Below are positions 1-64,000 of a DNA stretch of 64,000 nt, piece by piece. The position numbers and the translations under genes are program-made. Numbering within the stretch: the stretch's first letter is position 1; each line of letters opens with the position of its first letter. The notes below the pieces were generated by a model. That model was not told the DNA's origin and made no database searches. It saw only the letters and a program-made list of their open reading frames with translations. Where the stretch lies: positions 1,607-65,606 of the forward strand of contig CAZOJF010000001.1 of assembly GCA_964580085.1 (NCBI GenBank). Direction: 5' to 3'. Source of the stretch: an uncultured Candidatus Saccharibacteria bacterium. GTDB taxonomy: Bacteria; Patescibacteriota; Minisyncoccia; Minisyncoccales; CG1-02-41-26.

Positions 1-1088
1 GCTCTTTTAATAATCTCTGGCTTGTTTTTGACTAAAGGTAAAATCGAGATTTTAATAGGAGCTAAACATTTCGCCAGTTTTAATAAAACTTCTGTTTCTT
101 TTATTGACTTTGTAGTAGTAGTTCGACCCCCTTTAACTTCTTGATAGGCTTCATTTAGAAAGGCCAAAAGAGATCTTTCTACCCCCACTGAGGTCTCAAT
201 AATGTATGGGTAGTATTTAGAACCATCTTCTTGCGTATAAGATAAATCTTTCCCCGAATATTTTGAATGGTTTTTTAAGTCCCAATCTCCTCTGTTATGG
301 ATACCCTCAATTTCTCCCCAGCCAAAAGAAAAATGATACTCTATATCTACTTGTCTTTGGGCATAATGAGCTCTGTCTTTTTTAGGGATCTCTATCGCTC
401 TTAAATTCTCTTCTTTAATTCCTAGTTTCGTGTACCAATTTAATCTTTCATTTTTCCAATAGTCAAAATATTTATCAGCATCTTGGGGATTGCAAAACCA
501 TTGCATTTCCATTTGCTCAAACTCTCTAGTTCTAAAGATAAAGTTTTTAGGATTAATTTCATTTCTAAATGATTTTCCTATTTGAGCTATGCCTAAAGGA
601 ATTTTTAAACGCATTGAATTCAAAACATTTAAAAAGTTAATATAAATCCCCTGACATGTTTCTGGTCTCAGATAAGTTAGAGATGCTTTATCTTCAACTG
701 GACCTATAAATGTCTTCATCATTAAGTTAAACTTTTTGGGTTTACTTAATTCTCCTCCACATTCAGGACATTTGTCTTTTTTAATCTCATCCGCTTTAAA
801 ACGTTTATGACATCTCTTACATTCTAATAATTCATCTGCAAATCCAGCACTTAAATGTCCTGAGGCCTCCCAAACTTTTGGATTCATTAAAATACTGGCA
901 TCTAACCCAACTATGTTATCGTGTTTTAAAAGCATTTCCTCTCTCCATGCTTTTTTGATATTATTTTTTAATTCCACACCCAACGGTCCAAAATCATAAA
1001 CACCTCCAATTCCTTCATAAATTTCTGAAGATGGAAAAATAAATCCTCGTCTTTTGCAAAGAGAAATAATTTTTTTGTTTAAATCCAT
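1..1088 (-). CDS. glyQS: Glycine--tRNA ligase (alpha2 dimeric type). The N-terminal part lies in the window and the gene runs off the window start.
   Basis: Manual reverse translation from the ATG at 1086-1088 gives MDLNKKIISLCKRRGFIFPSSEIYEGIGGVYDFGPLGVELKNNIKK... with a Zn-ribbon insertion CKRCHKRF...CPECGG. This is typical of GlyQS. The ORF was not in the supplied track because it is truncated by the window edge. Confidence 0.8.
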   Translation of the reverse strand, partial: MDLNKKIISLCKRRGFIFPSSEIYEGIGGVYDFGPLGVELKNNIKKAWREEMLLKHDNIVGLDASILMNPKVWEASGHLSAGFADELLECKRCHKRFKADEIKKDKCPECGGELSKPKKFNLMMKTFIGPVEDKASLTYLRPETCQGIYINFLNVLNSMRLKIPLGIAQIGKSFRNEINPKNFIFRTREFEQMEMQWFCNPQDADKYFDYWKNERLNWYTKLGIKEENLRAIEIPKKDRAHYAQRQVDIEYHFSFGWGEIEGIHNRGDWDLKNHSKYSGKDLSYTQEDGSKYYPYIIETSVGVERSLLAFLNEAYQEVKGGRTTTTKSIKETEVLLKLAKCLAPIKISILPLVKNKPEIIKR

Positions 1089-1096
1089 AATGTTTA

Positions 1097-2761
1097 TTAA
1101 TTATTACTTACTAGACCTTGTTCATAATTAACACTTTCATCTTCTGGCAAACTGGTGTCGATTCCTGAGACATCTGAAGTTAGTATATCTTGGGTAAATT
1201 TATCTTGACCCACTACTTGCGCTTTTTTAACTAATATTGCTGTTTTCCCTATTTGATCTGTGCTGGGAGTTAATCTAACCTGAAAAGCTAAAGTTAAAGG
1301 GATTTCACCTGTCCCTTGATATGTGTTTACGTCTCCTATATTCCAAATTACTTCTCTGCTTACAGAATCAAACGTAAATTTAGAATCTTCTGGGAAAAAA
1401 TTGCCTGTAGGGTTTACATTAGAAGGCAATACTGCTTTCACTTTTACATTATTAGCTTCATTTGAATAATTTTTAACTTGCCAAAGAATAGTATAAGTTG
1501 TTGATTCTCCAACTTTAGGAGGTAGAGGGCCTGAATTCCCAAAAAATTCTTCTTGAAAATAAGCTTTTTGCAAAATATCTAACTTAGAATTAACTTTTAT
1601 TTCAAATTCTTTTTCGGCTTCGCTAATTAATACCTCATTCCGCAAAACTGGATTTATTGTTCCGGAAATAAAAGTTTCATCTTTTATTTTTATCCAAAAT
1701 TCAACTTTTCCTTCCTCCCCCGCGTCTAAAAAACTCAATTTAGGTATATTTTTCCAATCAAAAATTATAGAATTATCTCCTGGTCCAGTTTCTCCCTTGT
1801 CTGACCGTAACGTTTCTATGTCAAATACTTCACTATTTAATTTAACTAATAAAAACTTTTTCGTAAAAGATTTTCTACCTATATTTTTAAAGAAAATTTC
1901 ATAATGGAGTAAATCTCCTGGGTTGGCGATATAATTTGGGGAGTTATTTACTATTTGAGATATGTAAATAGCTGGCTCAATAATCTGGATTGACTGGGCA
2001 GTCTCCTTTAGAATAACAAATTCTCCATCTATATATATCCCTAACTCCGCTCTAAAAACTTTTTGGTCTCCTGTTTCTCCATCAATATCACCTAATATTC
2101 TTATTCTCCCCCCGCTGGCTAGGCTAAGCAAAGGAACTTGCCATTCTGTTTTGTCTATTGATTGAGGGATAGAACTTTTAAATAAGAAGTTATCTGGATA
2201 AATAAGCCTAATTTTTAACTCCGAAAGTTCACAATCAAAGTTTGAAAAGTAGTTTAAAGAAAAATTAAGTTTTTGCCCCGCTTCAATTTTAGAAGCAAGA
2301 TCAAATTCAAAAGTTAAAGGAACAAATTTAATTTGGGTACTAAAACTTGTTTTGGATTCATAGCGGGCTTTTAAATTTTTCGGTTGATAATTTAACCAAG
2401 CATTTGCTGTTACTATTTCATTTTCTTTTCCTATTAATCTCCCTTTAAATTTAAAACTTTTTTCTTGCCCAGGATATATGTCTTCTACTTTTTCAGTTAT
2501 TCTTAATGCAATATCATTTTCGAGAATAGAGTGTTCTGGATATTCAAAGGTAAGCTCTGGATTTTCCAAAACAACATCTCCATTATTTTTATATCTAACT
2601 AAATATTCTATTTCTTCTCCGGCTTGCACAGCTTCTGGGCCTAATATTTCAACTTTTAATATCTCCTTTGAATAATTGTTTCTTTGAAAATACCAAAGAC
2701 CTACCAATCCAGTTATTAAGAGTAAAATTGTAATAGAAATCACTAAAAAGTTTTTAGGCAT
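1097..2761 (-). CDS. Hypothetical membrane-anchored protein (N-terminal TM helix, long beta-rich/Ig-like extracellular region)
   Basis: 554-aa ORF. It has an N-terminal hydrophobic segment (LVISITILLLITGLVGLWYF) followed by repetitive beta-strand-like sequence. No recognisable catalytic motif. Confidence 0.5.
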   Translation of the reverse strand: MPKNFLVISITILLLITGLVGLWYFQRNNYSKEILKVEILGPEAVQAGEEIEYLVRYKNNGDVVLENPELTFEYPEHSILENDIALRITEKVEDIYPGQEKSFKFKGRLIGKENEIVTANAWLNYQPKNLKARYESKTSFSTQIKFVPLTFEFDLASKIEAGQKLNFSLNYFSNFDCELSELKIRLIYPDNFLFKSSIPQSIDKTEWQVPLLSLASGGRIRILGDIDGETGDQKVFRAELGIYIDGEFVILKETAQSIQIIEPAIYISQIVNNSPNYIANPGDLLHYEIFFKNIGRKSFTKKFLLVKLNSEVFDIETLRSDKGETGPGDNSIIFDWKNIPKLSFLDAGEEGKVEFWIKIKDETFISGTINPVLRNEVLISEAEKEFEIKVNSKLDILQKAYFQEEFFGNSGPLPPKVGESTTYTILWQVKNYSNEANNVKVKAVLPSNVNPTGNFFPEDSKFTFDSVSREVIWNIGDVNTYQGTGEIPLTLAFQVRLTPSTDQIGKTAILVKKAQVVGQDKFTQDILTSDVSGIDTSLPEDESVNYEQGLVSNN

Positions 2762-2773
2762 ATTTTTTGTTTA

Positions 2774-3490
2774 TTAGTTTAAAAGATAATTAAGATTATT
2801 TTTATCTTCCTGTTTTATTTTTAAATATTGTAATGTTTTCCAATCTTTTTTAAGAATGATTCTTAAAACTTTTATTGTATTTATATTTATGTTTGAATAC
2901 AATTCTTTATTCACTTTGTCCATTTTTTGGAAACATGATTGACAAATTATTCCGTTTTCTTTAGAAAATAAATAGATATTTTCTTTGTATAATTTTTTAT
3001 GGCAAATATAACAATAATAAAGTTCTGGTTTATATCCGAGGATAGAAATTAAGTTCCAGTAAAAGTAATAATAAATTATTTCCACCTGCCAACCACTAAT
3101 TTCTAAATTTAGGTTTAATTTTTGAAAAGTTTCTTTTAGCAACTGCCAAATTTTGTCATCTTTTTCTTCTCCGTGAACTAAGTTATTGATATCTTTACTA
3201 ATTTTAGAAGCAATTTGGAATTTGTTATTTTCTATTTTTAAATTTTTAAACTTATCAATTAAAACTGCATCCGTCAGCGTTTTGTAAACTTTTCCTTGTA
3301 TAAATTCAATCTCTGAAAGAGAAAAAATTTCTGTTCCTGCCCTTAATTTTGACTTAATTTTTCTAATGGCTTTACCAAAAACCTTTATTCTGCCAAAATC
3401 CCTTGTAAAAACAGTAAAAATCCGACTGTCTTTCCTATCTTCTTTTTCTTCCAAAAAAAATCCTTTGGTTCTAAAATATGTAAACGGCAT
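2774..3490 (-). CDS. recO: DNA repair protein RecO
   Basis: 238 aa. N-terminal OB-fold-like region (IFTVFTRDFGRIKVFGKAIRK) and C-terminal CxxC...CxxC zinc motif (CYICHKK...CQSCF). Size and layout are typical of RecO. Confidence 0.6.
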   Translation of the reverse strand: MPFTYFRTKGFFLEEKEDRKDSRIFTVFTRDFGRIKVFGKAIRKIKSKLRAGTEIFSLSEIEFIQGKVYKTLTDAVLIDKFKNLKIENNKFQIASKISKDINNLVHGEEKDDKIWQLLKETFQKLNLNLEISGWQVEIIYYYFYWNLISILGYKPELYYCYICHKKLYKENIYLFSKENGIICQSCFQKMDKVNKELYSNININTIKVLRIILKKDWKTLQYLKIKQEDKNNLNYLLN

Positions 3491-3506
3491 TATTATACTA
3501 TTATCT

Positions 3507-3806
3507 TTAAAAGTCTCCCAGTTTTTTTAGATAGTTTATATCATTATTGATTTTCTTTCTCTCTTGCCAGTTTGCTCTTACTTTCTCTTTTTGGAGACCC
3601 TTAATCAATCCCTTCACATCTTTACGGTCAATATTAGAGCCATATCTTTTAAAATCAAATTTCTTCTCAAAAGCTTCTCTTTCTTGTCGAGTATATCTTC
3701 TTGCTGAACCAGTAAACTTTGGGGGAGCTTGTCTTAGTCCTTCCCTTAAATCAACTCGGGATAAATATCCTTTTTTGCCAAAAAAATCTTCTGTTGGTTT
3801 TTCCAT
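3507..3806 (-). CDS. Hypothetical small basic protein
   Basis: 99-aa ORF. Lys/Arg-rich. No recognisable motif. Confidence 0.35.
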   Translation of the reverse strand: MEKPTEDFFGKKGYLSRVDLREGLRQAPPKFTGSARRYTRQEREAFEKKFDFKRYGSNIDRKDVKGLIKGLQKEKVRANWQERKKINNDINYLKKLGDF

Positions 3807-3827
3807 AATGTTTATACTATGGTTATT

Positions 3828-6704
3828 TTAGATGACCTTTTTAATCGCTAAATGAACTTCTTCTTCTTCAATTTTCATTATTTTTTCATTCTCTGAAATT
3901 TCATCTGGTATATTCTCTTTAATTTCTTTTGCCTTTGTGTCTAATAAAATCTTCTTAGCATTGTCTTCTAAGAACCTTTTTAATCCTTGGGCTTGGTAAT
4001 AAATTATAATTTTATCTTCGGGTGTAAACTTTAACTTTTTACGGAGATTTTGAATTTGTCTAACAATCTCTCTAATATTTCCTTCTTGTTTTAATTCTTT
4101 TGTAATTGTTGGGTCTAACTCTATTTGTTTTTGTATTTTTGAATCAAAAATTACTTGTTTTACATTTACTTCTTCTTTTATCAAGTCTAATAATTCTTGA
4201 TTTTCTTTAATCTTTTCTCCCTGACCATCAATGTTAATCTTTAACAAAGAGAGCGGTTGTCTCACTTTTATTCCTAGATTAGCTCTCTCAGATAACGATA
4301 AGGCAACTATGTCTCTTATGTTTTTCATATCATTTTCTAACTCTGAGTTTATAAATTGCTTTTCTGATTTTGGCCAATCATATAAATGAATTGATTCTGG
4401 CATGTCTTCTGTCTTCAAATCTAAATAAACTTGCTCTGCAAAAAATGGCATCATTGGAGCAATTAATTTACTCAAATTCAAAAGAACAAAATAAAGAGTT
4501 GAAATTGCATCTTTTGAGTTTTCTGCTGAATGAAATCTCTTTCGAGAACGCCTGATATACCAAAGAGATAAATCATTTATAAAGAAATCTTCAATAGATA
4601 AACTCGCTTTATAGGCATCATATTTGTCTAAACATTCCGTAACTTCTTTTATTAAATTATTCAAACGAGATAAAATCCATTTATCTAAAACATTTTTTGA
4701 ATCTGGAGATTCTAAAGAAGATTTTTCTTTAGAGGCATAGGTGTTATAAAAGGCATAACTATTCCATAAAACTAAAAGTTTTCTTTTTATTTCTTGAGCA
4801 ACATTATAGCCAAATCTTAAATTAGAAACTGGATTTTGCTTAGCATACATCCATCTCATAACATCTGCTCCTATTTTTTCTACGGCCTCATCAAACCAAA
4901 TAGCATTACCTTTTGATTTATGCATTTCTTCTCCTTTTTCATCAACTGCTGTGGCATATCCAAAAATTGTTTTAGTTGGTGGGACTCCTTCTAAAACCTG
5001 ACTCATAACTATAAGAGAATAAAACCAATTTTTAAATTGTCCTGGAAAAGATTCTGAAATAAAATCAGAAGGAAACCATTTTCCCCAAAATTCTTTATCT
5101 GTAGAATATTTACGCGTGGAAAAGGAAACTATTCCTGCATCTAACCACGGATTACCTACATCTGGAATACGAGAAATTGTCTCTCCACATTTGGGACACT
5201 TAATTTTAACCTTATCAATCCAAGGTTTATGAGGAGAATGCCCTTCAAGCTCATCCCATCCTTCCACAGCTTTTTCTTTTAATTCTTGCTTAGACCCAAT
5301 TACTTCAAAATTACCACATTTTGGGCACTCATAAATCGGGAGAGCTAATCCCCAATAACGTTTCTTAGAAATAAGCCAATCTTGCATATTTTTTAACCAA
5401 TCTAATTCCCTATCCAGCCCAAACCTTGGTATCCATTCTATTTTTTTAACACTTTCCATAAGATCATCTCTTATTTTATCCATAGAAATATACCATTCAT
5501 CAACTAATCTAAAAATCAACTCTGTTTTGCATCTCCAACAAGTTGGGTAACGATGTGTATAATTCTCAATTTTAAAAACAAAATTTTGTTTTTCTAGGTC
5601 TTCAAAAATTAAATCATTTACTCCAGACACTAATTTACCTGTTAAATAATCAAACCCTTTTCTGTATCTACTTTCGTCGTTCGTAGGATTAATTACGGGT
5701 ATTTTTAACTCTTTGCTTAGTTGAAAATCTTCTTGCCCACACCCAGGAGCAATATGGACAATTCCTGTTCCTTCCTCAATATTCACTTCGTCCCATAAAA
5801 TGACTACATGTTCATATCCTTTAAGTACTTTTTTCACTTCGGGGAATTTATCAAAGCCCATGCCTTGATATTTTATCCCCTTTAATTTCTTTCCTTTGAA
5901 TATCTCTATAATCTCTCCCTTTTCAATAATCTGGGCTTTTTCTTTTAATAAAATGAATATTTCTCCTTGTTCATTCTTTACTTTGGCATATTCTAAATCT
6001 GGATGGACTGCTAGAGCAACATTAGCCGGTAATGTCCAGGGAGTAGTTGTCCAGGCCAGAAAGAATGTTTTTTCTTGCTCTTTAACGGGAAACTTTATAA
6101 AGATTGCCTTATGGGTTATCTCTTTATATTCTTCGGTTAATATCTCATGTTGAGAGATTGCTGTCCCACACCTCGGACACCAAGGGACTACATCTCTTCC
6201 TTTGTATAGAAGTCCTTTTTCTTTACACTTTTTTAAAAAATGCCAAATCGTATAGTTATTTTCATCAGACATTGTAAAATAGGAATTATCCCAATCCATC
6301 CATTGCCCTAAACGAATGGACTGCCTGGTTTGAATTTTGGAGTATTTCAGAACTCTTTCTTTACATTTCTTAACAAACTTCCCAACCCCGTATTTTTCTA
6401 TGTCTTTTTTATCTTTGAACCCAAGCTCTTTTTCAACTTCAACTTCCACCCATAACCCCTGGCAATCAAACCCATTTTGATATCTTTCATCTATCCCCTG
6501 CATTGCCTTATATCTTCTGAATAAGTCTTTATATGTTCTCCCCCAAGCATGGTGAACCCCCATGGGATTATTGGCGGTTATTGGCCCATCTAAAAATGAC
6601 CAAGTTTTTTTATCTTTATTTTTCTCTCTCAACTTCTCAAAAATCTTTTTCTCCTTCCAAAACTTTAATATTTTATTTTCTATTTCTGGAAAATTAACAT
6701 CCAT
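3828..6704 (-). CDS. ileS: Isoleucine--tRNA ligase
   Basis: 958 aa. N-terminal FLDGPITANNPMGVHHAWGRTYKD (HIGH-class motif region) and GFDCQGLWVE resemble the IleRS GWDCHGLPIE block. KMSKS-like MHKSKGNAI is present. Zn-binding CPRCGT/CWRCKT pairs are present. Confidence 0.8.
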   Translation of the reverse strand: MDVNFPEIENKILKFWKEKKIFEKLREKNKDKKTWSFLDGPITANNPMGVHHAWGRTYKDLFRRYKAMQGIDERYQNGFDCQGLWVEVEVEKELGFKDKKDIEKYGVGKFVKKCKERVLKYSKIQTRQSIRLGQWMDWDNSYFTMSDENNYTIWHFLKKCKEKGLLYKGRDVVPWCPRCGTAISQHEILTEEYKEITHKAIFIKFPVKEQEKTFFLAWTTTPWTLPANVALAVHPDLEYAKVKNEQGEIFILLKEKAQIIEKGEIIEIFKGKKLKGIKYQGMGFDKFPEVKKVLKGYEHVVILWDEVNIEEGTGIVHIAPGCGQEDFQLSKELKIPVINPTNDESRYRKGFDYLTGKLVSGVNDLIFEDLEKQNFVFKIENYTHRYPTCWRCKTELIFRLVDEWYISMDKIRDDLMESVKKIEWIPRFGLDRELDWLKNMQDWLISKKRYWGLALPIYECPKCGNFEVIGSKQELKEKAVEGWDELEGHSPHKPWIDKVKIKCPKCGETISRIPDVGNPWLDAGIVSFSTRKYSTDKEFWGKWFPSDFISESFPGQFKNWFYSLIVMSQVLEGVPPTKTIFGYATAVDEKGEEMHKSKGNAIWFDEAVEKIGADVMRWMYAKQNPVSNLRFGYNVAQEIKRKLLVLWNSYAFYNTYASKEKSSLESPDSKNVLDKWILSRLNNLIKEVTECLDKYDAYKASLSIEDFFINDLSLWYIRRSRKRFHSAENSKDAISTLYFVLLNLSKLIAPMMPFFAEQVYLDLKTEDMPESIHLYDWPKSEKQFINSELENDMKNIRDIVALSLSERANLGIKVRQPLSLLKINIDGQGEKIKENQELLDLIKEEVNVKQVIFDSKIQKQIELDPTITKELKQEGNIREIVRQIQNLRKKLKFTPEDKIIIYYQAQGLKRFLEDNAKKILLDTKAKEIKENIPDEISENEKIMKIEEEEVHLAIKKVI

Positions 6705-6710
6705 ATAAAA

Positions 6711-7283
6711 TTATTTATATTCTAATTTTCTAAACTCTCCAACCCCTAATAAAGAAGCCTCGTTCTGGTTTAAAAGGTTTTCATCTTTTATGCCCATTAA
6801 CATCCCGTCTAAAATATGTAATGGTCCCCGATGACTGATTATTAAAATATTTTTGTTCTTATATTTTTCATCAATTTCATTAAAAAAATCAAGTAATCTT
6901 TTTTCTACATCTAAGCCACTCTCTCCGTTCTTGGGCTTTTCAAAAAATCTTTGCTTTAAACTAGAAAAATCTTTCCGATAATCTTTAATCAATTTATTTT
7001 TGTAATCACCATAATCAATTTCTCTAAGACGAATATCAAAAATCGGTTGGACATTTATTTTACGAGAAACAATTTCAGAAGTCTGCTTAGTTCTAGTCAT
7101 GTCTGATGAAAAAATCAAATCTATATTTTTATCCATCAATTCTTTTGCCGCCTTCTCTATCTGCCCCTCTCCTCTTTTAGTTAAAAATATAGGAGATGGC
7201 TCTGGCCAAGGATATATTGTTATTTCTTTTTTGATTTGGTATGGAGTTTCCCCATGCCTTAAAATAAAATAAGTATTATTCAT
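6711..7283 (-). CDS. Histidine phosphatase family protein (phosphoglycerate mutase-like)
   Basis: LRHGETPYQ (RHGE catalytic motif) and SSDMTRTKQT are present. 190 aa. Confidence 0.7.
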   Translation of the reverse strand: MNNTYFILRHGETPYQIKKEITIYPWPEPSPIFLTKRGEGQIEKAAKELMDKNIDLIFSSDMTRTKQTSEIVSRKINVQPIFDIRLREIDYGDYKNKLIKDYRKDFSSLKQRFFEKPKNGESGLDVEKRLLDFFNEIDEKYKNKNILIISHRGPLHILDGMLMGIKDENLLNQNEASLLGVGEFRKLEYK

Positions 7284-7284
7284 A

Positions 7285-8850
7285 TTACATTTTTTCTGGA
7301 GCAGAAATCCCCATTATGTCTAAGGTATTTTTTAAAACAATTTGGGTTGCCAACACTAACCCTAGTCGAGCATTACTTAACTCTTTATCTTCTATCAGAA
7401 CATGACAATTCTTATAAAATTGATGGAAACAACTAGCTGTTTCAAATGTATACTTTGGCAATCTTTGAGTTTGATAATCTTTAGCCGTATCTCTAATAAT
7501 TTCTGGTAATTTAACTAATTGCTTTATTAATTTTAATTCTAAAGGATCATTTAATAATTGAAAATTAGCTTGTTTTGTCTCAGGCTTAATATCAGATTTT
7601 TTAAGGATACTACAAATTCTAGCATAAGCATATTGGATATAATAAACTGGATTTTTTTTTGATTGTTCTTTGGCTAAAGATAAATCAAAGTTTAAATGAG
7701 TATTGGCTGATTTCTGTAAAAAGAAAAATCTAACTACATCTTTCCCTACTTCTCCAAGCAGTTCATCCATAGTAACAAATGTTCCTTGTCTTTTAGACAT
7801 TTTCTTTCTTTCTCCTCCTTCTAATATAGTAACAAACTGATATAATATTATCTCTAACTTACCTTTGTGCCCTAGTGCTTCTATAATAGCCATAAGACCA
7901 GGAATATCTCCATGATGGTCTGCTCCCCATATATTGATTAATCTATCAAACTTTTTTAGTTTATAGTCATGCAAAGCTAAGTCTCCTGCTAGATATGTTT
8001 TCCATTTATCTGATTTAATTAATACTCTGTCTCTTCTATCCCCAAACTTAGTTGATTTAAACCATACTGCTCCTTCTTTTTTATATATTAAATCTCCTAA
8101 AGAATCTATTAATTCATCTACTTTACCTTTTTCATGAAAATCCGACTCAGATATCCATTCATCATATTGAATGCCCATGTTATCAGTAGTCTTTTTAATC
8201 ATATCAAGAATAATCTCAACTGCTTTTTTACCTGCTTTATATGGATCTTTTTCTTTTATTTTTTTAGCTAATTCTTTAATATATTCTCCTTTATATTCTG
8301 TCTTATCGTCTTGTAACACAGAATGACCCAAAGCCATTACTTGCCCTCCATAATTGTTAACATAGTATGCTTTCTCAACTTTGAACCCTGATTTATCTAA
8401 TATATTTGCTATCACATCTCCCATTGGCCCCCCTCTAGCATTAGCTACTGTTAATGGCCCAGTAGGATTGGCTGAAATAAATTCAACCTGAACTTTCTTA
8501 TTATTCCCAATATCTATGTTTCCAAAATCTTTACCCTGCTCTAATATCTCTCCAATTTGTTTTTGAATAATGTTTTTAGATAAAAAAAAGTTAATAAACC
8601 CTGGTTTAACCACTTCCACCTTATCAAAAAATAATTGATCGAGCGATTGAACTATAATTTCTGCTACTTCTAAGGGATTCTTTTTAATTCTTTTTCCGAT
8701 TTCCATTGCCAAATTAGTTGAAAAATCACCATGAATCTCTTTTTCAGGGTATTCTATAAAAATACTAGGCATCTTAAAATCAGGCAATTTTGCTTCTTTT
8801 TGGAGGATATTGATTGTCTTTTCTAACAAATCAGATATTTGTTTTTTCAT
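7285..8850 (-). CDS. argS: Arginine--tRNA ligase
   Basis: 521 aa. FISANPTGPLTVANARGG (ArgRS HIGH-region variant), MSKR-type motif (KKMSKRQG), and a C-terminal ...ISAPEKM ending typical of ArgRS. Confidence 0.85.
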   Translation of the reverse strand: MKKQISDLLEKTINILQKEAKLPDFKMPSIFIEYPEKEIHGDFSTNLAMEIGKRIKKNPLEVAEIIVQSLDQLFFDKVEVVKPGFINFFLSKNIIQKQIGEILEQGKDFGNIDIGNNKKVQVEFISANPTGPLTVANARGGPMGDVIANILDKSGFKVEKAYYVNNYGGQVMALGHSVLQDDKTEYKGEYIKELAKKIKEKDPYKAGKKAVEIILDMIKKTTDNMGIQYDEWISESDFHEKGKVDELIDSLGDLIYKKEGAVWFKSTKFGDRRDRVLIKSDKWKTYLAGDLALHDYKLKKFDRLINIWGADHHGDIPGLMAIIEALGHKGKLEIILYQFVTILEGGERKKMSKRQGTFVTMDELLGEVGKDVVRFFFLQKSANTHLNFDLSLAKEQSKKNPVYYIQYAYARICSILKKSDIKPETKQANFQLLNDPLELKLIKQLVKLPEIIRDTAKDYQTQRLPKYTFETASCFHQFYKNCHVLIEDKELSNARLGLVLATQIVLKNTLDIMGISAPEKM

Positions 8851-8946
8851 ATAAATATATGTTTTCAGTTTACCTTTTTATGCCTTTTATTTCAACCTTA
8901 TTGAGGTTAGACATATTTTAAGTTAGACTAAGACAAGATTATAATT

Positions 8947-9399
8947 ATGAGGATTATATTAGAAAACAAAAAGGCTTTATTCGATTATTCTATACTAGAA
9001 AAATTTGAAGCTGGCATAGTGTTAAAAGGATTAGAAGTAAAATCTATAAAAACCGGAAGAATGAACTTACGAGGCTCTTTCGTAGTCATTAATCAATCCC
9101 CTACTGAAGTTTTTTTAATTGGTGCCAATATCCCTCCTTACCAACCCAATAACACACCTGATGATTATGACCCCAAAAGGAGTCGTAAACTTCTCTTGAA
9201 AAAAACCGAAATAAAGCATTTGATAGGTAAATCCAGGGAAAGAGGTTTGACAATGGTGCCTATAAAAGTGTATACTATTAAGGGTAAAATAAAGATAGAG
9301 TTTGCCATAGTAAAAGGAAAGAAAAAATTTGATAAGAGAGAACAAATTAAGAAAAGACAGACTAAGAAAGAAATCGAAAGAGAAATAAAGAGGGGGTGA
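8947..9399 (+). CDS. smpB: SsrA-binding protein SmpB
   Basis: 150 aa. FDYSILEKFEAGIVLKGLEVKSIKTGRMNLRGSFV matches the conserved SmpB N-terminus. A basic C-terminal tail is present. tmRNA lies immediately downstream. Confidence 0.9.
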   Translation: MRIILENKKALFDYSILEKFEAGIVLKGLEVKSIKTGRMNLRGSFVVINQSPTEVFLIGANIPPYQPNNTPDDYDPKRSRKLLLKKTEIKHLIGKSRERGLTMVPIKVYTIKGKIKIEFAIVKGKKKFDKREQIKKRQTKKEIEREIKRG

Positions 9400-9762
9400 A
9401 TGTTTTGACAGAAATCTTATCTGGAATAAGCAAGGCGAGTTCTGAAATCTCGTTAAACTTTCAGAAATTTAATAAGTGCAAACTTATTTTCAAAACCAGC
9501 TTACGCTTTTGCGTAATGGTTGCCTCGAACTGAGTTTACTCTCGTTTGAAGCCATCTCCCTATTGATTCTCAATAAATAGTAAGAGGTGTTATACATTGA
9601 GATAGATAATTATCTTGTTCCGAATAATTATTAAAACTAAGGAACTCGGATATCAAAAGTTTTGTTTATTTTATATTTTGTTATCTTAAAAATAAAATAA
9701 ACTAACCTTGTAGAATTGTTTCGGAAAAATTTTTGGACGCGAGTTCAATCTCGCCATCTCCA
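9392..9762 (+). ncRNA. ssrA: tmRNA (ssrA), about 370 nt. The encoded tag peptide is ANLFSKPAYAFA.
   Basis: The 3' end GGACGCGAGTTCAATCTCGCCATCTCCA is a tRNA-like T-arm plus acceptor, matching the tmRNA 3' consensus GGACGCGGGTTCAACTCCCGCCAGCTCCACCA (CCA is not encoded). The 5' strand GGGGGTG at 9392-9398 pairs with CATCTCC through G-U wobbles. The downstream AAUGUUUUGACAG resembles the tmRNA D-loop analogue. An internal ORF GCA AAC TTA TTT TCA AAA CCA GCT TAC GCT TTT GCG TAA (9478-9516) encodes a tag ending in YAFA. Confidence 0.85.
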
Positions 9763-9780
9763 CTAATTATTAAAATTAAA

Positions 9781-10293
9781 ATTTTGTCCAAAAGAATATT
9801 TATCAATAATAGAATAAGAGCTAGAGAAGTACGGTTAATTGACGAAACTGGAAAACAATTAGGTATTGTTAGTTTAACAGATGCTTTAAGAAAATCTCGA
9901 GAAGCTGGGCTAGATTTAATTCAAGTAACTGAAAGGGTCAGTCCCCCCGTATGTAAAATTTTGGATCATGGGAAATATGCTTATCAAGAAAAAAAGAAAG
10001 AGAAAAAACAAAAACAAAATAAAAGTGGAGAATTAAAAAGTATAAGATTAAAATTTAACATATCTCCTCATGATACTGAGACCAGAATGAAATCAGCCGA
10101 AAAATTCCTTAAAAAAGGATATCGAGTAAAGATAGAAATGGTTTTAAGAGGTAGAGAAAAACGACTTTCCGATTTTGCTAGAGAAAAATTAGATCAATTT
10201 TTAAAGACATTACAGGAACTAATCCCAATTAAAATTGAAAGAGAAACAAAACGAGCCGGAAAAGGGTTAGTAACCATAATAACTAAACTATGA
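9781..10293 (+). CDS. infC: Translation initiation factor IF-3. It probably uses a non-AUG start (AUU or UUG near 9781-9786).
   Basis: INNRIRAREVRLIDETGKQLGIVSLTDALRKSREAGLDLIQV...SPPVCKILDHGKYAYQ aligns with the IF-3 N-terminus. infC classically initiates at AUU. The ORF track's upstream M (9733) overlaps the tmRNA 3' end and is rejected. The exact start is uncertain. Confidence 0.75.
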   Translation: MLSKRIFINNRIRAREVRLIDETGKQLGIVSLTDALRKSREAGLDLIQVTERVSPPVCKILDHGKYAYQEKKKEKKQKQNKSGELKSIRLKFNISPHDTETRMKSAEKFLKKGYRVKIEMVLRGREKRLSDFAREKLDQFLKTLQELIPIKIERETKRAGKGLVTIITKL

Positions 10294-10475
10294 AAACAAG
10301 AAAATCAATTAAAAAAAGATTCAAGATTACCAAGAATGGGAAAGTTACTAGAAGAGCTATTGGGCAAGATCATTACCGTGGTAAAAAATCAGGAGCAAGA
10401 ATTCGGAAGACAAGAAGAACAAAAATTCTCCCGGCTGCTTTGGCTAAAACAATTAAAAAATCATTAACTCGCTAA
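10290..10475 (+). CDS. rpmI: 50S ribosomal protein L35
   Basis: 61-aa basic protein (KKRFKITKNGKVTRR...) in the conserved infC-rpmI-rplT arrangement. Overlaps infC by 4 nt (ATGA). Confidence 0.8.
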   Translation: MKTRKSIKKRFKITKNGKVTRRAIGQDHYRGKKSGARIRKTRRTKILPAALAKTIKKSLTR

Positions 10476-10482
10476 ATCATTT

Positions 10483-10851
10483 ATGGCTAGAATAAAAAGA
10501 GGTACAACTGCTAACAAACGCAGAAAAAAATTATTAAAAGAAACTAAAGGATATCGCTGGGGCAGAAAGTCAAAATACAAACAAGCTAAACAAGCGTTTA
10601 TTAAGGCTAAGACTTATGCTTACCGCGACAGAAAAGTTAAAAAGAGAGACTTCCGAAGATTATGGCAAATTAGAATAGGTGCTGCTTGTCGCAAACTTGG
10701 GTTGTCTTATAGTAAATTTATCTATCAATTAAAAGAAAAAAATATTGAAATTGATAGAAAAATTCTAAATCAATTAGTTCAAGAAAAACCAGAAGTTTTT
10801 GAGAAGATAGTGGAAGAGGTGAAACCAGTAGAACCTACAAAAGAAAAATAA
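10483..10851 (+). CDS. rplT: 50S ribosomal protein L20
   Basis: MARIKRGTTANKRRKKLLKETKGYRWGRKSKY...YRDRKVKKRDFRRLWQIRI is a canonical L20 sequence. Confidence 0.9.
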   Translation: MARIKRGTTANKRRKKLLKETKGYRWGRKSKYKQAKQAFIKAKTYAYRDRKVKKRDFRRLWQIRIGAACRKLGLSYSKFIYQLKEKNIEIDRKILNQLVQEKPEVFEKIVEEVKPVEPTKEK

Positions 10852-10899
10852 AATTTAGAGCTTAACAATAAAAAAGATATCTTAAAAAGATATTCTTTT

Positions 10900-11901
10900 T
10901 TATTTATCCAATTCTGGCTGAAAATATTTATTAATTCTGATGTCCTCAGAATAAACCCTTTTTATTTTTTTCTGATCAATCACAACTTTCAAAATAATAC
11001 TTTTCATAGTTTCTTCAGAAAAGTGTTGGTCAAAAACAAAATTACCTAGACTATAAGCAATCCAACCATCTTTATATTGCTCAACTCTCTGGACTACATG
11101 AGGATGATGCCCGACTATTAAATCCGCACCATTACTAATGCAATCTTGGGCAAAAGAGATTTGAAAATTAGTAGGATTTTCTGCATATTCTTCCCCCGCA
11201 TGGAGAGAAATAATTAAAATATCAACTTCTTCTTTAGCTTTTTTAATGTATTCAATTATTCCAGTTATATTATTTTCATTAATCCAGGTCATGCCAGAAT
11301 TTTCATTTCCCGCCTGCCAGTTTTTAGTACCTAGGTTTGTATAAGCCAAAAAACCAATTTTAGTATCTTTAATTTGTTTTATTCTTAAAGAAAATGCTTC
11401 TTCTTTATTAAGCCCAGCACCAATATAATCTATGTTGTTTTCTTTTAAAATATCCATCGTATCTTCTAAGGCAATCCTTTGATAATCAAGCATATGGTTA
11501 TTGGCTAGAGATAAAATATCAAACCCAGCATAAAGCAATCCATTTATGGCTTCTGACTTAAAGCGAAAAGAATAAATGCTCCCAACTTTAATTCCTCTAT
11601 CCGAAATTGGGCCTTCCAAATTACCAAATAAAATATCTGATTTCTTAAGTTCGTCAACAATTTCTAAAAAGGGAAATTTAAAATCTTCTTTTCCCTCTTT
11701 ATTTATCATATATTCTACCCCGCGACCCAACATAATGTCACCTACTAAAAAAAGATTAATTTCAGAATTATTAAAATTTTCTTCTTCTTTTTGATTATTA
11801 AAACTAATTTCTTTTTCAAAATAAAAAGAAGTTAAAACAAAATAGGCTAAACCAAAAATTAAACAACTAAAAAGAATTGTTTTTATGTTTTCAATTTTCA
11901 T
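10900..11901 (-). CDS. CapA/PGA_cap family metallophosphatase-like protein (poly-gamma-glutamate capsule synthesis protein family)
   Basis: N-terminal TM helix then LVGDIMLGRGVE..., HMLDYQ, and GADLIVGHHPHVVQ motifs characteristic of the CapA/YwtB family. Confidence 0.65.
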   Translation of the reverse strand: MKIENIKTILFSCLIFGLAYFVLTSFYFEKEISFNNQKEEENFNNSEINLFLVGDIMLGRGVEYMINKEGKEDFKFPFLEIVDELKKSDILFGNLEGPISDRGIKVGSIYSFRFKSEAINGLLYAGFDILSLANNHMLDYQRIALEDTMDILKENNIDYIGAGLNKEEAFSLRIKQIKDTKIGFLAYTNLGTKNWQAGNENSGMTWINENNITGIIEYIKKAKEEVDILIISLHAGEEYAENPTNFQISFAQDCISNGADLIVGHHPHVVQRVEQYKDGWIAYSLGNFVFDQHFSEETMKSIILKVVIDQKKIKRVYSEDIRINKYFQPELDK

Positions 11902-11926
11902 TTATTTCAATTAAAATTCTAAAAAA

Positions 11927-12394
11927 TTAAAAGATTGTTTTTAAAAATCTATTGGCTTTTTCAAGAGTCTCTTTACAATCCTTATATGTTAATTTATCAA
12001 GAGCCTCTTCATATAAAAGCCATTTATAGGCTTTATGCTCAGAAGATATTATTATTTTCTTAGTTTTGGTTTCCGCTAAAAAATAAATAACTATTTTAAA
12101 AATATTCTTATCGTTTGACTCAAAAAAATCTTTGTTATTCTCTCTATAAATTTTCTCACTATTTACTTCATAAGAATATTCACTTTTTTCCTCAAAATCC
12201 TTGATAAAATCAAGATCTTTAAGTCCTGTTTCCTCTTCTGCTTCTCTTATCGCCGTTTCTTTAGATTTTTCTCCTTTTTCCATATGCCCCTTGGAGAAGC
12301 CCCAGTAGTCATAGCCATAATCAAGAATTAAATAATATATTTCTTTGTTTTCTCTACGGAATATTACGGCCCCAGATGCTTTTTCTATTGTCAT
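11927..12394 (-). CDS. NUDIX hydrolase
   Basis: Nudix box GFSKGHMEKGEKSKETAIREAEEETGL (GX5EX7REUXEEXGU pattern). 155 aa. Confidence 0.8.
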   Translation of the reverse strand: MTIEKASGAVIFRRENKEIYYLILDYGYDYWGFSKGHMEKGEKSKETAIREAEEETGLKDLDFIKDFEEKSEYSYEVNSEKIYRENNKDFFESNDKNIFKIVIYFLAETKTKKIIISSEHKAYKWLLYEEALDKLTYKDCKETLEKANRFLKTIF

Positions 12395-12419
12395 ATTAAT
12401 GAAATTTAATAATTTTTGT

Positions 12420-13484
12420 TTATTTTAACTCACTTTTAATATCTTCTATCTCTTTAGCAATTAATCCTTCTGATTTTTCCAAAATATTTATAAGTTCATT
12501 TCGCAGTTTCTCTTCGTCTGGATTTAACCCTGGTTTGGAATCAAGATATTCAATTTTCTCTATAGTTTTTCTTTTTATTCTATCAAAGGTACTTTTTAAG
12601 CTCTCTGCAGCTTCTTGAGTTTCTTTTCTAATCCTTTTTACCTTCAACAAAATCAAGCAGATAACAACTGCTACGATTAAAACAATCAAAGCTACTAATA
12701 TTAAAAATAATGCTCGGTAGGTAATGGTTAATGACCCAATAGAAATTCCAATTAACACCACTTTTATTTGGTGCTCTGGAGAAGAATAACTTATTGCTCC
12801 TCTTTGATCCCTACTTTCAGCTGAAATCAAATATTTACCTGATTTAAAAACCTCATTAGCAGAGAGTGACCAATCCCCATTTTCGTTGCTTTTTACTTCC
12901 CAACTTTTTATCAGCTTCTCGTCTTTCTCAAAAGATATAATTACCGTTAGATCTGGAGGCGCGCTGCCAGAAATATAAAATAATTCTTCTCCGGCAACAT
13001 GAATTTTTGAATAAACTAAAATTTCCGGAGATGGAATAGGTTCAATGTTTAAGGATACTAAGGATTCTCGAAAATTTCCAGCTTGATCTACCGCTTTTAC
13101 TGAAACTTTATAAGTACCTAGGCCTTGTTGAAAAATATGGAAAGGATTACTTTTTTCTGTAGATAGAGAAAAAATATCTTTTTGACCAATTTTTATGTCA
13201 TAATGACTCACCCCTGATAAATCATCTTCAGTTTCAAAATATAAAAATGGACGAGGATTGGTTGGGTCTCCTTGATTATCAATAGTTACATCAAATGGAT
13301 TTGGGGGGACAGTATCAATTTGAATTTTATAATAAGAAGTTTCACTCCAGCCAATTTTATTCTGAATTCTTAAATGAAAATACCATGTTCCGTCTTCTAT
13401 TTTTTCAAATCTTTTTGGGCTTTTTACATCTTGACTAATAGTTTTTAACAAAGAAAAAGGATTTTGATCAAGTTTGCAATTCAT
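12420..13484 (-). CDS. Hypothetical protein with Ig-like beta domains and a C-terminal transmembrane anchor
   Basis: 354 aa. C-terminal hydrophobic stretch (LFLILVALIVLIVAVVICLILL) followed by a charged tail. No catalytic motif. Confidence 0.45.
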   Translation of the reverse strand: MNCKLDQNPFSLLKTISQDVKSPKRFEKIEDGTWYFHLRIQNKIGWSETSYYKIQIDTVPPNPFDVTIDNQGDPTNPRPFLYFETEDDLSGVSHYDIKIGQKDIFSLSTEKSNPFHIFQQGLGTYKVSVKAVDQAGNFRESLVSLNIEPIPSPEILVYSKIHVAGEELFYISGSAPPDLTVIISFEKDEKLIKSWEVKSNENGDWSLSANEVFKSGKYLISAESRDQRGAISYSSPEHQIKVVLIGISIGSLTITYRALFLILVALIVLIVAVVICLILLKVKRIRKETQEAAESLKSTFDRIKRKTIEKIEYLDSKPGLNPDEEKLRNELINILEKSEGLIAKEIEDIKSELK

Positions 13485-14058
13485 CGCTATGATATTAGAA
13501 GGGGTTTCCCATTTAAATTCTGGATTAGGATTGTTATACCAAAGATTTTCTTGGGGATGAGTAGGTGAAAAAATCTTCGGAAGGTTGGGGAGATTATCAA
13601 TTTCTGTGTCTGCCTCTGTGATTAAAAAAATGCTTCTGGAGTAAGTTTTAAAATATTAGTTCCCCTGCCATCAGCAGCTAATGCTGCTACTTTTGTATAT
13701 AGTTTTTATAGATTTTAATATTATAACATGCTTATTATGACCTGAGTCAATAGCTTAAACTGTGGATAACTTTTTATTTAAAAGAAAAATGAATAAAGAA
13801 TAAAATTTTTAATAGTTTAGTAACAAAAAGATAAAATTTATTTAATTTTAACTGAATTTAGACCAAATGTTCTACAAAAAATAAAAATAAGTTAAAATGT
13901 TATAAAACATTGATAAACATTGATAAATATTATTTTAAATAACTATATCGGATAAGGTAAATTACTTAAAATATATAAATTATTAATTTAATTCGTTTCT
14001 TAAAAGATATATTTATTAATGTCATTTAGAAAAGTGTTATAAAAACTGAAGATAGATG

Positions 14059-14087
14059 TTGACAATCTATTCTAGAAAGAATAAAAT
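14059..14087 (+). promoter_or_regulatory. Sigma70-like promoter (TTGACA-17 nt-TAAAAT) upstream of the small HTH gene
   Basis: TTGACA at 14059-14064, a 17-nt spacer, and TAAAAT at 14082-14087. This lies about 45 nt upstream of the ATG at 14131. Confidence 0.45.
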
Positions 14088-14130
14088 TAATAAAAGATAT
14101 AAAACATTAATAATATAAAAATTAAAAGAC

Positions 14131-14346
14131 ATGGACACTTCAAAAAAATATTTAACTATTAAGGAAGTATCAAGAATTTTAGGGGTTACTCCTCTAACTC
14201 TGAGGAATTGGGACAAGAAGAAAAAGTTAAAAGCATATCGTAATCCTATAAATAATTATCGAGTTTATAAGCCCGAAGAAATTCAACTTTTTTTACGTAA
14301 AATTGAATCCGGGAGAAGGCCAGGAGAAAAGATTTTTCTAGGATAA
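14131..14346 (+). CDS. Small MerR-superfamily / excisionase-type helix-turn-helix DNA-binding protein
   Basis: 71 aa. LTIKEVSRILGVTPLTLRNWDKKKKLKAYR matches the excisionase-family HTH (MerR-like). It is preceded by a 650-bp AT-rich non-coding region. Confidence 0.6.
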   Translation: MDTSKKYLTIKEVSRILGVTPLTLRNWDKKKKLKAYRNPINNYRVYKPEEIQLFLRKIESGRRPGEKIFLG

Positions 14347-14452
14347 TATTAGCAGGTTCAAAAAATTAGGATATAACATTAGCAAACATAAAATATGGAA
14401 ATAAAATATAGGATATAGGAAAAAATTAATAAATAGAATACCGAGAACAAAA

Positions 14453-14487
14453 AAACACGATTAGTAAATCGTGTTTTGTTTTAGCCT
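14453..14487. terminator. Bidirectional rho-independent terminator
   Basis: AAAAACACGATTAGTAAATCGTGTTTTGTTTT. The hairpin stem is AACACGATT/AATCGTGTT (the first T of the loop motif TAGTAAA pairs with the final A, leaving a 5-nt AGTAA loop), flanked by an A-run and a T-run. It lies between the convergent genes at 14131-14346 (+) and 14508-15569 (-). Confidence 0.6.
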
Positions 14488-14507
14488 CTTTAAAGATTTT
14501 TATTATC

Positions 14508-15569
14508 TTAGGTTTCTGGTCTATCAAAAAAATTTAATAATTTCTTTTCTGCTAAGTTCAAACCAAGCTTGATACTTATAATAATCCCAAGTAAGCATAA
14601 AAATAAATCTGCTGCTCGCAAAGTCATAGCATATATTGCCCCATTTCCTGCTCCTATGCCTAAAGCATTAAAGGTGAAGGCGCTGGCTGCTTCAGTGCTC
14701 CCTATCCCTGCAGGGAATGGAAACATTAAGGCAAAGTTTGTAAACCCGTAAACACTTAAAGTCTTCAAAATGCCAATGCTTTCTCCTAAAAAGAAAATTA
14801 TGAGACCTGCTCTAAAAAACAATAGAAAATATCTCAAAAAGGCAAGGGTAAAGCTTTTCCAGAATATTCTGCTTTTAAAAGAAAAAAAGTTTATTATTTC
14901 TCTCTCTACATCAAATATTATTTTGCCATTTTTATGGCCTTCAATCTTTTCTTTTTTAATACCAATAAATCTTAGAAGCCATCTTAGAATACTTTCTTTG
15001 TTCAAAATTTTGAAATAAAAGAACAGAAGAGATCCAAATAACCCCCCTATTACTAGAAAGACCAACCATATCATTGTCCCTGGCGGGAAATAACCATAAA
15101 AACAAAATGATAAAACTCCTGTTAGTAAAAATAAAAGAAAGAATGTTGCACTTAAAATCTTACGGATAATAACAGAGGCCGTACTTTTTTCCCAGCTAAT
15201 ATTAAAATTTTTATTTAAAAAATAAATTTGCAGAACTTCTCCCCCTAAGAGCGTGAAGGGTGTAAGATAGCTTACGGAAAAACCTGCTAACCATAATTTT
15301 ATTAATTCTTTAATTGGGACATTAAATCCTTGTGATTGTAAAATCAATTTCCAATTTAAACAACTAATCATGGCAATAAAAAAAGTTAAAGAAACAATGA
15401 TTAATCCCTTGTATCCAGAAAACAAAACAATCGCTTCATTCATTTTGCTCCAGCCTACTATTTCCATTACAAACAGAAAAATTAAAAGTCCTATGCCAGA
15501 GACAATTAAAAGTTTAAATATATTCTTCATAAAATAGATTTTAACATAATAATTTAACCAACTAAACAA
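14508..15569 (-). CDS. Polytopic membrane protein, flippase-like/UPF0104 (lysylphosphatidylglycerol-synthase TM-domain) family candidate
   Basis: 353 aa with about 8 predicted hydrophobic helices. Gly-rich C-terminal helices (PFPAGIGSTEAASAFTFNALGIGAGNGAIYAMTLR) resemble this family. Confidence 0.4.
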   Translation of the reverse strand: MFSWLNYYVKIYFMKNIFKLLIVSGIGLLIFLFVMEIVGWSKMNEAIVLFSGYKGLIIVSLTFFIAMISCLNWKLILQSQGFNVPIKELIKLWLAGFSVSYLTPFTLLGGEVLQIYFLNKNFNISWEKSTASVIIRKILSATFFLLFLLTGVLSFCFYGYFPPGTMIWLVFLVIGGLFGSLLFFYFKILNKESILRWLLRFIGIKKEKIEGHKNGKIIFDVEREIINFFSFKSRIFWKSFTLAFLRYFLLFFRAGLIIFFLGESIGILKTLSVYGFTNFALMFPFPAGIGSTEAASAFTFNALGIGAGNGAIYAMTLRAADLFLCLLGIIISIKLGLNLAEKKLLNFFDRPET

Positions 15570-15603
15570 AATTGCTTAAACTTGTTAAGTAATTCTAAAT
15601 ATT

Positions 15604-18384
15604 TTAAAATAGATTTTTTTGTCCTGAAATTTTTCTTGCTTCTCCTTTGGAAAATATATTAATTTTTCCATACTCGCCATCATACCCAGGTTCAACATAT
15701 ATTTCTTGTTTTCTTAATCTGGATATCGCTTTTGCTATTTCTGGTAAGTTCGCTTGCTCCAAGTCAGATATAGAAGTATCAAGTAAAACATTAAATTCTG
15801 AACCAAATTTCTGGATTAAATCTTCATATTCTTTTTCTACTCCCTTCGTCCCAACTCCTATTTTCAATAAATCAGCAATTATATCTTTCAACGGAACCAG
15901 GCTTTTAAAAGGAATTACATTTTCCGGTTTAAATCCTTCCGGCTTGTCAGCTAATTCTTCTACCCTGCTTAAAACCCCTATGGTCAACGGCCTTCCGCAC
16001 ACGGGACAAATTCCATTATACTTTTTTGTTTCTTGAGGAGAAGAACTAATTTCACATTTTCTATGACCATCATAATAATACTTACCTTGTTGAGGAAAAA
16101 ATTCAATAGTATAGAGAAATTTTTTAGGATCTCCTGATATTATCGCTTCAATTATTGCTGGATAGCTAAGCTCTGTGTCAAAAACATTTGCCTCCCTGCC
16201 AATATGAGGTGCCGAGTTATGAACAATAAATCCATTAGCTATATAATTCTCATAATTAGAAATTGTTAAATCATAGACGTATTCACAATTAGATTTTATT
16301 CTTTTTGTCTCCTGTATAGGTTCCCAAATAATATCGCTTCTAACAAACTTTTTAATTTTTTCTAAAATGGGATTTATTTTTGGGTATTTTAAAAATATTT
16401 TCAAAAATTCTTTAACATTACCTCGTTTTAAAGTATTGTTATGTTTTAAGTGATAATATAATCTCCCAGGGATATCATGGTAAGAAACTTTTAATGCTTG
16501 TTTGACTCTCAAAATTTCTTCCTTAAGCGGTAACGGATCAGTAAAAGAGTTTTTAGGACTTTGTTGGAGGGAAAAAAGATATTTAGATAGTTTTTCTTTT
16601 TTAGGAACAGAATTAAATCCGATTTCTTCCATAAAAATCTTTAATTGTTCATGTCCATATATGCTAATTTTATATCTCCATTTCTTTTTATTTTTCTCAA
16701 AATCATGATAAATAGAAGCATTTATCCCAAATTTTAATAAAAGCACTTGGACTTCTTTTATTAAAACCAGACTAGAAGAAGAAATCTGAATAGAATGATC
16801 CGCAATTGTCCCTTCGGCATCAAATAGACCTCTTAAAAATGCTGCTATTTCTTTTTTAGGGAGACCAAAAATAAAATCTGATATTTGTCGTTTGGGTGAA
16901 TAAACCAAAATCTTTGAATCTATTTTCTGAAGATATTCAGCCAAATAAGCGGGATATCTAAATCCATTTGCATTTCCCTGCTCTTTTTTAACTTTGCCTT
17001 CAATGTTAAAAACTTTTTTAATTAATTTTTGATAATGTGTTAATAAATTTATGTCTTTATCAGTTAAAGAAAGATTTTTTATTTTACCTTTAGAATGCCC
17101 AATTCCGCCATCTCCCACCACATATCCTAAAATTTGACAAAATTCCTCATTCGTAAATTTCGGCGCTTTCTCTAAAGGAAATCTATACACCATAAATTTC
17201 TTCTTAAATCTATTCTTGTCAACTCCTAAATATCCACAGTATTTATTTATAAAACTTTCTTTTGGAGTCTTAACTTTATATTTTTCAAATATCCAAACAC
17301 AATCTTCACTAACTCCAATATATTTCCCAATATCTTTTTGGCTTTTTTTGTTCTTTATCCGTAATGCTCTCAAATATTCAATACCCTTAGGAAGAATCTT
17401 AACTTCATGATCAATACTAAAGAGAGGTAGCTTTTTAGATTTTCCCTTACTAGAAATTTGTCTTAAACAAGCTACTAAATCATTTTTTTTCAGTTCGGAA
17501 GCTTTTCTTTCTATAATTTCTTCATTTTCTAGAACAAAAAAACGATGTTCGGGAGTGGTAATAATTTCTTTAGTTCTGGTTGTTATTTTACAAAGAACTG
17601 GGGGACTAGATAGTTTATGTAATTTAGAGATTTTAGCATCTATTTGTTTCAGATTGCCAACGAAATTAATACTTAATGCTTTGGATGGATTTAAGTCTTT
17701 AATTGGTTTGGGTTTACCATAAATTGTATAAATATTAGTATCTGGATGAACGCAATGAGCATCCGAATTTGATATTAAAGTAATTTTTCTAACATCAGGC
17801 ATTCTCCAGAGCATTTTGGGGTCTGCTGAAAGACCTGTCTCTCCAGCAAAAATATATTTTGAATAATCTTCAAAACATTCTTTTAAGGAATCAAAGCCAG
17901 ATTTTGAGCCAAATAAACCAAACCATGGAGTCATTACATGGGCCGGGATAATTAAACAATCCGAAGAAATGTTTAAAATAATCTTAACCAATTCCTGGGC
18001 ATCAATCCCTAATATAGGCCTGCCATCAGATTTTAAATTTCCTATCCATCCAAGTTGAGTGTTTATTTTTTCAACGGTTTTAAAATCAGGAGCCAAAACT
18101 AAAATATGGATTTTTCTGACTTTCCCATTTTTGGAATAGATACAACTAATTTCAGAAGTTAAAATAAATCTTGTTTTACTATTTTTTAATTTAAACAATC
18201 CTGGTTCAGCTGGTTCCAGTTTTTCTTTTAAATTATTAAACCATTCTGGATGAGTAAAGTCTCCTGTGCCTAAAACATCAATTCCCTTGATCACTGCTTG
18301 TTCCTCTAAATGTTCTAAATCAGATTGAGGAGAAGTAGCTCTGGAATATTTAGAATGGATATGAAAATCAGCAATAAATTTCAT
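15604..18384 (-). CDS. PHP-domain nuclease of the EndoQ/TIGR00375 type, interrupted by an in-frame intein. The extein is about 413 aa.
   Basis: N-extein MKFIADFHIHSKYSRATSPQ...LISNSDAH and C-extein SAPHIGRE...CPVCGRPLTIGVLSRVEELAD (Zn finger) together match PHP/EndoQ-like proteins. A 513-aa intein occupies residues 211-723. Confidence 0.65.
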   Translation of the reverse strand: MKFIADFHIHSKYSRATSPQSDLEHLEEQAVIKGIDVLGTGDFTHPEWFNNLKEKLEPAEPGLFKLKNSKTRFILTSEISCIYSKNGKVRKIHILVLAPDFKTVEKINTQLGWIGNLKSDGRPILGIDAQELVKIILNISSDCLIIPAHVMTPWFGLFGSKSGFDSLKECFEDYSKYIFAGETGLSADPKMLWRMPDVRKITLISNSDAHCVHPDTNIYTIYGKPKPIKDLNPSKALSINFVGNLKQIDAKISKLHKLSSPPVLCKITTRTKEIITTPEHRFFVLENEEIIERKASELKKNDLVACLRQISSKGKSKKLPLFSIDHEVKILPKGIEYLRALRIKNKKSQKDIGKYIGVSEDCVWIFEKYKVKTPKESFINKYCGYLGVDKNRFKKKFMVYRFPLEKAPKFTNEEFCQILGYVVGDGGIGHSKGKIKNLSLTDKDINLLTHYQKLIKKVFNIEGKVKKEQGNANGFRYPAYLAEYLQKIDSKILVYSPKRQISDFIFGLPKKEIAAFLRGLFDAEGTIADHSIQISSSSLVLIKEVQVLLLKFGINASIYHDFEKNKKKWRYKISIYGHEQLKIFMEEIGFNSVPKKEKLSKYLFSLQQSPKNSFTDPLPLKEEILRVKQALKVSYHDIPGRLYYHLKHNNTLKRGNVKEFLKIFLKYPKINPILEKIKKFVRSDIIWEPIQETKRIKSNCEYVYDLTISNYENYIANGFIVHNSAPHIGREANVFDTELSYPAIIEAIISGDPKKFLYTIEFFPQQGKYYYDGHRKCEISSSPQETKKYNGICPVCGRPLTIGVLSRVEELADKPEGFKPENVIPFKSLVPLKDIIADLLKIGVGTKGVEKEYEDLIQKFGSEFNVLLDTSISDLEQANLPEIAKAISRLRKQEIYVEPGYDGEYGKINIFSKGEARKISGQKNLF
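16216..17754 (-). mobile_element. Class 1 intein with a LAGLIDADG homing-endonuclease domain, inserted in the NSDAH motif of the PHP-domain host protein
   Basis: Starts at Cys (CVHPDTNIYT, block A). Block B TPEH. Two LAGLIDADG motifs (LGYVVGDGGIGH and FLRGLFDAEGTI). Block F YVYDLTIS. Block G NGFIVHN followed by a +1 Ser. The Cys codon was checked at 17752-17754 and the terminal Asn codon at 16216-16218 on the minus strand. Confidence 0.85.
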
Positions 18385-18386
18385 AA

Positions 18387-19517
18387 TTAAATAAAGTATT
18401 TAATAATTTCTATAAAGGCCCCAAAAAATAAAATAGTTATAATTGAATAAAAAAAGTATTTGGGAATATTTAAACTATATTCGGGGACCCTATCTCCATA
18501 TTTTTTAGCCTTTTGATAAATCAAACTAATGACTGTCCCATCAACCAATCCCATGAATACGCCTATAAAAGCAATAACCCAAATAAATTGCCTAACCCCA
18601 ACTAAGAATAGAATTAAAGGAATAAATATAACCAAATTAAAAGAAATAAGAAATGGAATTTTATAATCAAAAATTAAAGTGTTTTTAAGATAGTTTGCGG
18701 AAGTTAAAAAGGAAGTAGAAACAGCAAATATACCGAAAATTGCGCCTAAGAGCATAACTTTTTGCCCTAAAAAAGGAATAAGACCTTGAAATGCTTCTGG
18801 GCTTGTATTGTTGCCTGTAACCCCGCTAATAAATAAACCAAATAAAATATAAAAAGAAACACAGATTATTATTGCCTGTGAGATTACCTTTTTAAGATTT
18901 TTTTTCTGAACTAGAATATTTTCAACCCCCGGTATAGCATTCCAACCAACTAAACTAAAAAGGATTACCCCATAAGGCAAGAAAATATATTTGGGGTCAG
19001 CTAAAATAAAATTATTTATATCGATTTTAGGCAAGGCATTAAAAAAAATAAGAAAAATTGCTGTAAAAAAACAAATATTCATTAAAAATTGAATTTGAGA
19101 GATTCTTTTTATGCCTGAAAAAACAAAAAAGGACAAAAGAGCCCATAGAATTAAACCTACATACAAAGGATTTAGAGAGCTTGGAAGAATAATTTCCAAA
19201 AAATTATTATTTAAAATAATATATGCTAAAAGAGAACCAATAGTCCCGAATATAGTTGAAAAAGTGACTATTATCTTAGCTTTTTTGCCTAAATATTTTT
19301 CAGTATAACCAATTAATCTATATTTTTGCTTAGTTCTTAAAATAATCTCTCCGAAAAACAAATGCAAAATAAGCACCACTGTGCCCAAAATAAGAAAATA
19401 GAAAAGGCAAAAAACAATTCCGCTTTTCGCCATCACATAAGGTATTCCGAAAACTCCTGCTCCAATTATCGTACCGATTAAAGAAGCCAAAGCTAAAACT
19501 GAAGTTTTATCTTTCAT
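18387..19517 (-). CDS. Amino acid transporter-like polytopic membrane protein (Trp/Tyr permease-like)
   Basis: 376 aa, about 11 TM helices. N-terminal LASLIGTIIGAGVFGIPYVMAKSG resembles the amino-acid permease signature. Confidence 0.45.
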   Translation of the reverse strand: MKDKTSVLALASLIGTIIGAGVFGIPYVMAKSGIVFCLFYFLILGTVVLILHLFFGEIILRTKQKYRLIGYTEKYLGKKAKIIVTFSTIFGTIGSLLAYIILNNNFLEIILPSSLNPLYVGLILWALLSFFVFSGIKRISQIQFLMNICFFTAIFLIFFNALPKIDINNFILADPKYIFLPYGVILFSLVGWNAIPGVENILVQKKNLKKVISQAIIICVSFYILFGLFISGVTGNNTSPEAFQGLIPFLGQKVMLLGAIFGIFAVSTSFLTSANYLKNTLIFDYKIPFLISFNLVIFIPLILFLVGVRQFIWVIAFIGVFMGLVDGTVISLIYQKAKKYGDRVPEYSLNIPKYFFYSIITILFFGAFIEIIKYFI

Positions 19518-19534
19518 ATTTGGTTATATCCTGT

Positions 19535-19795
19535 CTAAATTTTATAAACCTTGTACCCTTCTCTGACTTTTTCTTTTGCTTCTAACCCAACCGGCTCTCC
19601 TTTCTTGGCTTGTTTGATTTTTTTATGATCAATCTCCATTGAGCCAACTTTCTGCTCAAAATCAGTTGATTCCCCACCAATAACCCTAATAGTATCTCCT
19701 GTCTTCACTGTTCTTATTAATTCAATTACCATTACTTTAATTTTGTCAAAATAATGGGTAATTTTACCTATTAATTCGCCTTCTTTATCTGGCAT
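19535..19795 (-). CDS. Hypothetical small beta-barrel protein (EF-Tu domain 2-like)
   Basis: 86 aa. GDTIRVIGGESTDFEQKVGSMEIDHKKI resembles translation-factor beta-barrel domains. The assignment is weak. Confidence 0.3.
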   Translation of the reverse strand: MPDKEGELIGKITHYFDKIKVMVIELIRTVKTGDTIRVIGGESTDFEQKVGSMEIDHKKIKQAKKGEPVGLEAKEKVREGYKVYKI

Positions 19796-19811
19796 ATTAA
19801 TAATTTAATTA

Positions 19812-20378
19812 TTATTTATGATTCGACCTTTTTTCTTTTTTAATCATAGCAACTAATTTTTGGACTAATTTTTTTGGGTTTGTATCCGAAACAATCTTTT
19901 TCTTAGGCCTGTACCCTCTTTTCAAAACCTCATCTATCAAGTCAGCTGTTCCTCCCGTCCCTTTTAAAACCCCAATAGGCATTTTACTTTCAAAGGCAAT
20001 TGTGAATTCATTTAAGGTTCCTGTTCTCCCACAAATAATAATGACTCCATCTGCTGCTTTGGTCAATATTAAATTTCTCCCTACATAATCAAATCCTGTA
20101 TAAATAATTAAATCAAATTGGTCAGTCGGAAGATGATATACTTTTACATGTTCTTTTTCGCCGTTAGCCGGAGAAAATCCAATACTCATCCCTTTCTCCT
20201 GTTTGGCCCCTTCAGCTGAATAATAAGGAGCACCCGTAGTAGCCCCTGTTAAAAGAATGCATCCTTGCCTTATGATTTCTCTCCCAATCTCCCTTGATAT
20301 CTCTTTTATGTTTGAACAACAATGTTTTGTGTCTGCCGCCCCAGAAACAACTATTTTATATTTTGATTTATACTGCAT
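19812..20378 (-). CDS. LOG/TIGR00725-family Rossmann-fold nucleotide-binding protein
   Basis: IVVSGAADTKHCC...ILLTGATTGAPY...ICGRTGTLNEF. This is the PGGxGTxxE-like LOG motif in degenerate form. 188 aa. Confidence 0.55.
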   Translation of the reverse strand: MQYKSKYKIVVSGAADTKHCCSNIKEISREIGREIIRQGCILLTGATTGAPYYSAEGAKQEKGMSIGFSPANGEKEHVKVYHLPTDQFDLIIYTGFDYVGRNLILTKAADGVIIICGRTGTLNEFTIAFESKMPIGVLKGTGGTADLIDEVLKRGYRPKKKIVSDTNPKKLVQKLVAMIKKEKRSNHK

Positions 20379-20496
20379 ATTTTAGAATATTTATTATTTA
20401 TTTTATTTAATTATATCATATTCGCTCATAATTTGATAATCTGTTCTTTGCTTATTTAATCCTCTTTTAGATAAACATCCCCCCATAATAAAAATC

Positions 20497-20515
20497 GCCC
20501 GATAATGGGCTTTTT
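20497..20515. terminator. Rho-independent terminator downstream of the minus-strand gene at 20539-21156
   Basis: GCCCGATAATGGGC hairpin flanked by an A-run and TTTTT. Confidence 0.5.
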
Positions 20516-20538
20516 AATTAATCAAAGAATTTTAATCT

Positions 20539-21156
20539 TTAAAGACTTATTTTTTCAATCTCTTTTTTAAAAAAACTCTCTATTTTTAGTTGGTCAACTT
20601 TTTCTTTTAGAAATTGTATCTCAATTTCTTTAATGTCTTTTAAATAAATTAATTGCTCTAAAAACAATCTAGGATCGAATTCTTGCCCATATCTTTTTTT
20701 AGAAAGAGCAATAATCTTTTCTAAAGAAACAACTCCTTTTTTTATAACAAAATATAAATCTACATAATCTCTTAGGGTAGACCTCCTGCCCAAGGCATAC
20801 GCTTTCATCACAGCAATCTCCTCACTTGATAAAATTTTAATCCCTTGATATTCAATGGGCTTTGAAATCATTGGAAAAGCATATTTTATAAAAGAAACAC
20901 TAACTCCATTAATTGTCACTGTTAATTGTTCAGGGTGATTTACAATAATCTCTATTTCCGAACCCTTAAAGATTCTTTGCACTTTAGGAAGTAATCCTTT
21001 TGGGATCTCTTTTCCCCAAAAAAAATCAAAATCAACTGAGACTCTGTGGCCTAATTGTAAGGACATACCTGTCCCACCAGCTAAATAGAACTCCGGGAAA
21101 TTCTTAAGTTTGTTAAATATTTTTTTGGCTTCTGATGTAATCGCTTCTTGATGCAT
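20539..21156 (-). CDS. Pol-beta-superfamily nucleotidyltransferase, AbiEii/AbiGii toxin-like (DUF1814-like)
   Basis: FYLAGGTGMSLQLGHRVSVDFDFF matches the GG-x(9-13)-DhD nucleotidyltransferase motif and the AbiEii GGTAL...R.S.DIDF pattern. 205 aa. Confidence 0.5.
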   Translation of the reverse strand: MHQEAITSEAKKIFNKLKNFPEFYLAGGTGMSLQLGHRVSVDFDFFWGKEIPKGLLPKVQRIFKGSEIEIIVNHPEQLTVTINGVSVSFIKYAFPMISKPIEYQGIKILSSEEIAVMKAYALGRRSTLRDYVDLYFVIKKGVVSLEKIIALSKKRYGQEFDPRLFLEQLIYLKDIKEIEIQFLKEKVDQLKIESFFKKEIEKISL

Positions 21157-21427
21157 ATTTTAATTTTTTAATACCGAGTAAAAGAGAAACTAATTTTAGG
21201 GCAGGAGCCCTAAATTCCGTTTGGGGAATCTCTTCAATAAATCTCTTTACATTTTCTTTCCCATAAAATTTAAATACCCAAAGCCAATGTTCCCATTTAC
21301 CATAATTAACAGTATTGATAATTATTGTTCTCTTGTTTTTCTGAAGATTAATTGAAGAAAATTTGTATGACCAAAATAAGGGCTTAAAGAATGAGGGGAT
21401 TTTTGAATTTTTAGTTTCTATCTTCAT
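21113..21427 (-). CDS. Hypothetical small protein upstream of the nucleotidyltransferase (possible antitoxin partner or remnant)
   Basis: 104-aa ORF that overlaps the nucleotidyltransferase start by 44 nt. No recognisable motif. Confidence 0.25.
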   Translation of the reverse strand: MKIETKNSKIPSFFKPLFWSYKFSSINLQKNKRTIIINTVNYGKWEHWLWVFKFYGKENVKRFIEEIPQTEFRAPALKLVSLLLGIKKLKYASRSDYIRSQKNI

Positions 21428-21449
21428 GTTTTAATTATATCACAGATAT

Positions 21450-21782
21450 TTACTTAAAATTTATTCTAAATTCATATCCGTACTTCTTAAATCCTAATTT
21501 ATCGTAGAAACTATGAATGCCAGGCTTAGTGAGACGACTAGTACAAATTAGTTTATAACATCCAGATTCTTTTGCTTTTTCAATTAAAATATTCATAATT
21601 TTCGTGCCGTATCCTTTGCCCTGATAATCTTCTTGCACATAAACATCTTCTATAAAACCAAACGGCTCTGGATGCAAATCATTTTTTAAAACATAAAGCC
21701 GCGCCCTAGCGACTTCTTTACCTTCTTCTGATATTAAGAACTTAAAGCCCTCTCCTGAAATCTTTTCAATTTTAGTTTCCAT
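21450..21782 (-). CDS. GNAT family N-acetyltransferase
   Basis: VYVQEDYQGKGYGTKIMNILIEKAKESGCYKL is a GNAT acetyl-CoA binding motif (Q/RxxGxG/A). 110 aa. Confidence 0.75.
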   Translation of the reverse strand: METKIEKISGEGFKFLISEEGKEVARARLYVLKNDLHPEPFGFIEDVYVQEDYQGKGYGTKIMNILIEKAKESGCYKLICTSRLTKPGIHSFYDKLGFKKYGYEFRINFK

Positions 21783-21792
21783 ATTTTTTTAA

Positions 21793-23592
21793 TTACTCCA
21801 CTGTAACGCTTTTGGCCAAGTGCCTAGGCTTATCCGCGTCTAATCCTTTCAAATCAGCTGCATAATAAGCCAAAAGCTGAAGAGGAATAACATTTAATAT
21901 GGGCGACAAGCATTCTTTTGTCTCCGGAACCCTAATGACATAATCAGCGAATTTGTTAATTCTCTTATCTGTTTTGTTGGCTAGGACAATCACTTTCCCT
22001 TTTCTCGCTTTAATTTCTTGGATATTGCTCATAATCTTTTCATATGTGGAGCTTTTAGTGGCTAAAAAAACAACCGGCATATCTTTGTCAATTAAGGCAA
22101 TAGGTCCGTGTTTCATTTCGCCAGAGGGATATCCTTCGGCATGGATATAAGAAATTTCTTTTAACTTTAAAGCGCCTTCTAAAGCAACTGGAAAATTAAC
22201 CCCTCTGCCTAAATAAAGAAATCCCTTACTATTTTTTAGTTTTTTGGCTATCTGCTTTATCTTTTCCTTGTCTTTCAAAATCTTTTTAACTTTTAAAGGG
22301 ATACTTTTTATTTCCGTTAAAATATGCGTATCTACTTTTAACCCTTTCTCCTGTCTGAGATATAAGGCCAATAGGGTTAAAGTCATCAATTGAGAGGTAA
22401 ACGCTTTTGTAGATGCAACCCCTATCTCTGGCCCAGCGTGCAGAAATATGCCCGAATCCACCTCTCTGGAAATTGTTGAACCAACTACATTTATTATGCC
22501 TAGAGTTTCAGCACCTTTTTTCTTCGCCTCTCTAAGAGCTTCTAATGTATCTGCTGTTTCTCCTGATTGAGAAATCCCCATTACAACATCTCCTGGCCCA
22601 ATTAGCGGGTTTCTATATCTAAACTCTGACGCGTAATCTACTTCTACTGGGATCTTAGAAAATTTTTCAATTAAGTATTTAGAAATAAGAGCTGCGTGCC
22701 AGCTGGTACCACAAGATACAATAATAATTCTTTTAATTGCTTTTACGTCAACATTCAAAGATAATTTTATCTGTCCTTTTTTAATCCTGCCTCTTAAAGC
22801 ATTTCTTAAACTTTCGGGCTGTTCAAATATCTCTTTTAACATAAAATGTTTAAATCCTTTCTTCTCTAGTTGGCCTATATTCCATTTTATTTCTTTAACT
22901 TTCTTTTCAACTTCCTGCCCTTTAAAGTTTTTGATTTTAAATCTATTTCTATATATATCTGCTATTTGTCCATCTTTTAGATAAACAACTTTTTTGGTAT
23001 ATTTTAAAATTGCCGAAGTGTCTGAAGCCACAAACATTTCTCCATCGCCAACGCCTATAACCAAAGGAGAGCCCTTTCTAACGGCAATAATTCTATTCTC
23101 ATCTTTATGGAGTATAGCTAAACCAAAAGCACCTTCTAGGAGTTCTACGGTTTTTATAACTGCTTTTTCAAGATCTCCTTGATAAAACTTTTCTATTAAA
23201 TGAGGGATAACTTCTGAATCTGTTTCTGATAAAAAAATATGTCCTTCTTTTTTAAGTAAATCTTTCAAAGCTTGGTAGTTTTCAATTATGCCATTATGGA
23301 CTACGGTTATTTCTCCTTTACAGTCCAGGTGGGGATGAGCATTTTTTCTTGATGGTTCTCCATGAGTTGCCCAGCGAGTATGGGCGATACCAATATTACC
23401 AGGCAAATTTTTTAACTCTGGTATTTTTTTAAATTGAGAAACCTTGCCTTTTCTTTTTAATACCTCTAAATGATGATTGATTTTGACGCAAATCCCCACG
23501 CTATCATATCCTCTGTATTCCAGCCGTTCTAGTCCTTGAATTAAAATTGGGACTGCATTTTTTTTACCGATATAACCAATTATTCCGCACAT
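21793..23592 (-). CDS. glmS: Glutamine--fructose-6-phosphate aminotransferase (isomerising)
   Basis: Starts MCGIIGYIG (Ntn Cys), has two SIS domains, and ends ...KSVTVE. 599 aa. Confidence 0.9.
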   Translation of the reverse strand: MCGIIGYIGKKNAVPILIQGLERLEYRGYDSVGICVKINHHLEVLKRKGKVSQFKKIPELKNLPGNIGIAHTRWATHGEPSRKNAHPHLDCKGEITVVHNGIIENYQALKDLLKKEGHIFLSETDSEVIPHLIEKFYQGDLEKAVIKTVELLEGAFGLAILHKDENRIIAVRKGSPLVIGVGDGEMFVASDTSAILKYTKKVVYLKDGQIADIYRNRFKIKNFKGQEVEKKVKEIKWNIGQLEKKGFKHFMLKEIFEQPESLRNALRGRIKKGQIKLSLNVDVKAIKRIIIVSCGTSWHAALISKYLIEKFSKIPVEVDYASEFRYRNPLIGPGDVVMGISQSGETADTLEALREAKKKGAETLGIINVVGSTISREVDSGIFLHAGPEIGVASTKAFTSQLMTLTLLALYLRQEKGLKVDTHILTEIKSIPLKVKKILKDKEKIKQIAKKLKNSKGFLYLGRGVNFPVALEGALKLKEISYIHAEGYPSGEMKHGPIALIDKDMPVVFLATKSSTYEKIMSNIQEIKARKGKVIVLANKTDKRINKFADYVIRVPETKECLSPILNVIPLQLLAYYAADLKGLDADKPRHLAKSVTVE

Positions 23593-23602
23593 AAGATTTA
23601 AT

Positions 23603-24292
23603 TTATTTTTTAGCTATTAGATAAATGTTTTTTCTATTTCCTCTCTCATTTGTTGTAACCCCTTGTTTAATAATTTTAAACATTGCTTGTTTGGCTAAAT
23701 TTGTTAATTCTTTCTCTAAAAAATAATGGAAATATCTTTCAGCACGTTTATCCCCCCAAGGCCTGATAATATCACCTTTTTCTAGTCTCCCTGTCAATTT
23801 CAATGCCGTACGTTTAAAAAATAAGTTTAAATTCTTCTTGGATTCTGGTTGCCAAACTGTTAAGATAAAAAAGCCATTTGACTTTAATATTCTTCTAACT
23901 TCTTCTAAAAATTGTATTCTGAATTCTTCTGATGGGATATGATGTAAAACAGCAATGCTATATACTTTATCAAAATAGTTATTAGGGAAAGGAAGGTTTA
24001 AAGCATCCGCTATTTGAAACTTTACTTTAGGATAATTTTGTTTAGCAATCTCAATCAGTTTTTCTGAAAAATCAACTCCAATATAATCAATATCTTTATC
24101 TGCCAAAAATTGGAGAAAGCGGCCATTGCCACAACCTAAGTCTAAAACCTTGTCCCCGGGTATAATATAATCATTAAATAAAAACTCTACCTCTGGCCAA
24201 ATTTGCCCCCTAGTTGCTGAAAACTCTTGAGCGATTTTATTATAATCTTGTTTTGTTTTTTTTAATAAATTTTCCGCGTATTTTTTCTTCAT
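23603..24292 (-). CDS. Class I SAM-dependent methyltransferase
   Basis: VLDLGCGNGRF motif I and ADALNLPFPNNYFDKVYS motif. 229 aa. Confidence 0.75.
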   Translation of the reverse strand: MKKKYAENLLKKTKQDYNKIAQEFSATRGQIWPEVEFLFNDYIIPGDKVLDLGCGNGRFLQFLADKDIDYIGVDFSEKLIEIAKQNYPKVKFQIADALNLPFPNNYFDKVYSIAVLHHIPSEEFRIQFLEEVRRILKSNGFFILTVWQPESKKNLNLFFKRTALKLTGRLEKGDIIRPWGDKRAERYFHYFLEKELTNLAKQAMFKIIKQGVTTNERGNRKNIYLIAKK

Positions 24293-24297
24293 ATTAT

Positions 24298-25884
24298 ATG
24301 GAAGCTAAAACAATTAAATTAATATTTCAAGAACTTATTAAAACCCGAATTAAGAATCGGAAAGATTTAGATTCTTTTAAAAGGAAAATGGCTAAAAAGT
24401 ATAAAATTCCTTGTTTTAAAAATATAGAGCTACTTAAAATTTATCATAAATTAGACCAAAATAAAAGAAGAAAATTACCAAAAAATATTGAAAACTCATT
24501 AAGAATCCGTCCTATCCGTTCTCTTTCTGGGATTATTAATGTATCTATTCTAACCAAACCATATCCTTGTCCGGGAAAATGTATTTATTGTCCCAGTCAA
24601 AAGAATATTCCAAAAAGTTATTTAGAAGGTGAACCAGCTGTTCAAAGAGCAGTTTTAACTAACTTTGACCCCTATCTTCAAGTTCAAACTAGGCTAGAAA
24701 GCTTGGAAAAAATTGGGCATCCTATAGATAAAATTGAATTAAGAATAATTGGTGGAACTTGGAGTTATTATAAAAAACAATATCAAACTTGGTTTATAAA
24801 AAAGTGTTTTGCTTGCACTAACCAATATGGGAAAAGAAATAAACCACAAACAAAAACCTTAAAAGAGCTCCAAAAGGTAAACGAAAAAACAAAATGTAAA
24901 ATTATTGGGATTACAATTGAAACAAGACCCGACTATATAAATATGAAAGAAATAAAAAGAATGAGAATCCTGGGGATAACTAGAGTGGAATTGGGAGTCC
25001 AAACTATTTATAATGATATTCTAAAAATAAATAAAAGAGGGCATAATATTGAATCAACAATTAAGGCTACCAAGCTTTTAAAAAATGCCGGGTTTAAAGT
25101 TTCTTATCAAATGATGCCAAATCTTCTGGGCTCTACTTTTAAAAAAGACGTTGAAATGTTTGAACAACTTTTCTCAAATCCTGATTTCCAACCAGATCTT
25201 TTAAAAATCTATCCCTTGGCTCTAGTAAAACAATCTGCTTTATATAAAATTTATAAAAAAAATAAATTTAAACCATATTCTAAAAATAAATTAATTAAAC
25301 TTTTAATTGAAATTAAAAAACAAATTCCTTATCAATGTAGAATTCAAAGAATTATTAGGGACATTCCTTCAAAATATATTATCGAAGGAGGGGTTAAAGT
25401 GTCAAACCTAAGAGAAGTTGTTCAAAAACAGATGCAAGAACAAGGACTAAAATGCAAATGTATAAGATGTAGAGAAATTAAAAAAGAATACAACAATAAA
25501 GAAAAGATTTATCTGTTCCGAAAAGACTATAATGCTTCAGGAGGAAAAGAAATCTTTTTAAGTTTTGAAAATAAAAAGAGAGATAAACTTTATGCTCTTT
25601 TGCGCTTAAGAATTTCTACAAAGAAAAATTATTTACCGGTTTTAGATAAAGCAGGAATAATTAGAGAAATTCATACCTACGGGCAAATGACTCCCGTGGG
25701 CAATAAACCATCATCCTCACAACATAGAGGGCTAGGGAAAAAACTAATGAAAAAAGCGGAACAAATTGTAAAAAAAGAATTCCAGATAAATAAAATGGCT
25801 GTAATATCTGGAATCGGAGTACGCGGATATTATAAAAAATTAGGGTATAAATTAAAAGATACTTATATGGTAAAGAAAATATAA
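24298..25884 (+). CDS. Elp3-family radical SAM / GNAT acetyltransferase (tRNA U34 modification-like)
   Basis: PYPCPGKCIYCPS radical-SAM cluster motif as in Elp3. The C-terminal region (RGLGKKLMKKAE...) is GNAT-like. Start set at the ATG at 24298 (MEAKT), which avoids overlapping the divergent methyltransferase gene. Confidence 0.7.
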   Translation: MEAKTIKLIFQELIKTRIKNRKDLDSFKRKMAKKYKIPCFKNIELLKIYHKLDQNKRRKLPKNIENSLRIRPIRSLSGIINVSILTKPYPCPGKCIYCPSQKNIPKSYLEGEPAVQRAVLTNFDPYLQVQTRLESLEKIGHPIDKIELRIIGGTWSYYKKQYQTWFIKKCFACTNQYGKRNKPQTKTLKELQKVNEKTKCKIIGITIETRPDYINMKEIKRMRILGITRVELGVQTIYNDILKINKRGHNIESTIKATKLLKNAGFKVSYQMMPNLLGSTFKKDVEMFEQLFSNPDFQPDLLKIYPLALVKQSALYKIYKKNKFKPYSKNKLIKLLIEIKKQIPYQCRIQRIIRDIPSKYIIEGGVKVSNLREVVQKQMQEQGLKCKCIRCREIKKEYNNKEKIYLFRKDYNASGGKEIFLSFENKKRDKLYALLRLRISTKKNYLPVLDKAGIIREIHTYGQMTPVGNKPSSSQHRGLGKKLMKKAEQIVKKEFQINKMAVISGIGVRGYYKKLGYKLKDTYMVKKI

Positions 25885-26192
25885 TCGTAAATTAAAAATA
25901 AGGAGGTAAGAAAATTGGGAAAATCGACTGATGCTAAAGAGATAAAAACATATAAAAATAGGAAAGAAATGGAAAGAATAAAACCCAGAGTCTATTGTCT
26001 GTCAAATTTTAATGTTTTTGATATAATTAAAACACAGTTAAATAGTAGTTTATTAAGAGCACAGGGAAGAAAACTGACCCGATAATCCTCCCAGCAACCC
26101 TTAAAAGTAACTTTTTAAGAAGGTGTTAAATTCAGTCCATAATCAGGGTAAGTGAATTTATTATTGGTAATTAGTTTTAATTAAATAAATCT

Positions 26193-26600
26193 ATGAAAAA
26201 TAAAACTAAAGAAGACGAAAGTAAAATATCAACAAATCAAAAAAAATCTGAAAATGATATTTATACTCATAATAAACGTGGAAAAGTATTTGACAATATA
26301 ATTATAAAAGAAAAAAACCCAAAAGTATCTAAAAAAACATTTATCCAAATTTTTATTTCCATATTATTACCTTTTCTTTTTTGGTTACTTGTTGTAAAGT
26401 CTTCTGAACAATTATGGTCTTTTGTTTTTTTCATGCCATTAATTGTAATATGGTTAATTATTTTATTTATATGGCTGATTATAGACTCTATCATGTCTAT
26501 CAAAAGTAGAAAAAGTAATACTCCAGAATTTGTGATTTTTGGAGTTAATCTTATCTTCTGGCTATGTTTTATACTTAGAATAAGTGGTCTTCTCGGCTGA
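26193..26600 (+). CDS. Hypothetical small membrane protein (3-4 TM)
   Basis: 135 aa. Hydrophilic Lys-rich N-terminus, then hydrophobic helices. Confidence 0.4.
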   Translation: MKNKTKEDESKISTNQKKSENDIYTHNKRGKVFDNIIIKEKNPKVSKKTFIQIFISILLPFLFWLLVVKSSEQLWSFVFFMPLIVIWLIILFIWLIIDSIMSIKSRKSNTPEFVIFGVNLIFWLCFILRISGLLG

Positions 26601-26657
26601 TTTTGATAAATTAATTTCATCTGCATTAATTCTCAAATAAAAGTTTATATTAAAAAA

Positions 26658-26690
26658 CTGTCTCTCTCACCAGAGGCAGTTTTTATTTGT
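26658..26690. terminator. Bidirectional rho-independent terminator between convergent genes
   Basis: AAAAACTGTCTCTCTCACCAGAGGCAGTTTTTATTTG. The stem is CUGUCUCU/AGAGGCAG (one G-U pair), with A/T runs on both sides. Confidence 0.6.
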
Positions 26691-26697
26691 ACCAAAT

Positions 26698-27645
26698 TTA
26701 TACTCTAGAAACTCTAGTTAACCCTGAACAAGGAATAATTTCTATGCCTTGTTTTTCTATCTCATCCAAAAATAAGTTTACACCTATAGAGTCAGAGGAC
26801 ATGTGTCCAGCAATTATCACATTCAAATTTGCTTCTTCTGCTTCTTTTTTATGTTCTTCTGAAATATGCATGCCTATAATTGTACCAATCCCTGCCTGGG
26901 CTATTTTAGCATAAAGTTTGGGAGATCCTTCTGTGCCACCAGTAATTTCTGTTAAAGCGATTTTACCACAACGATTTTCGGGAGAACCAACAAAGATCTT
27001 GGGCCCCACTCCAATTTTACATGCTTCTTTATATTCGGGAATTTCTTTTAAAAGTTTGATTATATCTTCAACTGTTTCTATGTCTTTGTTTGCTTCAATT
27101 TTTTCTTTCAAAAATTTTGCTGCTAAGTTATCGCAAGGAGTATGACAATTCATTAAATTAAATTGCATAATCCGAGCTGCATCTACTGTCCTCTGATGGT
27201 TAATGCCATTAACCCCCCTAGCCACTTCGGAAATCCTTTCCTTCATCAACCCCTCTGCAATATTTATTGGAACTCCATATTTATTCAAAACATCACATTG
27301 AAGATCCATTACATCTGCTAAATGGGCCAATGCTTTCCCCGTGGGATGATGAGAAACTATTAGATCAATATCCCCAATCTCTTTAGCCATTAAAATTTCT
27401 GCTGGGCCTATGTCAATACCAACTAATATTTTTTTAATCTCTTTATCTTCAGAAATATTTAAAACTCTGGAATCTAAATATGGATTTTCTAAAGAATTTA
27501 TATCAAAATATTCCTTCTTTTCAGGAGAGAGTTTCTCGTATTTCTCTTTTTTCTTTTTCAAGAATTTTTTAACACCTTCAACTTCTCGGAAGTCAGATTC
27601 TATCCCCATTTTAATTGCCAAGTCGAATACTTCTTTTGTCTTCAT
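26698..27645 (-). CDS. NIF3/DUF34-family dinuclear-metal protein
   Basis: DLIVSHHPTGKA (HHP motif) and the C-terminal VIIAGHMSSDSIGVNLFL are consistent with NIF3 (YqfO/YbgI) family. 315 aa. Confidence 0.5.
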   Translation of the reverse strand: MKTKEVFDLAIKMGIESDFREVEGVKKFLKKKKEKYEKLSPEKKEYFDINSLENPYLDSRVLNISEDKEIKKILVGIDIGPAEILMAKEIGDIDLIVSHHPTGKALAHLADVMDLQCDVLNKYGVPINIAEGLMKERISEVARGVNGINHQRTVDAARIMQFNLMNCHTPCDNLAAKFLKEKIEANKDIETVEDIIKLLKEIPEYKEACKIGVGPKIFVGSPENRCGKIALTEITGGTEGSPKLYAKIAQAGIGTIIGMHISEEHKKEAEEANLNVIIAGHMSSDSIGVNLFLDEIEKQGIEIIPCSGLTRVSRV

Positions 27646-27653
27646 ATTTTTAT

Positions 27654-28043
27654 TTATTTTTTAAACCAACCTTCTACCTCTTTAACTAATTGCGAAGGAA
27701 TAAGGTCTGTTTTTAGAATATATTTCTCTACCTTTAACTTTCTGCTTACTATTTTTAAATCGGGGTTAGTATAATTTGTCAAAATAAAAAAAGGAATATT
27801 ATCTATCCCTTTTTGTGATCTGGCTTTTTTTAAAACCTCTATCCCATTAATATCTGGCAAAACTAAGTCTAGAAGGACTAAGTCGGGCTTATCTTCAACC
27901 CCTCTGGCTATTTTTTCTAATTTTTCCATTGCATCTTTAGAGCACTCTGCTGTTTCAACTTTAAAACCGGCCTTTTTTAAAACCGTAGTATAAATATCAA
28001 TTATACAAGAATCATCTTCTACTAATAAGATTTTTTTAGACAT
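27654..28043 (-). CDS. Stand-alone response-regulator receiver domain (CheY-like)
   Basis: KILLVEDDS...DLVLLDLVLPDINGIEVLKK...ILTNY with the conserved Asp pocket. 129 aa. Confidence 0.8.
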   Translation of the reverse strand: MSKKILLVEDDSCIIDIYTTVLKKAGFKVETAECSKDAMEKLEKIARGVEDKPDLVLLDLVLPDINGIEVLKKARSQKGIDNIPFFILTNYTNPDLKIVSRKLKVEKYILKTDLIPSQLVKEVEGWFKK

Positions 28044-28079
28044 TTTTTTATTAAAATTATATATTGTTATTATATCTTA

Positions 28080-29363
28080 TTAATTATTAATATTAAAGGA
28101 ATCTGGTTGCTTTAGCTTTTCCATTTTTTGTTTAACTATTTCTCTGTCGCTCCAGGGGATTTTTTTATTATGGGCAATACACATCCAAGGTTCAGACCCT
28201 TTGCCCGTAATAATAACTGTGTCTCCTTCTCCTGCTGTTTTTAATGCTTTGATAATTGCTTCCTTCCTATCTAATACAATATTTAAGACCTTGTATTTTG
28301 TATCTAGTATGCCCGATTTTATCTCTGATAAAATTTGATTTGGGTCCTCATCATATGGATCTTCGTTCGTTAAAATAATCTCCTGGCAATACTTGGCAGC
28401 AATTTCTCCCATCTTAGGTCTTTTCCATTTATCTCTTCCTCCACCACAAGAACCTAAAACACAGATTAATTTTGATCCGTTAGAAAGCGTTTTATAAACT
28501 TGCTCTAAAGAATCAGGCGTATGAGCATAGTCTACAACAACCTTAAAGGGTTTTTCTAACATTATTTCCATTCTCCCTGGAATTTTTTTAACTTTTCCTA
28601 AGGCTTTTTTACAAGTTTCTAAACTAACCCCTTGCGACAAAGCAATGCTAATTGCTGCTAAAGAATTATAAATATTAAATTTACCGGACAAATTAAGATT
28701 AAATTGAACATTATTTATTTCAAACTCTATTTTATTTCCTGAAAGGTTTAAATTATTAGCATTAATAAACTCCCAACTTTCTTTTTCTAAATTAGGATTA
28801 ATCCCGTAACAAAGCTTTTGTTTACTGGGAAATTCTAAAAAATATTTTGAATTTTTATCATCTGTATTTATAATATGAAGTTTTTTACATTCTTGAAAAA
28901 GAACCGCTTTAGCTTTACGATATTTTTCAAAAGAACCATGTCTTTCAATGTGCTCTGGAGCTAAATTCGTAAAAACAACAATATCAAAATCAATAAACTT
29001 TTCACGATGCTGTAAAATACCTTCTGATGTTACTTCTAAAATAGCATATTTGCATCCTGCTCTTACAGCCTTCTTTAAAAACTTCTGAAGCTTGAATCGC
29101 CCAGGCATTGTCATTTTTAATTTATTGAGCTCCTCTTTCTTACCTATCCTAAACTTGATAGAAGAAGCCGAAGCAACTTTGTATCCAGCCTTTTCCAGAA
29201 TAACTCTTGTTAACTCAATTGTTGTTGATTTGCCTTTTGTACCTGTAATGCCAATTACTTTTAATCTTTTAGAAGGGAAACCATAAATTAAAGCCCCTAA
29301 AAAGGCCCAGACAAAATGATACCAATTTAATAAGAATAATGGGATAAAGTCTTTTAATCTCAT
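28080..29363 (-). CDS. Mur ligase family protein (MurE-like; central and C-terminal domains)
   Basis: VIGITGTKGKSTT (P-loop), MTMPGRFKLQ, VVFTNLAPEHIERHGSFEKYRKAK and DYAHTPDSLE are Mur ligase/MurE signatures. An N-terminal hydrophobic segment is present. Confidence 0.6.
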   Translation of the reverse strand: MRLKDFIPLFLLNWYHFVWAFLGALIYGFPSKRLKVIGITGTKGKSTTIELTRVILEKAGYKVASASSIKFRIGKKEELNKLKMTMPGRFKLQKFLKKAVRAGCKYAILEVTSEGILQHREKFIDFDIVVFTNLAPEHIERHGSFEKYRKAKAVLFQECKKLHIINTDDKNSKYFLEFPSKQKLCYGINPNLEKESWEFINANNLNLSGNKIEFEINNVQFNLNLSGKFNIYNSLAAISIALSQGVSLETCKKALGKVKKIPGRMEIMLEKPFKVVVDYAHTPDSLEQVYKTLSNGSKLICVLGSCGGGRDKWKRPKMGEIAAKYCQEIILTNEDPYDEDPNQILSEIKSGILDTKYKVLNIVLDRKEAIIKALKTAGEGDTVIITGKGSEPWMCIAHNKKIPWSDREIVKQKMEKLKQPDSFNINN

Positions 29364-29438
29364 ATTTTTAGTATATCATAATAATCATCCATAAAAAATT
29401 ATTGCCAAAAAATAAACTTTATGATAGTATAGTCCTAT

Positions 29439-29705
29439 ATGCCAATTACTAAATCAGCTCAAAAAAGCGTTCGAAAAGACCAAAAAAGAACTAAGATAAA
29501 TATCCGCAGAAAAGACAAAATAAAAGATCTTCTAAAAAAGGTTAATAATTTAATTGCCCAAGGTAAAAGAAAAGAAGCTGAAAAGCTTTTACCACAAATT
29601 TATAAAACATTAGATAAAACTGCAAAAACTGGGATTGTAAAAAAGAATAATATTAGTAGAAAAAAATCAAGGATAACTAAAGCGATTAATAAAATAAAAA
29701 AGTAA
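29439..29705 (+). CDS. rpsT: 30S ribosomal protein S20
   Basis: MPITKSAQKSVRKDQKRTKINIRRK... is the typical S20 N-terminus. 88 aa. Divergent from holA, as in many bacteria. Confidence 0.8.
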   Translation: MPITKSAQKSVRKDQKRTKINIRRKDKIKDLLKKVNNLIAQGKRKEAEKLLPQIYKTLDKTAKTGIVKKNNISRKKSRITKAINKIKK

Positions 29706-29708
29706 ATT

Positions 29709-30653
29709 TTAAATATCTATTATCAGCATTTTAAGAATCTCTTCTTTCTGAATATTTTTTGTCTTTATGTCTAAGTCTGCCTCAAAAATCTTTTGGTAGA
29801 TTTTTTTTAATTCGTCTAAGCTAAATCCAGCACTGGCATACCACGCTTTTTTTGCTGGATATGGTTTAAACATATTCAACCCAAAAAAATCATTCAATCC
29901 TTTACCTTGATCTGCTAACGCCTTTGCTATTAAAAGAGCTCTAAACTGATAATTTATCATTCTGAGAATATCTATCGGCATATCACCTTTGTCCAGCCCT
30001 ATTTGAATAAGATTAAGAGCTTTTTTCTTATCCTTTTGAGCTAATGAATTTATTATTTCAAAAATATTTGCTTCCAGGTTTGGCTTAACTATATTTTTAA
30101 TATCTTGGGTATTTATTTCTTTCTCTTTAGCGGATCTTTTAAGACAAACTAGTTTTTTGATCTCGTTTGATATCTGCCATAAATCATTTCCTATAAATTC
30201 CAAAATAAGATTTGCTGCTTCATAGGAGATGCCCATTTTATATTTTTTAAGTTCATTTTTGACCCATCTTTGTAATTCTGTATCTTTTAAAGGTTTAAAT
30301 TCTTCGCATTTGGCATATTTTTTTAAAGCCAGAAAAAGTTTATTTTTTTTAGATATTTTACCTTTCTCAAAAATAACAACGAGATCTTTTGACTTCGTAA
30401 TTTCTTTTATTTTTTTAATTAAATCTTTTTGAAACTTTTCATTAGAAAATAAATTTTCTAAAAGAAATAATTTTCTTTTGACAAACATTGAGCGTTGAGA
30501 TAATTCATCAATAAATTCCTTAAATTCTACATTAGAGACGTCTATTCTTGTCAAATTCAGTTCATTTTTGTGAACCTTTTTATATTCATCCTGAATCTCA
30601 TTTAATTTTTTCTGTAATCTATATGTGTCCTCCCCAAAAAGAAAAATGAACAT
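29709..30653 (-). CDS. holA: DNA polymerase III delta subunit
   Basis: MFIFLFGEDTYRLQKKLNEI matches the HolA N-terminus consensus (hhLhYGED.h). 314 aa. Confidence 0.7.
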   Translation of the reverse strand: MFIFLFGEDTYRLQKKLNEIQDEYKKVHKNELNLTRIDVSNVEFKEFIDELSQRSMFVKRKLFLLENLFSNEKFQKDLIKKIKEITKSKDLVVIFEKGKISKKNKLFLALKKYAKCEEFKPLKDTELQRWVKNELKKYKMGISYEAANLILEFIGNDLWQISNEIKKLVCLKRSAKEKEINTQDIKNIVKPNLEANIFEIINSLAQKDKKKALNLIQIGLDKGDMPIDILRMINYQFRALLIAKALADQGKGLNDFFGLNMFKPYPAKKAWYASAGFSLDELKKIYQKIFEADLDIKTKNIQKEEILKMLIIDI

Positions 30654-30730
30654 AAAATATCTTTAATTAAAAAACCCTTCTTCAAATCAAAAAATATATA
30701 AATATAATTAAGAAAACAAAAGAAGAGCCT

Positions 30731-31099
30731 TTATTTTTTTAGATTAACTTTAATCTTATCTATAATTTCATTGGGCGTAAAATGCGCTTTAATCAAATAA
30801 TCTATTGCCCCCAATTTCATTCCTCTTTCAACATCTTCTCTCTGCCCAAGATTAGAAAGAATAATTACCGGAACCGAAGTTGTAGCCGGATCTTCTTTTA
30901 CTTTTGCTAAAACTTCAAAACCATCAATCCCTGGTAAAATTAAATCAAGCAAAACCATATCTGGGATTACTTCTTTAATTTTTTTGATTCCCTCTTCTCC
31001 ATCAACTGCTTCTGTAACTTGGAAATTTTCTTGAGAAAGTTTTCTGACTATTAATTCTCTTAAAAATTTGTCATCTTCTACAATTAAAATTTTTGCCAT
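30731..31099 (-). CDS. Stand-alone response-regulator receiver domain
   Basis: KILIVEDDKFLRELI...VLLDLILPGIDGFEVL...KLGAIDYLIK. 122 aa. Confidence 0.8.
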   Translation of the reverse strand: MAKILIVEDDKFLRELIVRKLSQENFQVTEAVDGEEGIKKIKEVIPDMVLLDLILPGIDGFEVLAKVKEDPATTSVPVIILSNLGQREDVERGMKLGAIDYLIKAHFTPNEIIDKIKVNLKK

Positions 31100-31113
31100 A
31101 ATTTTGATTATTT

Positions 31114-31482
31114 TTAACCAATTTGTTTTTTAACCTTTTTAATTACTTCTAGGGGTTCAAATTCTGTTTTAATTAGCCAATCTCTGGCGCCTAAATTTTT
31201 AGCTTTATCTATTTCTACTGGCTGCCCTGAATTAGAAATAATAATAATAGGAATATTCTTTAAATTGTTATCTTTCTGCATTTCTTCCATTACTTCGAAC
31301 CCATCTTTATTGGGCATTACAATATCAAGTAAAATAAGATCTGGAATTTCTTTTCTCATTGAATCTAGCCCTTTTTGTCCGTCCTCACATATAGTGACAT
31401 CGTATCCTTTGGCAATCAATTTTTTCCTTAATAGACTATATAACAATTCTTCGTCTTCTACTATTAAAATTTTTTTAGGCAT
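31114..31482 (-). CDS. Stand-alone response-regulator receiver domain
   Basis: MPKKILIVEDEELLYSLL...ILLDIVMPNKDGFEV. The start is set at the internal Met (MPKK), giving about 123 aa like its paralogs. The ORF track's longer N-terminus is probably not translated. Confidence 0.75.
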   Translation of the reverse strand: MPKKILIVEDEELLYSLLRKKLIAKGYDVTICEDGQKGLDSMRKEIPDLILLDIVMPNKDGFEVMEEMQKDNNLKNIPIIIISNSGQPVEIDKAKNLGARDWLIKTEFEPLEVIKKVKKQIG

Positions 31483-31547
31483 AATTTTATGTGTTCTTAC
31501 TTTTATAATAACATATTGGATTTTTTCTATCAATAATTGATATTATT

Positions 31548-33161
31548 CTATTTAATAGGTATTGTAAAATAGAATGTTGTTCCTTTGCTCTCTATCGATT
31601 CAAACCAAATTTTACCATGATGAGCTTCAATTATATTTTTAGTGATAAAAAGACCTAACCCTGTCCCAACAGTTTCTGTCTTAACTGCATTGGCCGCCCT
31701 AAAAAACCTTTTAAATACTCTTTTTTTTTGATCTTCTGGAATTCCGACCCCAGTATCTTTGACCGAAATAAATATTTCTTTTTTATTTTTTAAATACTTA
31801 ATAGAAAACTTAATTGTTCCCCCCGGTTTTGTATAATGGATAGCATTATCAAGTAAATTTTGAAAAGCAATGGAAATTTTTTCGGGGTCAACTTCTATAT
31901 TAGGGATTTTATTTTTTGGTTTTTGGAAACTTAACTTTAATTTTTTTCTTTTGACTAAAGCTGAACAAGAATTAACCACTTCTTGGGCTATTTTTATTAT
32001 ATTTTGTTTTTTAGTATTATATATAAACCGGCCTTCCTCAATCCTAGTGACGTTTAATAGGTCATTAATCAAACGAATCATTCTTTGGTTGCTTTTATAT
32101 GTTTTTAAGAGAAATTCTCTTTGATCTTTAGAAATTTCACCCAAATCTCCATCAAGAATCATTCTCAATGTCCACTTTACAGCTGATAAAGGAGTCCTTA
32201 GTTGATGGGCCGAGATGGAGACAAATTCAGTTTTCAAACGTTCTACAATTTTCTCTCTGGTTATATCTCTTAAAATCACTAATATTCCTATTTTTCTATT
32301 TTCCCTTATTACTAAAATAGATGATATTTCTAAAATTAAATCGTTCTTCAATTCTAGTTCTTTTTTATCTATTTGTTTTATATCTACACCTATAATATCT
32401 ACCAGAGGTTTTAAATTAGAGATTTTCTTTAAAGATTGAATTGATTGTCCAATATCTTCTTTAATATCCATGCCTAAAAAATCCCCAACTATATTATTAG
32501 CATATAAAAGATTATTGTCGCTATCAAAAAACAAAATTCCTTCTGGAAAATTTTCAAAAATTGCTAAAGTTTTATCTCTTTCATCCTCCGCCTCTGTTTT
32601 CGCCTCTTCCACATCTTCTAAAATATTCATTAAAGCATTCCTCGATCTCTCAACCTCTTTGTTGGAAGATTTTAAATCTTTAGTTCTCTCTCCCACTTTT
32701 TTTTCTAGTTCTTGTTTAAGTTTTTCAAACTCTGAAATATCAGAAATGGCAATAAAATATCCTAAAAAGCTTTTGTTTTCGTCTACTCTGGTTGAGATTG
32801 CTACACTAACCGGTATTCCCTTCTTGTCTTTTGTCAAAAGCACTGTTTCTTTTTTAAGAATTATTCCTTGTTTAAGTGCCTTTGATTTAATTAAATTATC
32901 AAAATCTTTTTTATTTAAAAATAAATTTTCTATTTTCTCGCCAATTACTTCTACTTCTTTAAACCCAGTTAAACTATGAAAAGCCGAATTAGTCACTAAC
33001 ACTATCCCTAAAGGATTGATTGTGCAGACAGCTAGAGGGAGAAAAGAAGAAAGTTCTTTCATATATCTCTCAACTTCTTCTAGGTCTTTAACGGCCATTT
33101 TAAGTAAATTCTCTGTATTTTTTTTATCTTCCATAATTATGAATTTTGTTTCTATCTTCAA
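31548..33161 (-). CDS. Soluble PAS-domain sensor histidine kinase (HisKA + HATPase_c)
   Basis: H-box SISAHQLRTPLSAVKW, N-box LLDNAIHYT, and G-boxes VKDTGVGI / GTGLGLFI. No TM segments. PAS-like repeats with a coiled-coil linker. Confidence 0.85.
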   Translation of the reverse strand: MKIETKFIIMEDKKNTENLLKMAVKDLEEVERYMKELSSFLPLAVCTINPLGIVLVTNSAFHSLTGFKEVEVIGEKIENLFLNKKDFDNLIKSKALKQGIILKKETVLLTKDKKGIPVSVAISTRVDENKSFLGYFIAISDISEFEKLKQELEKKVGERTKDLKSSNKEVERSRNALMNILEDVEEAKTEAEDERDKTLAIFENFPEGILFFDSDNNLLYANNIVGDFLGMDIKEDIGQSIQSLKKISNLKPLVDIIGVDIKQIDKKELELKNDLILEISSILVIRENRKIGILVILRDITREKIVERLKTEFVSISAHQLRTPLSAVKWTLRMILDGDLGEISKDQREFLLKTYKSNQRMIRLINDLLNVTRIEEGRFIYNTKKQNIIKIAQEVVNSCSALVKRKKLKLSFQKPKNKIPNIEVDPEKISIAFQNLLDNAIHYTKPGGTIKFSIKYLKNKKEIFISVKDTGVGIPEDQKKRVFKRFFRAANAVKTETVGTGLGLFITKNIIEAHHGKIWFESIESKGTTFYFTIPIK

Positions 33162-33172
33162 AATAATCTAAA

Positions 33173-33760
33173 TTACCAAGTTATTTTAAATTGATGAACA
33201 TTTTTCTCCCCAGTTTCAATATTCTCTACTTTCAAATTCTCGGAAGAAACCATTAAACACATTATTTGATAAAAATATCCTTCTAAATAATGAAGATGAA
33301 CATTATAAATAACAAAATCTTTTATCGTTGCCGTGCCAATTCTATTTTTATAATCTAATTTATATTCTATCTCTCCTTTTGTATAATATCTTCTCCAATA
33401 TTTAGATGCCATCTTAGATATCGTTTCTTTATTCACTAGTCTGGCTATTAATTTAATAATAAAATTTGTTTTAGCTCCCCATCGACCCCATTCTCGTATT
33501 GTTTCTCTGTCCCAATTAAAAATTTTTTGGGTTAGAAAAAGAGATAAAAAATCTTGCTGAACAGGATACCATTTATATTTATCTATTTTTTCATATTCCA
33601 ATGGATACCCCAATCTCTCCATTTCTTCTTCTACTTTTTTAAGTCCCTTCGTCCCTTCTTTTTCTATAATAAATTCACGATCTGTTTTTAAAGAAGATCC
33701 AATTATTTCTCCTTCCATTTTTCTAACTTTTCCAAGAGTTTCTTGAGAAATTGTTAACAT
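33173..33760 (-). CDS. Hypothetical protein in the two-component cluster
   Basis: 195 aa. Trp/Tyr-rich. No recognisable motif. Confidence 0.35.
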   Translation of the reverse strand: MLTISQETLGKVRKMEGEIIGSSLKTDREFIIEKEGTKGLKKVEEEMERLGYPLEYEKIDKYKWYPVQQDFLSLFLTQKIFNWDRETIREWGRWGAKTNFIIKLIARLVNKETISKMASKYWRRYYTKGEIEYKLDYKNRIGTATIKDFVIYNVHLHYLEGYFYQIMCLMVSSENLKVENIETGEKNVHQFKITW

Positions 33761-33785
33761 GATTTATAAGTATTATTTTAATCCC

Positions 33786-34337
33786 CTATTTTTTTCTGTC
33801 TCTGCCTTTCGTTTTTTGTAATTCTTTTTTAAGTTCTATCATTTTAAGTTCTCTGTTCACAGTTAATCTATGAAATTTCTCCATCTGGTCTAATCTTTTT
33901 TTTAATTCTTCCGTTCTTTTCTTAACTTTTATTTCCAATGTTTTATTTATTTCTTCTAACTCCCTCGTTCTTGCTTTCACTTTTATCTGTAAAACTGTTT
34001 TTAATTCTTCTGTCTTGCTCTGGGATTCCTTCAATTCTTCGGCCATCTCATTAAAAGCTTTCCCTAGCTCTTCAATTTCATCACCTGTATGAATATCTAC
34101 TCTATATTCCAAATCACCTTTTGTAACTTTTTTTATCCCCCTATACAATCTATTTATAGGAATGGTTATTAATTTGGAAAATAAAAAGGCAAAGGCAAAA
34201 ATAAAAAATAAAGCAATAAAAAGAATAAATATTAAATTAACCCTCAAAGAAGGAGAAAAAAAACTAACACCTATTAAGGGGATTAATATTGATATTGAAA
34301 AAATAATTAAGAGTTTTTTTAGAAGAGAATATTTCAT
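33786..34337 (-). CDS. Membrane-anchored HAMP-domain coiled-coil protein
   Basis: N-terminal TM helices, then INRLYRGIKKVTKGDLEYRVDIHTGDEIEELGKAFNEMAEEL (HAMP) and a coiled-coil tail. 183 aa. Confidence 0.7.
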   Translation of the reverse strand: MKYSLLKKLLIIFSISILIPLIGVSFFSPSLRVNLIFILFIALFFIFAFAFLFSKLITIPINRLYRGIKKVTKGDLEYRVDIHTGDEIEELGKAFNEMAEELKESQSKTEELKTVLQIKVKARTRELEEINKTLEIKVKKRTEELKKRLDQMEKFHRLTVNRELKMIELKKELQKTKGRDRKK

Positions 34338-34424
34338 TTTTCTGACTTCAAATATTTATATATTTTATCACATCTCAAGACAAAATAAAAAGACCTCTAT
34401 AGAAAGGTCTTTTTAAAACATACT

Positions 34425-34976
34425 TTATTCAATATCGAATACTTCTTTTAAAGCAGTTTCTTCTGCTAAAACGCCCACTAATTTTGCTAACATTTCTGCT
34501 CTTTCTTTCATTTCTCCTTCGGTTACTGGCAATATTTCTTCTATTGCTGCTTTTAAAAAGTCTTCTTTGTCTTCTATCCCTAATTCATCGGCCAATTTTG
34601 AAAACTTGTCTTTTAATTCTTCTGGAGACTCTCCTCTATCATATCTTCCTCCACAACCTGTAATTGAACCAACGATTTCTCCTTTTACTTTAATTGGCAC
34701 CCACAAGGAAGCATATCCCGCGTGGCAATCCATAAAAGCAGATTCTTTCATGGATTTGACTAAAGAAAGGGCTGTTTTATATGCTTGGCTACATCTTTCC
34801 TTGCCTTTCTCGGTCCCCATTATTAATTTACAAACTCTCTGCGATCCACTCATCTTAGTAACTAATTCTCCATTTCTATCAGTAGTAACAATTTGGCCAC
34901 CAACGCTTCCGGCAAACTCATCTTGGATTACTTGAAGATTTCTGGCAAACCATTGAGCTTCTTTTGAAAATTCCAT
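34425..34976 (-). CDS. Stand-alone PocR-type ligand-sensing domain protein
   Basis: CKLIMGTEKGKERCSQAYKT...MDCHAGYASLWVPI matches the conserved Cys/His pattern of PocR (C...RC...CHAGL). 183 aa. Confidence 0.55.
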   Translation of the reverse strand: MEFSKEAQWFARNLQVIQDEFAGSVGGQIVTTDRNGELVTKMSGSQRVCKLIMGTEKGKERCSQAYKTALSLVKSMKESAFMDCHAGYASLWVPIKVKGEIVGSITGCGGRYDRGESPEELKDKFSKLADELGIEDKEDFLKAAIEEILPVTEGEMKERAEMLAKLVGVLAEETALKEVFDIE

Positions 34977-34982
34977 AATTTT

Positions 34983-35894
34983 TTAAAATAATTTTGTCTG
35001 ACAACCGACCTTTTTTTTGTTTTTTCTTGGTAATTTCTCAATTAACTTCATAAGCCCTAAATCTTCTAAGAAATTTGTAATTTTTGATTTGTCATAATCA
35101 AATTCCCCCCAAGTGCATTTTTTTAAATCAAAATTGATTAAGACATCTTTTTTTATTTCAATTAATTCCTTGCTGAAAAATGCCTTATCTTTATCTTTGT
35201 CTAATTTATTTTTAATTTTAATATCCACTTTATCAGTATCTGAATAAAGCTTTTCTATACTCTCAAATTCTTGGATTAATTTAAGTGCTGTTTTTTCTCC
35301 TACGCCAGAAACTCCTGGAATGTTATCAGAAGCATCTCCTTTAAGTGCTTTGAAATCTATTAATTGTTTAGGTAATAATCCTTTATATTTTTCTTTTATG
35401 GCTTCTTCGTCATATATTTTTCTATCTCCATTTTTTAAAAAATAAACTTTAGTTTGATAATTTATTAATTGAAAAACATCTGTATCCCCTGATAAAATAA
35501 TATTTTCTATCTCTCCTTTTTGGGATACTAACTCTGAAATTGTTCCTATAAGATCATCTGCTTCAAATCCTTTTTTCTCATAGATTGGGACTCCAAATAT
35601 TTCTAAAAGTTGTTTTATTTTTGGAATTTGTTGATATAACTCCTCTGGAGCCTTAGCTCTTTTAGCTTTATATTCTTTATACTTTTGATGTCTAAAGGTA
35701 GGATATGGTAAATCAAATGTAGCCACAATAAAATCTGGGTTGATTTCTTTCAATACTCTAAACAAAATCAGATAAAATCCGTAAACAGCATTTATTATTT
35801 CTCCCTTCTTATTTTCCAACTTTGGTAATCCATAATAAGAACGATAGACAAGAGCATTGCTATCAATTATAAGAATTTGTTTTTTCCCGTTCAT
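34983..35894 (-). CDS. 5'-3' exonuclease / flap endonuclease (Pol I N-terminal nuclease-like)
   Basis: LIIDSNALVYRSYYG...GEIINAVYGF...SGDTDVFQL...GDASDNIPGVSGVGEKTA (helix-hairpin-helix). 303 aa. Confidence 0.8.
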   Translation of the reverse strand: MNGKKQILIIDSNALVYRSYYGLPKLENKKGEIINAVYGFYLILFRVLKEINPDFIVATFDLPYPTFRHQKYKEYKAKRAKAPEELYQQIPKIKQLLEIFGVPIYEKKGFEADDLIGTISELVSQKGEIENIILSGDTDVFQLINYQTKVYFLKNGDRKIYDEEAIKEKYKGLLPKQLIDFKALKGDASDNIPGVSGVGEKTALKLIQEFESIEKLYSDTDKVDIKIKNKLDKDKDKAFFSKELIEIKKDVLINFDLKKCTWGEFDYDKSKITNFLEDLGLMKLIEKLPRKNKKKVGCQTKLF

Positions 35895-36268
35895 TTTGTC
35901 TGATGTTTAAAGTATTCTTTAATCTTTGCTAAAAGTTGTTTTGGTGTAAATTCCGTTTTAATTAAATAATCCTTGACTCCTAACTCCTTTGCTTTTTCTT
36001 TTGTAACAGAATCATCATAATTTGAAAAAATAATCACTGGGACTTTAGAAACTTTCTTTATTTGCTTTACTTCTCTTAAAAAAGTTATGCCACTTTTTCT
36101 GGGCAATAAAATGTCCAATAAAATTAAATCTGGGATGTTCTTCTTTAATATATCTATAGCTTGTTCCGACGAAATAGCAGAAATAACTTGAAAGTTTTCT
36201 ATCTCAAACTTAGTTTTATACATTTCAATTAAAAATGTTTCGTCTTCCACTATTAAAATTTTTCTCAT
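35891..36268 (-). CDS. Stand-alone response-regulator receiver domain
   Basis: KILIVEDETFLIEMY...LILLDILLPRKSGITFL. 125 aa. Overlaps the exonuclease gene by 4 nt. Confidence 0.8.
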   Translation of the reverse strand: MRKILIVEDETFLIEMYKTKFEIENFQVISAISSEQAIDILKKNIPDLILLDILLPRKSGITFLREVKQIKKVSKVPVIIFSNYDDSVTKEKAKELGVKDYLIKTEFTPKQLLAKIKEYFKHQTK

Positions 36269-36394
36269 AATTTTCTTAAGTTTATAAGATATTATTTATA
36301 ATAACTCGAGTTTAATTTTAAAACAAGGACTTATTATTTTGTCATGATCTATTGTTCTATATACTAATATTTCTCTTTGTGATAAAATATTACA

Positions 36395-36793
36395 ATGCAA
36401 TTCAAAATACCACAATTTTTAGAAAGACAACCTCTTATAATCGGCCCATTAGCTTTTAAACAGTCTCTTTATTTTGGAATCGCTATATTAATTTCATTTT
36501 ATTTATATTCTGTAGCCCCCTTTTTTATATTTTTAATATTTTCTATTCCCTTGATTAGTTTTGCCTTTTGTTTAGCTTTTATAAAGATCGAGGGAATACC
36601 TTTGCCTGAAGTAATAATTCAATCTTTTGGCTTTATTTCTTCTCCTAAAATATATCTTTGGGAAAAGAAGGAAAACCTTAGGCCAATTAAATTTAGAGCT
36701 CAAAAACAGGAAGAGAAAAAAGAAGAATCATTAAAAGTAGCTCCTGAAAGTATCCTGGAAAAGCTCCACTCTAAAATAGAAGGAGGATATTAA
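36395..36793 (+). CDS. PrgI/VirB3-like small membrane protein (type IV secretion)
   Basis: 132 aa with two hydrophobic helices. Its position directly upstream of a VirB4-like ATPase mirrors prgI-prgJ / virB3-virB4. Confidence 0.45.
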   Translation: MQFKIPQFLERQPLIIGPLAFKQSLYFGIAILISFYLYSVAPFFIFLIFSIPLISFAFCLAFIKIEGIPLPEVIIQSFGFISSPKIYLWEKKENLRPIKFRAQKQEEKKEESLKVAPESILEKLHSKIEGGY

Positions 36794-36810
36794 TTTTTAA
36801 ATAAAAAATC

Positions 36811-37467
36811 ATGGCTAATTTATCGTCTCAACAATTTCTAGAATTTGATCAAGTCAAAAATGGAGTTATTGTTCTCAAAAATAAAACTCTCCGAGCTGTT
36901 TTAATGGTTTCCTCTTTAAATTTCTCATTGAAATCTGAAGAAGAACAATCAGCAATTATTTATCAATTCCAATCTTTTTTAAACTCTTTAGACTTCCAAT
37001 GCCAGATTATTGTCCAGTCTCGCAAAACAAATATTACCGGTTATTTTGATAAACTAAAAAAGTTGGAGACCAAGCAAGAAAATGAACTTTTGAAAATTCA
37101 AACAAGTGAATATAGAAAATTCATTGAAGGGTTAGTTGAAAATGAAACCATAATGAGAAAAACTTTTTTTGTCGTAATCCCTTACTCTCTGGGAGAGACA
37201 GAAAAAGAAAATACAAATAATAAAGGATTTTTCAATAAAGTGTTTCAAAAAACAAATTTATCCGAGATTAATGAAGAAAACTTTAAACGTTGTCGGAATC
37301 AGCTTTGGCAGAGAATGGAATTTGTGGCAATTGGGTTAAGAAGATGTGATTTATCAACAACACCTTTGACAACGCCTGAATTAATAGAACTTTTGTGGAG
37401 CTGGAACCATCCTAAAGAAGCTGAGGTGGGATATTATCCAGAGATATTACCCGAATTGATCAAATAA
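36811..37467 (+). CDS. Hypothetical protein in the T4SS-like operon
   Basis: 218 aa. No motif. Lies between the VirB3-like and VirB4-like genes. Confidence 0.4.
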   Translation: MANLSSQQFLEFDQVKNGVIVLKNKTLRAVLMVSSLNFSLKSEEEQSAIIYQFQSFLNSLDFQCQIIVQSRKTNITGYFDKLKKLETKQENELLKIQTSEYRKFIEGLVENETIMRKTFFVVIPYSLGETEKENTNNKGFFNKVFQKTNLSEINEENFKRCRNQLWQRMEFVAIGLRRCDLSTTPLTTPELIELLWSWNHPKEAEVGYYPEILPELIK

Positions 37468-37484
37468 TAAAGTTATAAAACAAT

Positions 37485-39269
37485 ATGAAGTTACCCTTTT
37501 TGAAGAAAAAAAGAGAACAAAAAGAAAGTACTATCCGAACAGAAGTTATTAATATTAAAGATATTATTGCTCCTTCTTCTTTTGAGACCAAACAAAATTT
37601 TTTAAGAGTGGGCGAACGTTTTGCCAAATCTTTCTTTATTTTTTCTTATCCCCGATATCTTTCAACTGGATGGCTATCTCCTATTATAAATATGCAACAT
37701 CCCATGGATATTTCTTTCCATATCCATCCTGTGTCTTCTAATTCTGTTTTAAAAAAACTTAGAAAAAAATTAACAGAAGTTAGAGCTGAGATGATGGAAA
37801 AGGAAGAAAAAGGATTAATACGAGACCCGGTCTTGGAAACTGCTTATCAAGATATAGAAATGTTAAGAGACGGTCTCCAAACTGCTCAAGAAAGAGTTTT
37901 TAAAATTGGAATTTATATTACGGTATATACTGATACTCAAAAAGAATTAAGAAAAATTGAAACTGTACTTCGTTCAATCCTTGAAGCTCGCTTAGTTTAT
38001 ATAAGACCAGCTTTATTCCGTCAAAAAGAAGGATTTGTTAGTTGCAACCCATATTGTTTAGACCAACTCATTGTCCACACAACAATGAATACTGCCCCCT
38101 TATCAAGTATATTCCCCTTTGTTTCCTCTGATCTAAGCGCTAATGAAGGAATTCTCTACGGCATAAATATGCATAATAATTCTTTGGTTTTATTTGATAG
38201 ATTTACTTTAGAAAATGCTAATATGGTAATTTTTGGAATATCTGGAGGAGGTAAGTCTTATGCTATTAAATTAGAAATTTTAAGATATTTAATGCAAGGG
38301 ATAGACACAATCGTGATTGACCCAGAAAATGAATATAAGATTTTATCCGAAGCTGTCGGTGGATCATATTTTAAAATATCTTTAACTTCTCCTGACCATA
38401 TTAATCCTTTTGACCTGCCCCAGCCGATGGAAGACGAAATTCCGGGGAATGTTTTAAAGTCAAATATTATAAATTTAGTTGGTCTTTTGAGAATTATGCT
38501 CGGAGGGTTAACTCCTAAGGAAGATGCTATTATTGATCAAGCTCTTATCGAAACATATGCTTCTCGAGACATTACTCCTGAAAGTGATCCCAATTTATGG
38601 CAAAAAAACATTCCCATTCTTTCTGATTTTGAATCTGTTTTAGAGAATATGACTGGGACTGAATCTTTAGTTGAGAGAGTGAGAAAATTTAGCAGAGGGA
38701 GTTATGCTGACTTCTTTAACCAAAAATCAAATATTTCTATGGATAACAAGTTTGCTGTTTTCGGCATAAGAGATATGGAGGAAGAGTTGCGACCTATAGC
38801 AATGTTTATAATTTTAAGACATATTTGGAACGCTGTTCGTTCGTCTTTAAAGAAAAGAATATTAGTTGTTGATGAAGCTTGGTGGATAATGCAATCTGAA
38901 GATGGAGCTTCGTTTTTATATGGAATTTGTAAAAGAGCAAGAAAGTATTGGCTAGGAGTATCAACTATTACTCAAGATGTTTCTGATTTTATGAAATCAT
39001 CTTATGGGCAACCAATTGTTGCTAATTCTTCTCTTCAACTTTTGATGAAACAAAGTACTTCCAGTATGGAATTAGTTCAAAAAACTTTTAATTTAACCGA
39101 GCAAGAAAAATATCTTTTACTTGAATCAAGTATAGGAGAGGGAATATTTTTTGCTGGACACAAACATGTAGCAATAAGAATTACTGCTTCTTATACAGAA
39201 GATCAAATAATCACAACTTCTCCTGAACAAGTTTTGGAAATAAAAAGAAATAAAAAAATAAATCTTTAA
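37485..39269 (+). CDS. VirB4/TrbE/PrgJ-like type IV secretion ATPase
   Basis: Walker A GISGGGKSYAIK, Walker B ILVVDEAWWIM, and GVSTITQDVSDF (motif C-like). 594 aa. Confidence 0.75.
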   Translation: MKLPFLKKKREQKESTIRTEVINIKDIIAPSSFETKQNFLRVGERFAKSFFIFSYPRYLSTGWLSPIINMQHPMDISFHIHPVSSNSVLKKLRKKLTEVRAEMMEKEEKGLIRDPVLETAYQDIEMLRDGLQTAQERVFKIGIYITVYTDTQKELRKIETVLRSILEARLVYIRPALFRQKEGFVSCNPYCLDQLIVHTTMNTAPLSSIFPFVSSDLSANEGILYGINMHNNSLVLFDRFTLENANMVIFGISGGGKSYAIKLEILRYLMQGIDTIVIDPENEYKILSEAVGGSYFKISLTSPDHINPFDLPQPMEDEIPGNVLKSNIINLVGLLRIMLGGLTPKEDAIIDQALIETYASRDITPESDPNLWQKNIPILSDFESVLENMTGTESLVERVRKFSRGSYADFFNQKSNISMDNKFAVFGIRDMEEELRPIAMFIILRHIWNAVRSSLKKRILVVDEAWWIMQSEDGASFLYGICKRARKYWLGVSTITQDVSDFMKSSYGQPIVANSSLQLLMKQSTSSMELVQKTFNLTEQEKYLLLESSIGEGIFFAGHKHVAIRITASYTEDQIITTSPEQVLEIKRNKKINL

Positions 39270-39671
39270 ATGTCTGAACAAGCAGTAGCAGAAAATCAAT
39301 CCGGGGCAACAAGGCTAATGGAAAACATTTTTTCCATAGAGGGAATTATGATGTTGTCTTTTGCTGCTTTTATTGATGTAGGAGAAGCTGTTTTTGAACT
39401 CATCCCCGTAGTCGGAACAATTATTTCGGCAATACTTGACATTATTGCTTTAATATTTATTGGTCTTTTTTGGATGCGTCTATTCAGAGGGCACGGAATA
39501 ACTGCTACTAAAAAAACTGGTTCTGTATTAAAAAAAATAGCAAAAACCGGGAAAAAATATAAATGGTTAAAACCTTTTTGTATGATTTTTGAAATGATAC
39601 CTATTGCTTCAAGTATTGCCCCTTTGTGGGTAGTGGCTGTATTGCTTGAGCTATCGTCTAGAGAAGATTGA
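39270..39671 (+). CDS. Hypothetical small membrane protein (2-3 TM) in the T4SS-like operon
   Basis: 133 aa with hydrophobic helices (IMMLSFAAFIDVGEAVFELIPVVGTIISAILDIIALIFIGLFW). Confidence 0.4.
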   Translation: MSEQAVAENQSGATRLMENIFSIEGIMMLSFAAFIDVGEAVFELIPVVGTIISAILDIIALIFIGLFWMRLFRGHGITATKKTGSVLKKIAKTGKKYKWLKPFCMIFEMIPIASSIAPLWVVAVLLELSSRED

Positions 39672-39684
39672 AAAAATATTTATT

Positions 39685-42411
39685 ATGGCTATCAGTCCTA
39701 AAATAAAAAAACAAATTATATTTATAATATTGGGTATTATTTTTATATCTTGTTTTTATTTGATATGGAGAACATTTATACCCCAAACAAATACTCCTCC
39801 TCCTGAGGAAAAAATTGAATATGAAAAAAAAGATCTTGTTTATTTCCAAATACCTATTGGGAAAATAGTTGAAAATATTGTTTTGAGCAAAGAAGCTGAA
39901 GAAAAAACTGATGAGATTAAAGCCCGAATAAAAGATGTCCGAGATTCATCTGAAAAATTAAAAGATCTTTCTCAAGAGCTAAAGAAACTTACGGATGAAT
40001 GCACTTGTGGCCAATCTTCTTGCCAAGAAGTTGAATGTAAAAATGGATGTTGTTGCCAAGCGCAAGGATGTTCAGCAATAAATACTTGTTCAAAGCCAGA
40101 GGGATGTTTTATAGAAAGCCCTGGTTGTGACCTTTCAAGTGCTTGCCCAGAATCAAATTGCGATATAGAAAAAATCGAAGAAAAAACGCATGAAATGGAA
40201 GAGTTAATAAACAAAATTGAACAAGAACAAAAAAAAATGTTAGTTGCCCAGCTCTCTATAACTAACGATTATCTAAATTTGAACAAAGTCAAAACAATGA
40301 TTTCTTCAACTACAGAGGCTATTGACTATGAAACCTTTTTTAATAGGAAAGATCTGATTCAAATTGAGAACCAAGAAGAAGTTAAAATAGAAACTTTTTA
40401 TGGCTGGCCAAATACTCCCACGATCGAAAAACAGGGACAGACGTTTTTTGATCCGGCTACTATATATTTTGATAAAACAGAAATAAAAAATGAAAACATT
40501 ATTAGCGCGTCTACATGCTTTGAATTATTCATGATTATCTCCAACCAATCCCCAGATAAAATTGCTAAAATAATGGATGAAAACGCTAAAGAAGTTCTGG
40601 GGAAGATAAACTTTGGAGAATTAATACCATCTGCCGACAGAACAAATGAAATCATACAAAAAACAACCAAGGAAACTATCTCTTCTTTCTCTAATAACTT
40701 GTCTGAAAAAATGTCTGATATGCTTTCCGCGAGAATAGCTGAAGCTATTGTAGAAGAAATGAAAGGAGATTCTGGAATTAAAGCCAATTTACCCGTCAAA
40801 TTAATCGAGCCCATGTCTGTTATATTGCTTAAAGAATTACCGGCCGAATTAAAAACTATTTTTGAGGTCGAAATAAAAACAAATGTTTTAAATATTTTGG
40901 CCAACACTGATTTATTTTCACCTAGAATAAGCAACTTATTTTTTGAAAAATTAGAAAAATTTATTCCTGCTGACCTAGCAAATATTCTTTCTCAAAACAT
41001 TGGGAAGATATTGCCCAATAAGCTCATGGGATTAATAAATGAAGATATTATTAAGGAATTATTTAAATTGAACTTGGATGAAACTCTTTCTAATAAAATA
41101 TTGCAAAGAATAAATTCAACCTTAGATATTTCTCTGTTAGATGAGATTGATCAGCCTCTACACTTAAGTTTGACAAATAGTCTATACCCCGGGATAGAAA
41201 ACTTTTTATCTGAAAATATGCCTCAAACCCTCGGTTTCTCGTTCTCAAATAAAGAAGAGTTAACTATTAATATCCATAAAATCTTGGAAGAAAATTTATT
41301 CGATATTTTACACAAGCACTTAGAAACTGAATTAACCTTGAAACAAGCTCGGGACTTTTCTTTGGCTCTGTCTAATTCCGAGATCCTTCAGAAAAAACTT
41401 GAAGAAGACATCTCTAAAAACTTTGACTCAATGATAGAAGAGAATATTGAAAAAATAAAAAAAGAAATATCATATAATATTTCGGACAAAATATCTTTGG
41501 AAATGTCCCCTGAAATAACTAATTTAGCACTGGAAGAGTTTTCTATTAAGGTCTCCAAAGACCTAGGAAAGATTATTTCTTCGGCAATATCAAAAACCGT
41601 TGAACAAGGAATACTTTTGAATTCTCTTTATGAGGTTTTCCCTTCGTTTGAACAAAAAAACTCTAATGAAGATAAAATCTTTTATCCCCAAGACTGCAAA
41701 TTTATGTTGCCCGGGATAAACTCTTCTGCTAAAGAAGACGAACAATTTGAAGCTTGCTGGGGAACTAAAGCTATCTATGATTCTATTTCTGAACAAATTA
41801 ACGTGATGAACAAGATAATAGAATTAATTCAAGACTCTGAAAAAGGATGCAACCCTAATATTTGTTCCCCTCAGTGTGTAGATGCTACCTGTTATGCTAA
41901 AGATTTTTATTGTGGAGAATTTAAATTAGAAGAATTTTTAGGGGCCTGTAGTGAATGGCAAACATCTTATCCAAATGGGCCTTTGCCATGTAAAAGTGTA
42001 TATTCTGATTTTTATAATCAAAACGGAGAATTCAAAGCTTGTCCGTCTATTTATTTAGCAAACGAGTTGGTAAAAGAATACTATTTAAAGATTGAGGATG
42101 CTCATAAAAAAATAAACGAAATATTTAAAGAAAAATATGACCAAAAAAGTTCAAGTTTTAAAGAATTTATTGAAAAAATCGTTAAAAAGTCAGAACTAAT
42201 AAAAGAGCTCGGGAGTGAATTAACCCAGATGACCAACGAGTGTAAATGTAGCAAGACTTCTCTGTGTGAAAAAATTTCTCCTGGGTGCGAACCAAAAGGG
42301 TGCTCTCTTTCCAGCCAATGTTCTGAAACAGATATTAAAAATATCAACGAAAAAATTAACGATATTGAATATGCTATACAAGATTTATATTATAATGCCA
42401 AACAAAAATAA
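39685..42411 (+). CDS. Large cysteine-rich secreted/membrane-anchored protein
   Basis: N-terminal TM (IFIILGIIFISCFYLIW). Cys clusters CTCGQSSCQEVECKNGCCCQAQGCS and, near the C-terminus, GCNPNICSPQCVDATCY. Start set at the ATG at 39685; the ORF track used an upstream UUG at 39646 that overlaps the previous gene. Confidence 0.6.
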   Translation: MAISPKIKKQIIFIILGIIFISCFYLIWRTFIPQTNTPPPEEKIEYEKKDLVYFQIPIGKIVENIVLSKEAEEKTDEIKARIKDVRDSSEKLKDLSQELKKLTDECTCGQSSCQEVECKNGCCCQAQGCSAINTCSKPEGCFIESPGCDLSSACPESNCDIEKIEEKTHEMEELINKIEQEQKKMLVAQLSITNDYLNLNKVKTMISSTTEAIDYETFFNRKDLIQIENQEEVKIETFYGWPNTPTIEKQGQTFFDPATIYFDKTEIKNENIISASTCFELFMIISNQSPDKIAKIMDENAKEVLGKINFGELIPSADRTNEIIQKTTKETISSFSNNLSEKMSDMLSARIAEAIVEEMKGDSGIKANLPVKLIEPMSVILLKELPAELKTIFEVEIKTNVLNILANTDLFSPRISNLFFEKLEKFIPADLANILSQNIGKILPNKLMGLINEDIIKELFKLNLDETLSNKILQRINSTLDISLLDEIDQPLHLSLTNSLYPGIENFLSENMPQTLGFSFSNKEELTINIHKILEENLFDILHKHLETELTLKQARDFSLALSNSEILQKKLEEDISKNFDSMIEENIEKIKKEISYNISDKISLEMSPEITNLALEEFSIKVSKDLGKIISSAISKTVEQGILLNSLYEVFPSFEQKNSNEDKIFYPQDCKFMLPGINSSAKEDEQFEACWGTKAIYDSISEQINVMNKIIELIQDSEKGCNPNICSPQCVDATCYAKDFYCGEFKLEEFLGACSEWQTSYPNGPLPCKSVYSDFYNQNGEFKACPSIYLANELVKEYYLKIEDAHKKINEIFKEKYDQKSSSFKEFIEKIVKKSELIKELGSELTQMTNECKCSKTSLCEKISPGCEPKGCSLSSQCSETDIKNINEKINDIEYAIQDLYYNAKQK

Positions 42412-42416
42412 AAAAC

Positions 42417-43142
42417 ATGAAATTTTATTTTAAAATCCTGGGATTATTTTTAGTGTTGCTCTTAATTTATATTGGGGCCAACCTAGAAAAACAAAAAAAA
42501 GAAGTTTTTGCGGAAAACAAAACACTAGTTTGTAATACAAAAATTCCCATTGGAGAGGCCGTAGACGAGACATCCGATTTATTAAATAATGTATATGTTG
42601 AAATGAAGAACATCCACGACACTGTCCCTAGCCAAATAAATGCAGCAAAAGAAATGATTAAGGCTGTCCAAGCATGTAATCTTAAAAACTGTCAACCTGT
42701 TTGCGTTGATATAAGTTGTTATAGTTCTTCTTTAGGAGATGAAAACAACTTATGCTCCCCCAACTGCAAAACAAAATGTATTGCCAAAGAATGTCAGGGA
42801 AAAATTTGTCCTGATTTAGGATTAATTGATGATTTAATCAGCGATTATTTTGAAAAAATAGATAAGTCTTTTAAAGAAATAAATAATCTGTATGCTGAAA
42901 ATATTGAAAAAATTGACCAAAAAATAGAGTTATCCCGAAAAGAATTTAATAATTGTGCTCAGAATGAAACTGCGGAGACGATTAGATGCCAAGATATTTT
43001 TAATAAAAACTATACATTTTCTGTTGAAAAGATTAAAGAATGTGAAATTTTTTGTAAAGAAAATGAAAAAGCAGGAGAAATAACTTCTGCTTGCTTAAAA
43101 TGTCTTTGCTCTTCCTCTATAAATTATTTTTGTTGTGATTAG
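42417..43142 (+). CDS. Cysteine-rich secreted protein (shares a CxxNCxPxCVDxxCY motif with the upstream gene)
   Basis: N-terminal TM/signal sequence. ACNLKNCQPVCVDISCYSS...CSPNCKTKCIAKECQGKICPD. 241 aa. Confidence 0.55.
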   Translation: MKFYFKILGLFLVLLLIYIGANLEKQKKEVFAENKTLVCNTKIPIGEAVDETSDLLNNVYVEMKNIHDTVPSQINAAKEMIKAVQACNLKNCQPVCVDISCYSSSLGDENNLCSPNCKTKCIAKECQGKICPDLGLIDDLISDYFEKIDKSFKEINNLYAENIEKIDQKIELSRKEFNNCAQNETAETIRCQDIFNKNYTFSVEKIKECEIFCKENEKAGEITSACLKCLCSSSINYFCCD

Positions 43143-43144
43143 TC

Positions 43145-43636
43145 TTAATCTATTGATGGTATTATAACTATCTTTCGCATTGGTTCTTCGCCAATGCTTT
43201 TTGTTTCTACGTCTTGCCTCCTTGATAGTTCTAGATGAATAATTCTTCTTTCATAGCTAGACATGGGACTAAGAGTTTTTTCTTTTTTCGACGAAACAAC
43301 TTCATCTGCGAGGCCATTTGCTAACTCTCTTAAATATTCTTCTTTTCTTTGCTTATAATTGTTAATATCAAAGTCAATAAAAATATGTTCTTTGGTTTCA
43401 TCTTCTTCTTGATACAAAACTTTCCCCAGTATTCTTTTTAATAAATGCTGAATGTCCATTAATGTTTGGCCATCTTTCCCTATTAATATCTGCGGTTCTT
43501 GAGTCGTTAATCTTAAGGAAACCGTATTCTCTTTTTTTTGTTTGACTTCAACCTCTCCATCAATATCAAATCCCATCTTCCCTAAAAAGTTTTTTGTTTC
43601 CTGCCCAATTTTTTCTAAATCGTTTTGGTTAATCAT
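43145..43636 (-). CDS. jag: Jag/R3H-domain RNA-binding protein (KH + R3H)
   Basis: C-terminal SPMSSYERRIIHLEL is an R3H motif. Located next to yidC as in the canonical rnpA-yidC-jag operon. Confidence 0.7.
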   Translation of the reverse strand: MINQNDLEKIGQETKNFLGKMGFDIDGEVEVKQKKENTVSLRLTTQEPQILIGKDGQTLMDIQHLLKRILGKVLYQEEDETKEHIFIDFDINNYKQRKEEYLRELANGLADEVVSSKKEKTLSPMSSYERRIIHLELSRRQDVETKSIGEEPMRKIVIIPSID

Positions 43637-44364
43637 ATTTTTTGAACCTGTTGTTTCGCTTCTTTTTTCACTATATACTGTTCAGCAATAGAAAACAATA
43701 TAGAAACTATCCAATAAAGACCTATAATTGACCCAAATTGCCAAACAATGTAAACCGTGAATAATGGAAAGAAATAAATCATTTGGCTTTGCATTGTTTT
43801 AGAAAAGTCAGATCCTTTACTCTGAGCACCTTGTTTCGGTACCGTGGAAATCTTTAATTGGTAAAATTGTAATGCTCCAGCTAAAAATGCTAAAAATATA
43901 TTTGATTCTGTAAGAATAATTATCCCTAAAAAACTAAAATTAATTAGGCCGGGGTTATTAACAAAACCATAAAGAGATTCATTTAAAGCCTCTGGAGTAA
44001 GCCCTCTTAAAAAAACCTGGTAAAGAGCAATTAAAATTGGGAGCTGCAATAACATCGGTAAACATCCTGAAAATGGATTAATCTTTTCTTTTTGATAAAG
44101 CTCCATTAATAATTTTGTCTGTTTATTTTTATCGTCTTTATATTCTTTTTGTATTTCTTGAATTTTTGGCTGTAATTTTGTCAACGCTCTTTGGGACCTT
44201 ACCCCTCGGATAGAAGAAGGATGTAAAATAAGACGGATAATTAAGGTTAAAATGATTATAGCTATACCAAAATCATGTCCCGGAATATATTGGTAAAGTA
44301 AAATTAATCCATTTAATAATGGTTTGTATAATATTGAGTTGAAAGCCAGAGATAAAATATTCAT
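43633..44364 (-). CDS. yidC: Membrane protein insertase YidC (short form)
   Basis: 243 aa. Five-TM core with LLQLPILIALYQV and a basic C-terminal tail. Conserved synteny. Confidence 0.8.
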   Translation of the reverse strand: MNILSLAFNSILYKPLLNGLILLYQYIPGHDFGIAIIILTLIIRLILHPSSIRGVRSQRALTKLQPKIQEIQKEYKDDKNKQTKLLMELYQKEKINPFSGCLPMLLQLPILIALYQVFLRGLTPEALNESLYGFVNNPGLINFSFLGIIILTESNIFLAFLAGALQFYQLKISTVPKQGAQSKGSDFSKTMQSQMIYFFPLFTVYIVWQFGSIIGLYWIVSILFSIAEQYIVKKEAKQQVQKI

Positions 44365-44375
44365 ATATTATAATT

Positions 44376-44585
44376 TTATGGCAAATCTATTCCTCCTTGA
44401 TTCCAAGGATTGCATCTTAACACCCTCCAGAAGCCACGTATTAGCCCTCTAGACACTCCATATTTCTTAACCGCCTGATAACTGTATTCTGAACAAGAAG
44501 GGTAAAATCGACAATTTTTTCCTAAAATAGGAGAAATAAATTTTTGATAAAATCTTATTATTTTTAAAAATATTATCTTAAACAT
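44376..44585 (-). CDS. yidD: Membrane protein insertion efficiency factor YidD
   Basis: [34 protein letters not shown] is the canonical YidD sequence. 69 aa. Confidence 0.9.
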
Positions 44586-44594
44586 ATTTTAAAT

Positions 44595-44948
44595 TTATTC
44601 AATATTTTTTTCTAAATTAGCTCGTTTTAAAACTTGCTTTACTATTTTTTCCATCTCTGAAAAATCTTTCTCTTTAATCCCTCTCTTAGTAAAAAAAATT
44701 AAATCATATCCTGGTTTAAGGTTGATTAAATTATTTTTTATTATTTCTCTTAACCTTCTTTTGATCTGGTTTCTTGAAGAGGCTTTTTTAGAAATCTTAT
44801 GGCTTACCACAAAACCTATTCTAGTTACATCTATAAGAGAATTTTCAAGAAACTTTAAAACTAAAAATGCTTTCTCTACTTTCTCCCCCTTTTTAATAAC
44901 TTTTTCAAAGTCCTTTTTTTTCTTAAGACAATTTTTTTTATTTAACAC
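44595..44948 (-). CDS. rnpA: Ribonuclease P protein component
   Basis: 117-aa basic protein with RIGFVVSHKISKKASSRNQIKRRLRE (RNR motif region). Lies between rpmH and yidD. Confidence 0.8.
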   Translation of the reverse strand: MLNKKNCLKKKKDFEKVIKKGEKVEKAFLVLKFLENSLIDVTRIGFVVSHKISKKASSRNQIKRRLREIIKNNLINLKPGYDLIFFTKRGIKEKDFSEMEKIVKQVLKRANLEKNIE

Positions 44949-44964
44949 AATAAATTTAGTTAAA

Positions 44965-45099
44965 TTAAACTGTCAATTTTTTTCTTCCTTTAGCAATCCT
45001 TCTCGCTAAAACCTTTTTGCCTCCTTTTGTTTTCTTTCTAGCCATAAAACCATGCGTCTTCTTCCTTTTTCTGTTTTTGGGTTTATATGTTATAGACAT
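44965..45099 (-). CDS. rpmH: 50S ribosomal protein L34
   Basis: The manual minus-strand translation [44 protein letters not shown] fits the L34 consensus (..RTFQPS..KR.R.HGFR.RM.T..GR.VL.RRRAKGRK.L). It is absent from the ORF track because it is under 60 aa. Confidence 0.85.
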
Positions 45100-45321
45100 A
45101 TTATTAAATTAAAAATATAATAGACACAAGAATCTATATTATAGTAAAAGATTAACAGAAAACAATGTCTTCGTCAAATATTATAGGACTTGTTTGTAGG
45201 GCATATTCTTTTCCCGTCTTATCCACAGTTTATTGACAGATATTTAGTTTTTGTTGATTTTTATAGCTATTTGCTATATGCTGTAAATAAAAAGATAATA
45301 GAATAAAGGTTTTTATAAACT
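45100..45321. promoter_or_regulatory. Chromosomal replication origin region (oriC) with a consensus DnaA box
   Basis: A perfect TTATCCACA lies at 45219-45227 in an AT-rich 220-bp gap between rpmH and dnaA. Additional near-consensus boxes lie in the dnaA-dnaN gap (46687-46924), for example TGTGGATTA and TTATCCCC. Confidence 0.7.
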
Positions 45322-46686
45322 ATGATTAACAAAGAAGAACTCTGGCAAGCTGTTCTTGCCCAGACACAACTTAGCACATCTAGAGCTAGTTTTGCTACTT
45401 GGTTTTATAAAACTAAAATTGTCTCTATGGATAATGGAGAAATTTTAATTTCTGTTCCAAATTCTTTTTCCAAGGAATGGTTATCTAAAAAATATCATAA
45501 CTCCATCCTTAAAATTATCCGTAGTTTAAACAAAAACATCCGAACCATAAATTATGTTGTTAATTTAGAAAAGCCTCAAGGCCCCACGAAGAAAAAACAA
45601 CCGACAGAAGAATCAGAAATAAATCAATTGCGTCTTGATAGGTTTGAAATAAACCAAACAACAAATCTTAACCACCATTATACTTTTGACAATTTTGTAA
45701 TTGGTTCTTTTAACGAAACTGCTCACGCTGCTGCTTGGGCCGTCTCTGAAAATCCAGGATTCGATTATAACCCTCTTTTTATTTATGGCGGAGTTGGGCT
45801 GGGCAAAACACATCTTTTAGAGGCAACTGGGAATAAAATTCTGGAAAATTTTTCTAAGAAAAAAATCGTTTATGCCCCTGCGGAAAGATTTACCTCAAAA
45901 ATAGTGACAGCGATTAGAGAACACAAAATCGAAGAACTAAAAACAGAACTCCGAAACATTGATGTTTTAATTATGGACGATATCCAATTTCTAGCTGGGA
46001 AAGAAAAAACACAAGAAGAATTTTTTCATATTTTTAACGCTCTGCGTGAATCAAATAAACAAATAATATTATCTTCGGATAGGCCACCAAAAGCTATCCC
46101 GGCACTAGAAGAAAGATTAAGATCCCGATTTGAAGGTGGAATGATAATGGATATCGGCTTGCCCGATTTTGAGACTAGAATGGCTATATTAAAAACAAAA
46201 TGCGAAGAAAAGAATATTGAATTAAAAGGAGATGTTTTAGAATATATCGCTGCAAATATCCAAAAAAATATTAGAGAGATGGAAGGAGCCTTAAATAGGC
46301 TGTTGATTTTTAATAAAATGAATAATAAATCTCCGGACGTTGAAATTACTAAAAAACTCCTTCATAGTTTAATGCATTTTCCAGCTAGATCTACTAATTA
46401 TAAAAAAATTGTTCAGACGATAGCTCAATTTTATGATTTAAAAAAAGATGATCTTTTAGCTAAAACAAGAAGAAAAGAGATTGTTAGACCCCGACAGATT
46501 GCTATGTATTTACTAAGATCTGAATTAAAAGAATCATATCCGTCTATTGGTAGAAAATTTGGGGGGAAAGACCATACAACTGCAATTTATGCTTGTGAAA
46601 AAATATCCAAAGAAATGGAAAATAATCCTAATTTGATAAATGATGTTAATTTGATAAAACAAAGAATTTATAGTGGAACTATTTAA
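45322..46686 (+). CDS. dnaA: Chromosomal replication initiator protein DnaA
   Basis: Walker A GGVGLGKTHLL, Walker B LIMDDIQFL, a sensor II region, and the C-terminal DNA-binding signature (HTTAIYACEKI). 454 aa. Confidence 0.95.
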   Translation: MINKEELWQAVLAQTQLSTSRASFATWFYKTKIVSMDNGEILISVPNSFSKEWLSKKYHNSILKIIRSLNKNIRTINYVVNLEKPQGPTKKKQPTEESEINQLRLDRFEINQTTNLNHHYTFDNFVIGSFNETAHAAAWAVSENPGFDYNPLFIYGGVGLGKTHLLEATGNKILENFSKKKIVYAPAERFTSKIVTAIREHKIEELKTELRNIDVLIMDDIQFLAGKEKTQEEFFHIFNALRESNKQIILSSDRPPKAIPALEERLRSRFEGGMIMDIGLPDFETRMAILKTKCEEKNIELKGDVLEYIAANIQKNIREMEGALNRLLIFNKMNNKSPDVEITKKLLHSLMHFPARSTNYKKIVQTIAQFYDLKKDDLLAKTRRKEIVRPRQIAMYLLRSELKESYPSIGRKFGGKDHTTAIYACEKISKEMENNPNLINDVNLIKQRIYSGTI

Positions 46687-46924
46687 GTTTTTAATTGTGC
46701 AAAACCAGTAAATAAGTTATAGATTAAATGTGGATTATTTTATAGAAAAAACACTGGACGAAAAATATACATTAATATTAAACATTTTTTAACAATTATT
46801 TCACAACTTAAAAATATTATTTATCAATATTTTACATAGTTAAATCGTGTTATCCCCTAAAAATTGATACCTAATAATAACAATAACTTTATAAATTAAA
46901 TAATTAGTTATTATTAAAAAAAAT

Positions 46925-48049
46925 ATGAAAATAGAAATATTAAAAACAAATCTTAAAAAAGCATTAGACGTTATTGAAAAAATAACCAGAAAAAATTTAA
47001 CCTTACCCGCACTTAGTAATGTTTTATTATCTATTGATGGTAATTTTTTAAGATTAGATGCGACTAATCTAGAAATAAGTACTAGTTGGTGGATTTTAGC
47101 TAAAGTAGAAAAAGAAGGTAAAGTTGCTATTCCAGCAACATTTTTTTCCAATTTAGTTAATCTTTTAAAAGATGAAAAAATAAAACTAGAAACCCAAAAT
47201 CAAAATTTACTTTTAAAAACAGAAAATCAAACAACTCAAATTCATGGAATAGATCCTGAAGAATTTCCCATAATTCCTAAAATAGAAAAAGAAGAGATTA
47301 TAATAATGTCTAATAAAAAATTATTAGAATCCCTAAAGCAAATTATTGAAATTCCCTCTATTTCTCAAATTAGACCAGAAATATCAGGTATTTATTTTTC
47401 CTTTAAAAAGAATTTATTAAAAATTGTAGGTACAGATAGTTTTAGATTAGCGGAAAAAAGTATTAATTTAAAAACAAAAAGTAAAAAAGATATTTCTTTT
47501 ATAGTCCCCCAAGACGCCATTAGGGAATTAATTAATATATTAGAACAGGAAGATCAAAATATAATAATATATTATTCTCAAAATCAGATTTTATTCGAGA
47601 ACGAGAAAAAAGAGGCCTCATGTCCTCATATCCAAATTCTTTCTCGCTTAATAGAGGGAGAATATCCAAATTATCAAGAAATTATTCCTAAAAAATATAA
47701 GACAGAAATTGTAGTCAAAAAAGATGAATTTGAAAACCAATTAAAACAAGCTGGGTTATTTAGCGGTAAAATTTCCGAAGTTAAATTGACAGTTGATATT
47801 AAAAAGAAAAAAGTAAAAATATATTCCGAGAGTCCAGAAATAGGAAAAAATGAATCATATATATCAGCGAAAATAAAAGGCGAGGATATGAATGTTTCTT
47901 TTAATTATAAATTTCTAATTTCTGGTTTACAAAATATAAAAAGCTCAGAAGTAATTTTTGAGCTTAATGGAGACGAAGGACCTGGTGTTTTAAAGCCAGT
48001 TGGAGATGAAAACTATATTTATGTATCTATGCCCATTAAATTAAATTAA
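46925..48049 (+). CDS. dnaN: DNA polymerase III beta subunit (sliding clamp)
   Basis: 374 aa with a three-domain beta-clamp layout. Located downstream of dnaA. MKIEILKTNLKKAL... Confidence 0.85.
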   Translation: MKIEILKTNLKKALDVIEKITRKNLTLPALSNVLLSIDGNFLRLDATNLEISTSWWILAKVEKEGKVAIPATFFSNLVNLLKDEKIKLETQNQNLLLKTENQTTQIHGIDPEEFPIIPKIEKEEIIIMSNKKLLESLKQIIEIPSISQIRPEISGIYFSFKKNLLKIVGTDSFRLAEKSINLKTKSKKDISFIVPQDAIRELINILEQEDQNIIIYYSQNQILFENEKKEASCPHIQILSRLIEGEYPNYQEIIPKKYKTEIVVKKDEFENQLKQAGLFSGKISEVKLTVDIKKKKVKIYSESPEIGKNESYISAKIKGEDMNVSFNYKFLISGLQNIKSSEVIFELNGDEGPGVLKPVGDENYIYVSMPIKLN

Positions 48050-50172
48050 TGGAAATTAATATATTTTTGTACAGAATATTCCCAGCTAGAATATTGAGGA
48101 TCTGAAAATGGATTTTCAGGAAGGGGGCCCGAAGGGTCTTCTTTTTTTACATAATATAGAATCGAATGGGGTTCTACTTGTTCTCCATTTAATATTGGTT
48201 TTTCCACTATGTTTTCTTTTGGTTTTTCAAAGTCTTGTTTTGGAAATTTTTGCAAAATTTCATTCATAAAGTTATGCCAGATAGGGCCAGCTAATGAAAC
48301 TCCTGGTTTTTTTGTTGGAGAGTTGTCATTATTTCCTACCCAAACCCCGGTTACTATTGAGGGAGTATAACCAATCGCCCAGGCATTATTTAAGAATTGA
48401 GTAGTTCCCGTTTTAACAGCGACATCATAATCTTTAAAATTTAAAACAGAGTTATATCCGAACACTGGAGAACGAGCTTCATTGTCGGACAATATATTAT
48501 TTAATTGTTTTACGGGTTGGGGAGGTAAAATTTTTGATTCACTAATTTTTGTTTGTTCAATAATATTATTATTATTATCTTCTATCCTCTTAATAAAGCT
48601 TAAAGGTATTTTTGTTCCGTTATTAGCAAAAACCGAGTAGGCCTCAACCATTTCTATTAGTTTTACTTCTCCTCCTCCTAGGACTAGGGATAGACCATAA
48701 ATTCCTTCATCTCCTAAGGTTGTAATTCCTAATTTTTTTGCTAAATCTATTGAATTTTTAACCCCCACTAAATATAAAACTTTAACTGCCGGAAGATTTA
48801 CAGATTGAGCCAGGGCACTTCTTAAACTTATAATTCCTGAGAACCGATTATTATAATTTCTAGGATGATAACATCCTAAGCCATATTTATCACATTCTTG
48901 GTTGGCGTCTGGCGAACAATCGGGATTGAATTCAGTGGCTACATTCCAAATTAGTGTTTCGGGAGTGTAACCATTTAAAAGAGCCTGTAGATAAACTATT
49001 GGCTTAAAGGCTGAACCAGGCTGCCTTAAACTGAAGACTACATTCACTTTAGGGTCAAATTTACATTGGTTTGTTTCCCCTGAACATTGTTCAGATTCTC
49101 CATACCAATCTTTAGAACCAACCATTGCTAAAATATCGCCAGTTTTAACATCAACGCTAACCAGGGCTCCATTATAGGCATCATATATTTCTAATTTATC
49201 AACGCCATTTTTAATGATTTCTTCGGCTTTTTCCTGTAAATCAGCGTCCAAGGTTGTATAAACTTTTAACCCGGCAGTATCCAAAAAATCTTTCCCATAT
49301 TTGTTTTCTAGATAAGATTTAATATACATAACAAAATGGGGAGCTTTTATCGTTTTAGGGTTAAATACAAATTTAATTTCTTTTTCTCTTGCTTCTTTTT
49401 CTTGTTCTTTGGTAATATAATTTAATTCCCTCATTCTTCCCAAAACATAATTTTTTCTATCTAATAATTCATCAACATGGTCTCCTTGGGGCCAAAAATA
49501 AGAAGGGGCCCTAATAATAGCAGCCATTAAAGCTGCTTCTTCTAGTGTAATGTCGGAAATGTGTTTTCCAAAAAAGGTTTGGGATGTTGCCTCAACCCCG
49601 TAAAGATTTGAGCCAAAAGGTATTATATTCAAATACCATTCTAAAATTTGATCTTTAGAATATCTTCTTTCTAATTCTAGGGTTAATGTAATCTCTTGGG
49701 TTTTTCTTTTTAAAGTTTTTTTAGTTGTTAAAAAATATGAACGGATTAACTGTTGAGTGATTGTTGATGCTCCGTGGAGTGGCTTTCTAATCTTTAAATC
49801 TATTAAAATAGCTCGTAATATTGCCTGGACATCTATGCCTTGATGTTTATAAAAGTTTTTATCTTCTGTTGAGATTACGGCCCATTTTAAATTATCTGGG
49901 ATTTCAGATAAAGAGACCAATGTTCTTTTTTCGGCTCCAGCAATTTCATATAAGAGAACTTCTCCACTTCGATCATAAATCTTTGTTGATTGGGGGATAA
50001 TGCCTTCATCAAATTTTTCGGGTCTTGGCAAGTCCTTAATATTGAGAATAAATAAAAAAATTGCGGAAAATAAAAAAACGCAAAATAAAATCAAAGATAT
50101 TTTCAAAAACAGAAAGAGAATATGGTTTTTATTTTTTCTAAAAACTTTTTTCTGATAAATTCTTCTAGCCAT
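48046..50172 (-). CDS. Class A penicillin-binding protein (GT51 transglycosylase + transpeptidase)
   Basis: N-terminal TM. GT51 motifs EDKNFYKHQGID and GASTITQQL. Transpeptidase motifs SAFKP and KTGT. 708 aa. Confidence 0.85.
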   Translation of the reverse strand: MARRIYQKKVFRKNKNHILFLFLKISLILFCVFLFSAIFLFILNIKDLPRPEKFDEGIIPQSTKIYDRSGEVLLYEIAGAEKRTLVSLSEIPDNLKWAVISTEDKNFYKHQGIDVQAILRAILIDLKIRKPLHGASTITQQLIRSYFLTTKKTLKRKTQEITLTLELERRYSKDQILEWYLNIIPFGSNLYGVEATSQTFFGKHISDITLEEAALMAAIIRAPSYFWPQGDHVDELLDRKNYVLGRMRELNYITKEQEKEAREKEIKFVFNPKTIKAPHFVMYIKSYLENKYGKDFLDTAGLKVYTTLDADLQEKAEEIIKNGVDKLEIYDAYNGALVSVDVKTGDILAMVGSKDWYGESEQCSGETNQCKFDPKVNVVFSLRQPGSAFKPIVYLQALLNGYTPETLIWNVATEFNPDCSPDANQECDKYGLGCYHPRNYNNRFSGIISLRSALAQSVNLPAVKVLYLVGVKNSIDLAKKLGITTLGDEGIYGLSLVLGGGEVKLIEMVEAYSVFANNGTKIPLSFIKRIEDNNNNIIEQTKISESKILPPQPVKQLNNILSDNEARSPVFGYNSVLNFKDYDVAVKTGTTQFLNNAWAIGYTPSIVTGVWVGNNDNSPTKKPGVSLAGPIWHNFMNEILQKFPKQDFEKPKENIVEKPILNGEQVEPHSILYYVKKEDPSGPLPENPFSDPQYSSWEYSVQKYINFH

Positions 50173-50273
50173 ATATTATAATGATAACATATTTTATTTT
50201 TGAAATCTTGGTGTATTGGAAAGCCCTGCTGAAAGCAGGGCTTAACGATTATTCTTTTTCTGTGTCGGCTTTC

Positions 50274-50495
50274 CTATTCTTCCTCATCATCGCTACTTTC
50301 TTTTTCCTCTTCTTCTTTTTCTTCTCCTTTTTCCTCTTCTTCTTTTTCTTCTCCTTCTTCCTCTTCTTCTTCTTTCTCTTCTCCTTCTTCCTCTTCTTCT
50401 TTCTCTTCTCCTGCTTCTTCAGTCTCGGTTTCTTCTGTGTTTTCTTCGTCGTCTTCGCTAACAAATGGGTTTAAAATATTGTCTTGAATTTCCAT
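50274..50495 (-). CDS. Putative small highly acidic protein (Glu-rich repeats)
   Basis: MEIQDNILNPFVSEDDEENTEETETEEAGEEKEEEEEGEEKEEEEEEGEEKEEEEKGEEKEEEEKESSDDEEE. It has a non-repetitive N-terminus, but the coding status of a low-complexity repeat is uncertain. The alternative Lys-rich frame was rejected. Confidence 0.3.
   Translation of the reverse strand: MEIQDNILNPFVSEDDEENTEETETEEAGEEKEEEEEGEEKEEEEEEGEEKEEEEKGEEKEEEEKESSDDEEE
50280..50460. repeat. Tandem ~27-nt direct repeats (CT-rich on the plus strand) encoding poly-Glu/Lys low-complexity sequence
   Basis: Units such as cctcttcttctttttcttctccttttt recur about six times. All three minus-strand frames are open across the repeat. Confidence 0.7.
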
Positions 50496-50606
50496 ATGAA
50501 TTTAAATTTATTAAATTGAATTGAATTTTTTAAGCCGACCTTTTAGTATATGTAAAGCATTATAATGTTCTGGAGAGAGTTGTCAAGACCTTTAAAAATA
50601 AATCAG

Positions 50607-50936
50607 TTATTTTTTAACCGCTAAGCGCTTTTCCATTTTTATGTCAATTTTTTCTTTTTTAAAAGTCTTCTTTTTTTGATTCCAGGCCCAGATTTCAACA
50701 GGAAGTTCTACGTTGGATTTTTTAACAAAATCAGTTATTTTTTTCCTGCGGGCTGAAAGGTTTGAAACGGTAGTTATTTGGATATTTTTTTTCTTTTTCC
50801 CCTTAATGGCCAATAGATCAATAATTCCGAAAACATCATTTTGTTGATATTTTACTTTTGAAGGATACCAAACAATCCAGCCGTCCTTTTCCAATATCTC
50901 GACTATTTTTTTTCTTATTTGGGCTTCTTTAGGCAT
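50607..50936 (-). CDS. Hypothetical protein, possible PD-(D/E)xK nuclease fold
   Basis: 109 aa. DVFGIIDLLAIKGKKK resembles a D...(D/E)xK nuclease core. The assignment is weak. Confidence 0.3.
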   Translation of the reverse strand: MPKEAQIRKKIVEILEKDGWIVWYPSKVKYQQNDVFGIIDLLAIKGKKKKNIQITTVSNLSARRKKITDFVKKSNVELPVEIWAWNQKKKTFKKEKIDIKMEKRLAVKK

Positions 50937-50947
50937 AAATTAGATTT

Positions 50948-51691
50948 TTAATTACTTTTTAAGTTAGAATAAATATTTTGAACATCATCGTTCTCATCTA
51001 GTTCCTCAAAAAACTTTTCGCAAGTATTTTTTTCTTTTTCATCAATATTTATATCGTCTTTTGCTATCCACCCTAGGCAAGAAGAGTCAATTTCTAATTT
51101 TTTATTAATTAAATTTTCTTTAACCCTTTCTAACTCTTCTGTCTCTGTATAAATATCCAGAATATTTTCTTTTTCGTCATAGTCAATATCTTCTGCTCCA
51201 GATTCTATGGCAATTAATTCGATTGATGATTTATCTTTATTAGGAGACGTTTCTTCATTGTTAATTTGTAAAGTTATAATTCCTTTTCTTTCAAATAACC
51301 ATTTTACAGAGCCGGATTCTGCTAGTTTGCCATTATATTTTTGAAGAATATTTTTTATTTCACCCAACGTTCTGTTTCTGTTATCTGTTATACACTCAAT
51401 AATAACTGCAATCCCTCTTGGTCCAAATGCTTCATAAGTTATTTCCTCTAGTCTCTTCCCTTCTATTTCTCCGGTACCTCTTTTGATTGCCCTCTCGATT
51501 TTATCTTTTGGCATATTAAACTTTTTAGCTTCATCCAATACTTGTCTTAATTTAGAATTAGAGGCTGGGTCTACCCCGTCTTTTACGGTAACCGAAATCA
51601 TTCGGGCAAATTTTGAAAAAATTCTCCCCCTTTTTTCATCTTCTATGGCTTTTTTGTGTTTTATACTTGAAAAATGCGAATGGCCTGACAT
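50948..51691 (-). CDS. yebC: YebC/PmpR family DNA-binding transcriptional regulator
   Basis: MSGHSHFSSIKHKKAIEDEKRGRIFSKFARMISVTVKDGVDPASNSKLRQVLDEAKKFNMPKDKIERAIKRG matches the YebC N-terminus almost motif-for-motif. Confidence 0.9.
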   Translation of the reverse strand: MSGHSHFSSIKHKKAIEDEKRGRIFSKFARMISVTVKDGVDPASNSKLRQVLDEAKKFNMPKDKIERAIKRGTGEIEGKRLEEITYEAFGPRGIAVIIECITDNRNRTLGEIKNILQKYNGKLAESGSVKWLFERKGIITLQINNEETSPNKDKSSIELIAIESGAEDIDYDEKENILDIYTETEELERVKENLINKKLEIDSSCLGWIAKDDINIDEKEKNTCEKFFEELDENDDVQNIYSNLKSN

Positions 51692-51746
51692 ATATTTATC
51701 AATTTACATTTTAATATTTTTATCTTACTTTAAAACAATTTTAAAA

Positions 51747-52373
51747 TCAATATTCTTTTTCGATTTTCTTTTTTAAAAACAAAACAAAAATCCCAGAAGA
51801 AGTAGCCACAGATAAGGCAATCAAGAAAGTAAAAAATGAACTTTGTCTTTTGTTCTCTTGACGATCTTCTAGTATTGTTGCCTTTTTATTATTTTGTTCG
51901 GCAAGGGACGAGATTAGCACAGGTTTTTCTTTATCATTAATTTTTTGTCCTTTACTATTTTCATTTTTAGGAGTCCCTCCAGAATTTTCACTTGTTTGCC
52001 AGTTTTCTAGGTTACCCCCATTAATCAAAACATTTTTCCTTTCCATTGTTTTTTTAGTCTCATTGTCGCCAAAAAACCATTTTTTTGAACAATCTATTCC
52101 ATCTATTATTTTTTTATTTTGATCAATTAGTTTTAAATATTCTCCGTTATTATTTAAACTGCCTTTGTATATTAAATCAGAATCGATGCTTACTAATGTA
52201 GTTTCATTAGTTCTTTCCAAAATAAAAAATCCCTTAGCTGGGATTTTATTTTTTAAAATAATATTTGGAGTTTTATCATTGCTTATTATCTCCCACCCCT
52301 CTAAGTCTATTGGAGATGACGAATTATTATATAATTCGATCCATTCGTCGTTAGCAGAATTTTCAGTTCCCAT
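51747..52373 (-). CDS. Lamin-tail-domain (LTD) protein with a C-terminal membrane anchor
   Basis: EWIELYNNSSSPIDLEGWEI... is the LTD signature. C-terminal TM (FFTFLIALSVATSSGIFVLFL). 208 aa. Confidence 0.6.
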   Translation of the reverse strand: MGTENSANDEWIELYNNSSSPIDLEGWEIISNDKTPNIILKNKIPAKGFFILERTNETTLVSIDSDLIYKGSLNNNGEYLKLIDQNKKIIDGIDCSKKWFFGDNETKKTMERKNVLINGGNLENWQTSENSGGTPKNENSKGQKINDKEKPVLISSLAEQNNKKATILEDRQENKRQSSFFTFLIALSVATSSGIFVLFLKKKIEKEY

Positions 52374-52507
52374 CCAAGCAATTTCATTTAGAACAACGTC
52401 TAAATATTCAGCGCCTAATATCTGGACAGGGTATATTATGCTTAAAACGAGGACAATAATAAATTTTAAAGAATTATTTATTATGTTTCTAAGTTAGTTA
52501 AGGGGGG

Positions 52508-52536
52508 TTGACAAACTTTTAGAATTGTAGTAGAAT
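52508..52536 (+). promoter_or_regulatory. Sigma70-like promoter (TTGACA-17 nt-TAGAAT) with no downstream plus-strand ORF
   Basis: TTGACA at 52508-52513, a 17-nt spacer, and TAGAAT at 52531-52536. Confidence 0.5.
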
Positions 52537-52542
52537 AACTAA

Positions 52543-52670
52543 AGAGTCCAAAACTGGATAGGAGTCTCTACTCGGAATGGAAAATTTAGCTCCGGCTCGA
52601 TTAATCCCCAGGGAAATTCTGACTTTAAACTATATTTAAAGAAAATGTCCAGTTTTGGGCTCTTTTTATT
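52543..52670 (+). ncRNA. Candidate small structured ncRNA of about 125 nt, family unidentified
   Basis: Begins about 7 nt after the -10 element. The 5' AGAGUCCAAAACUGG (52543-52557) pairs with the 3' CCAGUUUUGGGCUCU (52649-52663) to form a 15-bp terminal helix, followed by a UUUUUAUU tract. Internal hairpins are present (GGAA loop; CAGGGAAAUUCUG; UUUAAACUAUAUUUAAA). No ORF is present. Confidence 0.4.
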
Positions 52671-52672
52671 GG

Positions 52673-53968
52673 TTAATTTTTTGTTGTTCTATCCACTTCT
52701 TCTATTGTTGTTTCTCCTTTTAAAACTTTCATTAGGCCATCTTCTCTCATCAAAACCATACCTCTCTTGCGGGCAATTTTTCTCAAATCAGCCACAGAAG
52801 GAGATTTTAGAATAATGTTTTCCATTTCGTCGTCTTTCAAAAAAAACTCAAATATTCCGGTTATCCCCTTATACCCTGTAAAATTACAATCTGGGCATCC
52901 TTGAACTCGGGCGATTTTTAAGTCTTTATTTATTTTAGGCACTTTTATCTTCTTTTCTAGTGGGCTTAACTCTTTTTTTAACATTTTTATTTCTTCTTTT
53001 GTAGGGGGAGAGTATTTAACGCATTTTTTACAAACTTTTCTCACCAATCTTTGGGCAATAACAATATTTATAGCCGGTCCGATGTTAATAGCTTTTTCTC
53101 CTAAGGATTGTAGCCTAGCAATTGTTCCCGCAGCGTCATTAGTATGTAGGGTTGTTAAAACTAAATGTCCCGTGAGCGAGGCTTGTAAGGCAATTTTTGC
53201 TGTTTCATGGTCTCTTATTTCCCCAACTAAGATTACGTCAGGGTCTTGTCTGACAATCGCTCGCAGCCCATTCAAAAAGGTATACCCTTTTTCGGCGTCA
53301 ACTTGAGTTTGAGATATTCCTTTAATTTGATATTCAATTGGGTCTTCTATAGTTATAACCTTAATTTCTGGGTTTTGGATTCTTTTTAGGGCAGCATATA
53401 AGGTTGTTGTTTTCCCTGACCCAGTAGGGCCGGTTACGATTATCATTCCATTTAATTTTTTAATCTCTTTTTTAAACTGATTAAAAATATCTTTTCTTAT
53501 TCCTAGTTCCTCAATTTCTACGATCTTTTCCGGATTTAATATTCTCATGACCACAGACTCCCCATTTTTACAGGGTAGCACAGATGTTCTTATTTCCACT
53601 TCTTTCCCATCAGTCAAGATAGTAAACCTGCCGTCTTGAGCTTTTTTTGTAACATTTAATTTAACTCCTGATAAAAGTTTAATCCGAGAGAGTAGAAAAT
53701 GATATATTTTATGTTCTATAAATAAAACATCATGCAAAATCCCATCAACTCTAACCCTTATCTTTATGCCTGTTTCTTCTGGCTCCATATGTATGTCAGA
53801 AGCACCAAGACATATTCCACCAGCAAAAATAGTTTCTAAAATCCGGCTTGTTTCTTTTCCTAATATTCTTTCAATTTGATTTTTAAAATCGGAAACGTTT
53901 TTAACATTTTTTTCAATGTTAAAAGAAACATCTTTACTTATTTCTATTTGCCCACCAATTTTTTTCAT
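52673..53968 (-). CDS. GspE/PilB-family secretion ATPase (type IV pilus / type II secretion)
   Basis: Walker A VTGPTGSGKTTTLYA, Asp/His boxes, and a C-terminal tetracysteine motif (CKKCVK...CPDCNFTGYKG). At 431 aa the N-terminal domain is shorter than in PilB. Confidence 0.8.
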   Translation of the reverse strand: MKKIGGQIEISKDVSFNIEKNVKNVSDFKNQIERILGKETSRILETIFAGGICLGASDIHMEPEETGIKIRVRVDGILHDVLFIEHKIYHFLLSRIKLLSGVKLNVTKKAQDGRFTILTDGKEVEIRTSVLPCKNGESVVMRILNPEKIVEIEELGIRKDIFNQFKKEIKKLNGMIIVTGPTGSGKTTTLYAALKRIQNPEIKVITIEDPIEYQIKGISQTQVDAEKGYTFLNGLRAIVRQDPDVILVGEIRDHETAKIALQASLTGHLVLTTLHTNDAAGTIARLQSLGEKAINIGPAINIVIAQRLVRKVCKKCVKYSPPTKEEIKMLKKELSPLEKKIKVPKINKDLKIARVQGCPDCNFTGYKGITGIFEFFLKDDEMENIILKSPSVADLRKIARKRGMVLMREDGLMKVLKGETTIEEVDRTTKN

Positions 53969-53982
53969 ATAATTACAAATAA

Positions 53983-54963
53983 TTAACTTTCAATTATTTT
54001 TAAAATTTTATCTCTAGCTTCTGGGATATATTCCTCACGGATAAAGAAAAGAATTCCATTCCCTTTTTGCTTTCCCTCAAATCTTTCTAATATTTTTTTA
54101 CTCAATGTCTTATCCGGAGAATAAAAAATACCCTTAGTTATAATTGGAGAATTTTTTTCTTTCCAAAGAATTAAAAAGTCTTTTATAGCCGGAAATTCAT
54201 CTTTTAATTTGGCAGACGCAAACGATAAGTCAGATGGGTGAGAATTAGTTTCTTCAAAATCTTCGTCTTCTAAAATAACGCAAGCGATATTCTTTTCTCC
54301 TTTAATTTTAATTTTTTTTAGGATTTTTTCAAAAAGAAGAGATTGAGATGATTCTAAGTAATTATTTCCTTCATGCTCTCCTTGCCTGATCGTCTTTAAA
54401 AGTTTAACTATTATGCTAGAGAGCATTGTACTAGGCATTTCTTTTAAGTTAATATTGCCAAACTCGGTATTCTCAACCTGGTTGTCAATATTTAGAATAT
54501 TAGAAAAGTTATTTTGAAAGTTGTTTTCTATCCCCGAAAAGTTTTTAACACCTAATGTTATTAAAAGATCTGCATGAGAGAACAATTTATTCTGTATAAA
54601 ATCATTATTTTCGAAACAAATATCTTCTTTCTTAATCATTCTGCCGTTAGATGTTTTCAAATATATCTTTAATTCATTTTCTGTTTTTTCATAAGATACC
54701 TGAGACACCTTTGTTTTCTTCTCGTTGACAGAAATAATAAAGTCATCTCTTAAAAGAGAATTCTCTTGAGAATTTTGAGACAAAAAATGAAGATCATCAG
54801 GCGCTTTATCTAAAACTAAATTTACTTTTTTATTGAGTTTTTTTAAGGCATAAAAAAGAGCTACAGAAGCAGAGAAACTGTCAGCCCTGAGGTCTTGAGA
54901 AGGAAGAATATGAATGTCTTTAGCGTCTCGAATAAGTTTTTTAGCTTGTTCGTATTTTTCCAT
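53983..54963 (-). CDS. Hypothetical protein, possible degenerate DHH-family (NrnA-like) domain
   Basis: The N-terminal DIHILPSQDLRADSFSASVALFYAL resembles the DHH motif-I region, but the catalytic Asp/His residues are substituted. 326 aa. Confidence 0.3.
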   Translation of the reverse strand: MEKYEQAKKLIRDAKDIHILPSQDLRADSFSASVALFYALKKLNKKVNLVLDKAPDDLHFLSQNSQENSLLRDDFIISVNEKKTKVSQVSYEKTENELKIYLKTSNGRMIKKEDICFENNDFIQNKLFSHADLLITLGVKNFSGIENNFQNNFSNILNIDNQVENTEFGNINLKEMPSTMLSSIIVKLLKTIRQGEHEGNNYLESSQSLLFEKILKKIKIKGEKNIACVILEDEDFEETNSHPSDLSFASAKLKDEFPAIKDFLILWKEKNSPIITKGIFYSPDKTLSKKILERFEGKQKGNGILFFIREEYIPEARDKILKIIES

Positions 54964-55004
54964 AATATTTATCTTAAATTAACCCATTTTTCTTTCAAAG
55001 TCAA

Positions 55005-55484
55005 TTGATTTATGCTAATAATAGAATTATGAAACAAAAATATATTACTCATTCTGCAATTCAAACAAAAGGGTTAGGGAAGAGAATAGCTGAAAAAATA
55101 TTAAACCATTCTGAAAAAATAGAAAGAGCTGTTATTGTCTCTCTTAAGGGAGAATTGGGGAGCGGGAAGACAACCTTTGTTCAGGGGTTTGCCAAAGGGC
55201 TAAAGATTAAAAACGCAATTTTAAGCCCTACATTTGTTTTGATGAAAAAATACAAAATACCAAATACAAAAAAGCAATTTTATCATCTTGATTGCTATAG
55301 AATCAAAAAAGTGCAAGATTTATCTGCACTTAATTTAAAAAAGCTTTTTTCAGATCCTCAAAACATTATTGCCATTGAATGGCCTGAGAAAATAAAAAGT
55401 ATCTTGCCTAAAGATACAATTGTTTTAGAGTTTAAGTTCATAAATCAAAATCAAAGAAGCATTAAAGTAAAAAATATATTTTGA
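55005..55484 (+). CDS. tsaE: tRNA threonylcarbamoyladenosine biosynthesis protein TsaE
   Basis: VIVSLKGELGSGKTTFVQGFAKGL...SPTFVLMKKY is the TsaE/YjeE P-loop signature. The start may be the internal Met at 55029. Confidence 0.8.
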   Translation: MIYANNRIMKQKYITHSAIQTKGLGKRIAEKILNHSEKIERAVIVSLKGELGSGKTTFVQGFAKGLKIKNAILSPTFVLMKKYKIPNTKKQFYHLDCYRIKKVQDLSALNLKKLFSDPQNIIAIEWPEKIKSILPKDTIVLEFKFINQNQRSIKVKNIF

Positions 55485-55488
55485 TTTT

Positions 55489-56769
55489 TTATGGGTTGCA
55501 AAAAACAGTTGCTATTTTAGGTTTTCTCCCGTCTTCTGGATGGGGAAGATAAACATAGCTCCCCTTTAGGCTTGGATAACATCCTTCTCCTTTGAAAATA
55601 TGTGACCTTCCGCTGAAATCTTTTTTAGTATTAAATATAACCCAGCAACCTTTTTTAATTTCAAAGGAAAGAACATCCCATGCATTAAATTCTACGGATT
55701 TCCCAAATTTATTAAATTGGGACAAAGACAGAGAACCTCCACCAGGCGAATCGCCTGCTTTTATTTCTTCGCTATGCCCATTTTCTTCTTTTTCAGCACA
55801 TTCAATATCATCATAAAAAGTTACGCTTCCTCCAGATGAGGATTGACTTATAGGAACAACGTTTGAAACATCAATTGAAGAGATAGTGCCTTTTACATTA
55901 TTTATGTTAAAATCTTTTTCAGAGATAGCAACGCCGATACCGTGTTCTCCTTCAAACATGGGATCTGAGAATAAGATTGATAAATATGAAAATTCGTCCT
56001 CTAAGTCTTTTATCATTATTGATTCTATTTCATTATCATAACTTTTAATTTCATCAGCGCTTGTTTGTAGAAAAAGAGGCGGCGGCGGAGTGCCATGTCC
56101 GGCTTTGGTATATAAATAAACTCCAGGGTCATGCCAAAGAAAATAAATAGATTTTACATTGCTTACGGAGTAAGATCCTCCGTTATTTTTCTTTTCCTCT
56201 GAATTCTTTCCATTAAAAGTTTCTTCAGAACAAATAAAAACGGAAAGTAATTGATCTTTGTCACTTATAAACTTTAAAGAGGCAGCTTTAAATGAAATTC
56301 CATTTTTACTATCAGCCATATAATATTCTTCGCCTTGATTGTTTATCAAATATATCCCTGAAATTGGCTCAACGTCTTGTATACTTGGCGCTACTATTTC
56401 GGGGTTAATAGTGGATAAAATTAAATAAGAGCACAATATAATAAATAGACCCGCAATACCAGAAGACAACCATGTTCTGGCATCTTTTTTTGCGCTTGGA
56501 TTGTCAAACGAAAGTAAATAGCGGATTCCGCCATAGATAAAGACAGCAAAAGCAATCACAGCCGCGATTATCAATCCAAGGCTGAAAAAGTATACAGCGT
56601 ATCCTGATATTGTGGTTGAAGTGGTTATTTCTATTCCGTTTAATGGCGGGTATTTAACTTCCAATCCTCTTTTCCCTGTATTATCGGCAAAAGCGAAAGA
56701 ACTTACTGAAAAGTACAAAAGCAGGGCAAGGAGTAAAAAAATAACTAATTTTAATTTGTTTAATTTCAT
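55489..56769 (-). CDS. Pilin-domain fusion protein, paralog A (N-terminal TrbC/VirB2-like pilin core + ~300-aa C-terminal domain)
   Basis: MKLNKLKLVIF... signal peptide, then GIEITTSTTISGYAVYFFSLGLIIAAVIAFAVFIYGGIRY..GIAGLFIILCSYLILSTIN. This is two hydrophobic helices around an IYGG turn, as in TrbC/VirB2 pilins. Start placed at MKLNKL (56767-56769), which overlaps the upstream gene's stop by 1 nt. Confidence 0.55.
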   Translation of the reverse strand: MKLNKLKLVIFLLLALLLYFSVSSFAFADNTGKRGLEVKYPPLNGIEITTSTTISGYAVYFFSLGLIIAAVIAFAVFIYGGIRYLLSFDNPSAKKDARTWLSSGIAGLFIILCSYLILSTINPEIVAPSIQDVEPISGIYLINNQGEEYYMADSKNGISFKAASLKFISDKDQLLSVFICSEETFNGKNSEEKKNNGGSYSVSNVKSIYFLWHDPGVYLYTKAGHGTPPPPLFLQTSADEIKSYDNEIESIMIKDLEDEFSYLSILFSDPMFEGEHGIGVAISEKDFNINNVKGTISSIDVSNVVPISQSSSGGSVTFYDDIECAEKEENGHSEEIKAGDSPGGGSLSLSQFNKFGKSVEFNAWDVLSFEIKKGCWVIFNTKKDFSGRSHIFKGEGCYPSLKGSYVYLPHPEDGRKPKIATVFCNP

Positions 56770-58103
56770 TATTCCCGATGAGGGATAATTACTGCACTTT
56801 GAGGCAAATATTCTTCGCAATTTGCTGAGCCATAACATTTCTGATAAATAGTTGTTCCCTTTAAATTATCTACGTCTTCTGAAAACTGCTCAAAGGGTCG
56901 ACAATATCCTCTAAGAATATATTCCTCTTCGGTATTTAAAACAACTGTGACATTGGCATTAATCGCTAGGGAATTCCAAATTTCTAACCCCGATTCTTCT
57001 CGAGTAACCCCAGCAACAACGTCAATTAGCTCTTCTGGTGGAGATTCGTTCCCTTTTTGTTTGATTTCATCATAAAATATTACTTCGCCATGCATTTTTG
57101 CAGTTTTAAAAATGGCAATCGAAGAAATTTTACCTTTTATGTTATCATTATTATTAAAATTTGGCGTAGAAGAAAGCACAAAATCACATTTTCCTCTATC
57201 ATCTTTATTGAAATTAGGTTTTTCGAATAAAATTACATAATAAGAACCTAAGCCTGAAGGTTCTGAAGAGAGGTCATCCACAATTCTTAATGATTTAATT
57301 TCATTATCAAATTCTTCTTTAAAGCTTATTTGACTTGTTTGGATAAATTTTGGACGGGGTGGATTATTAAACTCTTTGTCATATCCTTCTTCTTTATAAA
57401 GATAAACTCCTGGCTCATGCCAGAGTAAAAACATTGAACCCACGTTACTCACGTCTTGTGTTGTGCTTGCCCCTGTATTTTTTATTTCTTCTCTTGCTTC
57501 TCCTTCTAAATTTTTCTCATCATAGATGTACACAGAACATAATTCGTCTTTATCGGGGTTAGCGTAACTAATATCTTCTGGTTTATCGCTTATAAATTCT
57601 ATATGGTCAACCTCAAAATATTCAGGGATACTATTGAATATTGGATCACTGTAAGGTATTTTCTCTCCTTCTTTATCTACTAAATATATGCCTGATAATG
57701 CTTTTACATCCGGGACATTTGGAATAAGTATTCCTTTATTAATAATCCCTATAACGAACCAAGCAGAAAGCAAAAGCATTAGTCCTAATATTGATTCCCA
57801 AATCCATTTTTTAGCATCGTTCATTGCTTCAGGATTGCCAACCGATGTTACATAGCGGAAACCTCCGTAAATTAAAATCGCAAAAGCAAGAATAGTTCCT
57901 ACAATCATAGCAAGGCTGAAAAAGTATACAGCGTATTCTGATATTGTGGTTGAAGTGGTTATTTCTATTCCGTTTATTGGTGGATATTTAACTTCTAGCC
58001 CTCTTTTTTCTACGTCATCAGCAGAAACAAAAAGGTTAAATGAAAAACATAAAAGCAAAATAAAAGATAAGAAAAATAAAAAATTTAATTTGTTTAATTT
58101 CAT
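56769..58103 (-). CDS. Pilin-domain fusion protein, paralog B
   Basis: MKLNKLNFLFF...KRGLEVKYPPINGIEITTSTTISEYAVYFFSLAMIVGTILAFAILIYGGFRY... is nearly identical in architecture to paralog A. The C-terminal domain is also paralogous (SGIYLVDKEGE..., LLWHEPGVYLY). Confidence 0.55.
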   Translation of the reverse strand: MKLNKLNFLFFLSFILLLCFSFNLFVSADDVEKRGLEVKYPPINGIEITTSTTISEYAVYFFSLAMIVGTILAFAILIYGGFRYVTSVGNPEAMNDAKKWIWESILGLMLLLSAWFVIGIINKGILIPNVPDVKALSGIYLVDKEGEKIPYSDPIFNSIPEYFEVDHIEFISDKPEDISYANPDKDELCSVYIYDEKNLEGEAREEIKNTGASTTQDVSNVGSMFLLWHEPGVYLYKEEGYDKEFNNPPRPKFIQTSQISFKEEFDNEIKSLRIVDDLSSEPSGLGSYYVILFEKPNFNKDDRGKCDFVLSSTPNFNNNDNIKGKISSIAIFKTAKMHGEVIFYDEIKQKGNESPPEELIDVVAGVTREESGLEIWNSLAINANVTVVLNTEEEYILRGYCRPFEQFSEDVDNLKGTTIYQKCYGSANCEEYLPQSAVIIPHRE

Positions 58104-58131
58104 AATAACTAATTATTTATTATTTTATAAT

Positions 58132-59052
58132 CTAACTTCCTTCTATGCAGCAAAAGAAATTATACATTAAATCTCCGACTGCTTCCTGGCAGTCTAAACC
58201 GTCTTTGTTTTCCTTACATCTATTTCTTTGCTTTTCTTCTAGCCAATATTCACTATTATATGGGTAGCAAACTTGACTTGGGTCAGGCACAAGCTTGTCA
58301 AAGCATACTTCTTCTGGTTTTGAAATAAATTTATCAAATCCGGGCACAATAAGTAATTCAGCTAAACTTATTTTATCAAGAGCAATCATGCAGCTTAAAA
58401 GAGTAGCTGTTGCTCTCTTGTCTTCTAAAACTCTTGTGTATCCCATTAAGCAATTCTCCAATTTATTTCTAGAATCAGTGAGAGTTAAAATAAGTTTCCA
58501 TCTATTTAGGGGTTGATTTTTTTCTACCAAAGGACCTTCAGCATGAGCCAAATCATAAATATTCTCATCAGCCTTTATTATTTTTTTAAGATTATTTCTA
58601 ATTGCTGAAACAAAACCACGAGCTTTAGCCATAAGCTTGTTAAAGTTGTCACACCAACAAACTTTTACACAATTCTCACCGTCTTGATCGCAATCTTCTC
58701 TACATTCAATTTCACAATTTCCACATTTAAATTCCGTAGACATAGCAGTCAATTTATCGGCATTACTAATAGCGGCTTTAGTGTTTGATACTATTATATT
58801 AAGGTTTTTGAGTACTTCAGCCCCAAAAAACTCGGAGTAATCTACTAGTTCACCGATAGGTATCTTACCACTTTCAAAGCCGTTTTTTACTTCGGGGTCA
58901 ATTAAACATTTATATGTAATTTCTTGGATTAAGTCTTCTTCTTCTTGGGCGATAATATGTCTTTCTGATAAAAACAAAAAACCAAAAGACGTCAATACTA
59001 TCATAGTAGCGATCATAATAAAGTGTATTTTTAGAAATATATTTTTTTTCAT
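58132..59052 (-). CDS. Cysteine-rich secreted protein
   Basis: N-terminal TM. CGNCEIECREDCDQDGENCVKVCWCDNF and further Cys pairs. Start set at the internal Met (MKKNIF), which avoids overlapping the upstream gene. Confidence 0.5.
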   Translation of the reverse strand: MKKNIFLKIHFIMIATMIVLTSFGFLFLSERHIIAQEEEDLIQEITYKCLIDPEVKNGFESGKIPIGELVDYSEFFGAEVLKNLNIIVSNTKAAISNADKLTAMSTEFKCGNCEIECREDCDQDGENCVKVCWCDNFNKLMAKARGFVSAIRNNLKKIIKADENIYDLAHAEGPLVEKNQPLNRWKLILTLTDSRNKLENCLMGYTRVLEDKRATATLLSCMIALDKISLAELLIVPGFDKFISKPEEVCFDKLVPDPSQVCYPYNSEYWLEEKQRNRCKENKDGLDCQEAVGDLMYNFFCCIEGS

Positions 59053-59054
59053 AA

Positions 59055-60323
59055 CTATTCTAAAAGTGAACAATAAAAAGTTGCTGGATTTCCATCAAAA
59101 ACAAAATATTCTTTTATGTCTTTTTTACCTGTTGCTTGTACTGTTGCTTGAGTTGTTGTTGCTCCACATAAACGCCATTTATCGTTTAATTCATATTTAA
59201 TACAAAATTTCTTTTTAGGATCGTCTTCAAATTTCCACTCTATACAATTAAACTCTATGCAATATTTTCTAATATCTACTCCATCGTATTCTTCTTTCTC
59301 AATATTTTTATTCTCTTGCCTAAATTCAAAAAATTTAACTAAATTAAACGGTGTTCCATATCGGCATTTATTTTTTAATATAGATTCCACTTCTCTTAGT
59401 CTGTCTAATTCTTTTTTGTATAGATTCCTCATCTTAGTTATTCTGGTTAACCCTAAGTCTAAATATAAATAATTAGGATCAGTATTTCCATCTCCATGAA
59501 GTAGTTTATCAATTTCTTTTATTTTTGCATCTATTTCACCTCTAGGACATGGGTCAGGACCAGTACAAGGAGCACAAGATTGAGCATTGGTACAATCGCA
59601 TTTACTACAACTACATTGTGCATAAAGTGCAACTAAATCTTCGGCTAAATCTATTAGTTCTTCTATTTTTATCTTTAAAGCTTTATCTAGACGAGCAACA
59701 CAATCAAAAAAGTCGTGATCTTTCATCATTTTTACTCCGCCTCCTCCTCCACCACTACCACAACAACATGGACAGCCAGCAGGAGGATCAGTCATGTTTC
59801 CTTCATCATTATAATTATAGCAGTCTATATTTTTAGCCAAAAGTTGCTCTACTATTGTTCCTACCGGTAGTTCTTGAAATGTTTTTTTATCAACGGTTAT
59901 ATTTATTGAAGGAGTTGTTGTACTGTTTCCTGTCAAGTCATTAAAACGTATTTTTAAAATATCAGGATTAATAGCATTTAAAATTAGATAAGAACAAAGT
60001 GCAATAATCAAACCTAAAATTCCGCTTAAAAGCCAATTTTTCCCCTCATTATGAGCGGTTGGAGAATTGCCGGAAGTCAGAAAGACAAAACCGCCATAAA
60101 TTAGGACGGCAAAGGAGGCTAAAGCAACAATAATTAAAGAGACCTGAAAAATATATTTTACATATTCTGGCAGAGTAGCATCGTCGCTTAATCCCGGTTG
60201 CCCTCCAATTGCAGGATAAGTGGTTTCTAACCCTGTATCATCTGCAAAAACAAAAGACAGCGATGAAAAAGAAAAAACGAGGAGCAATAAGAATAATATA
60301 AATTTAGATTGATTCAATTTCAT
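59055..60323 (-). CDS. Pilin-domain fusion protein, paralog C (Cys-rich C-terminal domain)
   Basis: MKLNQSKFILF... signal, then EYVKYIFQVSLIIVALASFAVLIYGGFVFLTSGNSP...GILGLIIALCSYLILNAINPDIL (same pilin core). The C-terminal domain contains CPCCCGSGGGGGG and CSCSKCDCTNAQSCAPCTGPDPC. Confidence 0.55.
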   Translation of the reverse strand: MKLNQSKFILFLLLLVFSFSSLSFVFADDTGLETTYPAIGGQPGLSDDATLPEYVKYIFQVSLIIVALASFAVLIYGGFVFLTSGNSPTAHNEGKNWLLSGILGLIIALCSYLILNAINPDILKIRFNDLTGNSTTTPSINITVDKKTFQELPVGTIVEQLLAKNIDCYNYNDEGNMTDPPAGCPCCCGSGGGGGGVKMMKDHDFFDCVARLDKALKIKIEELIDLAEDLVALYAQCSCSKCDCTNAQSCAPCTGPDPCPRGEIDAKIKEIDKLLHGDGNTDPNYLYLDLGLTRITKMRNLYKKELDRLREVESILKNKCRYGTPFNLVKFFEFRQENKNIEKEEYDGVDIRKYCIEFNCIEWKFEDDPKKKFCIKYELNDKWRLCGATTTQATVQATGKKDIKEYFVFDGNPATFYCSLLE

Positions 60324-60621
60324 GTTGTATTTATGATATTTTACCACAATATAAATTTAAATAAAACAAATTGATTTAATAAAAATAAATAAGCGTTTTA
60401 AAACTTAAAAGATAAATTAAAAAATAAACTGAACATAAAAAAGCAAAATTTATTTGCTCTTAACTTGGCTTTTAAACCTTTAAAATATTATTCTTATTAA
60501 ATTTCCAAGTAAAATAGAGATAATCTTTTCTAAAAATAATCTTATTTTAGAATTTTAATATCAAATTTTTCAGGGAAAAAGAAAATAAAGTTTTTAACTA
60601 AAAAAGAAGAGAAAATTTAAT

Positions 60622-61056
60622 TTATTCTTCAATAGATTCCCTATAAGTATCTTTTTCTGATATATTTTTTGGTTTTTCTTTAATTCTCTCGCTTTTGTTG
60701 ATCTTTGATCTAATTATTTTTCCGCTAGGAGATAATTCAGTTTCATATAAAGAACCCAACGCTTTTTTAACGGGATAGAAAATAAATCTATTAATTTCTA
60801 AAGAAACTTTTTTGGCTATTAAAGGTTCTATATTTATTTCTTTTTCTAAAAAATTCTGTAATTTATCGGGAGACAATAACCCCATTAAACTGTTTCCAAC
60901 TAATTTGGCGATTTTAGATCTTTTTTCTTCAATTTTATATTTTTCACAAATATCAGAAATTTTTTCTGCTGTTTCTTCAGAAAGAATAGCTTCTTTTAGT
61001 TTTTCAGGGAGGACTTCAAAAAGCTCTCTGAGTTGTTTTTGATTATACTCTATCAT
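60622..61056 (-). CDS. Hypothetical protein
   Basis: 144-aa ORF. Charged. No motif. Confidence 0.35.
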   Translation of the reverse strand: MIEYNQKQLRELFEVLPEKLKEAILSEETAEKISDICEKYKIEEKRSKIAKLVGNSLMGLLSPDKLQNFLEKEINIEPLIAKKVSLEINRFIFYPVKKALGSLYETELSPSGKIIRSKINKSERIKEKPKNISEKDTYRESIEE

Positions 61057-61121
61057 ATTTTTTTATTATTATTTAATAATACCACAAAATAAAATTAAAC
61101 AACAAACAATTAAAAATTAAT

Positions 61122-61150
61122 TTGACAAAACCAAAATCTTGTGCTATTAT
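61122..61150 (+). promoter_or_regulatory. Sigma70-like promoter (TTGACA-17 nt-TATTAT) upstream of the gene at 61213
   Basis: TTGACAAAACCAAAATCTTGTGCTATTAT. It lies about 45 nt upstream of the AGGAGG Shine-Dalgarno sequence at 61198-61203. Confidence 0.45.
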
Positions 61151-61212
61151 TCAAGTAGAAAATAAGCAGTAAATTAAAAATAAAAAATAAAGAAAAATAG
61201 GAGGTGTATAGA

Positions 61213-62493
61213 ATGCTTATTTGGTTTTTAGGAGTTATTGGGTGGATCGTAGGTACAATTATGGTTGGTCAGATTGTCTTCTGGGTGGGATTATTAATAA
61301 TATCAATTTTTTCACTTCTTCTCGTCTATTTTAATTTAGCCCCAAGAGATATGTGTTTTACTTTTGTAAAAGAAGGGACGGGGATAATAGTGATGAGAGG
61401 TGGCAAATTTGATAAAATAATAATCTCTTGGAAAGGATACATTATAGACTCAAATACTGGGAATATAATAAAAGTTCCGAATGCTAGAATAGAGCTTTTT
61501 GGAGGGCTTAAGTTTTATGGAATTTATCCTTTTCAAAAAATAGGACATTATCAGCAAAGATGGTCCCACTTGATTGAAGATGGGACAGTAAAAAAGCACG
61601 ATGAAGAGTTATACTATGTCTTACTGAAAACCGATTATTATGTTTTTGAACTGCCTATCACGGATAGCAATTCGGCAGAGGACATCAACGGGGTACCTAT
61701 CTATGTTAAGCTTGTCGTTCCTATAAGGGTTGTTAACCCTTATGAGGCAATTTTCCGTCCTCAGAGATGGTTAGCAGCAATAAGTGGGACAATTAAACCA
61801 GTCCTCAAACGTTTTGTAGCGAAATTTCGCTATAAAGAAGACTTGCTTGATATGCGGGCTGGAAAAGGCATAGAAGATATCCAAAAGGATAAAGGCATAA
61901 TCCAAAAGGATAAAGACATAACAGAGAGACAAGCTAATGGGGAAATTATTTCCGAGAATAAAATGGGAGATGATTTGAAAGTTCAGTTCTGGGAAGAGCT
62001 TAAAAAAGTTTTTCCAGAGGGGCAGATCCAAAAAGGAGGACAAGGCAACGAATGCCTTATAATTTATGGGACTTTACTCCAAAAAAAAGGAACAGACATT
62101 TTTGAGATAGATACGTCTGAGGAATACAAAAAAATGGTGACCGCAGAATACGAAGCAACTCAAAAAGCGAAAATGACTGTAATTGAAGGAGAAGCAAAAG
62201 GTAAAGCTACTACTAATAGAATTATAAGTCCTGTTTGGAACATTGCGAAACAACTAGCTGGGATTACAAAGCAAGATAGGAAATTAACTAGAAAAGAAAA
62301 ACAGAAAATTTCTTCCTATACACAAGAAGCATGGTCAAATTTCTTAGAAAATAAGTCTATTGAATCTATCAAGCCGACAGATAAAGTTATTGTAACCGAA
62401 GGCAAGGGAATTGGTCAAACAGTTGGCAGAGACACAGTAAGAGAAGAAGTTAGAAAGAAAATTTCTGAAAAAAATAGAAAAGTAGAAGAATAA
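61213..62493 (+). CDS. Hypothetical membrane-anchored protein
   Basis: Two N-terminal TM helices, then a soluble domain. Start set at the ATG at 61213, 9 nt after AGGAGG. The ORF track's GTG at 61204 abuts the Shine-Dalgarno sequence. Confidence 0.45.
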   Translation: MLIWFLGVIGWIVGTIMVGQIVFWVGLLIISIFSLLLVYFNLAPRDMCFTFVKEGTGIIVMRGGKFDKIIISWKGYIIDSNTGNIIKVPNARIELFGGLKFYGIYPFQKIGHYQQRWSHLIEDGTVKKHDEELYYVLLKTDYYVFELPITDSNSAEDINGVPIYVKLVVPIRVVNPYEAIFRPQRWLAAISGTIKPVLKRFVAKFRYKEDLLDMRAGKGIEDIQKDKGIIQKDKDITERQANGEIISENKMGDDLKVQFWEELKKVFPEGQIQKGGQGNECLIIYGTLLQKKGTDIFEIDTSEEYKKMVTAEYEATQKAKMTVIEGEAKGKATTNRIISPVWNIAKQLAGITKQDRKLTRKEKQKISSYTQEAWSNFLENKSIESIKPTDKVIVTEGKGIGQTVGRDTVREEVRKKISEKNRKVEE

Positions 62494-62505
62494 AATAAAT
62501 TAAGC

Positions 62506-62540
62506 AAAAAGGGGATGTTGTGCAACATCCCCTTTTATAT
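62506..62540. terminator. Bidirectional rho-independent terminator
   Basis: AAAAAGGGGATGTTGTGCAACATCCCCTTTTAT. The 9-bp perfect stem is GGGGATGTT/AACATCCCC, with A/T runs on both sides. It lies between convergent genes. Confidence 0.7.
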
Positions 62541-62552
62541 ATCTTTTTATTA

Positions 62553-64000
62553 TTAGATTATCTTGGATTCATCATCTTCTTCAACTTCTTCTTCCTCTTC
62601 TTTCTTTCCTGGAGAGAGGTTTTCACCTTTCGTTTTTTTTAATTTTTTCCATGCTCTCCTTCTACTAACCGGAGGAGTACCTTTATCTGGTTGATCCGGA
62701 TTTGTTGGTCCAGTATCTGTAGTCTCTTCATGCGATAAACCAGGCGTTTCTTTTCCATCTTGATTAAAATCAATCCCCAAGTTTTTCCCAGCATTATTAC
62801 TGATATATTTATGAGCGGCAGGAACATTCTCGCTGTAGTAAACTTCATTCGCCACATTATTTTTAAAGCTTTCAAAGAAATCATCTCCGAATTGTTTTGC
62901 CATTGCACTAATTTTAGATCCTTTTAAAGATTTGTGAAAAACTTCTGACTCTAGAGCAGTATTCATTGTCTGTTTGGACCATTTAGATATGTCTTTTTCA
63001 CTTGCAGTAGCTGCTAGTTTTTGAGATACGGTTTTGTATTTAATAATATCTTTTTCATCCATAAAAACTCCTGCTTCTTTAGCCAAATTATCTTCTATCT
63101 CTTTCCCAGTTTTACCGACTATTTTTTCGGCTATTTTTATTTCAGATTTGGCAAAAGTTTTAAATGAGCTTGGGAAGAGCTTAAGAGTGTCTCGCATTAT
63201 CTTTTCCTTATCTTTATCACCAAATCCAACTGCTTTTTCTATCTTATCAATATTCCCTTCTTCTATTATTGTTTGTAATGCTTGTATTCGTTTTGTAGCG
63301 CTAGGACTGTGTAATAAAACATTTTGTTCTTCAAAAGATTTTCCTTTTGCCAGCTCTTTTGCTTTCTGACCTTCTTCTCTCTCATGACGGGCGATATTGG
63401 CTGTCAATCCTCGTCCCGCATATCCTAATAGCCCTCCTCTTGCTTTTTTATTTTCTCCTCCCGTTCCTGTTTCATGTTTACCTATTCTCTTATTCATTAA
63501 TTTTTCGCCGATCCATTTTCTTGGTCTTCTTGTAGCTTTTTCTGCACCTGTCCCTGCTAATTTGGCTCCCCAAGGTATCGCTTTTCTAGCATTGGAAGTA
63601 ATGAAACTTGCCCCCATGGCTCCGGTTTGAAGAGATATAAAGAAGCCAGCGGCAAGGAAGGAGACAGGCACTATATAGCCCATTATTTTTCCCATTGAAC
63701 TCATTTCTCCTAGTAATTCACCCTGAAGCATTAGTCGAGTCATTTCATTCGCGAGATAAATAGTAAAAGCGGCTGGTATCCCGATAAAACACCATTGCAT
63801 AAATTGGCTAAGCCACATATTCCACATTTTTTTTGTACCTGGGAAAATATAACAAAAAAGAGCGAGAGGAGAAAGAATAACAAGCATCCAAAGAGCGATA
63901 TACCTGAAAAGAAAGAGAGCGGAGTAAAGAAGGAAAATAATCCCTGAAAAAAGACTAGACCCAACAAGAAGCAATCCTGTTGCCAGCATACCCGAAGGGC
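62553..64000 (-). CDS. Polytopic membrane protein with a charged, Pro-rich C-terminal tail. It is a possible VirB6/TrbL-like T4SS component, and the 5' end probably lies beyond the window.
   Basis: Several TM helices (LLVGSSLFSGIIFLLYSALFLF..., ILSPLALFCYIF...) and a hydrophilic tail (TGPTNPDQPDKGTPPVSRRRAWKKL...EEEEEVEEDDE). The reading frame stays open upstream of the M at 63989 to the window edge. Confidence 0.35.
   Translation of the reverse strand, partial: PSGMLATGLLLVGSSLFSGIIFLLYSALFLFRYIALWMLVILSPLALFCYIFPGTKKMWNMWLSQFMQWCFIGIPAAFTIYLANEMTRLMLQGELLGEMSSMGKIMGYIVPVSFLAAGFFISLQTGAMGASFITSNARKAIPWGAKLAGTGAEKATRRPRKWIGEKLMNKRIGKHETGTGGENKKARGGLLGYAGRGLTANIARHEREEGQKAKELAKGKSFEEQNVLLHSPSATKRIQALQTIIEEGNIDKIEKAVGFGDKDKEKIMRDTLKLFPSSFKTFAKSEIKIAEKIVGKTGKEIEDNLAKEAGVFMDEKDIIKYKTVSQKLAATASEKDISKWSKQTMNTALESEVFHKSLKGSKISAMAKQFGDDFFESFKNNVANEVYYSENVPAAHKYISNNAGKNLGIDFNQDGKETPGLSHEETTDTGPTNPDQPDKGTPPVSRRRAWKKLKKTKGENLSPGKKEEEEEVEEDDESKII

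Follow-up and report, generated by a model that had tools for sequence, protein, structure and literature searches.

An intein was confirmed in an EndoQ-type gene of the window, i.e. the complete 64,000-nucleotide stretch of DNA analysed, and the element is very probably a class-1 homing-endonuclease intein that interrupts the PHP active site of an EndoQ homologue from a CPR/Patescibacteria bacterium. The precursor gene, an EndoQ homologue with one intein, was identified from the ORF list at positions 15604..18384 (minus strand) and encodes 926 aa followed by a stop codon (15604-15606, minus strand). The junctions NSDAH/C and VHN/S (slashes mark splice junctions) define an intein that begins with residue 211 and ends with residue 723, Ser724 being the +1 residue. 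Conceptual excision of the 513-aa intein (window 17754..16216) converts the 926-aa ORF into a 413-aa spliced product. No further inteins were found in the window besides the aa 211-723 element. The identical 926-aa protein is encoded by 19 independently assembled contigs (Logan, ENA and JGI), which rules out an assembly chimera or artefact as the origin of the interrupted gene. The locus is best annotated as one functional endoQ gene together with a mobile intein and not as a 926-aa 'hypothetical' protein or 'UvrD helicase', while the current understanding of inteins is left unchanged by the presence of an intein in EndoQ.

Domain organization of the intein

The class-1 intein extends from Cys1 to the terminal His-Asn dipeptide (aa 211-723; 16216..17754, minus strand) and was delimited using profiles, an AF2 model and Foldseek. 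The initial annotation had assigned residues 211-723 to an intein whose endonuclease carries two LAGLIDADG motifs and had suggested scoring the excised element against Pfam intein and LAGLIDADG models. Both Pfam families are matched well past their cut-offs, Intein_splicing (PF14890) with 91-93 bits (cut-off 35.8) and LAGLIDADG_3 (PF14528) with 90-91 bits in two stretches (cut-off 22.5), as are the NCBIfam profiles intein_Nterm (TIGR01445, 27.1 bits, cut-off 24.5) and intein_Cterm (TIGR01443, 32.6 bits, cut-off 15.6). Every one of the canonical blocks listed in that annotation (Cys1, TxxH, two LAGLIDADG motifs, VYDLT and HN plus Ser) could be located, and the set of class-1 splicing residues is complete (C211, T277..H280, VYDLT, H722-N723 and the +1 residue S724). 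The AF2 model of the intein has a pLDDT of 90 and a pTM of 0.88. With this predicted model as the query, Foldseek matched intein structures with E-values of 9e-23 to 1e-11, the best matches being 7qss (9e-23), 2cw7 (7e-21), 1dq3 (9e-19) and PI-SceI; the inteins represented among the best structural matches are the TliVMA intein, PI-TkoII, PI-PfuI and PI-SceI. PDB sequence matches to the PhoCDC21-1 and TFIIB inteins cover intein residues 465-513. Judged by the predicted structure, the element is an intein with a Hint fold.

The N-lobe of the Hint splicing domain (intein residues 1-100; 17455..17754, minus strand) is defined by the TIGR01445 match to aa 211-284 and by model β-strands at residues 7-97, with block A reading CVHPD and block B TTPEH (intein 66-70; 17545-17559, minus strand). 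The C-lobe (intein 472-513; 16216..16341, minus strand), matched by TIGR01443 at aa 702-724, contains block F (VYDLT, intein 493-497; 16264-16278, minus strand) and block G (FIVHN, intein 509-513; 16216-16230, minus strand). In most relatives, block G reads FITHN, a minor difference. The LAGLIDADG homing-endonuclease domain (intein 203-396; 16567..17148, minus strand), delimited by the LAGLIDADG_3 profile and Foldseek, resembles the structures of I-DmoI, I-Tsp061I and PI-PfuI. It carries LAGLIDADG motif 1 (ILGYVVGDGG, intein 208-217; 17104-17133, minus strand) and motif 2 (FLRGLFDAEG, intein 306-315; 16810-16839, minus strand), and with the acidic residues D215 and E314 in place it is, going by its sequence, a two-motif LAGLIDADG homing endonuclease.

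Two further domains are embedded in the intein. An XRE/Cro-type helix-turn-helix (HTH) domain, predicted as a five-helix bundle (intein 122-187; 17194..17391, minus strand), is placed between the N-lobe and the endonuclease, and an extra helical domain recognized from the secondary structure of the model (intein 411-471; 16342..16524, minus strand) lies between the endonuclease and the C-lobe. HTH matches of the window copy are weak and remain below Pfam cut-offs (HTH_31 E 0.017, HTH_19 0.045, HTH_3 0.12), and the XRE-type assignment is based on homologue matches together with the predicted fold, i.e. the model helices at residues 122-187. HTH_19 is matched by 9 of the 16 members of the allele (best 1.2e-6) and HTH_3 by 6 of the 16 (best 4.8e-9), and the JGI names of two carriers (P0004 and P0373) include 'XRE-family HTH domain'. 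Based on alignment, the extra helical domain is missing from allele variants of about 445 aa (P0066, P0373 and P0504). The HTH and the further helical domain most plausibly extend DNA target recognition. An XRE-type HTH located between the splicing and endonuclease domains of the SDAH/S allele may represent an undescribed arrangement.

The interrupted EndoQ homologue and its empty alleles

The initial annotation had placed the insertion directly after NSDAH of an EndoQ/TIGR00375-type PHP nuclease and had proposed comparing the spliced extein with P. furiosus EndoQ (PfuEndoQ). This comparison (5zb8) gave an E-value of 3.8e-56 for query positions 5-399, with the alignment running unbroken across the junction. 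In the PHP-domain part, which makes up the N-extein (aa 1-210; 17755..18384, minus strand), H8, H10, E78, H93, R122 and H149 correspond to PfuEndoQ H8, H10, E76, H84, R114 and H139, while E182-S186, N206, D208 and H210 correspond to E167-S171, N191, D193 and H195. The two-Zn ligand set, consisting of H8, H10, E78, H93, H149 and D208, as well as the essential residues R122 and H210 are all conserved in this alignment, and the insertion point falls, in PfuEndoQ terms, between the equivalent of the essential His195 and Ser196. Roles of EndoQ active-site residues were taken from PMC5961232, where D193 of PfuEndoQ binds Zn and mutation of H195 abolishes activity. The C-extein (aa 724-926, beginning at the +1 Ser724; 15604..16215, minus strand) was assigned by alignment and by a precomputed Pfam match of the C-terminal domain to PF27218 (MJ0043_C). 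It contains a zinc ribbon, H774/C777...C793/C796 (15997-16065, minus strand), whose residues align to Pfu C249, C252, C268 and C271, the first ligand being His. The spliced protein of 413 aa thus agrees with the product of about 413 aa with a C-terminal zinc finger that had been anticipated. The TIGR00375 profile is covered over positions 2-374 of 374 with a score of 185.6 bits, which is below the curated cut-off of 326.6 and makes the protein a member of the EndoQ family but not a TIGR00375 equivalog. Close relatives carry the NCBI name 'endonuclease Q family protein'.

The closest homologues (P0125-P0131), drawn from a listing without P0001 itself or other intein carriers and from which a carrier fraction is not derivable, are intein-free, exactly 413 aa long and 85-90% identical. 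The empty endoQ alleles are syntenic, sharing the neighbouring genes of the window gene, and their DNA, 83-86% identical to that of the spliced window gene, aligns with it without gaps. They include L009 (2796-4037) and L006 (4001-5242). In L009, the sequence around the junction reads ...AATTCAGATGCTCAT/TCTTCTCAAAAAATTGG... The insertion is precise, i.e. in-frame, with exact boundaries and absent from orthologues, and the expectation of an exact 513-aa insertion relative to intein-less homologues is borne out by 413-aa orthologues that align ungapped across NSDAH/S.

Based on what is known for the respective families, the following mechanism can be proposed. Translation would yield a 926-aa precursor that should lack catalytic activity, as D208, which binds Zn, and the essential residue H210 are kept apart by the intein from S724 and the remaining fold. 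Cys211 would undergo an N-S acyl shift, the +1 Ser724 would attack the resulting thioester and Asn723 would cyclise with the help of His722, with concomitant ligation of the exteins. The expected products are a 413-aa EndoQ in which ...SNSDAH-SAPHIGRE... is restored and a free 59-kDa intein. By analogy with EndoQ, the spliced protein is predicted to incise DNA 5' of dU, dI, dX and AP sites. The free intein would be a two-motif LAGLIDADG homing endonuclease equipped with an XRE-type HTH and a further helical domain, able to cut intein-free endoQ at the SDAH/S codons and to be copied in by subsequent repair. Such site-specific cleavage of the empty allele and homing would be in line with the existence of empty syntenic alleles and with intein identities that exceed extein identities in several carriers.

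Distribution and possible spread of the SDAH/S allele

Fifteen more inteins were found at the SDAH/S site, sharing 33-81% identity with the window intein, and the SDAH/C...HN/S allele is found in CPR bacteria as well as in DPANN archaea, a distribution that may likewise be undescribed. Across the 16 homologous inteins, the splicing residues C1, H3, P4, H70, R71, Y494, D495, H512 and N513 are invariant, as are G214-D215-G216 and D312-A313-E314-G315 of the LAGLIDADG motifs, and conservation of the endonuclease domain equals that of the splicing domain. In several carriers, intein identity amounts to 65-70% compared with 45-55% for the exteins. That the intein is often better conserved than its host gene suggests horizontal spread, to which the presence/absence polymorphism among near relatives also points. 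Unequal rates of change are an alternative source of a higher intein than extein identity, in place of transfer. The allele is rare, with 6 true junction matches among 185,579 GTDB species representatives, a lower bound given that the scan pattern missed CLHP and CVHP[NS] variants. One of the 7 pattern matches, in Scandinavium, was rejected as a chance match. Close phage relatives were likewise rejected, the best phage sequences being distant inteins (24-32% identity) within terminase or helicase genes.

In an alternative scenario, the intein still splices but its endonuclease has lost the ability to home, and the element persists as a vertically inherited relic, kept since only an exact loss would be tolerated. 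The rarity of the allele counts in favour of this scenario, as do the decayed endonucleases present in many inteins. However, we consider it unlikely given that both LAGLIDADG motifs with their acidic residues stay invariant down to 33% identity, that the endonuclease domain has been conserved to the same degree as the Hint domain, that inteins are more similar than exteins in several carriers and that syntenic near relatives harbor empty alleles. A loss of splicing, leaving a dead insertion and effectively an endoQ pseudogene, would fit the reduced genomes of CPR bacteria, which are known to lose repair genes, but is highly improbable as the reading frame is intact across 2.8 kb, splicing residues and host catalytic residues are all conserved and many samples yielded the identical sequence.

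A domesticated, conditional intein has also to be considered, in which HTH DNA binding or the redox state of Cys211 would gate splicing and hence EndoQ activation, or in which the intein, once excised, would serve as a regulator of the XRE type. The embedded XRE-type HTH is kept in carriers from both bacteria and archaea, the host enzyme deals with DNA damage and conditional splicing is documented in inteins of other repair proteins, all of which would be compatible with such a role. On the other hand, no sequence feature requires it, intein endonucleases often possess additional DNA-binding domains, as do PI-SceI, PI-PfuI and PI-TkoII from among the best structural matches, and close relatives work without the intein, so that we regard conditional splicing as improbable. 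Little likelihood is likewise attached to the more far-reaching proposal that the SDAH/S allele forms an undescribed lineage that moves between CPR bacteria and DPANN archaea sharing a habitat, and whose HTH either makes splicing DNA-conditional, activating EndoQ at DNA, or turns the excised intein into a regulator. DNA-conditional splicing, if true, would amount to post-translational activation of EndoQ at DNA. The favored interpretation remains a homing-endonuclease intein, and syntenic genomes with and without the intein offer naturally paired alleles that are well suited to tests of homing and of a role of the HTH in target recognition.

Inteins of the EndoQ family and related systems

The suggestion of the initial annotation that the EndoQ family might be a new intein host could not be upheld. 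A protein database search revealed over 100 clusters in which EndoQ homologues also contain Intein_splicing and LAGLIDADG_3 domains, mostly from Patescibacteria, with additional representatives in DPANN and Thermococcales archaea. Some already carry names in their source databases such as 'PHP family Zn ribbon phosphoesterase/intein/homing endonuclease' or 'LAGLIDADG family homing endonuclease', and the Pfam name MJ0043_C likewise indicates that the host family is not new. The window element is thus a further example of inteins already known in the EndoQ family. At least five insertion sites can be distinguished, with the window allele representing site C (SDAH/S). Site A (PAH/C.TPW) includes Thermococcus barophilus CH5, site B (ETGLS/...GN/SDP) is occupied by inteins ending in Gly-Asn, site D is located at CPV/...HN/CG and site E (PP/C...GQ/SYGKYH) harbors an intein ending in Gln. 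Double-intein EndoQ proteins exist with the combinations A and C (P0004 and P0007) and A and B (P0057).

No indexed open-access paper linking EndoQ and inteins was found, and the SDAH/S site may not have been explicitly described as an EndoQ intein site. Among PHP domains, that of PolIII alone is mentioned in the text of Novikova 2016. EndoQ emerges as a multi-site intein target in ultra-small CPR bacteria and DPANN archaea, with all insertions at Zn-ligand, lesion-pocket or zinc-ribbon residues. Polymerases, helicases and RNR are familiar intein hotspots, a list that is now joined by the repair nuclease EndoQ.

The other EndoQ inteins share the host with the window intein and are all found at functional motifs, but occupy other positions and are unrelated or only distantly related to it; site-A and site-B inteins are judged distant because BLASTP matches of the window protein cover only the exteins there. 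The Mja Hyp-1 intein has the same host family as the window intein. Its host, the M. jannaschii protein MJ0043 (EndoQ/TIGR00375/COG1379 family), is recorded with this intein in InBase and UniProt, and the intein is likewise of the LAGLIDADG type. The Pfam name MJ0043_C is in line with this relationship, as is the NCBI name 'Mja hyp1 intein' of P0094, whose intein is located at site A (PAH/C), not at SDAH/S. In the GTDB scan, M. jannaschii gave no match to the site-C junction pattern, which makes an identical sequence at the junction less likely without arguing against a shared site. A protein search with PfuEndoQ returned matches from Thermococcales only. A search of representatives with PfuEndoQ reached intein-bearing archaeal ones, and among the 10 representatives whose names were retrieved, some of them intein-bearing, none was named Methanocaldococcus.

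After conceptual splicing, the host protein is 36% identical to P. furiosus EndoQ (5zb8, 7k30) over 392 aligned residues and shares its domain order, Zn ligands, lesion-pocket residues and the equivalents of R114 and H195. It differs in being bacterial (CPR) and intein-interrupted, in using His instead of Cys as the first zinc-ribbon ligand and in scoring under the curated TIGR00375 cut-off. Similar to the structurally solved archaeal TliVMA and PhoVMA inteins, PI-TkoII and PI-PfuI and to yeast PI-SceI, the window intein has a Hint domain that is interrupted by a LAGLIDADG endonuclease with two motifs, contains the class-1 residues (Cys1, TxxH, HN and a +1 nucleophile) and is inserted into a catalytic motif of an enzyme acting on nucleic acids. 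It is distinguished from them by its host protein and a sequence identity of only 12-18%. Where PI-SceI and PI-PfuI carry DRR or stirrup domains, the window intein instead possesses an XRE-type HTH five-helix domain and a second helical domain.

The EndoQ host and its intein

The minus-strand ORF 15604..18384 encodes 926 amino acids and was confirmed to carry an intein of a textbook kind: it belongs to class 1, includes a LAGLIDADG endonuclease and interrupts a catalytic motif in an enzyme acting on nucleic acids. All intein motifs named by the initial annotation could be found in the protein at the positions claimed (slashes denote insertion boundaries throughout): Cys211 follows the string NSDAH, and at the other end (VHN/S) His-Asn occupies residues 722-723 and Ser residue 724. 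The predicted insert therefore comprises 513 amino acids (17754..16216), and splicing would yield a product of 413 amino acids. Its identity as a LAGLIDADG intein was likewise borne out, with profile scores well above curated thresholds: Pfam Intein_splicing matched the precursor with 91 and the excised insert with 93 bits (cut-off 35.8), LAGLIDADG_3 with 91 and 90 bits in two stretches (cut-off 22.5), NCBIfam intein_Nterm residues 211-284 with 27.1 bits (cut-off 24.5) and intein_Cterm residues 702-724 with 32.6 bits (cut-off 15.6). The insert is also matched by the intein portions of many NCBIfam models that contain inteins, among them DnaB, RpoA'', IF-2, RNR and RFC. An assembly chimera is ruled out, since separate Logan, ENA and JGI assemblies together contain 19 contigs that encode the identical 926-residue protein.

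The host had been proposed to be an EndoQ/TIGR00375-like nuclease, and the spliced protein indeed aligns to Pyrococcus furiosus EndoQ (PfuEndoQ, PDB ID: 5zb8) in one unbroken stretch that crosses the junction (E 3.8e-56, query 5-399; 36% identity in a global alignment), pairing ISNSDAHSA-PH-IGRE with LSNSDAHSPNPHRLGRE. TIGR00375 is matched end to end by the insert-free protein (profile 2-374 of 374) with 185.6 bits, below the curated 326.6. The PfuEndoQ residues H8, H10, E76, H84, H139, D193, R114 and H195 as well as those of the lesion pocket, identified as important in a structural study (PMC5961232), are conserved. The intein is located exactly between H210 (Pfu H195) and S724 (Pfu S196), two residues after the Zn ligand D208 (Pfu D193). 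The zinc ribbon is formed by H774/C777 and C793/C796, and the C-terminal part has a precomputed Pfam match to PF27218 (MJ0043_C). Many homologs of 960-1200 residues (representatives P0410-P0513) start with a full EndoQ module (residues ~5-415) and continue in a long extension; in P0118 the module is combined with UvrD-helicase Pfam domains. In GenBank, the name 'DNA helicase UvrD' is frequently attached to stand-alone 415-residue EndoQ proteins from Patescibacteria, apparently inherited from the annotation of such fusions.

The source is a CPR bacterium. A complete bacterial tmRNA gene at 9392-9765 (+) (Rfam RF00023, 126 bits, tag peptide ANLFSKPAYAFA) confirms the window as bacterial, and the closest protein relatives all come from Patescibacteria. 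GC content is about 31%, the gene content is that of an ordinary chromosome (IleRS, ArgRS, GlmS, class-A PBP, histidine kinase) and the endoQ locus lies on no obvious mobile element. Elsewhere in the window, the gene for a TraG-like P-loop ATPase (37479-39266, +) precedes a 925-residue ORF (39634-42408, +) which, like a 481-residue ORF at 62556-63998 (-), had no Pfam match. A very AT-rich stretch (13750-14200; GC 0.15-0.18 versus 0.31 for the window) lies around and just upstream of a small MerR/HTH_17 gene and extends into the gap before a Big_13-like ORF.

Empty alleles and signs of mobility

Searches with the spliced sequence identified intein-free homologs of exactly 413 residues and 85-90% identity (P0125-P0131), two of which could be traced to contigs of relatives, L009 and L006. 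Both share with the window the upstream genes for an LDcluster4 protein, a small EF-Tu-D2-like protein and an amino-acid permease, and downstream an LPG_synthase_TM and a MerR-type gene, with one additional AmiA-like gene between endoQ and the LPG_synthase_TM gene in L009. After removal of the 1539 intein bases, the window gene aligns to both syntenic alleles without gaps over 1242 nt (85.7% and 83.3% identity), with the junction at ...GATGCTCAT/TC..., establishing the precise 513-residue insertion that the initial annotation had predicted from sequence. The first 90 nt of the C-extein (16126-16215) are tied for least or second-least similar to the empty alleles, at 77% versus 83-86% for the whole gene, and the residues just after the insertion point read SAPHIG in the window versus SSQKIG and SAQKIG in the empty alleles. 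This lower similarity could reflect either a co-conversion tract or divergence of the target site. Between glmS and the LDcluster4 gene, an AbiEii toxin/DUF6922 pair (~20539-21425, -; mapped from gene calls on L001) is also found in L009 and missing in L006, so that this toxin-antitoxin insertion close to endoQ is variable.

An alignment of 16 members of this intein allele, 33-81% identical to the window copy, showed invariant splicing residues (C1, H3, P4, H70, R71, Y494, D495, H512, N513) and endonuclease motifs (G214-D215-G216 and D312-A313-E314-G315), with conservation of the LAGLIDADG domain on a par with that of the Hint lobes (mean column identity 0.67 versus 0.67 and 0.74). The inteins of P0009-P0012 are 65-70% identical to the window intein while their exteins share only 45-56%, and both a carrier (P0002, 88-90%) and non-carriers (P0125-P0128, 90%) are found among the closest relatives by extein sequence. 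As indirect evidence, these patterns are consistent with an element that is mobile or was so until recently. With a GC content of 0.281, against 0.324 and 0.343 in the exteins, the intein has a slightly higher AT content.

Predicted structure of the intein

An AlphaFold2 model based on 16 homologous inteins was confident (pLDDT 90.2, pTM 0.88). In it, a β-rich N-lobe (intein residues 1-97) and the C-lobe (475-513) of the Hint domain enclose, in sequence order, a five-helix bundle (122-187), the LAGLIDADG α/β domain (203-396) and a second helical domain (411-471). The best Foldseek matches in the PDB are homing-endonuclease inteins, namely TliVMA (7qss, 9e-23), PI-TkoII (2cw7, 7e-21) and PI-PfuI (1dq3, 9e-19), followed by PI-SceI and the free-standing I-DmoI. 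The five helices form an XRE/Cro-type HTH: Pfam matches are weak in the window copy itself (HTH_31, E 0.017), HTH_19 is matched by 9 of 16 allele members (best 1.2e-6) and HTH_3 by 6 (best 4.8e-9), and JGI independently assigns an XRE-family HTH domain to two carriers. Variants of ~445 residues lack the second helical domain.

Intein sites across the EndoQ family

More than 100 clusters of EndoQ homologs contain Intein_splicing and/or LAGLIDADG_3 according to full-length protein searches, mostly from Patescibacteria, including Nealsonbacteria, Gribaldobacteria, Wildermuthbacteria, Parcubacteria and Paceibacterota. Mapping breaks in homologs against the spliced sequence (P0014-P0120, P0365, P0423, P0435, P0004, P0007, P0057) revealed at least five insertion sites, all at Zn-ligand, lesion-pocket or zinc-ribbon motifs. 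Site A (VPAH/C.TPW) adjoins Pfu H139, site B (ETGLS/...GN/SDP, inteins ending in Gly-Asn) lies in the lesion pocket E167-S171, site C (SDAH/...HN/S) is that of the window gene, site D (CPV/...HN/CG, P0423) falls within the zinc ribbon, and at site E (PP/C...GQ/SYGKYH, P0435) the intein ends in Gln. Some proteins carry two inteins, at sites A and C (P0004, P0007) or A and B (P0057). An intein at site A is also present in a cultured archaeon, Thermococcus barophilus CH5 (ALM74405.1, 819 residues; P0365/P0514); the T. barophilus protein P0336 has 421 residues. This presence/absence difference between strains could serve as a tractable system for testing EndoQ intein splicing and homing. The site-C junction DNA pattern recovered six true loci among GTDB species representatives, a lower bound given how restrictive the pattern is: one in a MAG with the label Saccharibacteria (full-length identity 67%) and five in DPANN-type archaea (three Woesearchaeota, one Iainarchaeum, one uncultured archaeon).

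The suggestion that EndoQ might be a new intein host does not hold, as intein-bearing members were already on record: the C-terminal Pfam domain of the family is named after MJ0043, and the GenBank entry of one homolog (TSC56165.1) bears the name 'Mja hyp1 intein'. MJ0043 of M. jannaschii has been recorded in InBase and UniProt since the 1990s as host of the Mja Hyp-1 intein, a listing that long predates recognition of the family as EndoQ. That recognition came in 2015 (PMC4357722). The intein of TSC56165.1 sits at site A and the restrictive site-C pattern had no match in M. jannaschii among GTDB species representatives; site C is thus probably a different allele from Mja Hyp-1. Indexed open-access papers contained no relevant mention of EndoQ together with inteins and no description of inteins of Patescibacteria, so the use of several intein sites in EndoQ and the allele with the HTH may both be unreported, the sequences themselves being public. 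The window intein adds a new member, and perhaps a new allele, to a well-known class of elements. Modest interest attaches to the XRE-type HTH embedded in it, to its presence in CPR bacteria as well as DPANN archaea, and to EndoQ being an intein hotspot with five sites.

Follow-up and report, generated by a model that had tools for sequence, protein, structure and literature searches.

Three tandem genes for extended pilins (A, B and C) and one gene for a Cys-rich protein probably form a conserved four-gene operon, in the order pilin C, Cys-rich partner, pilin B and pilin A. It would be part of a chromosomal type IV secretion system (T4SS) of the Gram-positive type, which is encoded near the origin and would assemble the pilin hairpins and leave their large extensions exposed. 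Coordinates are given in Table 1 and refer to the window, i.e., the whole 64-kb stretch of DNA that was analyzed.

Organization of the array

The four genes are tightly packed, with a 1-nt overlap between the stop of B and the start of A (TAATG), a 4-nt overlap between the stop of C and the ATG of the Cys-rich gene, and a single gap of 28 nt. The listed ORFs of A (55489-56838), the Cys-rich gene (58132-59073) and C (59055-60347) extend further upstream than the genes themselves. The real start of A is the ATG of MKLNKL at 56769 (426 aa), and the Cys-rich gene likely starts at the ATG at 59052 (306 aa). For C, we place the likely true start at the ATG at 60323, because the product then has the same length as the database representative P0078 (422 aa). 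The Cys-rich gene that had been noticed inside the array is real and conserved, and lies between C and B. The 144-aa protein encoded next to the array has no family match in the Pfam and NCBIfam scans, and shares 58% identity with the 148-aa ORF that occupies this position in the related locus L006 and 30% with a 125-aa ORF in L001.

Table 1. Positions in the window of the genes and protein parts discussed in the text.
Feature	Position	Strand	Remarks
T4SS core	36395-43142	+	PrgI/TrsD/VirB4 cluster, 12-19 kb from array
PrgI/VirB3-like	36395-36793	+	PrgI E 2e-4
TrsD-like	36811-37467	+	TrsD and VirB4 N-domain matches in cluster
VirB4 ATPase	37485-39269	+	NF045971 (CD1110 family), TraG P-loop, AAA_10
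Membrane protein	39270-39671	+	133 aa
Cys-rich protein	39646-42411	+	921 aa
Cys-rich secreted protein	42417-43142	+	241 aa
GspE/PilB-type ATPase	52673-53968		1.5 kb downstream of array
Extended pilin A	55489-56769	-	426 aa; architecture as in B
Pilin A, putative outward-facing domain	55492-56367	-	
Pilin A, hairpin	about 56407-56610	-	
Extended pilin B	56769-58103	-	444 aa; signal peptide aa 1-28; Pro-rich linker after hairpin
Pilin B, putative outward-facing domain	56772-57701	-	aa 135-444; about three beta/gamma-crystallin-type domains
Pilin B, hairpin	57741-57944	-	aa 54-121
Cys-rich protein	58132-59052	-	306 aa; secreted or anchored; without pilin hairpin
Extended pilin C	59055-60323	-	422 aa; signal peptide aa 1-27
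Pilin C, putative outward-facing domain	59058-59954	-	aa ~124-422; helical, Cys/Gly-rich
Pilin C, hairpin	59970-60167	-	about aa 53-118; VirB2-like, helical
Small conserved protein	60622-61056	-	144 aa; immediately upstream of C
VirB6/TrbL_3-like polytopic membrane protein	62553-64000	-	N-terminus cut by window end

The pilin core

The original prediction was that the three genes share a signal peptide, a two-helix hairpin and an extension of about 300 aa. Sequence and models bear this out, and the quoted strings AFAVFIYGGIRY... and CPCCCGSGGGGGG are present. By sequence similarity, A, B and C are paralogs far above chance. A and B, expected to be related over their full length, share 39% identity (E 4e-79), and C matches both of them in the N-terminal part (A: E 3e-24, 45% identity over ~107 residues; B: E 5e-21, 40% identity over ~100 residues). 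The C-terminal part of C resembles neither A nor B, in agreement with the separate Cys/Gly-rich domain that had been noted, which is helical.

The suggested check of signal peptides and transmembrane segments found an AxA site and a two-helix hairpin. The signal peptides are cut after VSA, AFA or VFA, and their Ala28 is nearly invariant among 109 relatives. Structure prediction likewise returned the hairpin, as two long helices in the AlphaFold model of B (54-86 and 91-121) and, confidently, in that of C (53-83 and 88-118). The IYGG motif had been taken as the hallmark turn of VirB2 pilins. It is not a recognized hallmark, and it sits within helix 1, about two turns ahead of the loop; the actual turn is formed by the conserved TSxGNP segment. 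The invariant, family-specific residues of the hairpin are YP, GG, S, P, G and N. The charge distribution predicts that the N-terminus is out, the loop in and the C-terminus out. Hence, the ~300-aa extension would be placed outside the cell.

The proposed TrbC/VirB2-like identity of this core held for one family and not for the other. All three proteins pass the Pfam gathering cutoff of PF18895 (T4SS_pilin; 26.6 bits), with 28.6 bits for A, 37.8 for B and 29.8 for C, whereas none has a direct match to PF04956 (TrbC/VirB2) at E <= 1. Matches to NF045849 (Mycoplasma ICE pilin-like) are below its cutoff of 40 bits in B (E 3.9e-6, 26.5 bits) and C (E 2e-4, 20.9 bits). A profile search with the pilin domain retrieved 104 short pilins (84-191 aa), which are abundant in related metagenomes and some of which match both PF18895 and PF04956; with one short pilin, hhalign gave a probability of 97% (E 1e-11). 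TrbC matches were also found in 2 of 109 extended relatives (best E 3e-7), and a 419-aa family member is already labelled "pilin" by NCBI. Among PDB sequences, the hairpin profile found no solved pilin, and there were no pilin structures among the Foldseek matches listed for the full B model. To our knowledge, PF18895 is a homology-based family with no experimentally characterized member. Together, the family matches support the reading of A, B and C as VirB2-family proteins, i.e., as a known kind of pilin.

Crystallin-type extensions of A and B

The extensions of A and B each consist of about three beta/gamma-crystallin-type domains. The model of B, with a pLDDT of 82.7 overall and ~85-94 in the crystallin-type region, combines the hairpin with a crystallin fold. 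Foldseek aligned it to two-domain gamma/beta-crystallins (E 2e-5 to 4e-4, probability 1.0, ~215 columns) and to single microbial domains (TM-score 0.63-0.77, target-normalized). As modelled, the extensions have the double Greek-key fold. The family profile also matched the PDB sequences of 3hzb (E 2e-4) and Protein S (E 6e-4), and domains 1 and 2 of B form an internal repeat (E 7e-6). Pfam's Crystall family (PF00030) matched A weakly (E 0.0023, 18.4 bits, under the cutoff of 25) and did not match B in the Pfam scan. The domains show repeated signatures, G(I/V)YL... / (Y/F)xxxx(F/Y)xG / Ser, and inspection by eye found a partial version of the Ca2+-binding motif N/D-N/D-x-x-S/T-S in domain 2 (DNEIKS in B, DNEIES in A).

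A profile of the extension retrieved 810 cluster representatives at E <= 1e-3. The best 150 of these 810 are mostly 400-480 aa long, and the match begins at about residue 120-200. PF18895 was also present in 98 of 109 sampled representatives, and some relatives had direct Pfam matches to Crystall (13 of 109 at E <= 1e-3, best 4.4e-9), I36 (8 of 109) or Crystall_3 (2 of 109). Going by these profile matches, the pilin plus crystallin architecture is widespread.

Pilin C and its Cys-rich partner

In C, the extension is a helical module rich in Cys. Its model is confident for the helices at 205-320 and poor at 322-422, and a Foldseek search with the outward-facing domain (model pLDDT 59) gave no match. 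We found 49 homologues of pilin C, mostly full length. The neighboring Cys-rich protein has no Pfam match at E <= 1 bar one sub-threshold chance hit and no relevant NCBIfam match, and neither scan showed similarity to VirB5/TraC. Its orthologues (320-435 aa) have many invariant Cys and occupy the same position in the related loci L001, L005, L006 and L007, and in the database proteins P0107, P0115 and P0116 it forms a fusion with the end of pilin C. The fusion is seen both with BLASTP (P0107 against the Cys-rich protein, 40% identity, E 5e-65) and with hhalign (E 2.7e-67). The Cys-rich protein is a partner of pilin C. Both share a motif of (I/L)P(I/V)GxxV(E/D), a helix and a Cys cluster with the 921-aa and 241-aa proteins, and a profile built from the outward-facing part of C matches the 921-aa protein of the T4SS cluster (E 1.4e-4).

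Conservation and genomic context

The order C, Cys-rich, B, A recurs in four contigs from metagenomes or MAGs, and a further locus, L004, carries the fused form of C and the Cys-rich gene. Each related locus has exactly three ORFs with a pilin domain; the triple-paralog array, for which a check in related genomes had been suggested, is conserved there. A VirB6-like gene adjoins the array at every locus examined. Identity within orthologue groups is 77-79% in the hairpin and 57-74% in the extension domains; orthologues at the A position are the more conserved group (51-83%). The wider region (YebC, RuvC, PBP1, dnaN) is equally syntenic.

The VirB4 ATPase scores 366.8 bits against NF045971 (cutoff 325). 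The VirB6-like gene lies 2.2 kb upstream of the array, and its product has a weak TrbL match and 59% identity to a 647-aa protein of L007 (PF19590, TrbL_3), from residue 208 of the latter. The window also includes dnaA, at 45.3 kb, and dnaN. We assign the operon to the T4SS because the PrgI/TrsD/VirB4 cluster, the VirB6-like gene and dnaA match the layout published for Patescibacteria.

Proposed function and alternatives

By analogy with known machines, VirB4 and VirB6 would pull the hairpins from the membrane and build a pilus or channel stalk. Both termini are on the outer surface in solved VirB2-type pili; hence, the extensions would project outward, where they may serve as built-in adhesins or as domains that contact the surface of the host cell. 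The conservation pattern fits a constant assembly core, the hairpin, and a diversifying exposed part, the extensions. Large outward-facing domains may help an ultra-small Patescibacteria cell to attach to its host. A homopolymer of 45-kDa subunits would imply tight packing on the filament surface, which counts against this model.

Such steric crowding disfavors homopolymers, and A, B and C may instead be minor or tip adhesin subunits, with a VirB5-like Cys-rich protein, on a shaft formed by a short PF18895 pilin whose gene lies elsewhere in the genome. Related metagenomes are indeed rich in short pilins of this family, and the Cys-rich protein shares with VirB5-type tip proteins a signal peptide and a helical region. 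However, we found no short "major" pilin in the window or in five related loci, every locus strictly keeps its three extended genes, and the Cys-rich protein, its one chance hit aside, resembles no Pfam family at E <= 1. We regard this arrangement as somewhat unlikely. It is a sub-variant of the preferred explanation.

The hairpin might also be a mere membrane anchor, in which case A, B and C would be non-polymerizing surface proteins, either apart from the machine or static parts of a channel. Their large multi-domain extensions resemble cell-surface adhesins, and we know of no pilus observed for any Patescibacteria T4SS and of no characterized VirB2-type pilin that carries a large globular domain. 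In the literature, a pilus of these systems is termed a "possibility" (PMC12857230). Yet conservation within the proteins is highest in the hairpin, which has more invariant residues than a simple anchor needs, the VirB6-like neighbor is constant, and in Southlakia the pilin arrays and the secretion system are co-essential (PMC10633639). A purely anchoring role for the hairpin is unlikely.

It is very unlikely that the array encodes the mating pilus of a DNA-transferring integrated conjugative element. The VirB4 is of the CD1110/ICE family and there is a weak match between the pilin domain and a pilin-like protein of a Mycoplasma ICE, but Pfam scans of 40 ORFs of the window, most of the larger ones among them, revealed no relaxase, coupling protein or integrase. 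The surroundings near dnaA are housekeeping genes in an order conserved in several genomes, composition is uniform, and relaxases occur in only 103 of 3,035 surveyed genomes (PMC12102498).

The PilB/GspE-like ATPase noted downstream is of the type claimed (T2SSE E 1.5e-115; best matches TIGR02533 and TIGR02538, both under cutoff), with no demonstrated link to the array. Convergent tsaE and a DHH-like gene stand between them, and the retention of its position in related loci is uninformative because the whole region is equally syntenic. The ATPase is part of a different machinery (type II secretion or type IV pili), an orphan within the window, and is no evidence for a pilus. That it assembles A, B and C as type IV pilus or type II secretion pseudopilins has a negligible chance of being right, despite its proximity and clear type: read from the sequence, the proteins have no class III signal (no G|F/M-TLIE, no Glu at +5) and an AxA site instead (VSA|DD in A), two transmembrane helices rather than one, and a match to PF18895 and not to the pilin N-methylation motif, and the window ORFs scanned include no PilC or prepilin gene. 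The AxA signal and the two helices effectively refute a pseudopilin identity.

Comparison with known systems

Tandem VirB2-like arrays beside origin-proximal, Gram-positive-type T4SS are published for Patescibacteria (PMC10633639, PMC12102498, PMC12857230). They are at times broken by a non-pilin gene, and a survey of 441 pilin arrays put the identity between paralogues at 25% on average and 54% at most (PMC12102498). In one species, Ca. Southlakia epibionticum (array SEML1_0014-0019), such arrays are essential (PMC10633639). The present array resembles them in its PF18895 matches above cutoff, its tandem genes interrupted by a non-pilin gene, its divergent paralogues (39-45% identity), and its location near dnaA with VirB3/TrsD/VirB4/VirB6-like genes and no relaxase nearby. 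As a pilin family, it is not uncharacterized, contrary to the first proposal, since PF18895 is curated and the arrays are known; in the literature searched, the large extensions alone seem to lack a description. The papers on Patescibacteria arrays make no mention of extended pilins (PMC10633639, PMC12102498), and those Southlakia pilin genes whose sizes were checked measure only 381-417 bp.

With TrbC/VirB2/TraA pilins (T-pilus, F-pilus), A, B and C share the signal peptide, the two-helix hairpin with a short basic loop, the encoded VirB4 and VirB6 homologues, and a link through the short pilins that match both families. They differ in the lack of a PF04956 match, in a single-membrane bearer without VirB5, VirB7, VirB9 and VirB10, and in their large C-terminal globular extension. 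The Mbov_0395-family protein (NF045849, ~80 aa) is similar in its hairpin and in its single-membrane, Gram-positive-type conjugation system, but it is short and ICE-borne, and B and C score below the family cutoff.

In the literature searched, no fusion of crystallin domains with the pilin hairpin of a secretion system is described. In fold, and in part in profile matches, the extensions of A and B resemble microbial beta/gamma-crystallins (Protein S, spherulin 3a, clostrillin, Flavobacterium 3hzb; Pfam PF00030 and PF08964, and the related Inhibitor_I36), although they are highly divergent, with ~100-aa domains that contain insertions and an incomplete Ca2+ motif. A small size (~90-190 aa) is typical of PF18895 and not a formal criterion for it. 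Unlike the short pilins of the family (84-191 aa), A, B and C exceed this size, with 422-444 aa and folded extensions of ~300 aa.

Organization and conservation of the pilin array

The three minus-strand pilin-like genes (A, B and C) and the gene encoding a 306-aa Cys-rich protein form a co-directional block. There is a 4-nt overlap between the stop of C and the ATG of the Cys-rich gene, and the MKLNKL ATG of A shares one base with the TAA of B (TAATG), an overlap by which the longer A ORF (to 56838) was recognized as an artefact. With its likely start, C is exactly as long as P0078, its database representative. This spacing indicates that the four genes are a single, translationally coupled operon. 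An AT-rich spacer of 270 bp precedes C on the upstream side, and tsaE is convergent with A on its downstream side. The promoter scan scored no higher than shuffled controls, and terminator-like sites, at about three times the shuffled mean, fell mostly within ORFs. Hence, the limits of the operon rest on gene spacing. A search of Rfam gave nothing near the array, the tmRNA being the sole match in the window.

Main features of the window, in order of position
Feature	Coordinates	Strand	Remarks
tmRNA gene	9392-9765	+	full length; Rfam RF00023, 126 bits
Intein-containing ORF	15604-18384	-	926 aa; LAGLIDADG homing-endonuclease domain; Intein_splicing E 9e-26
Signalling cluster	27654-35894	-
Fourth receiver gene	35891-36268
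PrgI/VirB3-like gene	36395-36793	+	PrgI E 2e-4, below cutoff
TrsD-like gene	36811-37467	+	218 aa
VirB4 ATPase	37485-39269	+	594 aa; NF045971 (CD1110 family), 366.8 bits (cutoff 325)
Membrane protein			133 aa; downstream in VirB4 cluster
Cys-rich protein	39646-42411	+	921 aa; VirB4 cluster
Cys-rich secreted protein	42417-43142	+	241 aa; VirB4 cluster
jag, yidC			beyond VirB4 cluster
dnaA	45322-46686		beyond VirB4 cluster
dnaN			beyond VirB4 cluster
Low-complexity region	50181-50495	both	poly-Glu/Lys or poly-Phe/Leu ORFs in several frames
LTD protein	51747-52373	-	lamin-tail domain; C-terminal membrane anchor
GspE/PilB-type ATPase	52673-53968		T2SSE E 1.5e-115
Pilin A	55489-56769	-	426 aa from MKLNKL ATG
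Pilin B	56769-58103	-	444 aa; 28 nt past Cys-rich gene
Cys-rich protein	58132-59052	-	306 aa from MKKNIF start
Pilin C	59055-60323	-	422 aa from likely ATG at 60323; ORF listed to 60347
Small conserved ORF	60622-61056		directly upstream of array
Band_7-like gene		opposite to array	upstream of array
VirB6/TrbL_3-like gene			upstream of array; cut by window end

The original prediction described the genes as tandem paralogues, and the alignments agree: A and B are similar over their full length (39% identity, E 4e-79), and C is similar to A (45%, E 3e-24) and to B (40%, E 5e-21) over the first ~130 residues only. BLASTP gave no similarity between the Cys-rich protein and C.

The array is conserved in related genomes. 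The order pilin C, Cys-rich gene, pilin B, pilin A, and tsaE on the opposite strand is kept in four other contigs: L001 (the same stretch as L003, GCA_030619905.1), L005, which stops just past pilin A, L006, and L007. In L001, L006, and L007 there follow a DHH-like gene, the T2SSE ATPase, the LTD protein, which thus adjoins the ATPase there too, and YebC, with PBP1 and dnaN further along. Proteins at the A position are well conserved (51-83% identity) and those at the B position diverge faster (40-67%). Since these proteins group by position, the A/B duplication is, judging from this grouping, older than these genomes. The genome-collection scan gave three loci only, and the taxonomic spread rests on metagenome proteins; relatives carry the names 'Patescibacteria group bacterium', 'Candidatus Parcubacteria', and 'Ca. 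Nealsonbacteria'. A 2.8-kb contig with two of these pilins (L002, JAYEGQ010000153.1; protein P0053) is binned as 'Thermotogota bacterium'. Judged by all the other relatives, it is probably a mis-binned Patescibacteria fragment.

The pilin domain

All three proteins exceed the gathering score of the Pfam family T4SS_pilin (PF18895, 26.6 bits), with 28.6 bits for A, 37.8 for B, and 29.8 for C. Their N-terminal part is a pilin domain of the VirB2 family, and the pilin interpretation was essentially right. The match of their N-terminal regions to TrbC (PF04956) suggested in the original prediction was not found, as none of the three had a direct match at E <= 1. The profile of the pilin-domain alignment retrieves 104 short proteins (84-191 aa), the majority annotated as PF18895 and some matching TrbC too. 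The related database protein P0216 scores 45.2 bits with PF18895 and 28.7 bits with TrbC (cutoff 27.9), and another, P0212, has TrbC as its best match and aligns with our profile in hhalign with a probability of 97% and E 1e-11. B and C also have sub-cutoff matches to NF045849, a 'pilin-like conjugal transfer protein' of Mycoplasma ICEs, and one 419-aa member of the extended family is named 'pilin' by NCBI. The search of PDB sequences with the hairpin profile returned chance transmembrane hairpins (E > 0.5) and no solved pilin.

The signal peptides are of the ordinary AxA type (VSA|DD, AFA|DN, and VFA|DD), and the alanine at the cleavage site is nearly invariant across 109 relatives. The N-terminal segment is acidic and the loop is basic (R83, K98, and K99 in B). 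These features predict a topology with the N-terminus out, the loop in, and the C-terminus out. The IYGG motif is present, although not as the turn it was taken for: in the model of B it sits in helix 1 (54-86), and the true turn is a conserved TSxGNP segment ahead of helix 2 (91-121).

The type of signal peptide and the topology rule out that A, B, and C are type IV pilus pilins working with the PilB-like ATPase, because the prepilin motif is absent. The best NCBIfam matches of this ATPase are GspE and PilB, under their equivalog cutoffs; its scores with VirB11 models are far below those. The scanned ORFs of the window contained neither PilC nor prepilin genes. GspE/PilB-type ATPases are not known to assemble VirB2-type pilins. 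The proposed link to the array was not supported. Two genes intervene, one of them convergent, and the ATPase is evidence neither for nor against the finding.

Crystallin-type extensions of A and B

The AlphaFold2 model of B, built from an alignment of 69 sequences (pLDDT 82.7), has a signal helix, the hairpin, a Pro-rich linker of lower confidence (~122-137), and an all-beta region (139-441). When it was compared with the PDB by Foldseek, the top matches were solely beta/gamma-crystallins: two-domain gamma/beta-crystallins came first (E 2e-5 to 4e-4, probability 1.0, ~215 columns, target-normalised TM-scores 0.63-0.73), followed by single microbial domains (3hzb, clostrillin, and an archaeal domain). 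By sequence, too, the profile of the extension matched PDB entries, namely 3hzb (E 2e-4) and Protein S (E 6e-4), and A has a sub-cutoff match to Pfam Crystall. B is also internally repeated, with residues 135-230 aligning with 231-335 (E 7e-6). In the alignment, G(I/V)YL-type starts occur at 138, 232, and 339, together with (Y/F)xxxx(F/Y)xG motifs; serines 223, 328, and 378 are invariant and S271 nearly so. The Ca2+-binding motif is present in part only. Taken together, the fold, profile, repeat, and motif evidence indicate that the extensions of A and B consist of about three crystallin-type domains of ~100 aa each.

The architecture is widespread. Among 1.84 billion cluster representatives, the extension profile had 810 matches at E <= 1e-3, 292 at <= 1e-10, and 53 at <= 1e-30. 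The best 150 of the 810 are mostly proteins of 400-480 aa where the match begins around residue 120-200. Of the 109 relatives scanned with Pfam, 98 matched PF18895, 13 Crystall, 8 Inhibitor_I36, 2 Crystall_3, and 2 TrbC, and at least ~100 clusters at 50% identity have both the pilin and the crystallin part. From these counts, the pilin-plus-crystallin fusion is a large family, not one peculiar to this genome. Two small contigs each seem to encode a short protein with the pilin part only and, apart from it, a crystallin-type protein (P0130 and P0073 on 6.8 kb, P0129 and P0021 on 2.5 kb). These pairs may have arisen by natural fission of an extended pilin, or they may be artefacts of frameshift or assembly.

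Pilin C and its Cys-rich partner

The model of C is poor (pLDDT 59 overall): the hairpin and a helical region (205-320) are confident, residues 322-422 are not, and Foldseek with this model gave nothing below E 0.1. More can be learned from relatives, since in P0107 and P0116 (702 aa each) and in P0115 (the ORF at L004:2-1954) pilin C continues unbroken into the mature Cys-rich protein. Residues 407-697 of P0107 match the Cys-rich protein of the window at 40% identity (BLASTP E 5e-65; hhalign of the fusion, E 2.7e-67), and the junction falls at its signal-peptide cleavage region (ISAQ). From this fusion, the two proteins are predicted to act jointly outside the cell. The hhalign comparison did not establish the outward-facing domain of C as a paralogue of the Cys-rich protein (probability 7%, E 0.005). 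The HMM of the Cys-rich protein had no other match in the window.

Of all 284 six-frame ORFs in the window, only pilin C, its Cys-rich partner, and two proteins from the VirB4 cluster (921 aa and 241 aa) have the motif [ILVF]P[IV]G.[ILAV]V[ED] with a long helix and a Cys cluster behind it; the motif was defined post hoc from these same sequences. The 921-aa protein aligns with C at E 6e-4 and is the best non-self match to the HMM of the outward-facing domain of C (E 1.4e-4); the remaining pairs have E 0.005-0.03. These results are weak, although they agree with one another. As a lead, the motif may mark a module outside the cell that these proteins of the secretion system share and that would connect the array with the core machine. 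N(Y/F)FCC is the C-terminal end of both the 241-aa and the 306-aa protein. Orthologues of the 241-aa protein were sought in metagenomes, and only the same genome was returned.

Type IV secretion context

The window, of ~30% G+C, holds the array next to a VirB6-like gene and, further away, a VirB4 cluster whose ATPase additionally matches the TraG P-loop and AAA_10. VirB4 appears to be split: the TrsD-like ORF corresponds to the N-terminal portion of VirB4 models (NF045975 positions 107-263) and also to TrsD, and the ATPase aligns to the CD1110 model from about position 177 onward. An ICE or conjugation reading was set aside, since a scan of 40 ORFs of the window, with most of its larger ORFs among them, gave no relaxase, coupling protein, or integrase. 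Just upstream of the core lies the fourth receiver gene. The signalling cluster, unusual for a small genome, comprises three stand-alone response-regulator receivers, a PAS histidine kinase, a HAMP protein, and a PocR sensory-domain protein. The low-complexity region probably represents a simple-sequence spacer or an acidic tail rather than a set of genes.

Discussion

The analysis shows that the hairpin belongs to the pilin family, that the genes form an operon in conserved synteny with VirB6 and VirB4, that the extensions of A and B have a crystallin-type fold, and that C is fused to its partner in some relatives. In the mechanism that we propose, A, B, and C would be exported by Sec, their extensions would end up outside the cell, and the VirB4/VirB6 machine would extract the hairpins from the membrane for polymerisation. 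In F-pilus and T-pilus structures, the two termini of a subunit sit on the outside of the filament, with the loop lining the lumen. Each subunit exposes an outer surface of ~55 x 13 A in a five-start helix ~87 A wide, and the cross-section of a crystallin domain is roughly comparable to that surface. By these dimensions, which allow an estimate only, a three-domain radial arm on every subunit would be tight, not obviously impossible.

A, B, and C could be true shaft subunits of a 'bottle-brush' pilus with a beta/gamma-crystallin lattice as its surface and the complex of C and the Cys-rich protein as a specialised subunit, a reading that we consider rather unlikely. Alternatively, they may be rare or tip subunits on the shaft of a short pilin. 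The pilin-domain profile matched exactly three ORFs per locus and no short pilin in any of these loci; under this alternative the latter would be encoded elsewhere. They may also be pure membrane anchors. Orthologues are most alike in the hairpin (77-79% identity); their extension domains have 57-74%, lowest in the two distal domains of B. If the shaft reading were true, the filament would be the first of the VirB2 type to have globular adhesin domains as part of its subunits, from a single-membrane bacterium, and the organelle by which many CPR bacteria hold onto their hosts or exchange material with them. The family also raises the structural question of whether a VirB2 lattice can bear a 35-kDa passenger per subunit.

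The function of the secretion system and host contact are still open questions (PMC10633639, PMC12857230), and a 2025 review regards a pilus as no more than possible (PMC12857230). The folded outward-facing pilin domains are candidates for host contact; soluble and expressible, they are usable for binding tests and antibodies. That pilin C and its Cys-rich neighbour occur both fused and as separate genes adds a predicted protein-protein interaction, and the motif that recurs in two Cys-rich proteins of the VirB4 cluster hints weakly at further links.

The layout of the window is the arrangement reported for Patescibacteria type IV secretion systems, i.e., a Gram-positive-type (MPF-FATA-like) VirB4 with TrsD, PrgI, and VirB6 near dnaA, and VirB2-like pilins in 1,948 assemblies (Quinonero-Coronel et al. 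2025, PMC12102498). Such an array and the secretion system were shown to be essential to the epibiotic life of Ca. Southlakia epibionticum (Wang et al. 2023, PMC10633639), the only Patescibacteria species amenable to genetics. Hence, this kind of system was already known, and the family is not uncharacterised as first proposed. Those Southlakia pilin genes for which sizes were available are 381-417 bp, and we found no mention in the literature searched of extended VirB2-like pilins or of crystallin domains on them. Relative to these systems, two elements appear to be undescribed: crystallin-type extensions on VirB2-like pilins, which are widespread, and the coupling between pilin C and a Cys-rich partner.
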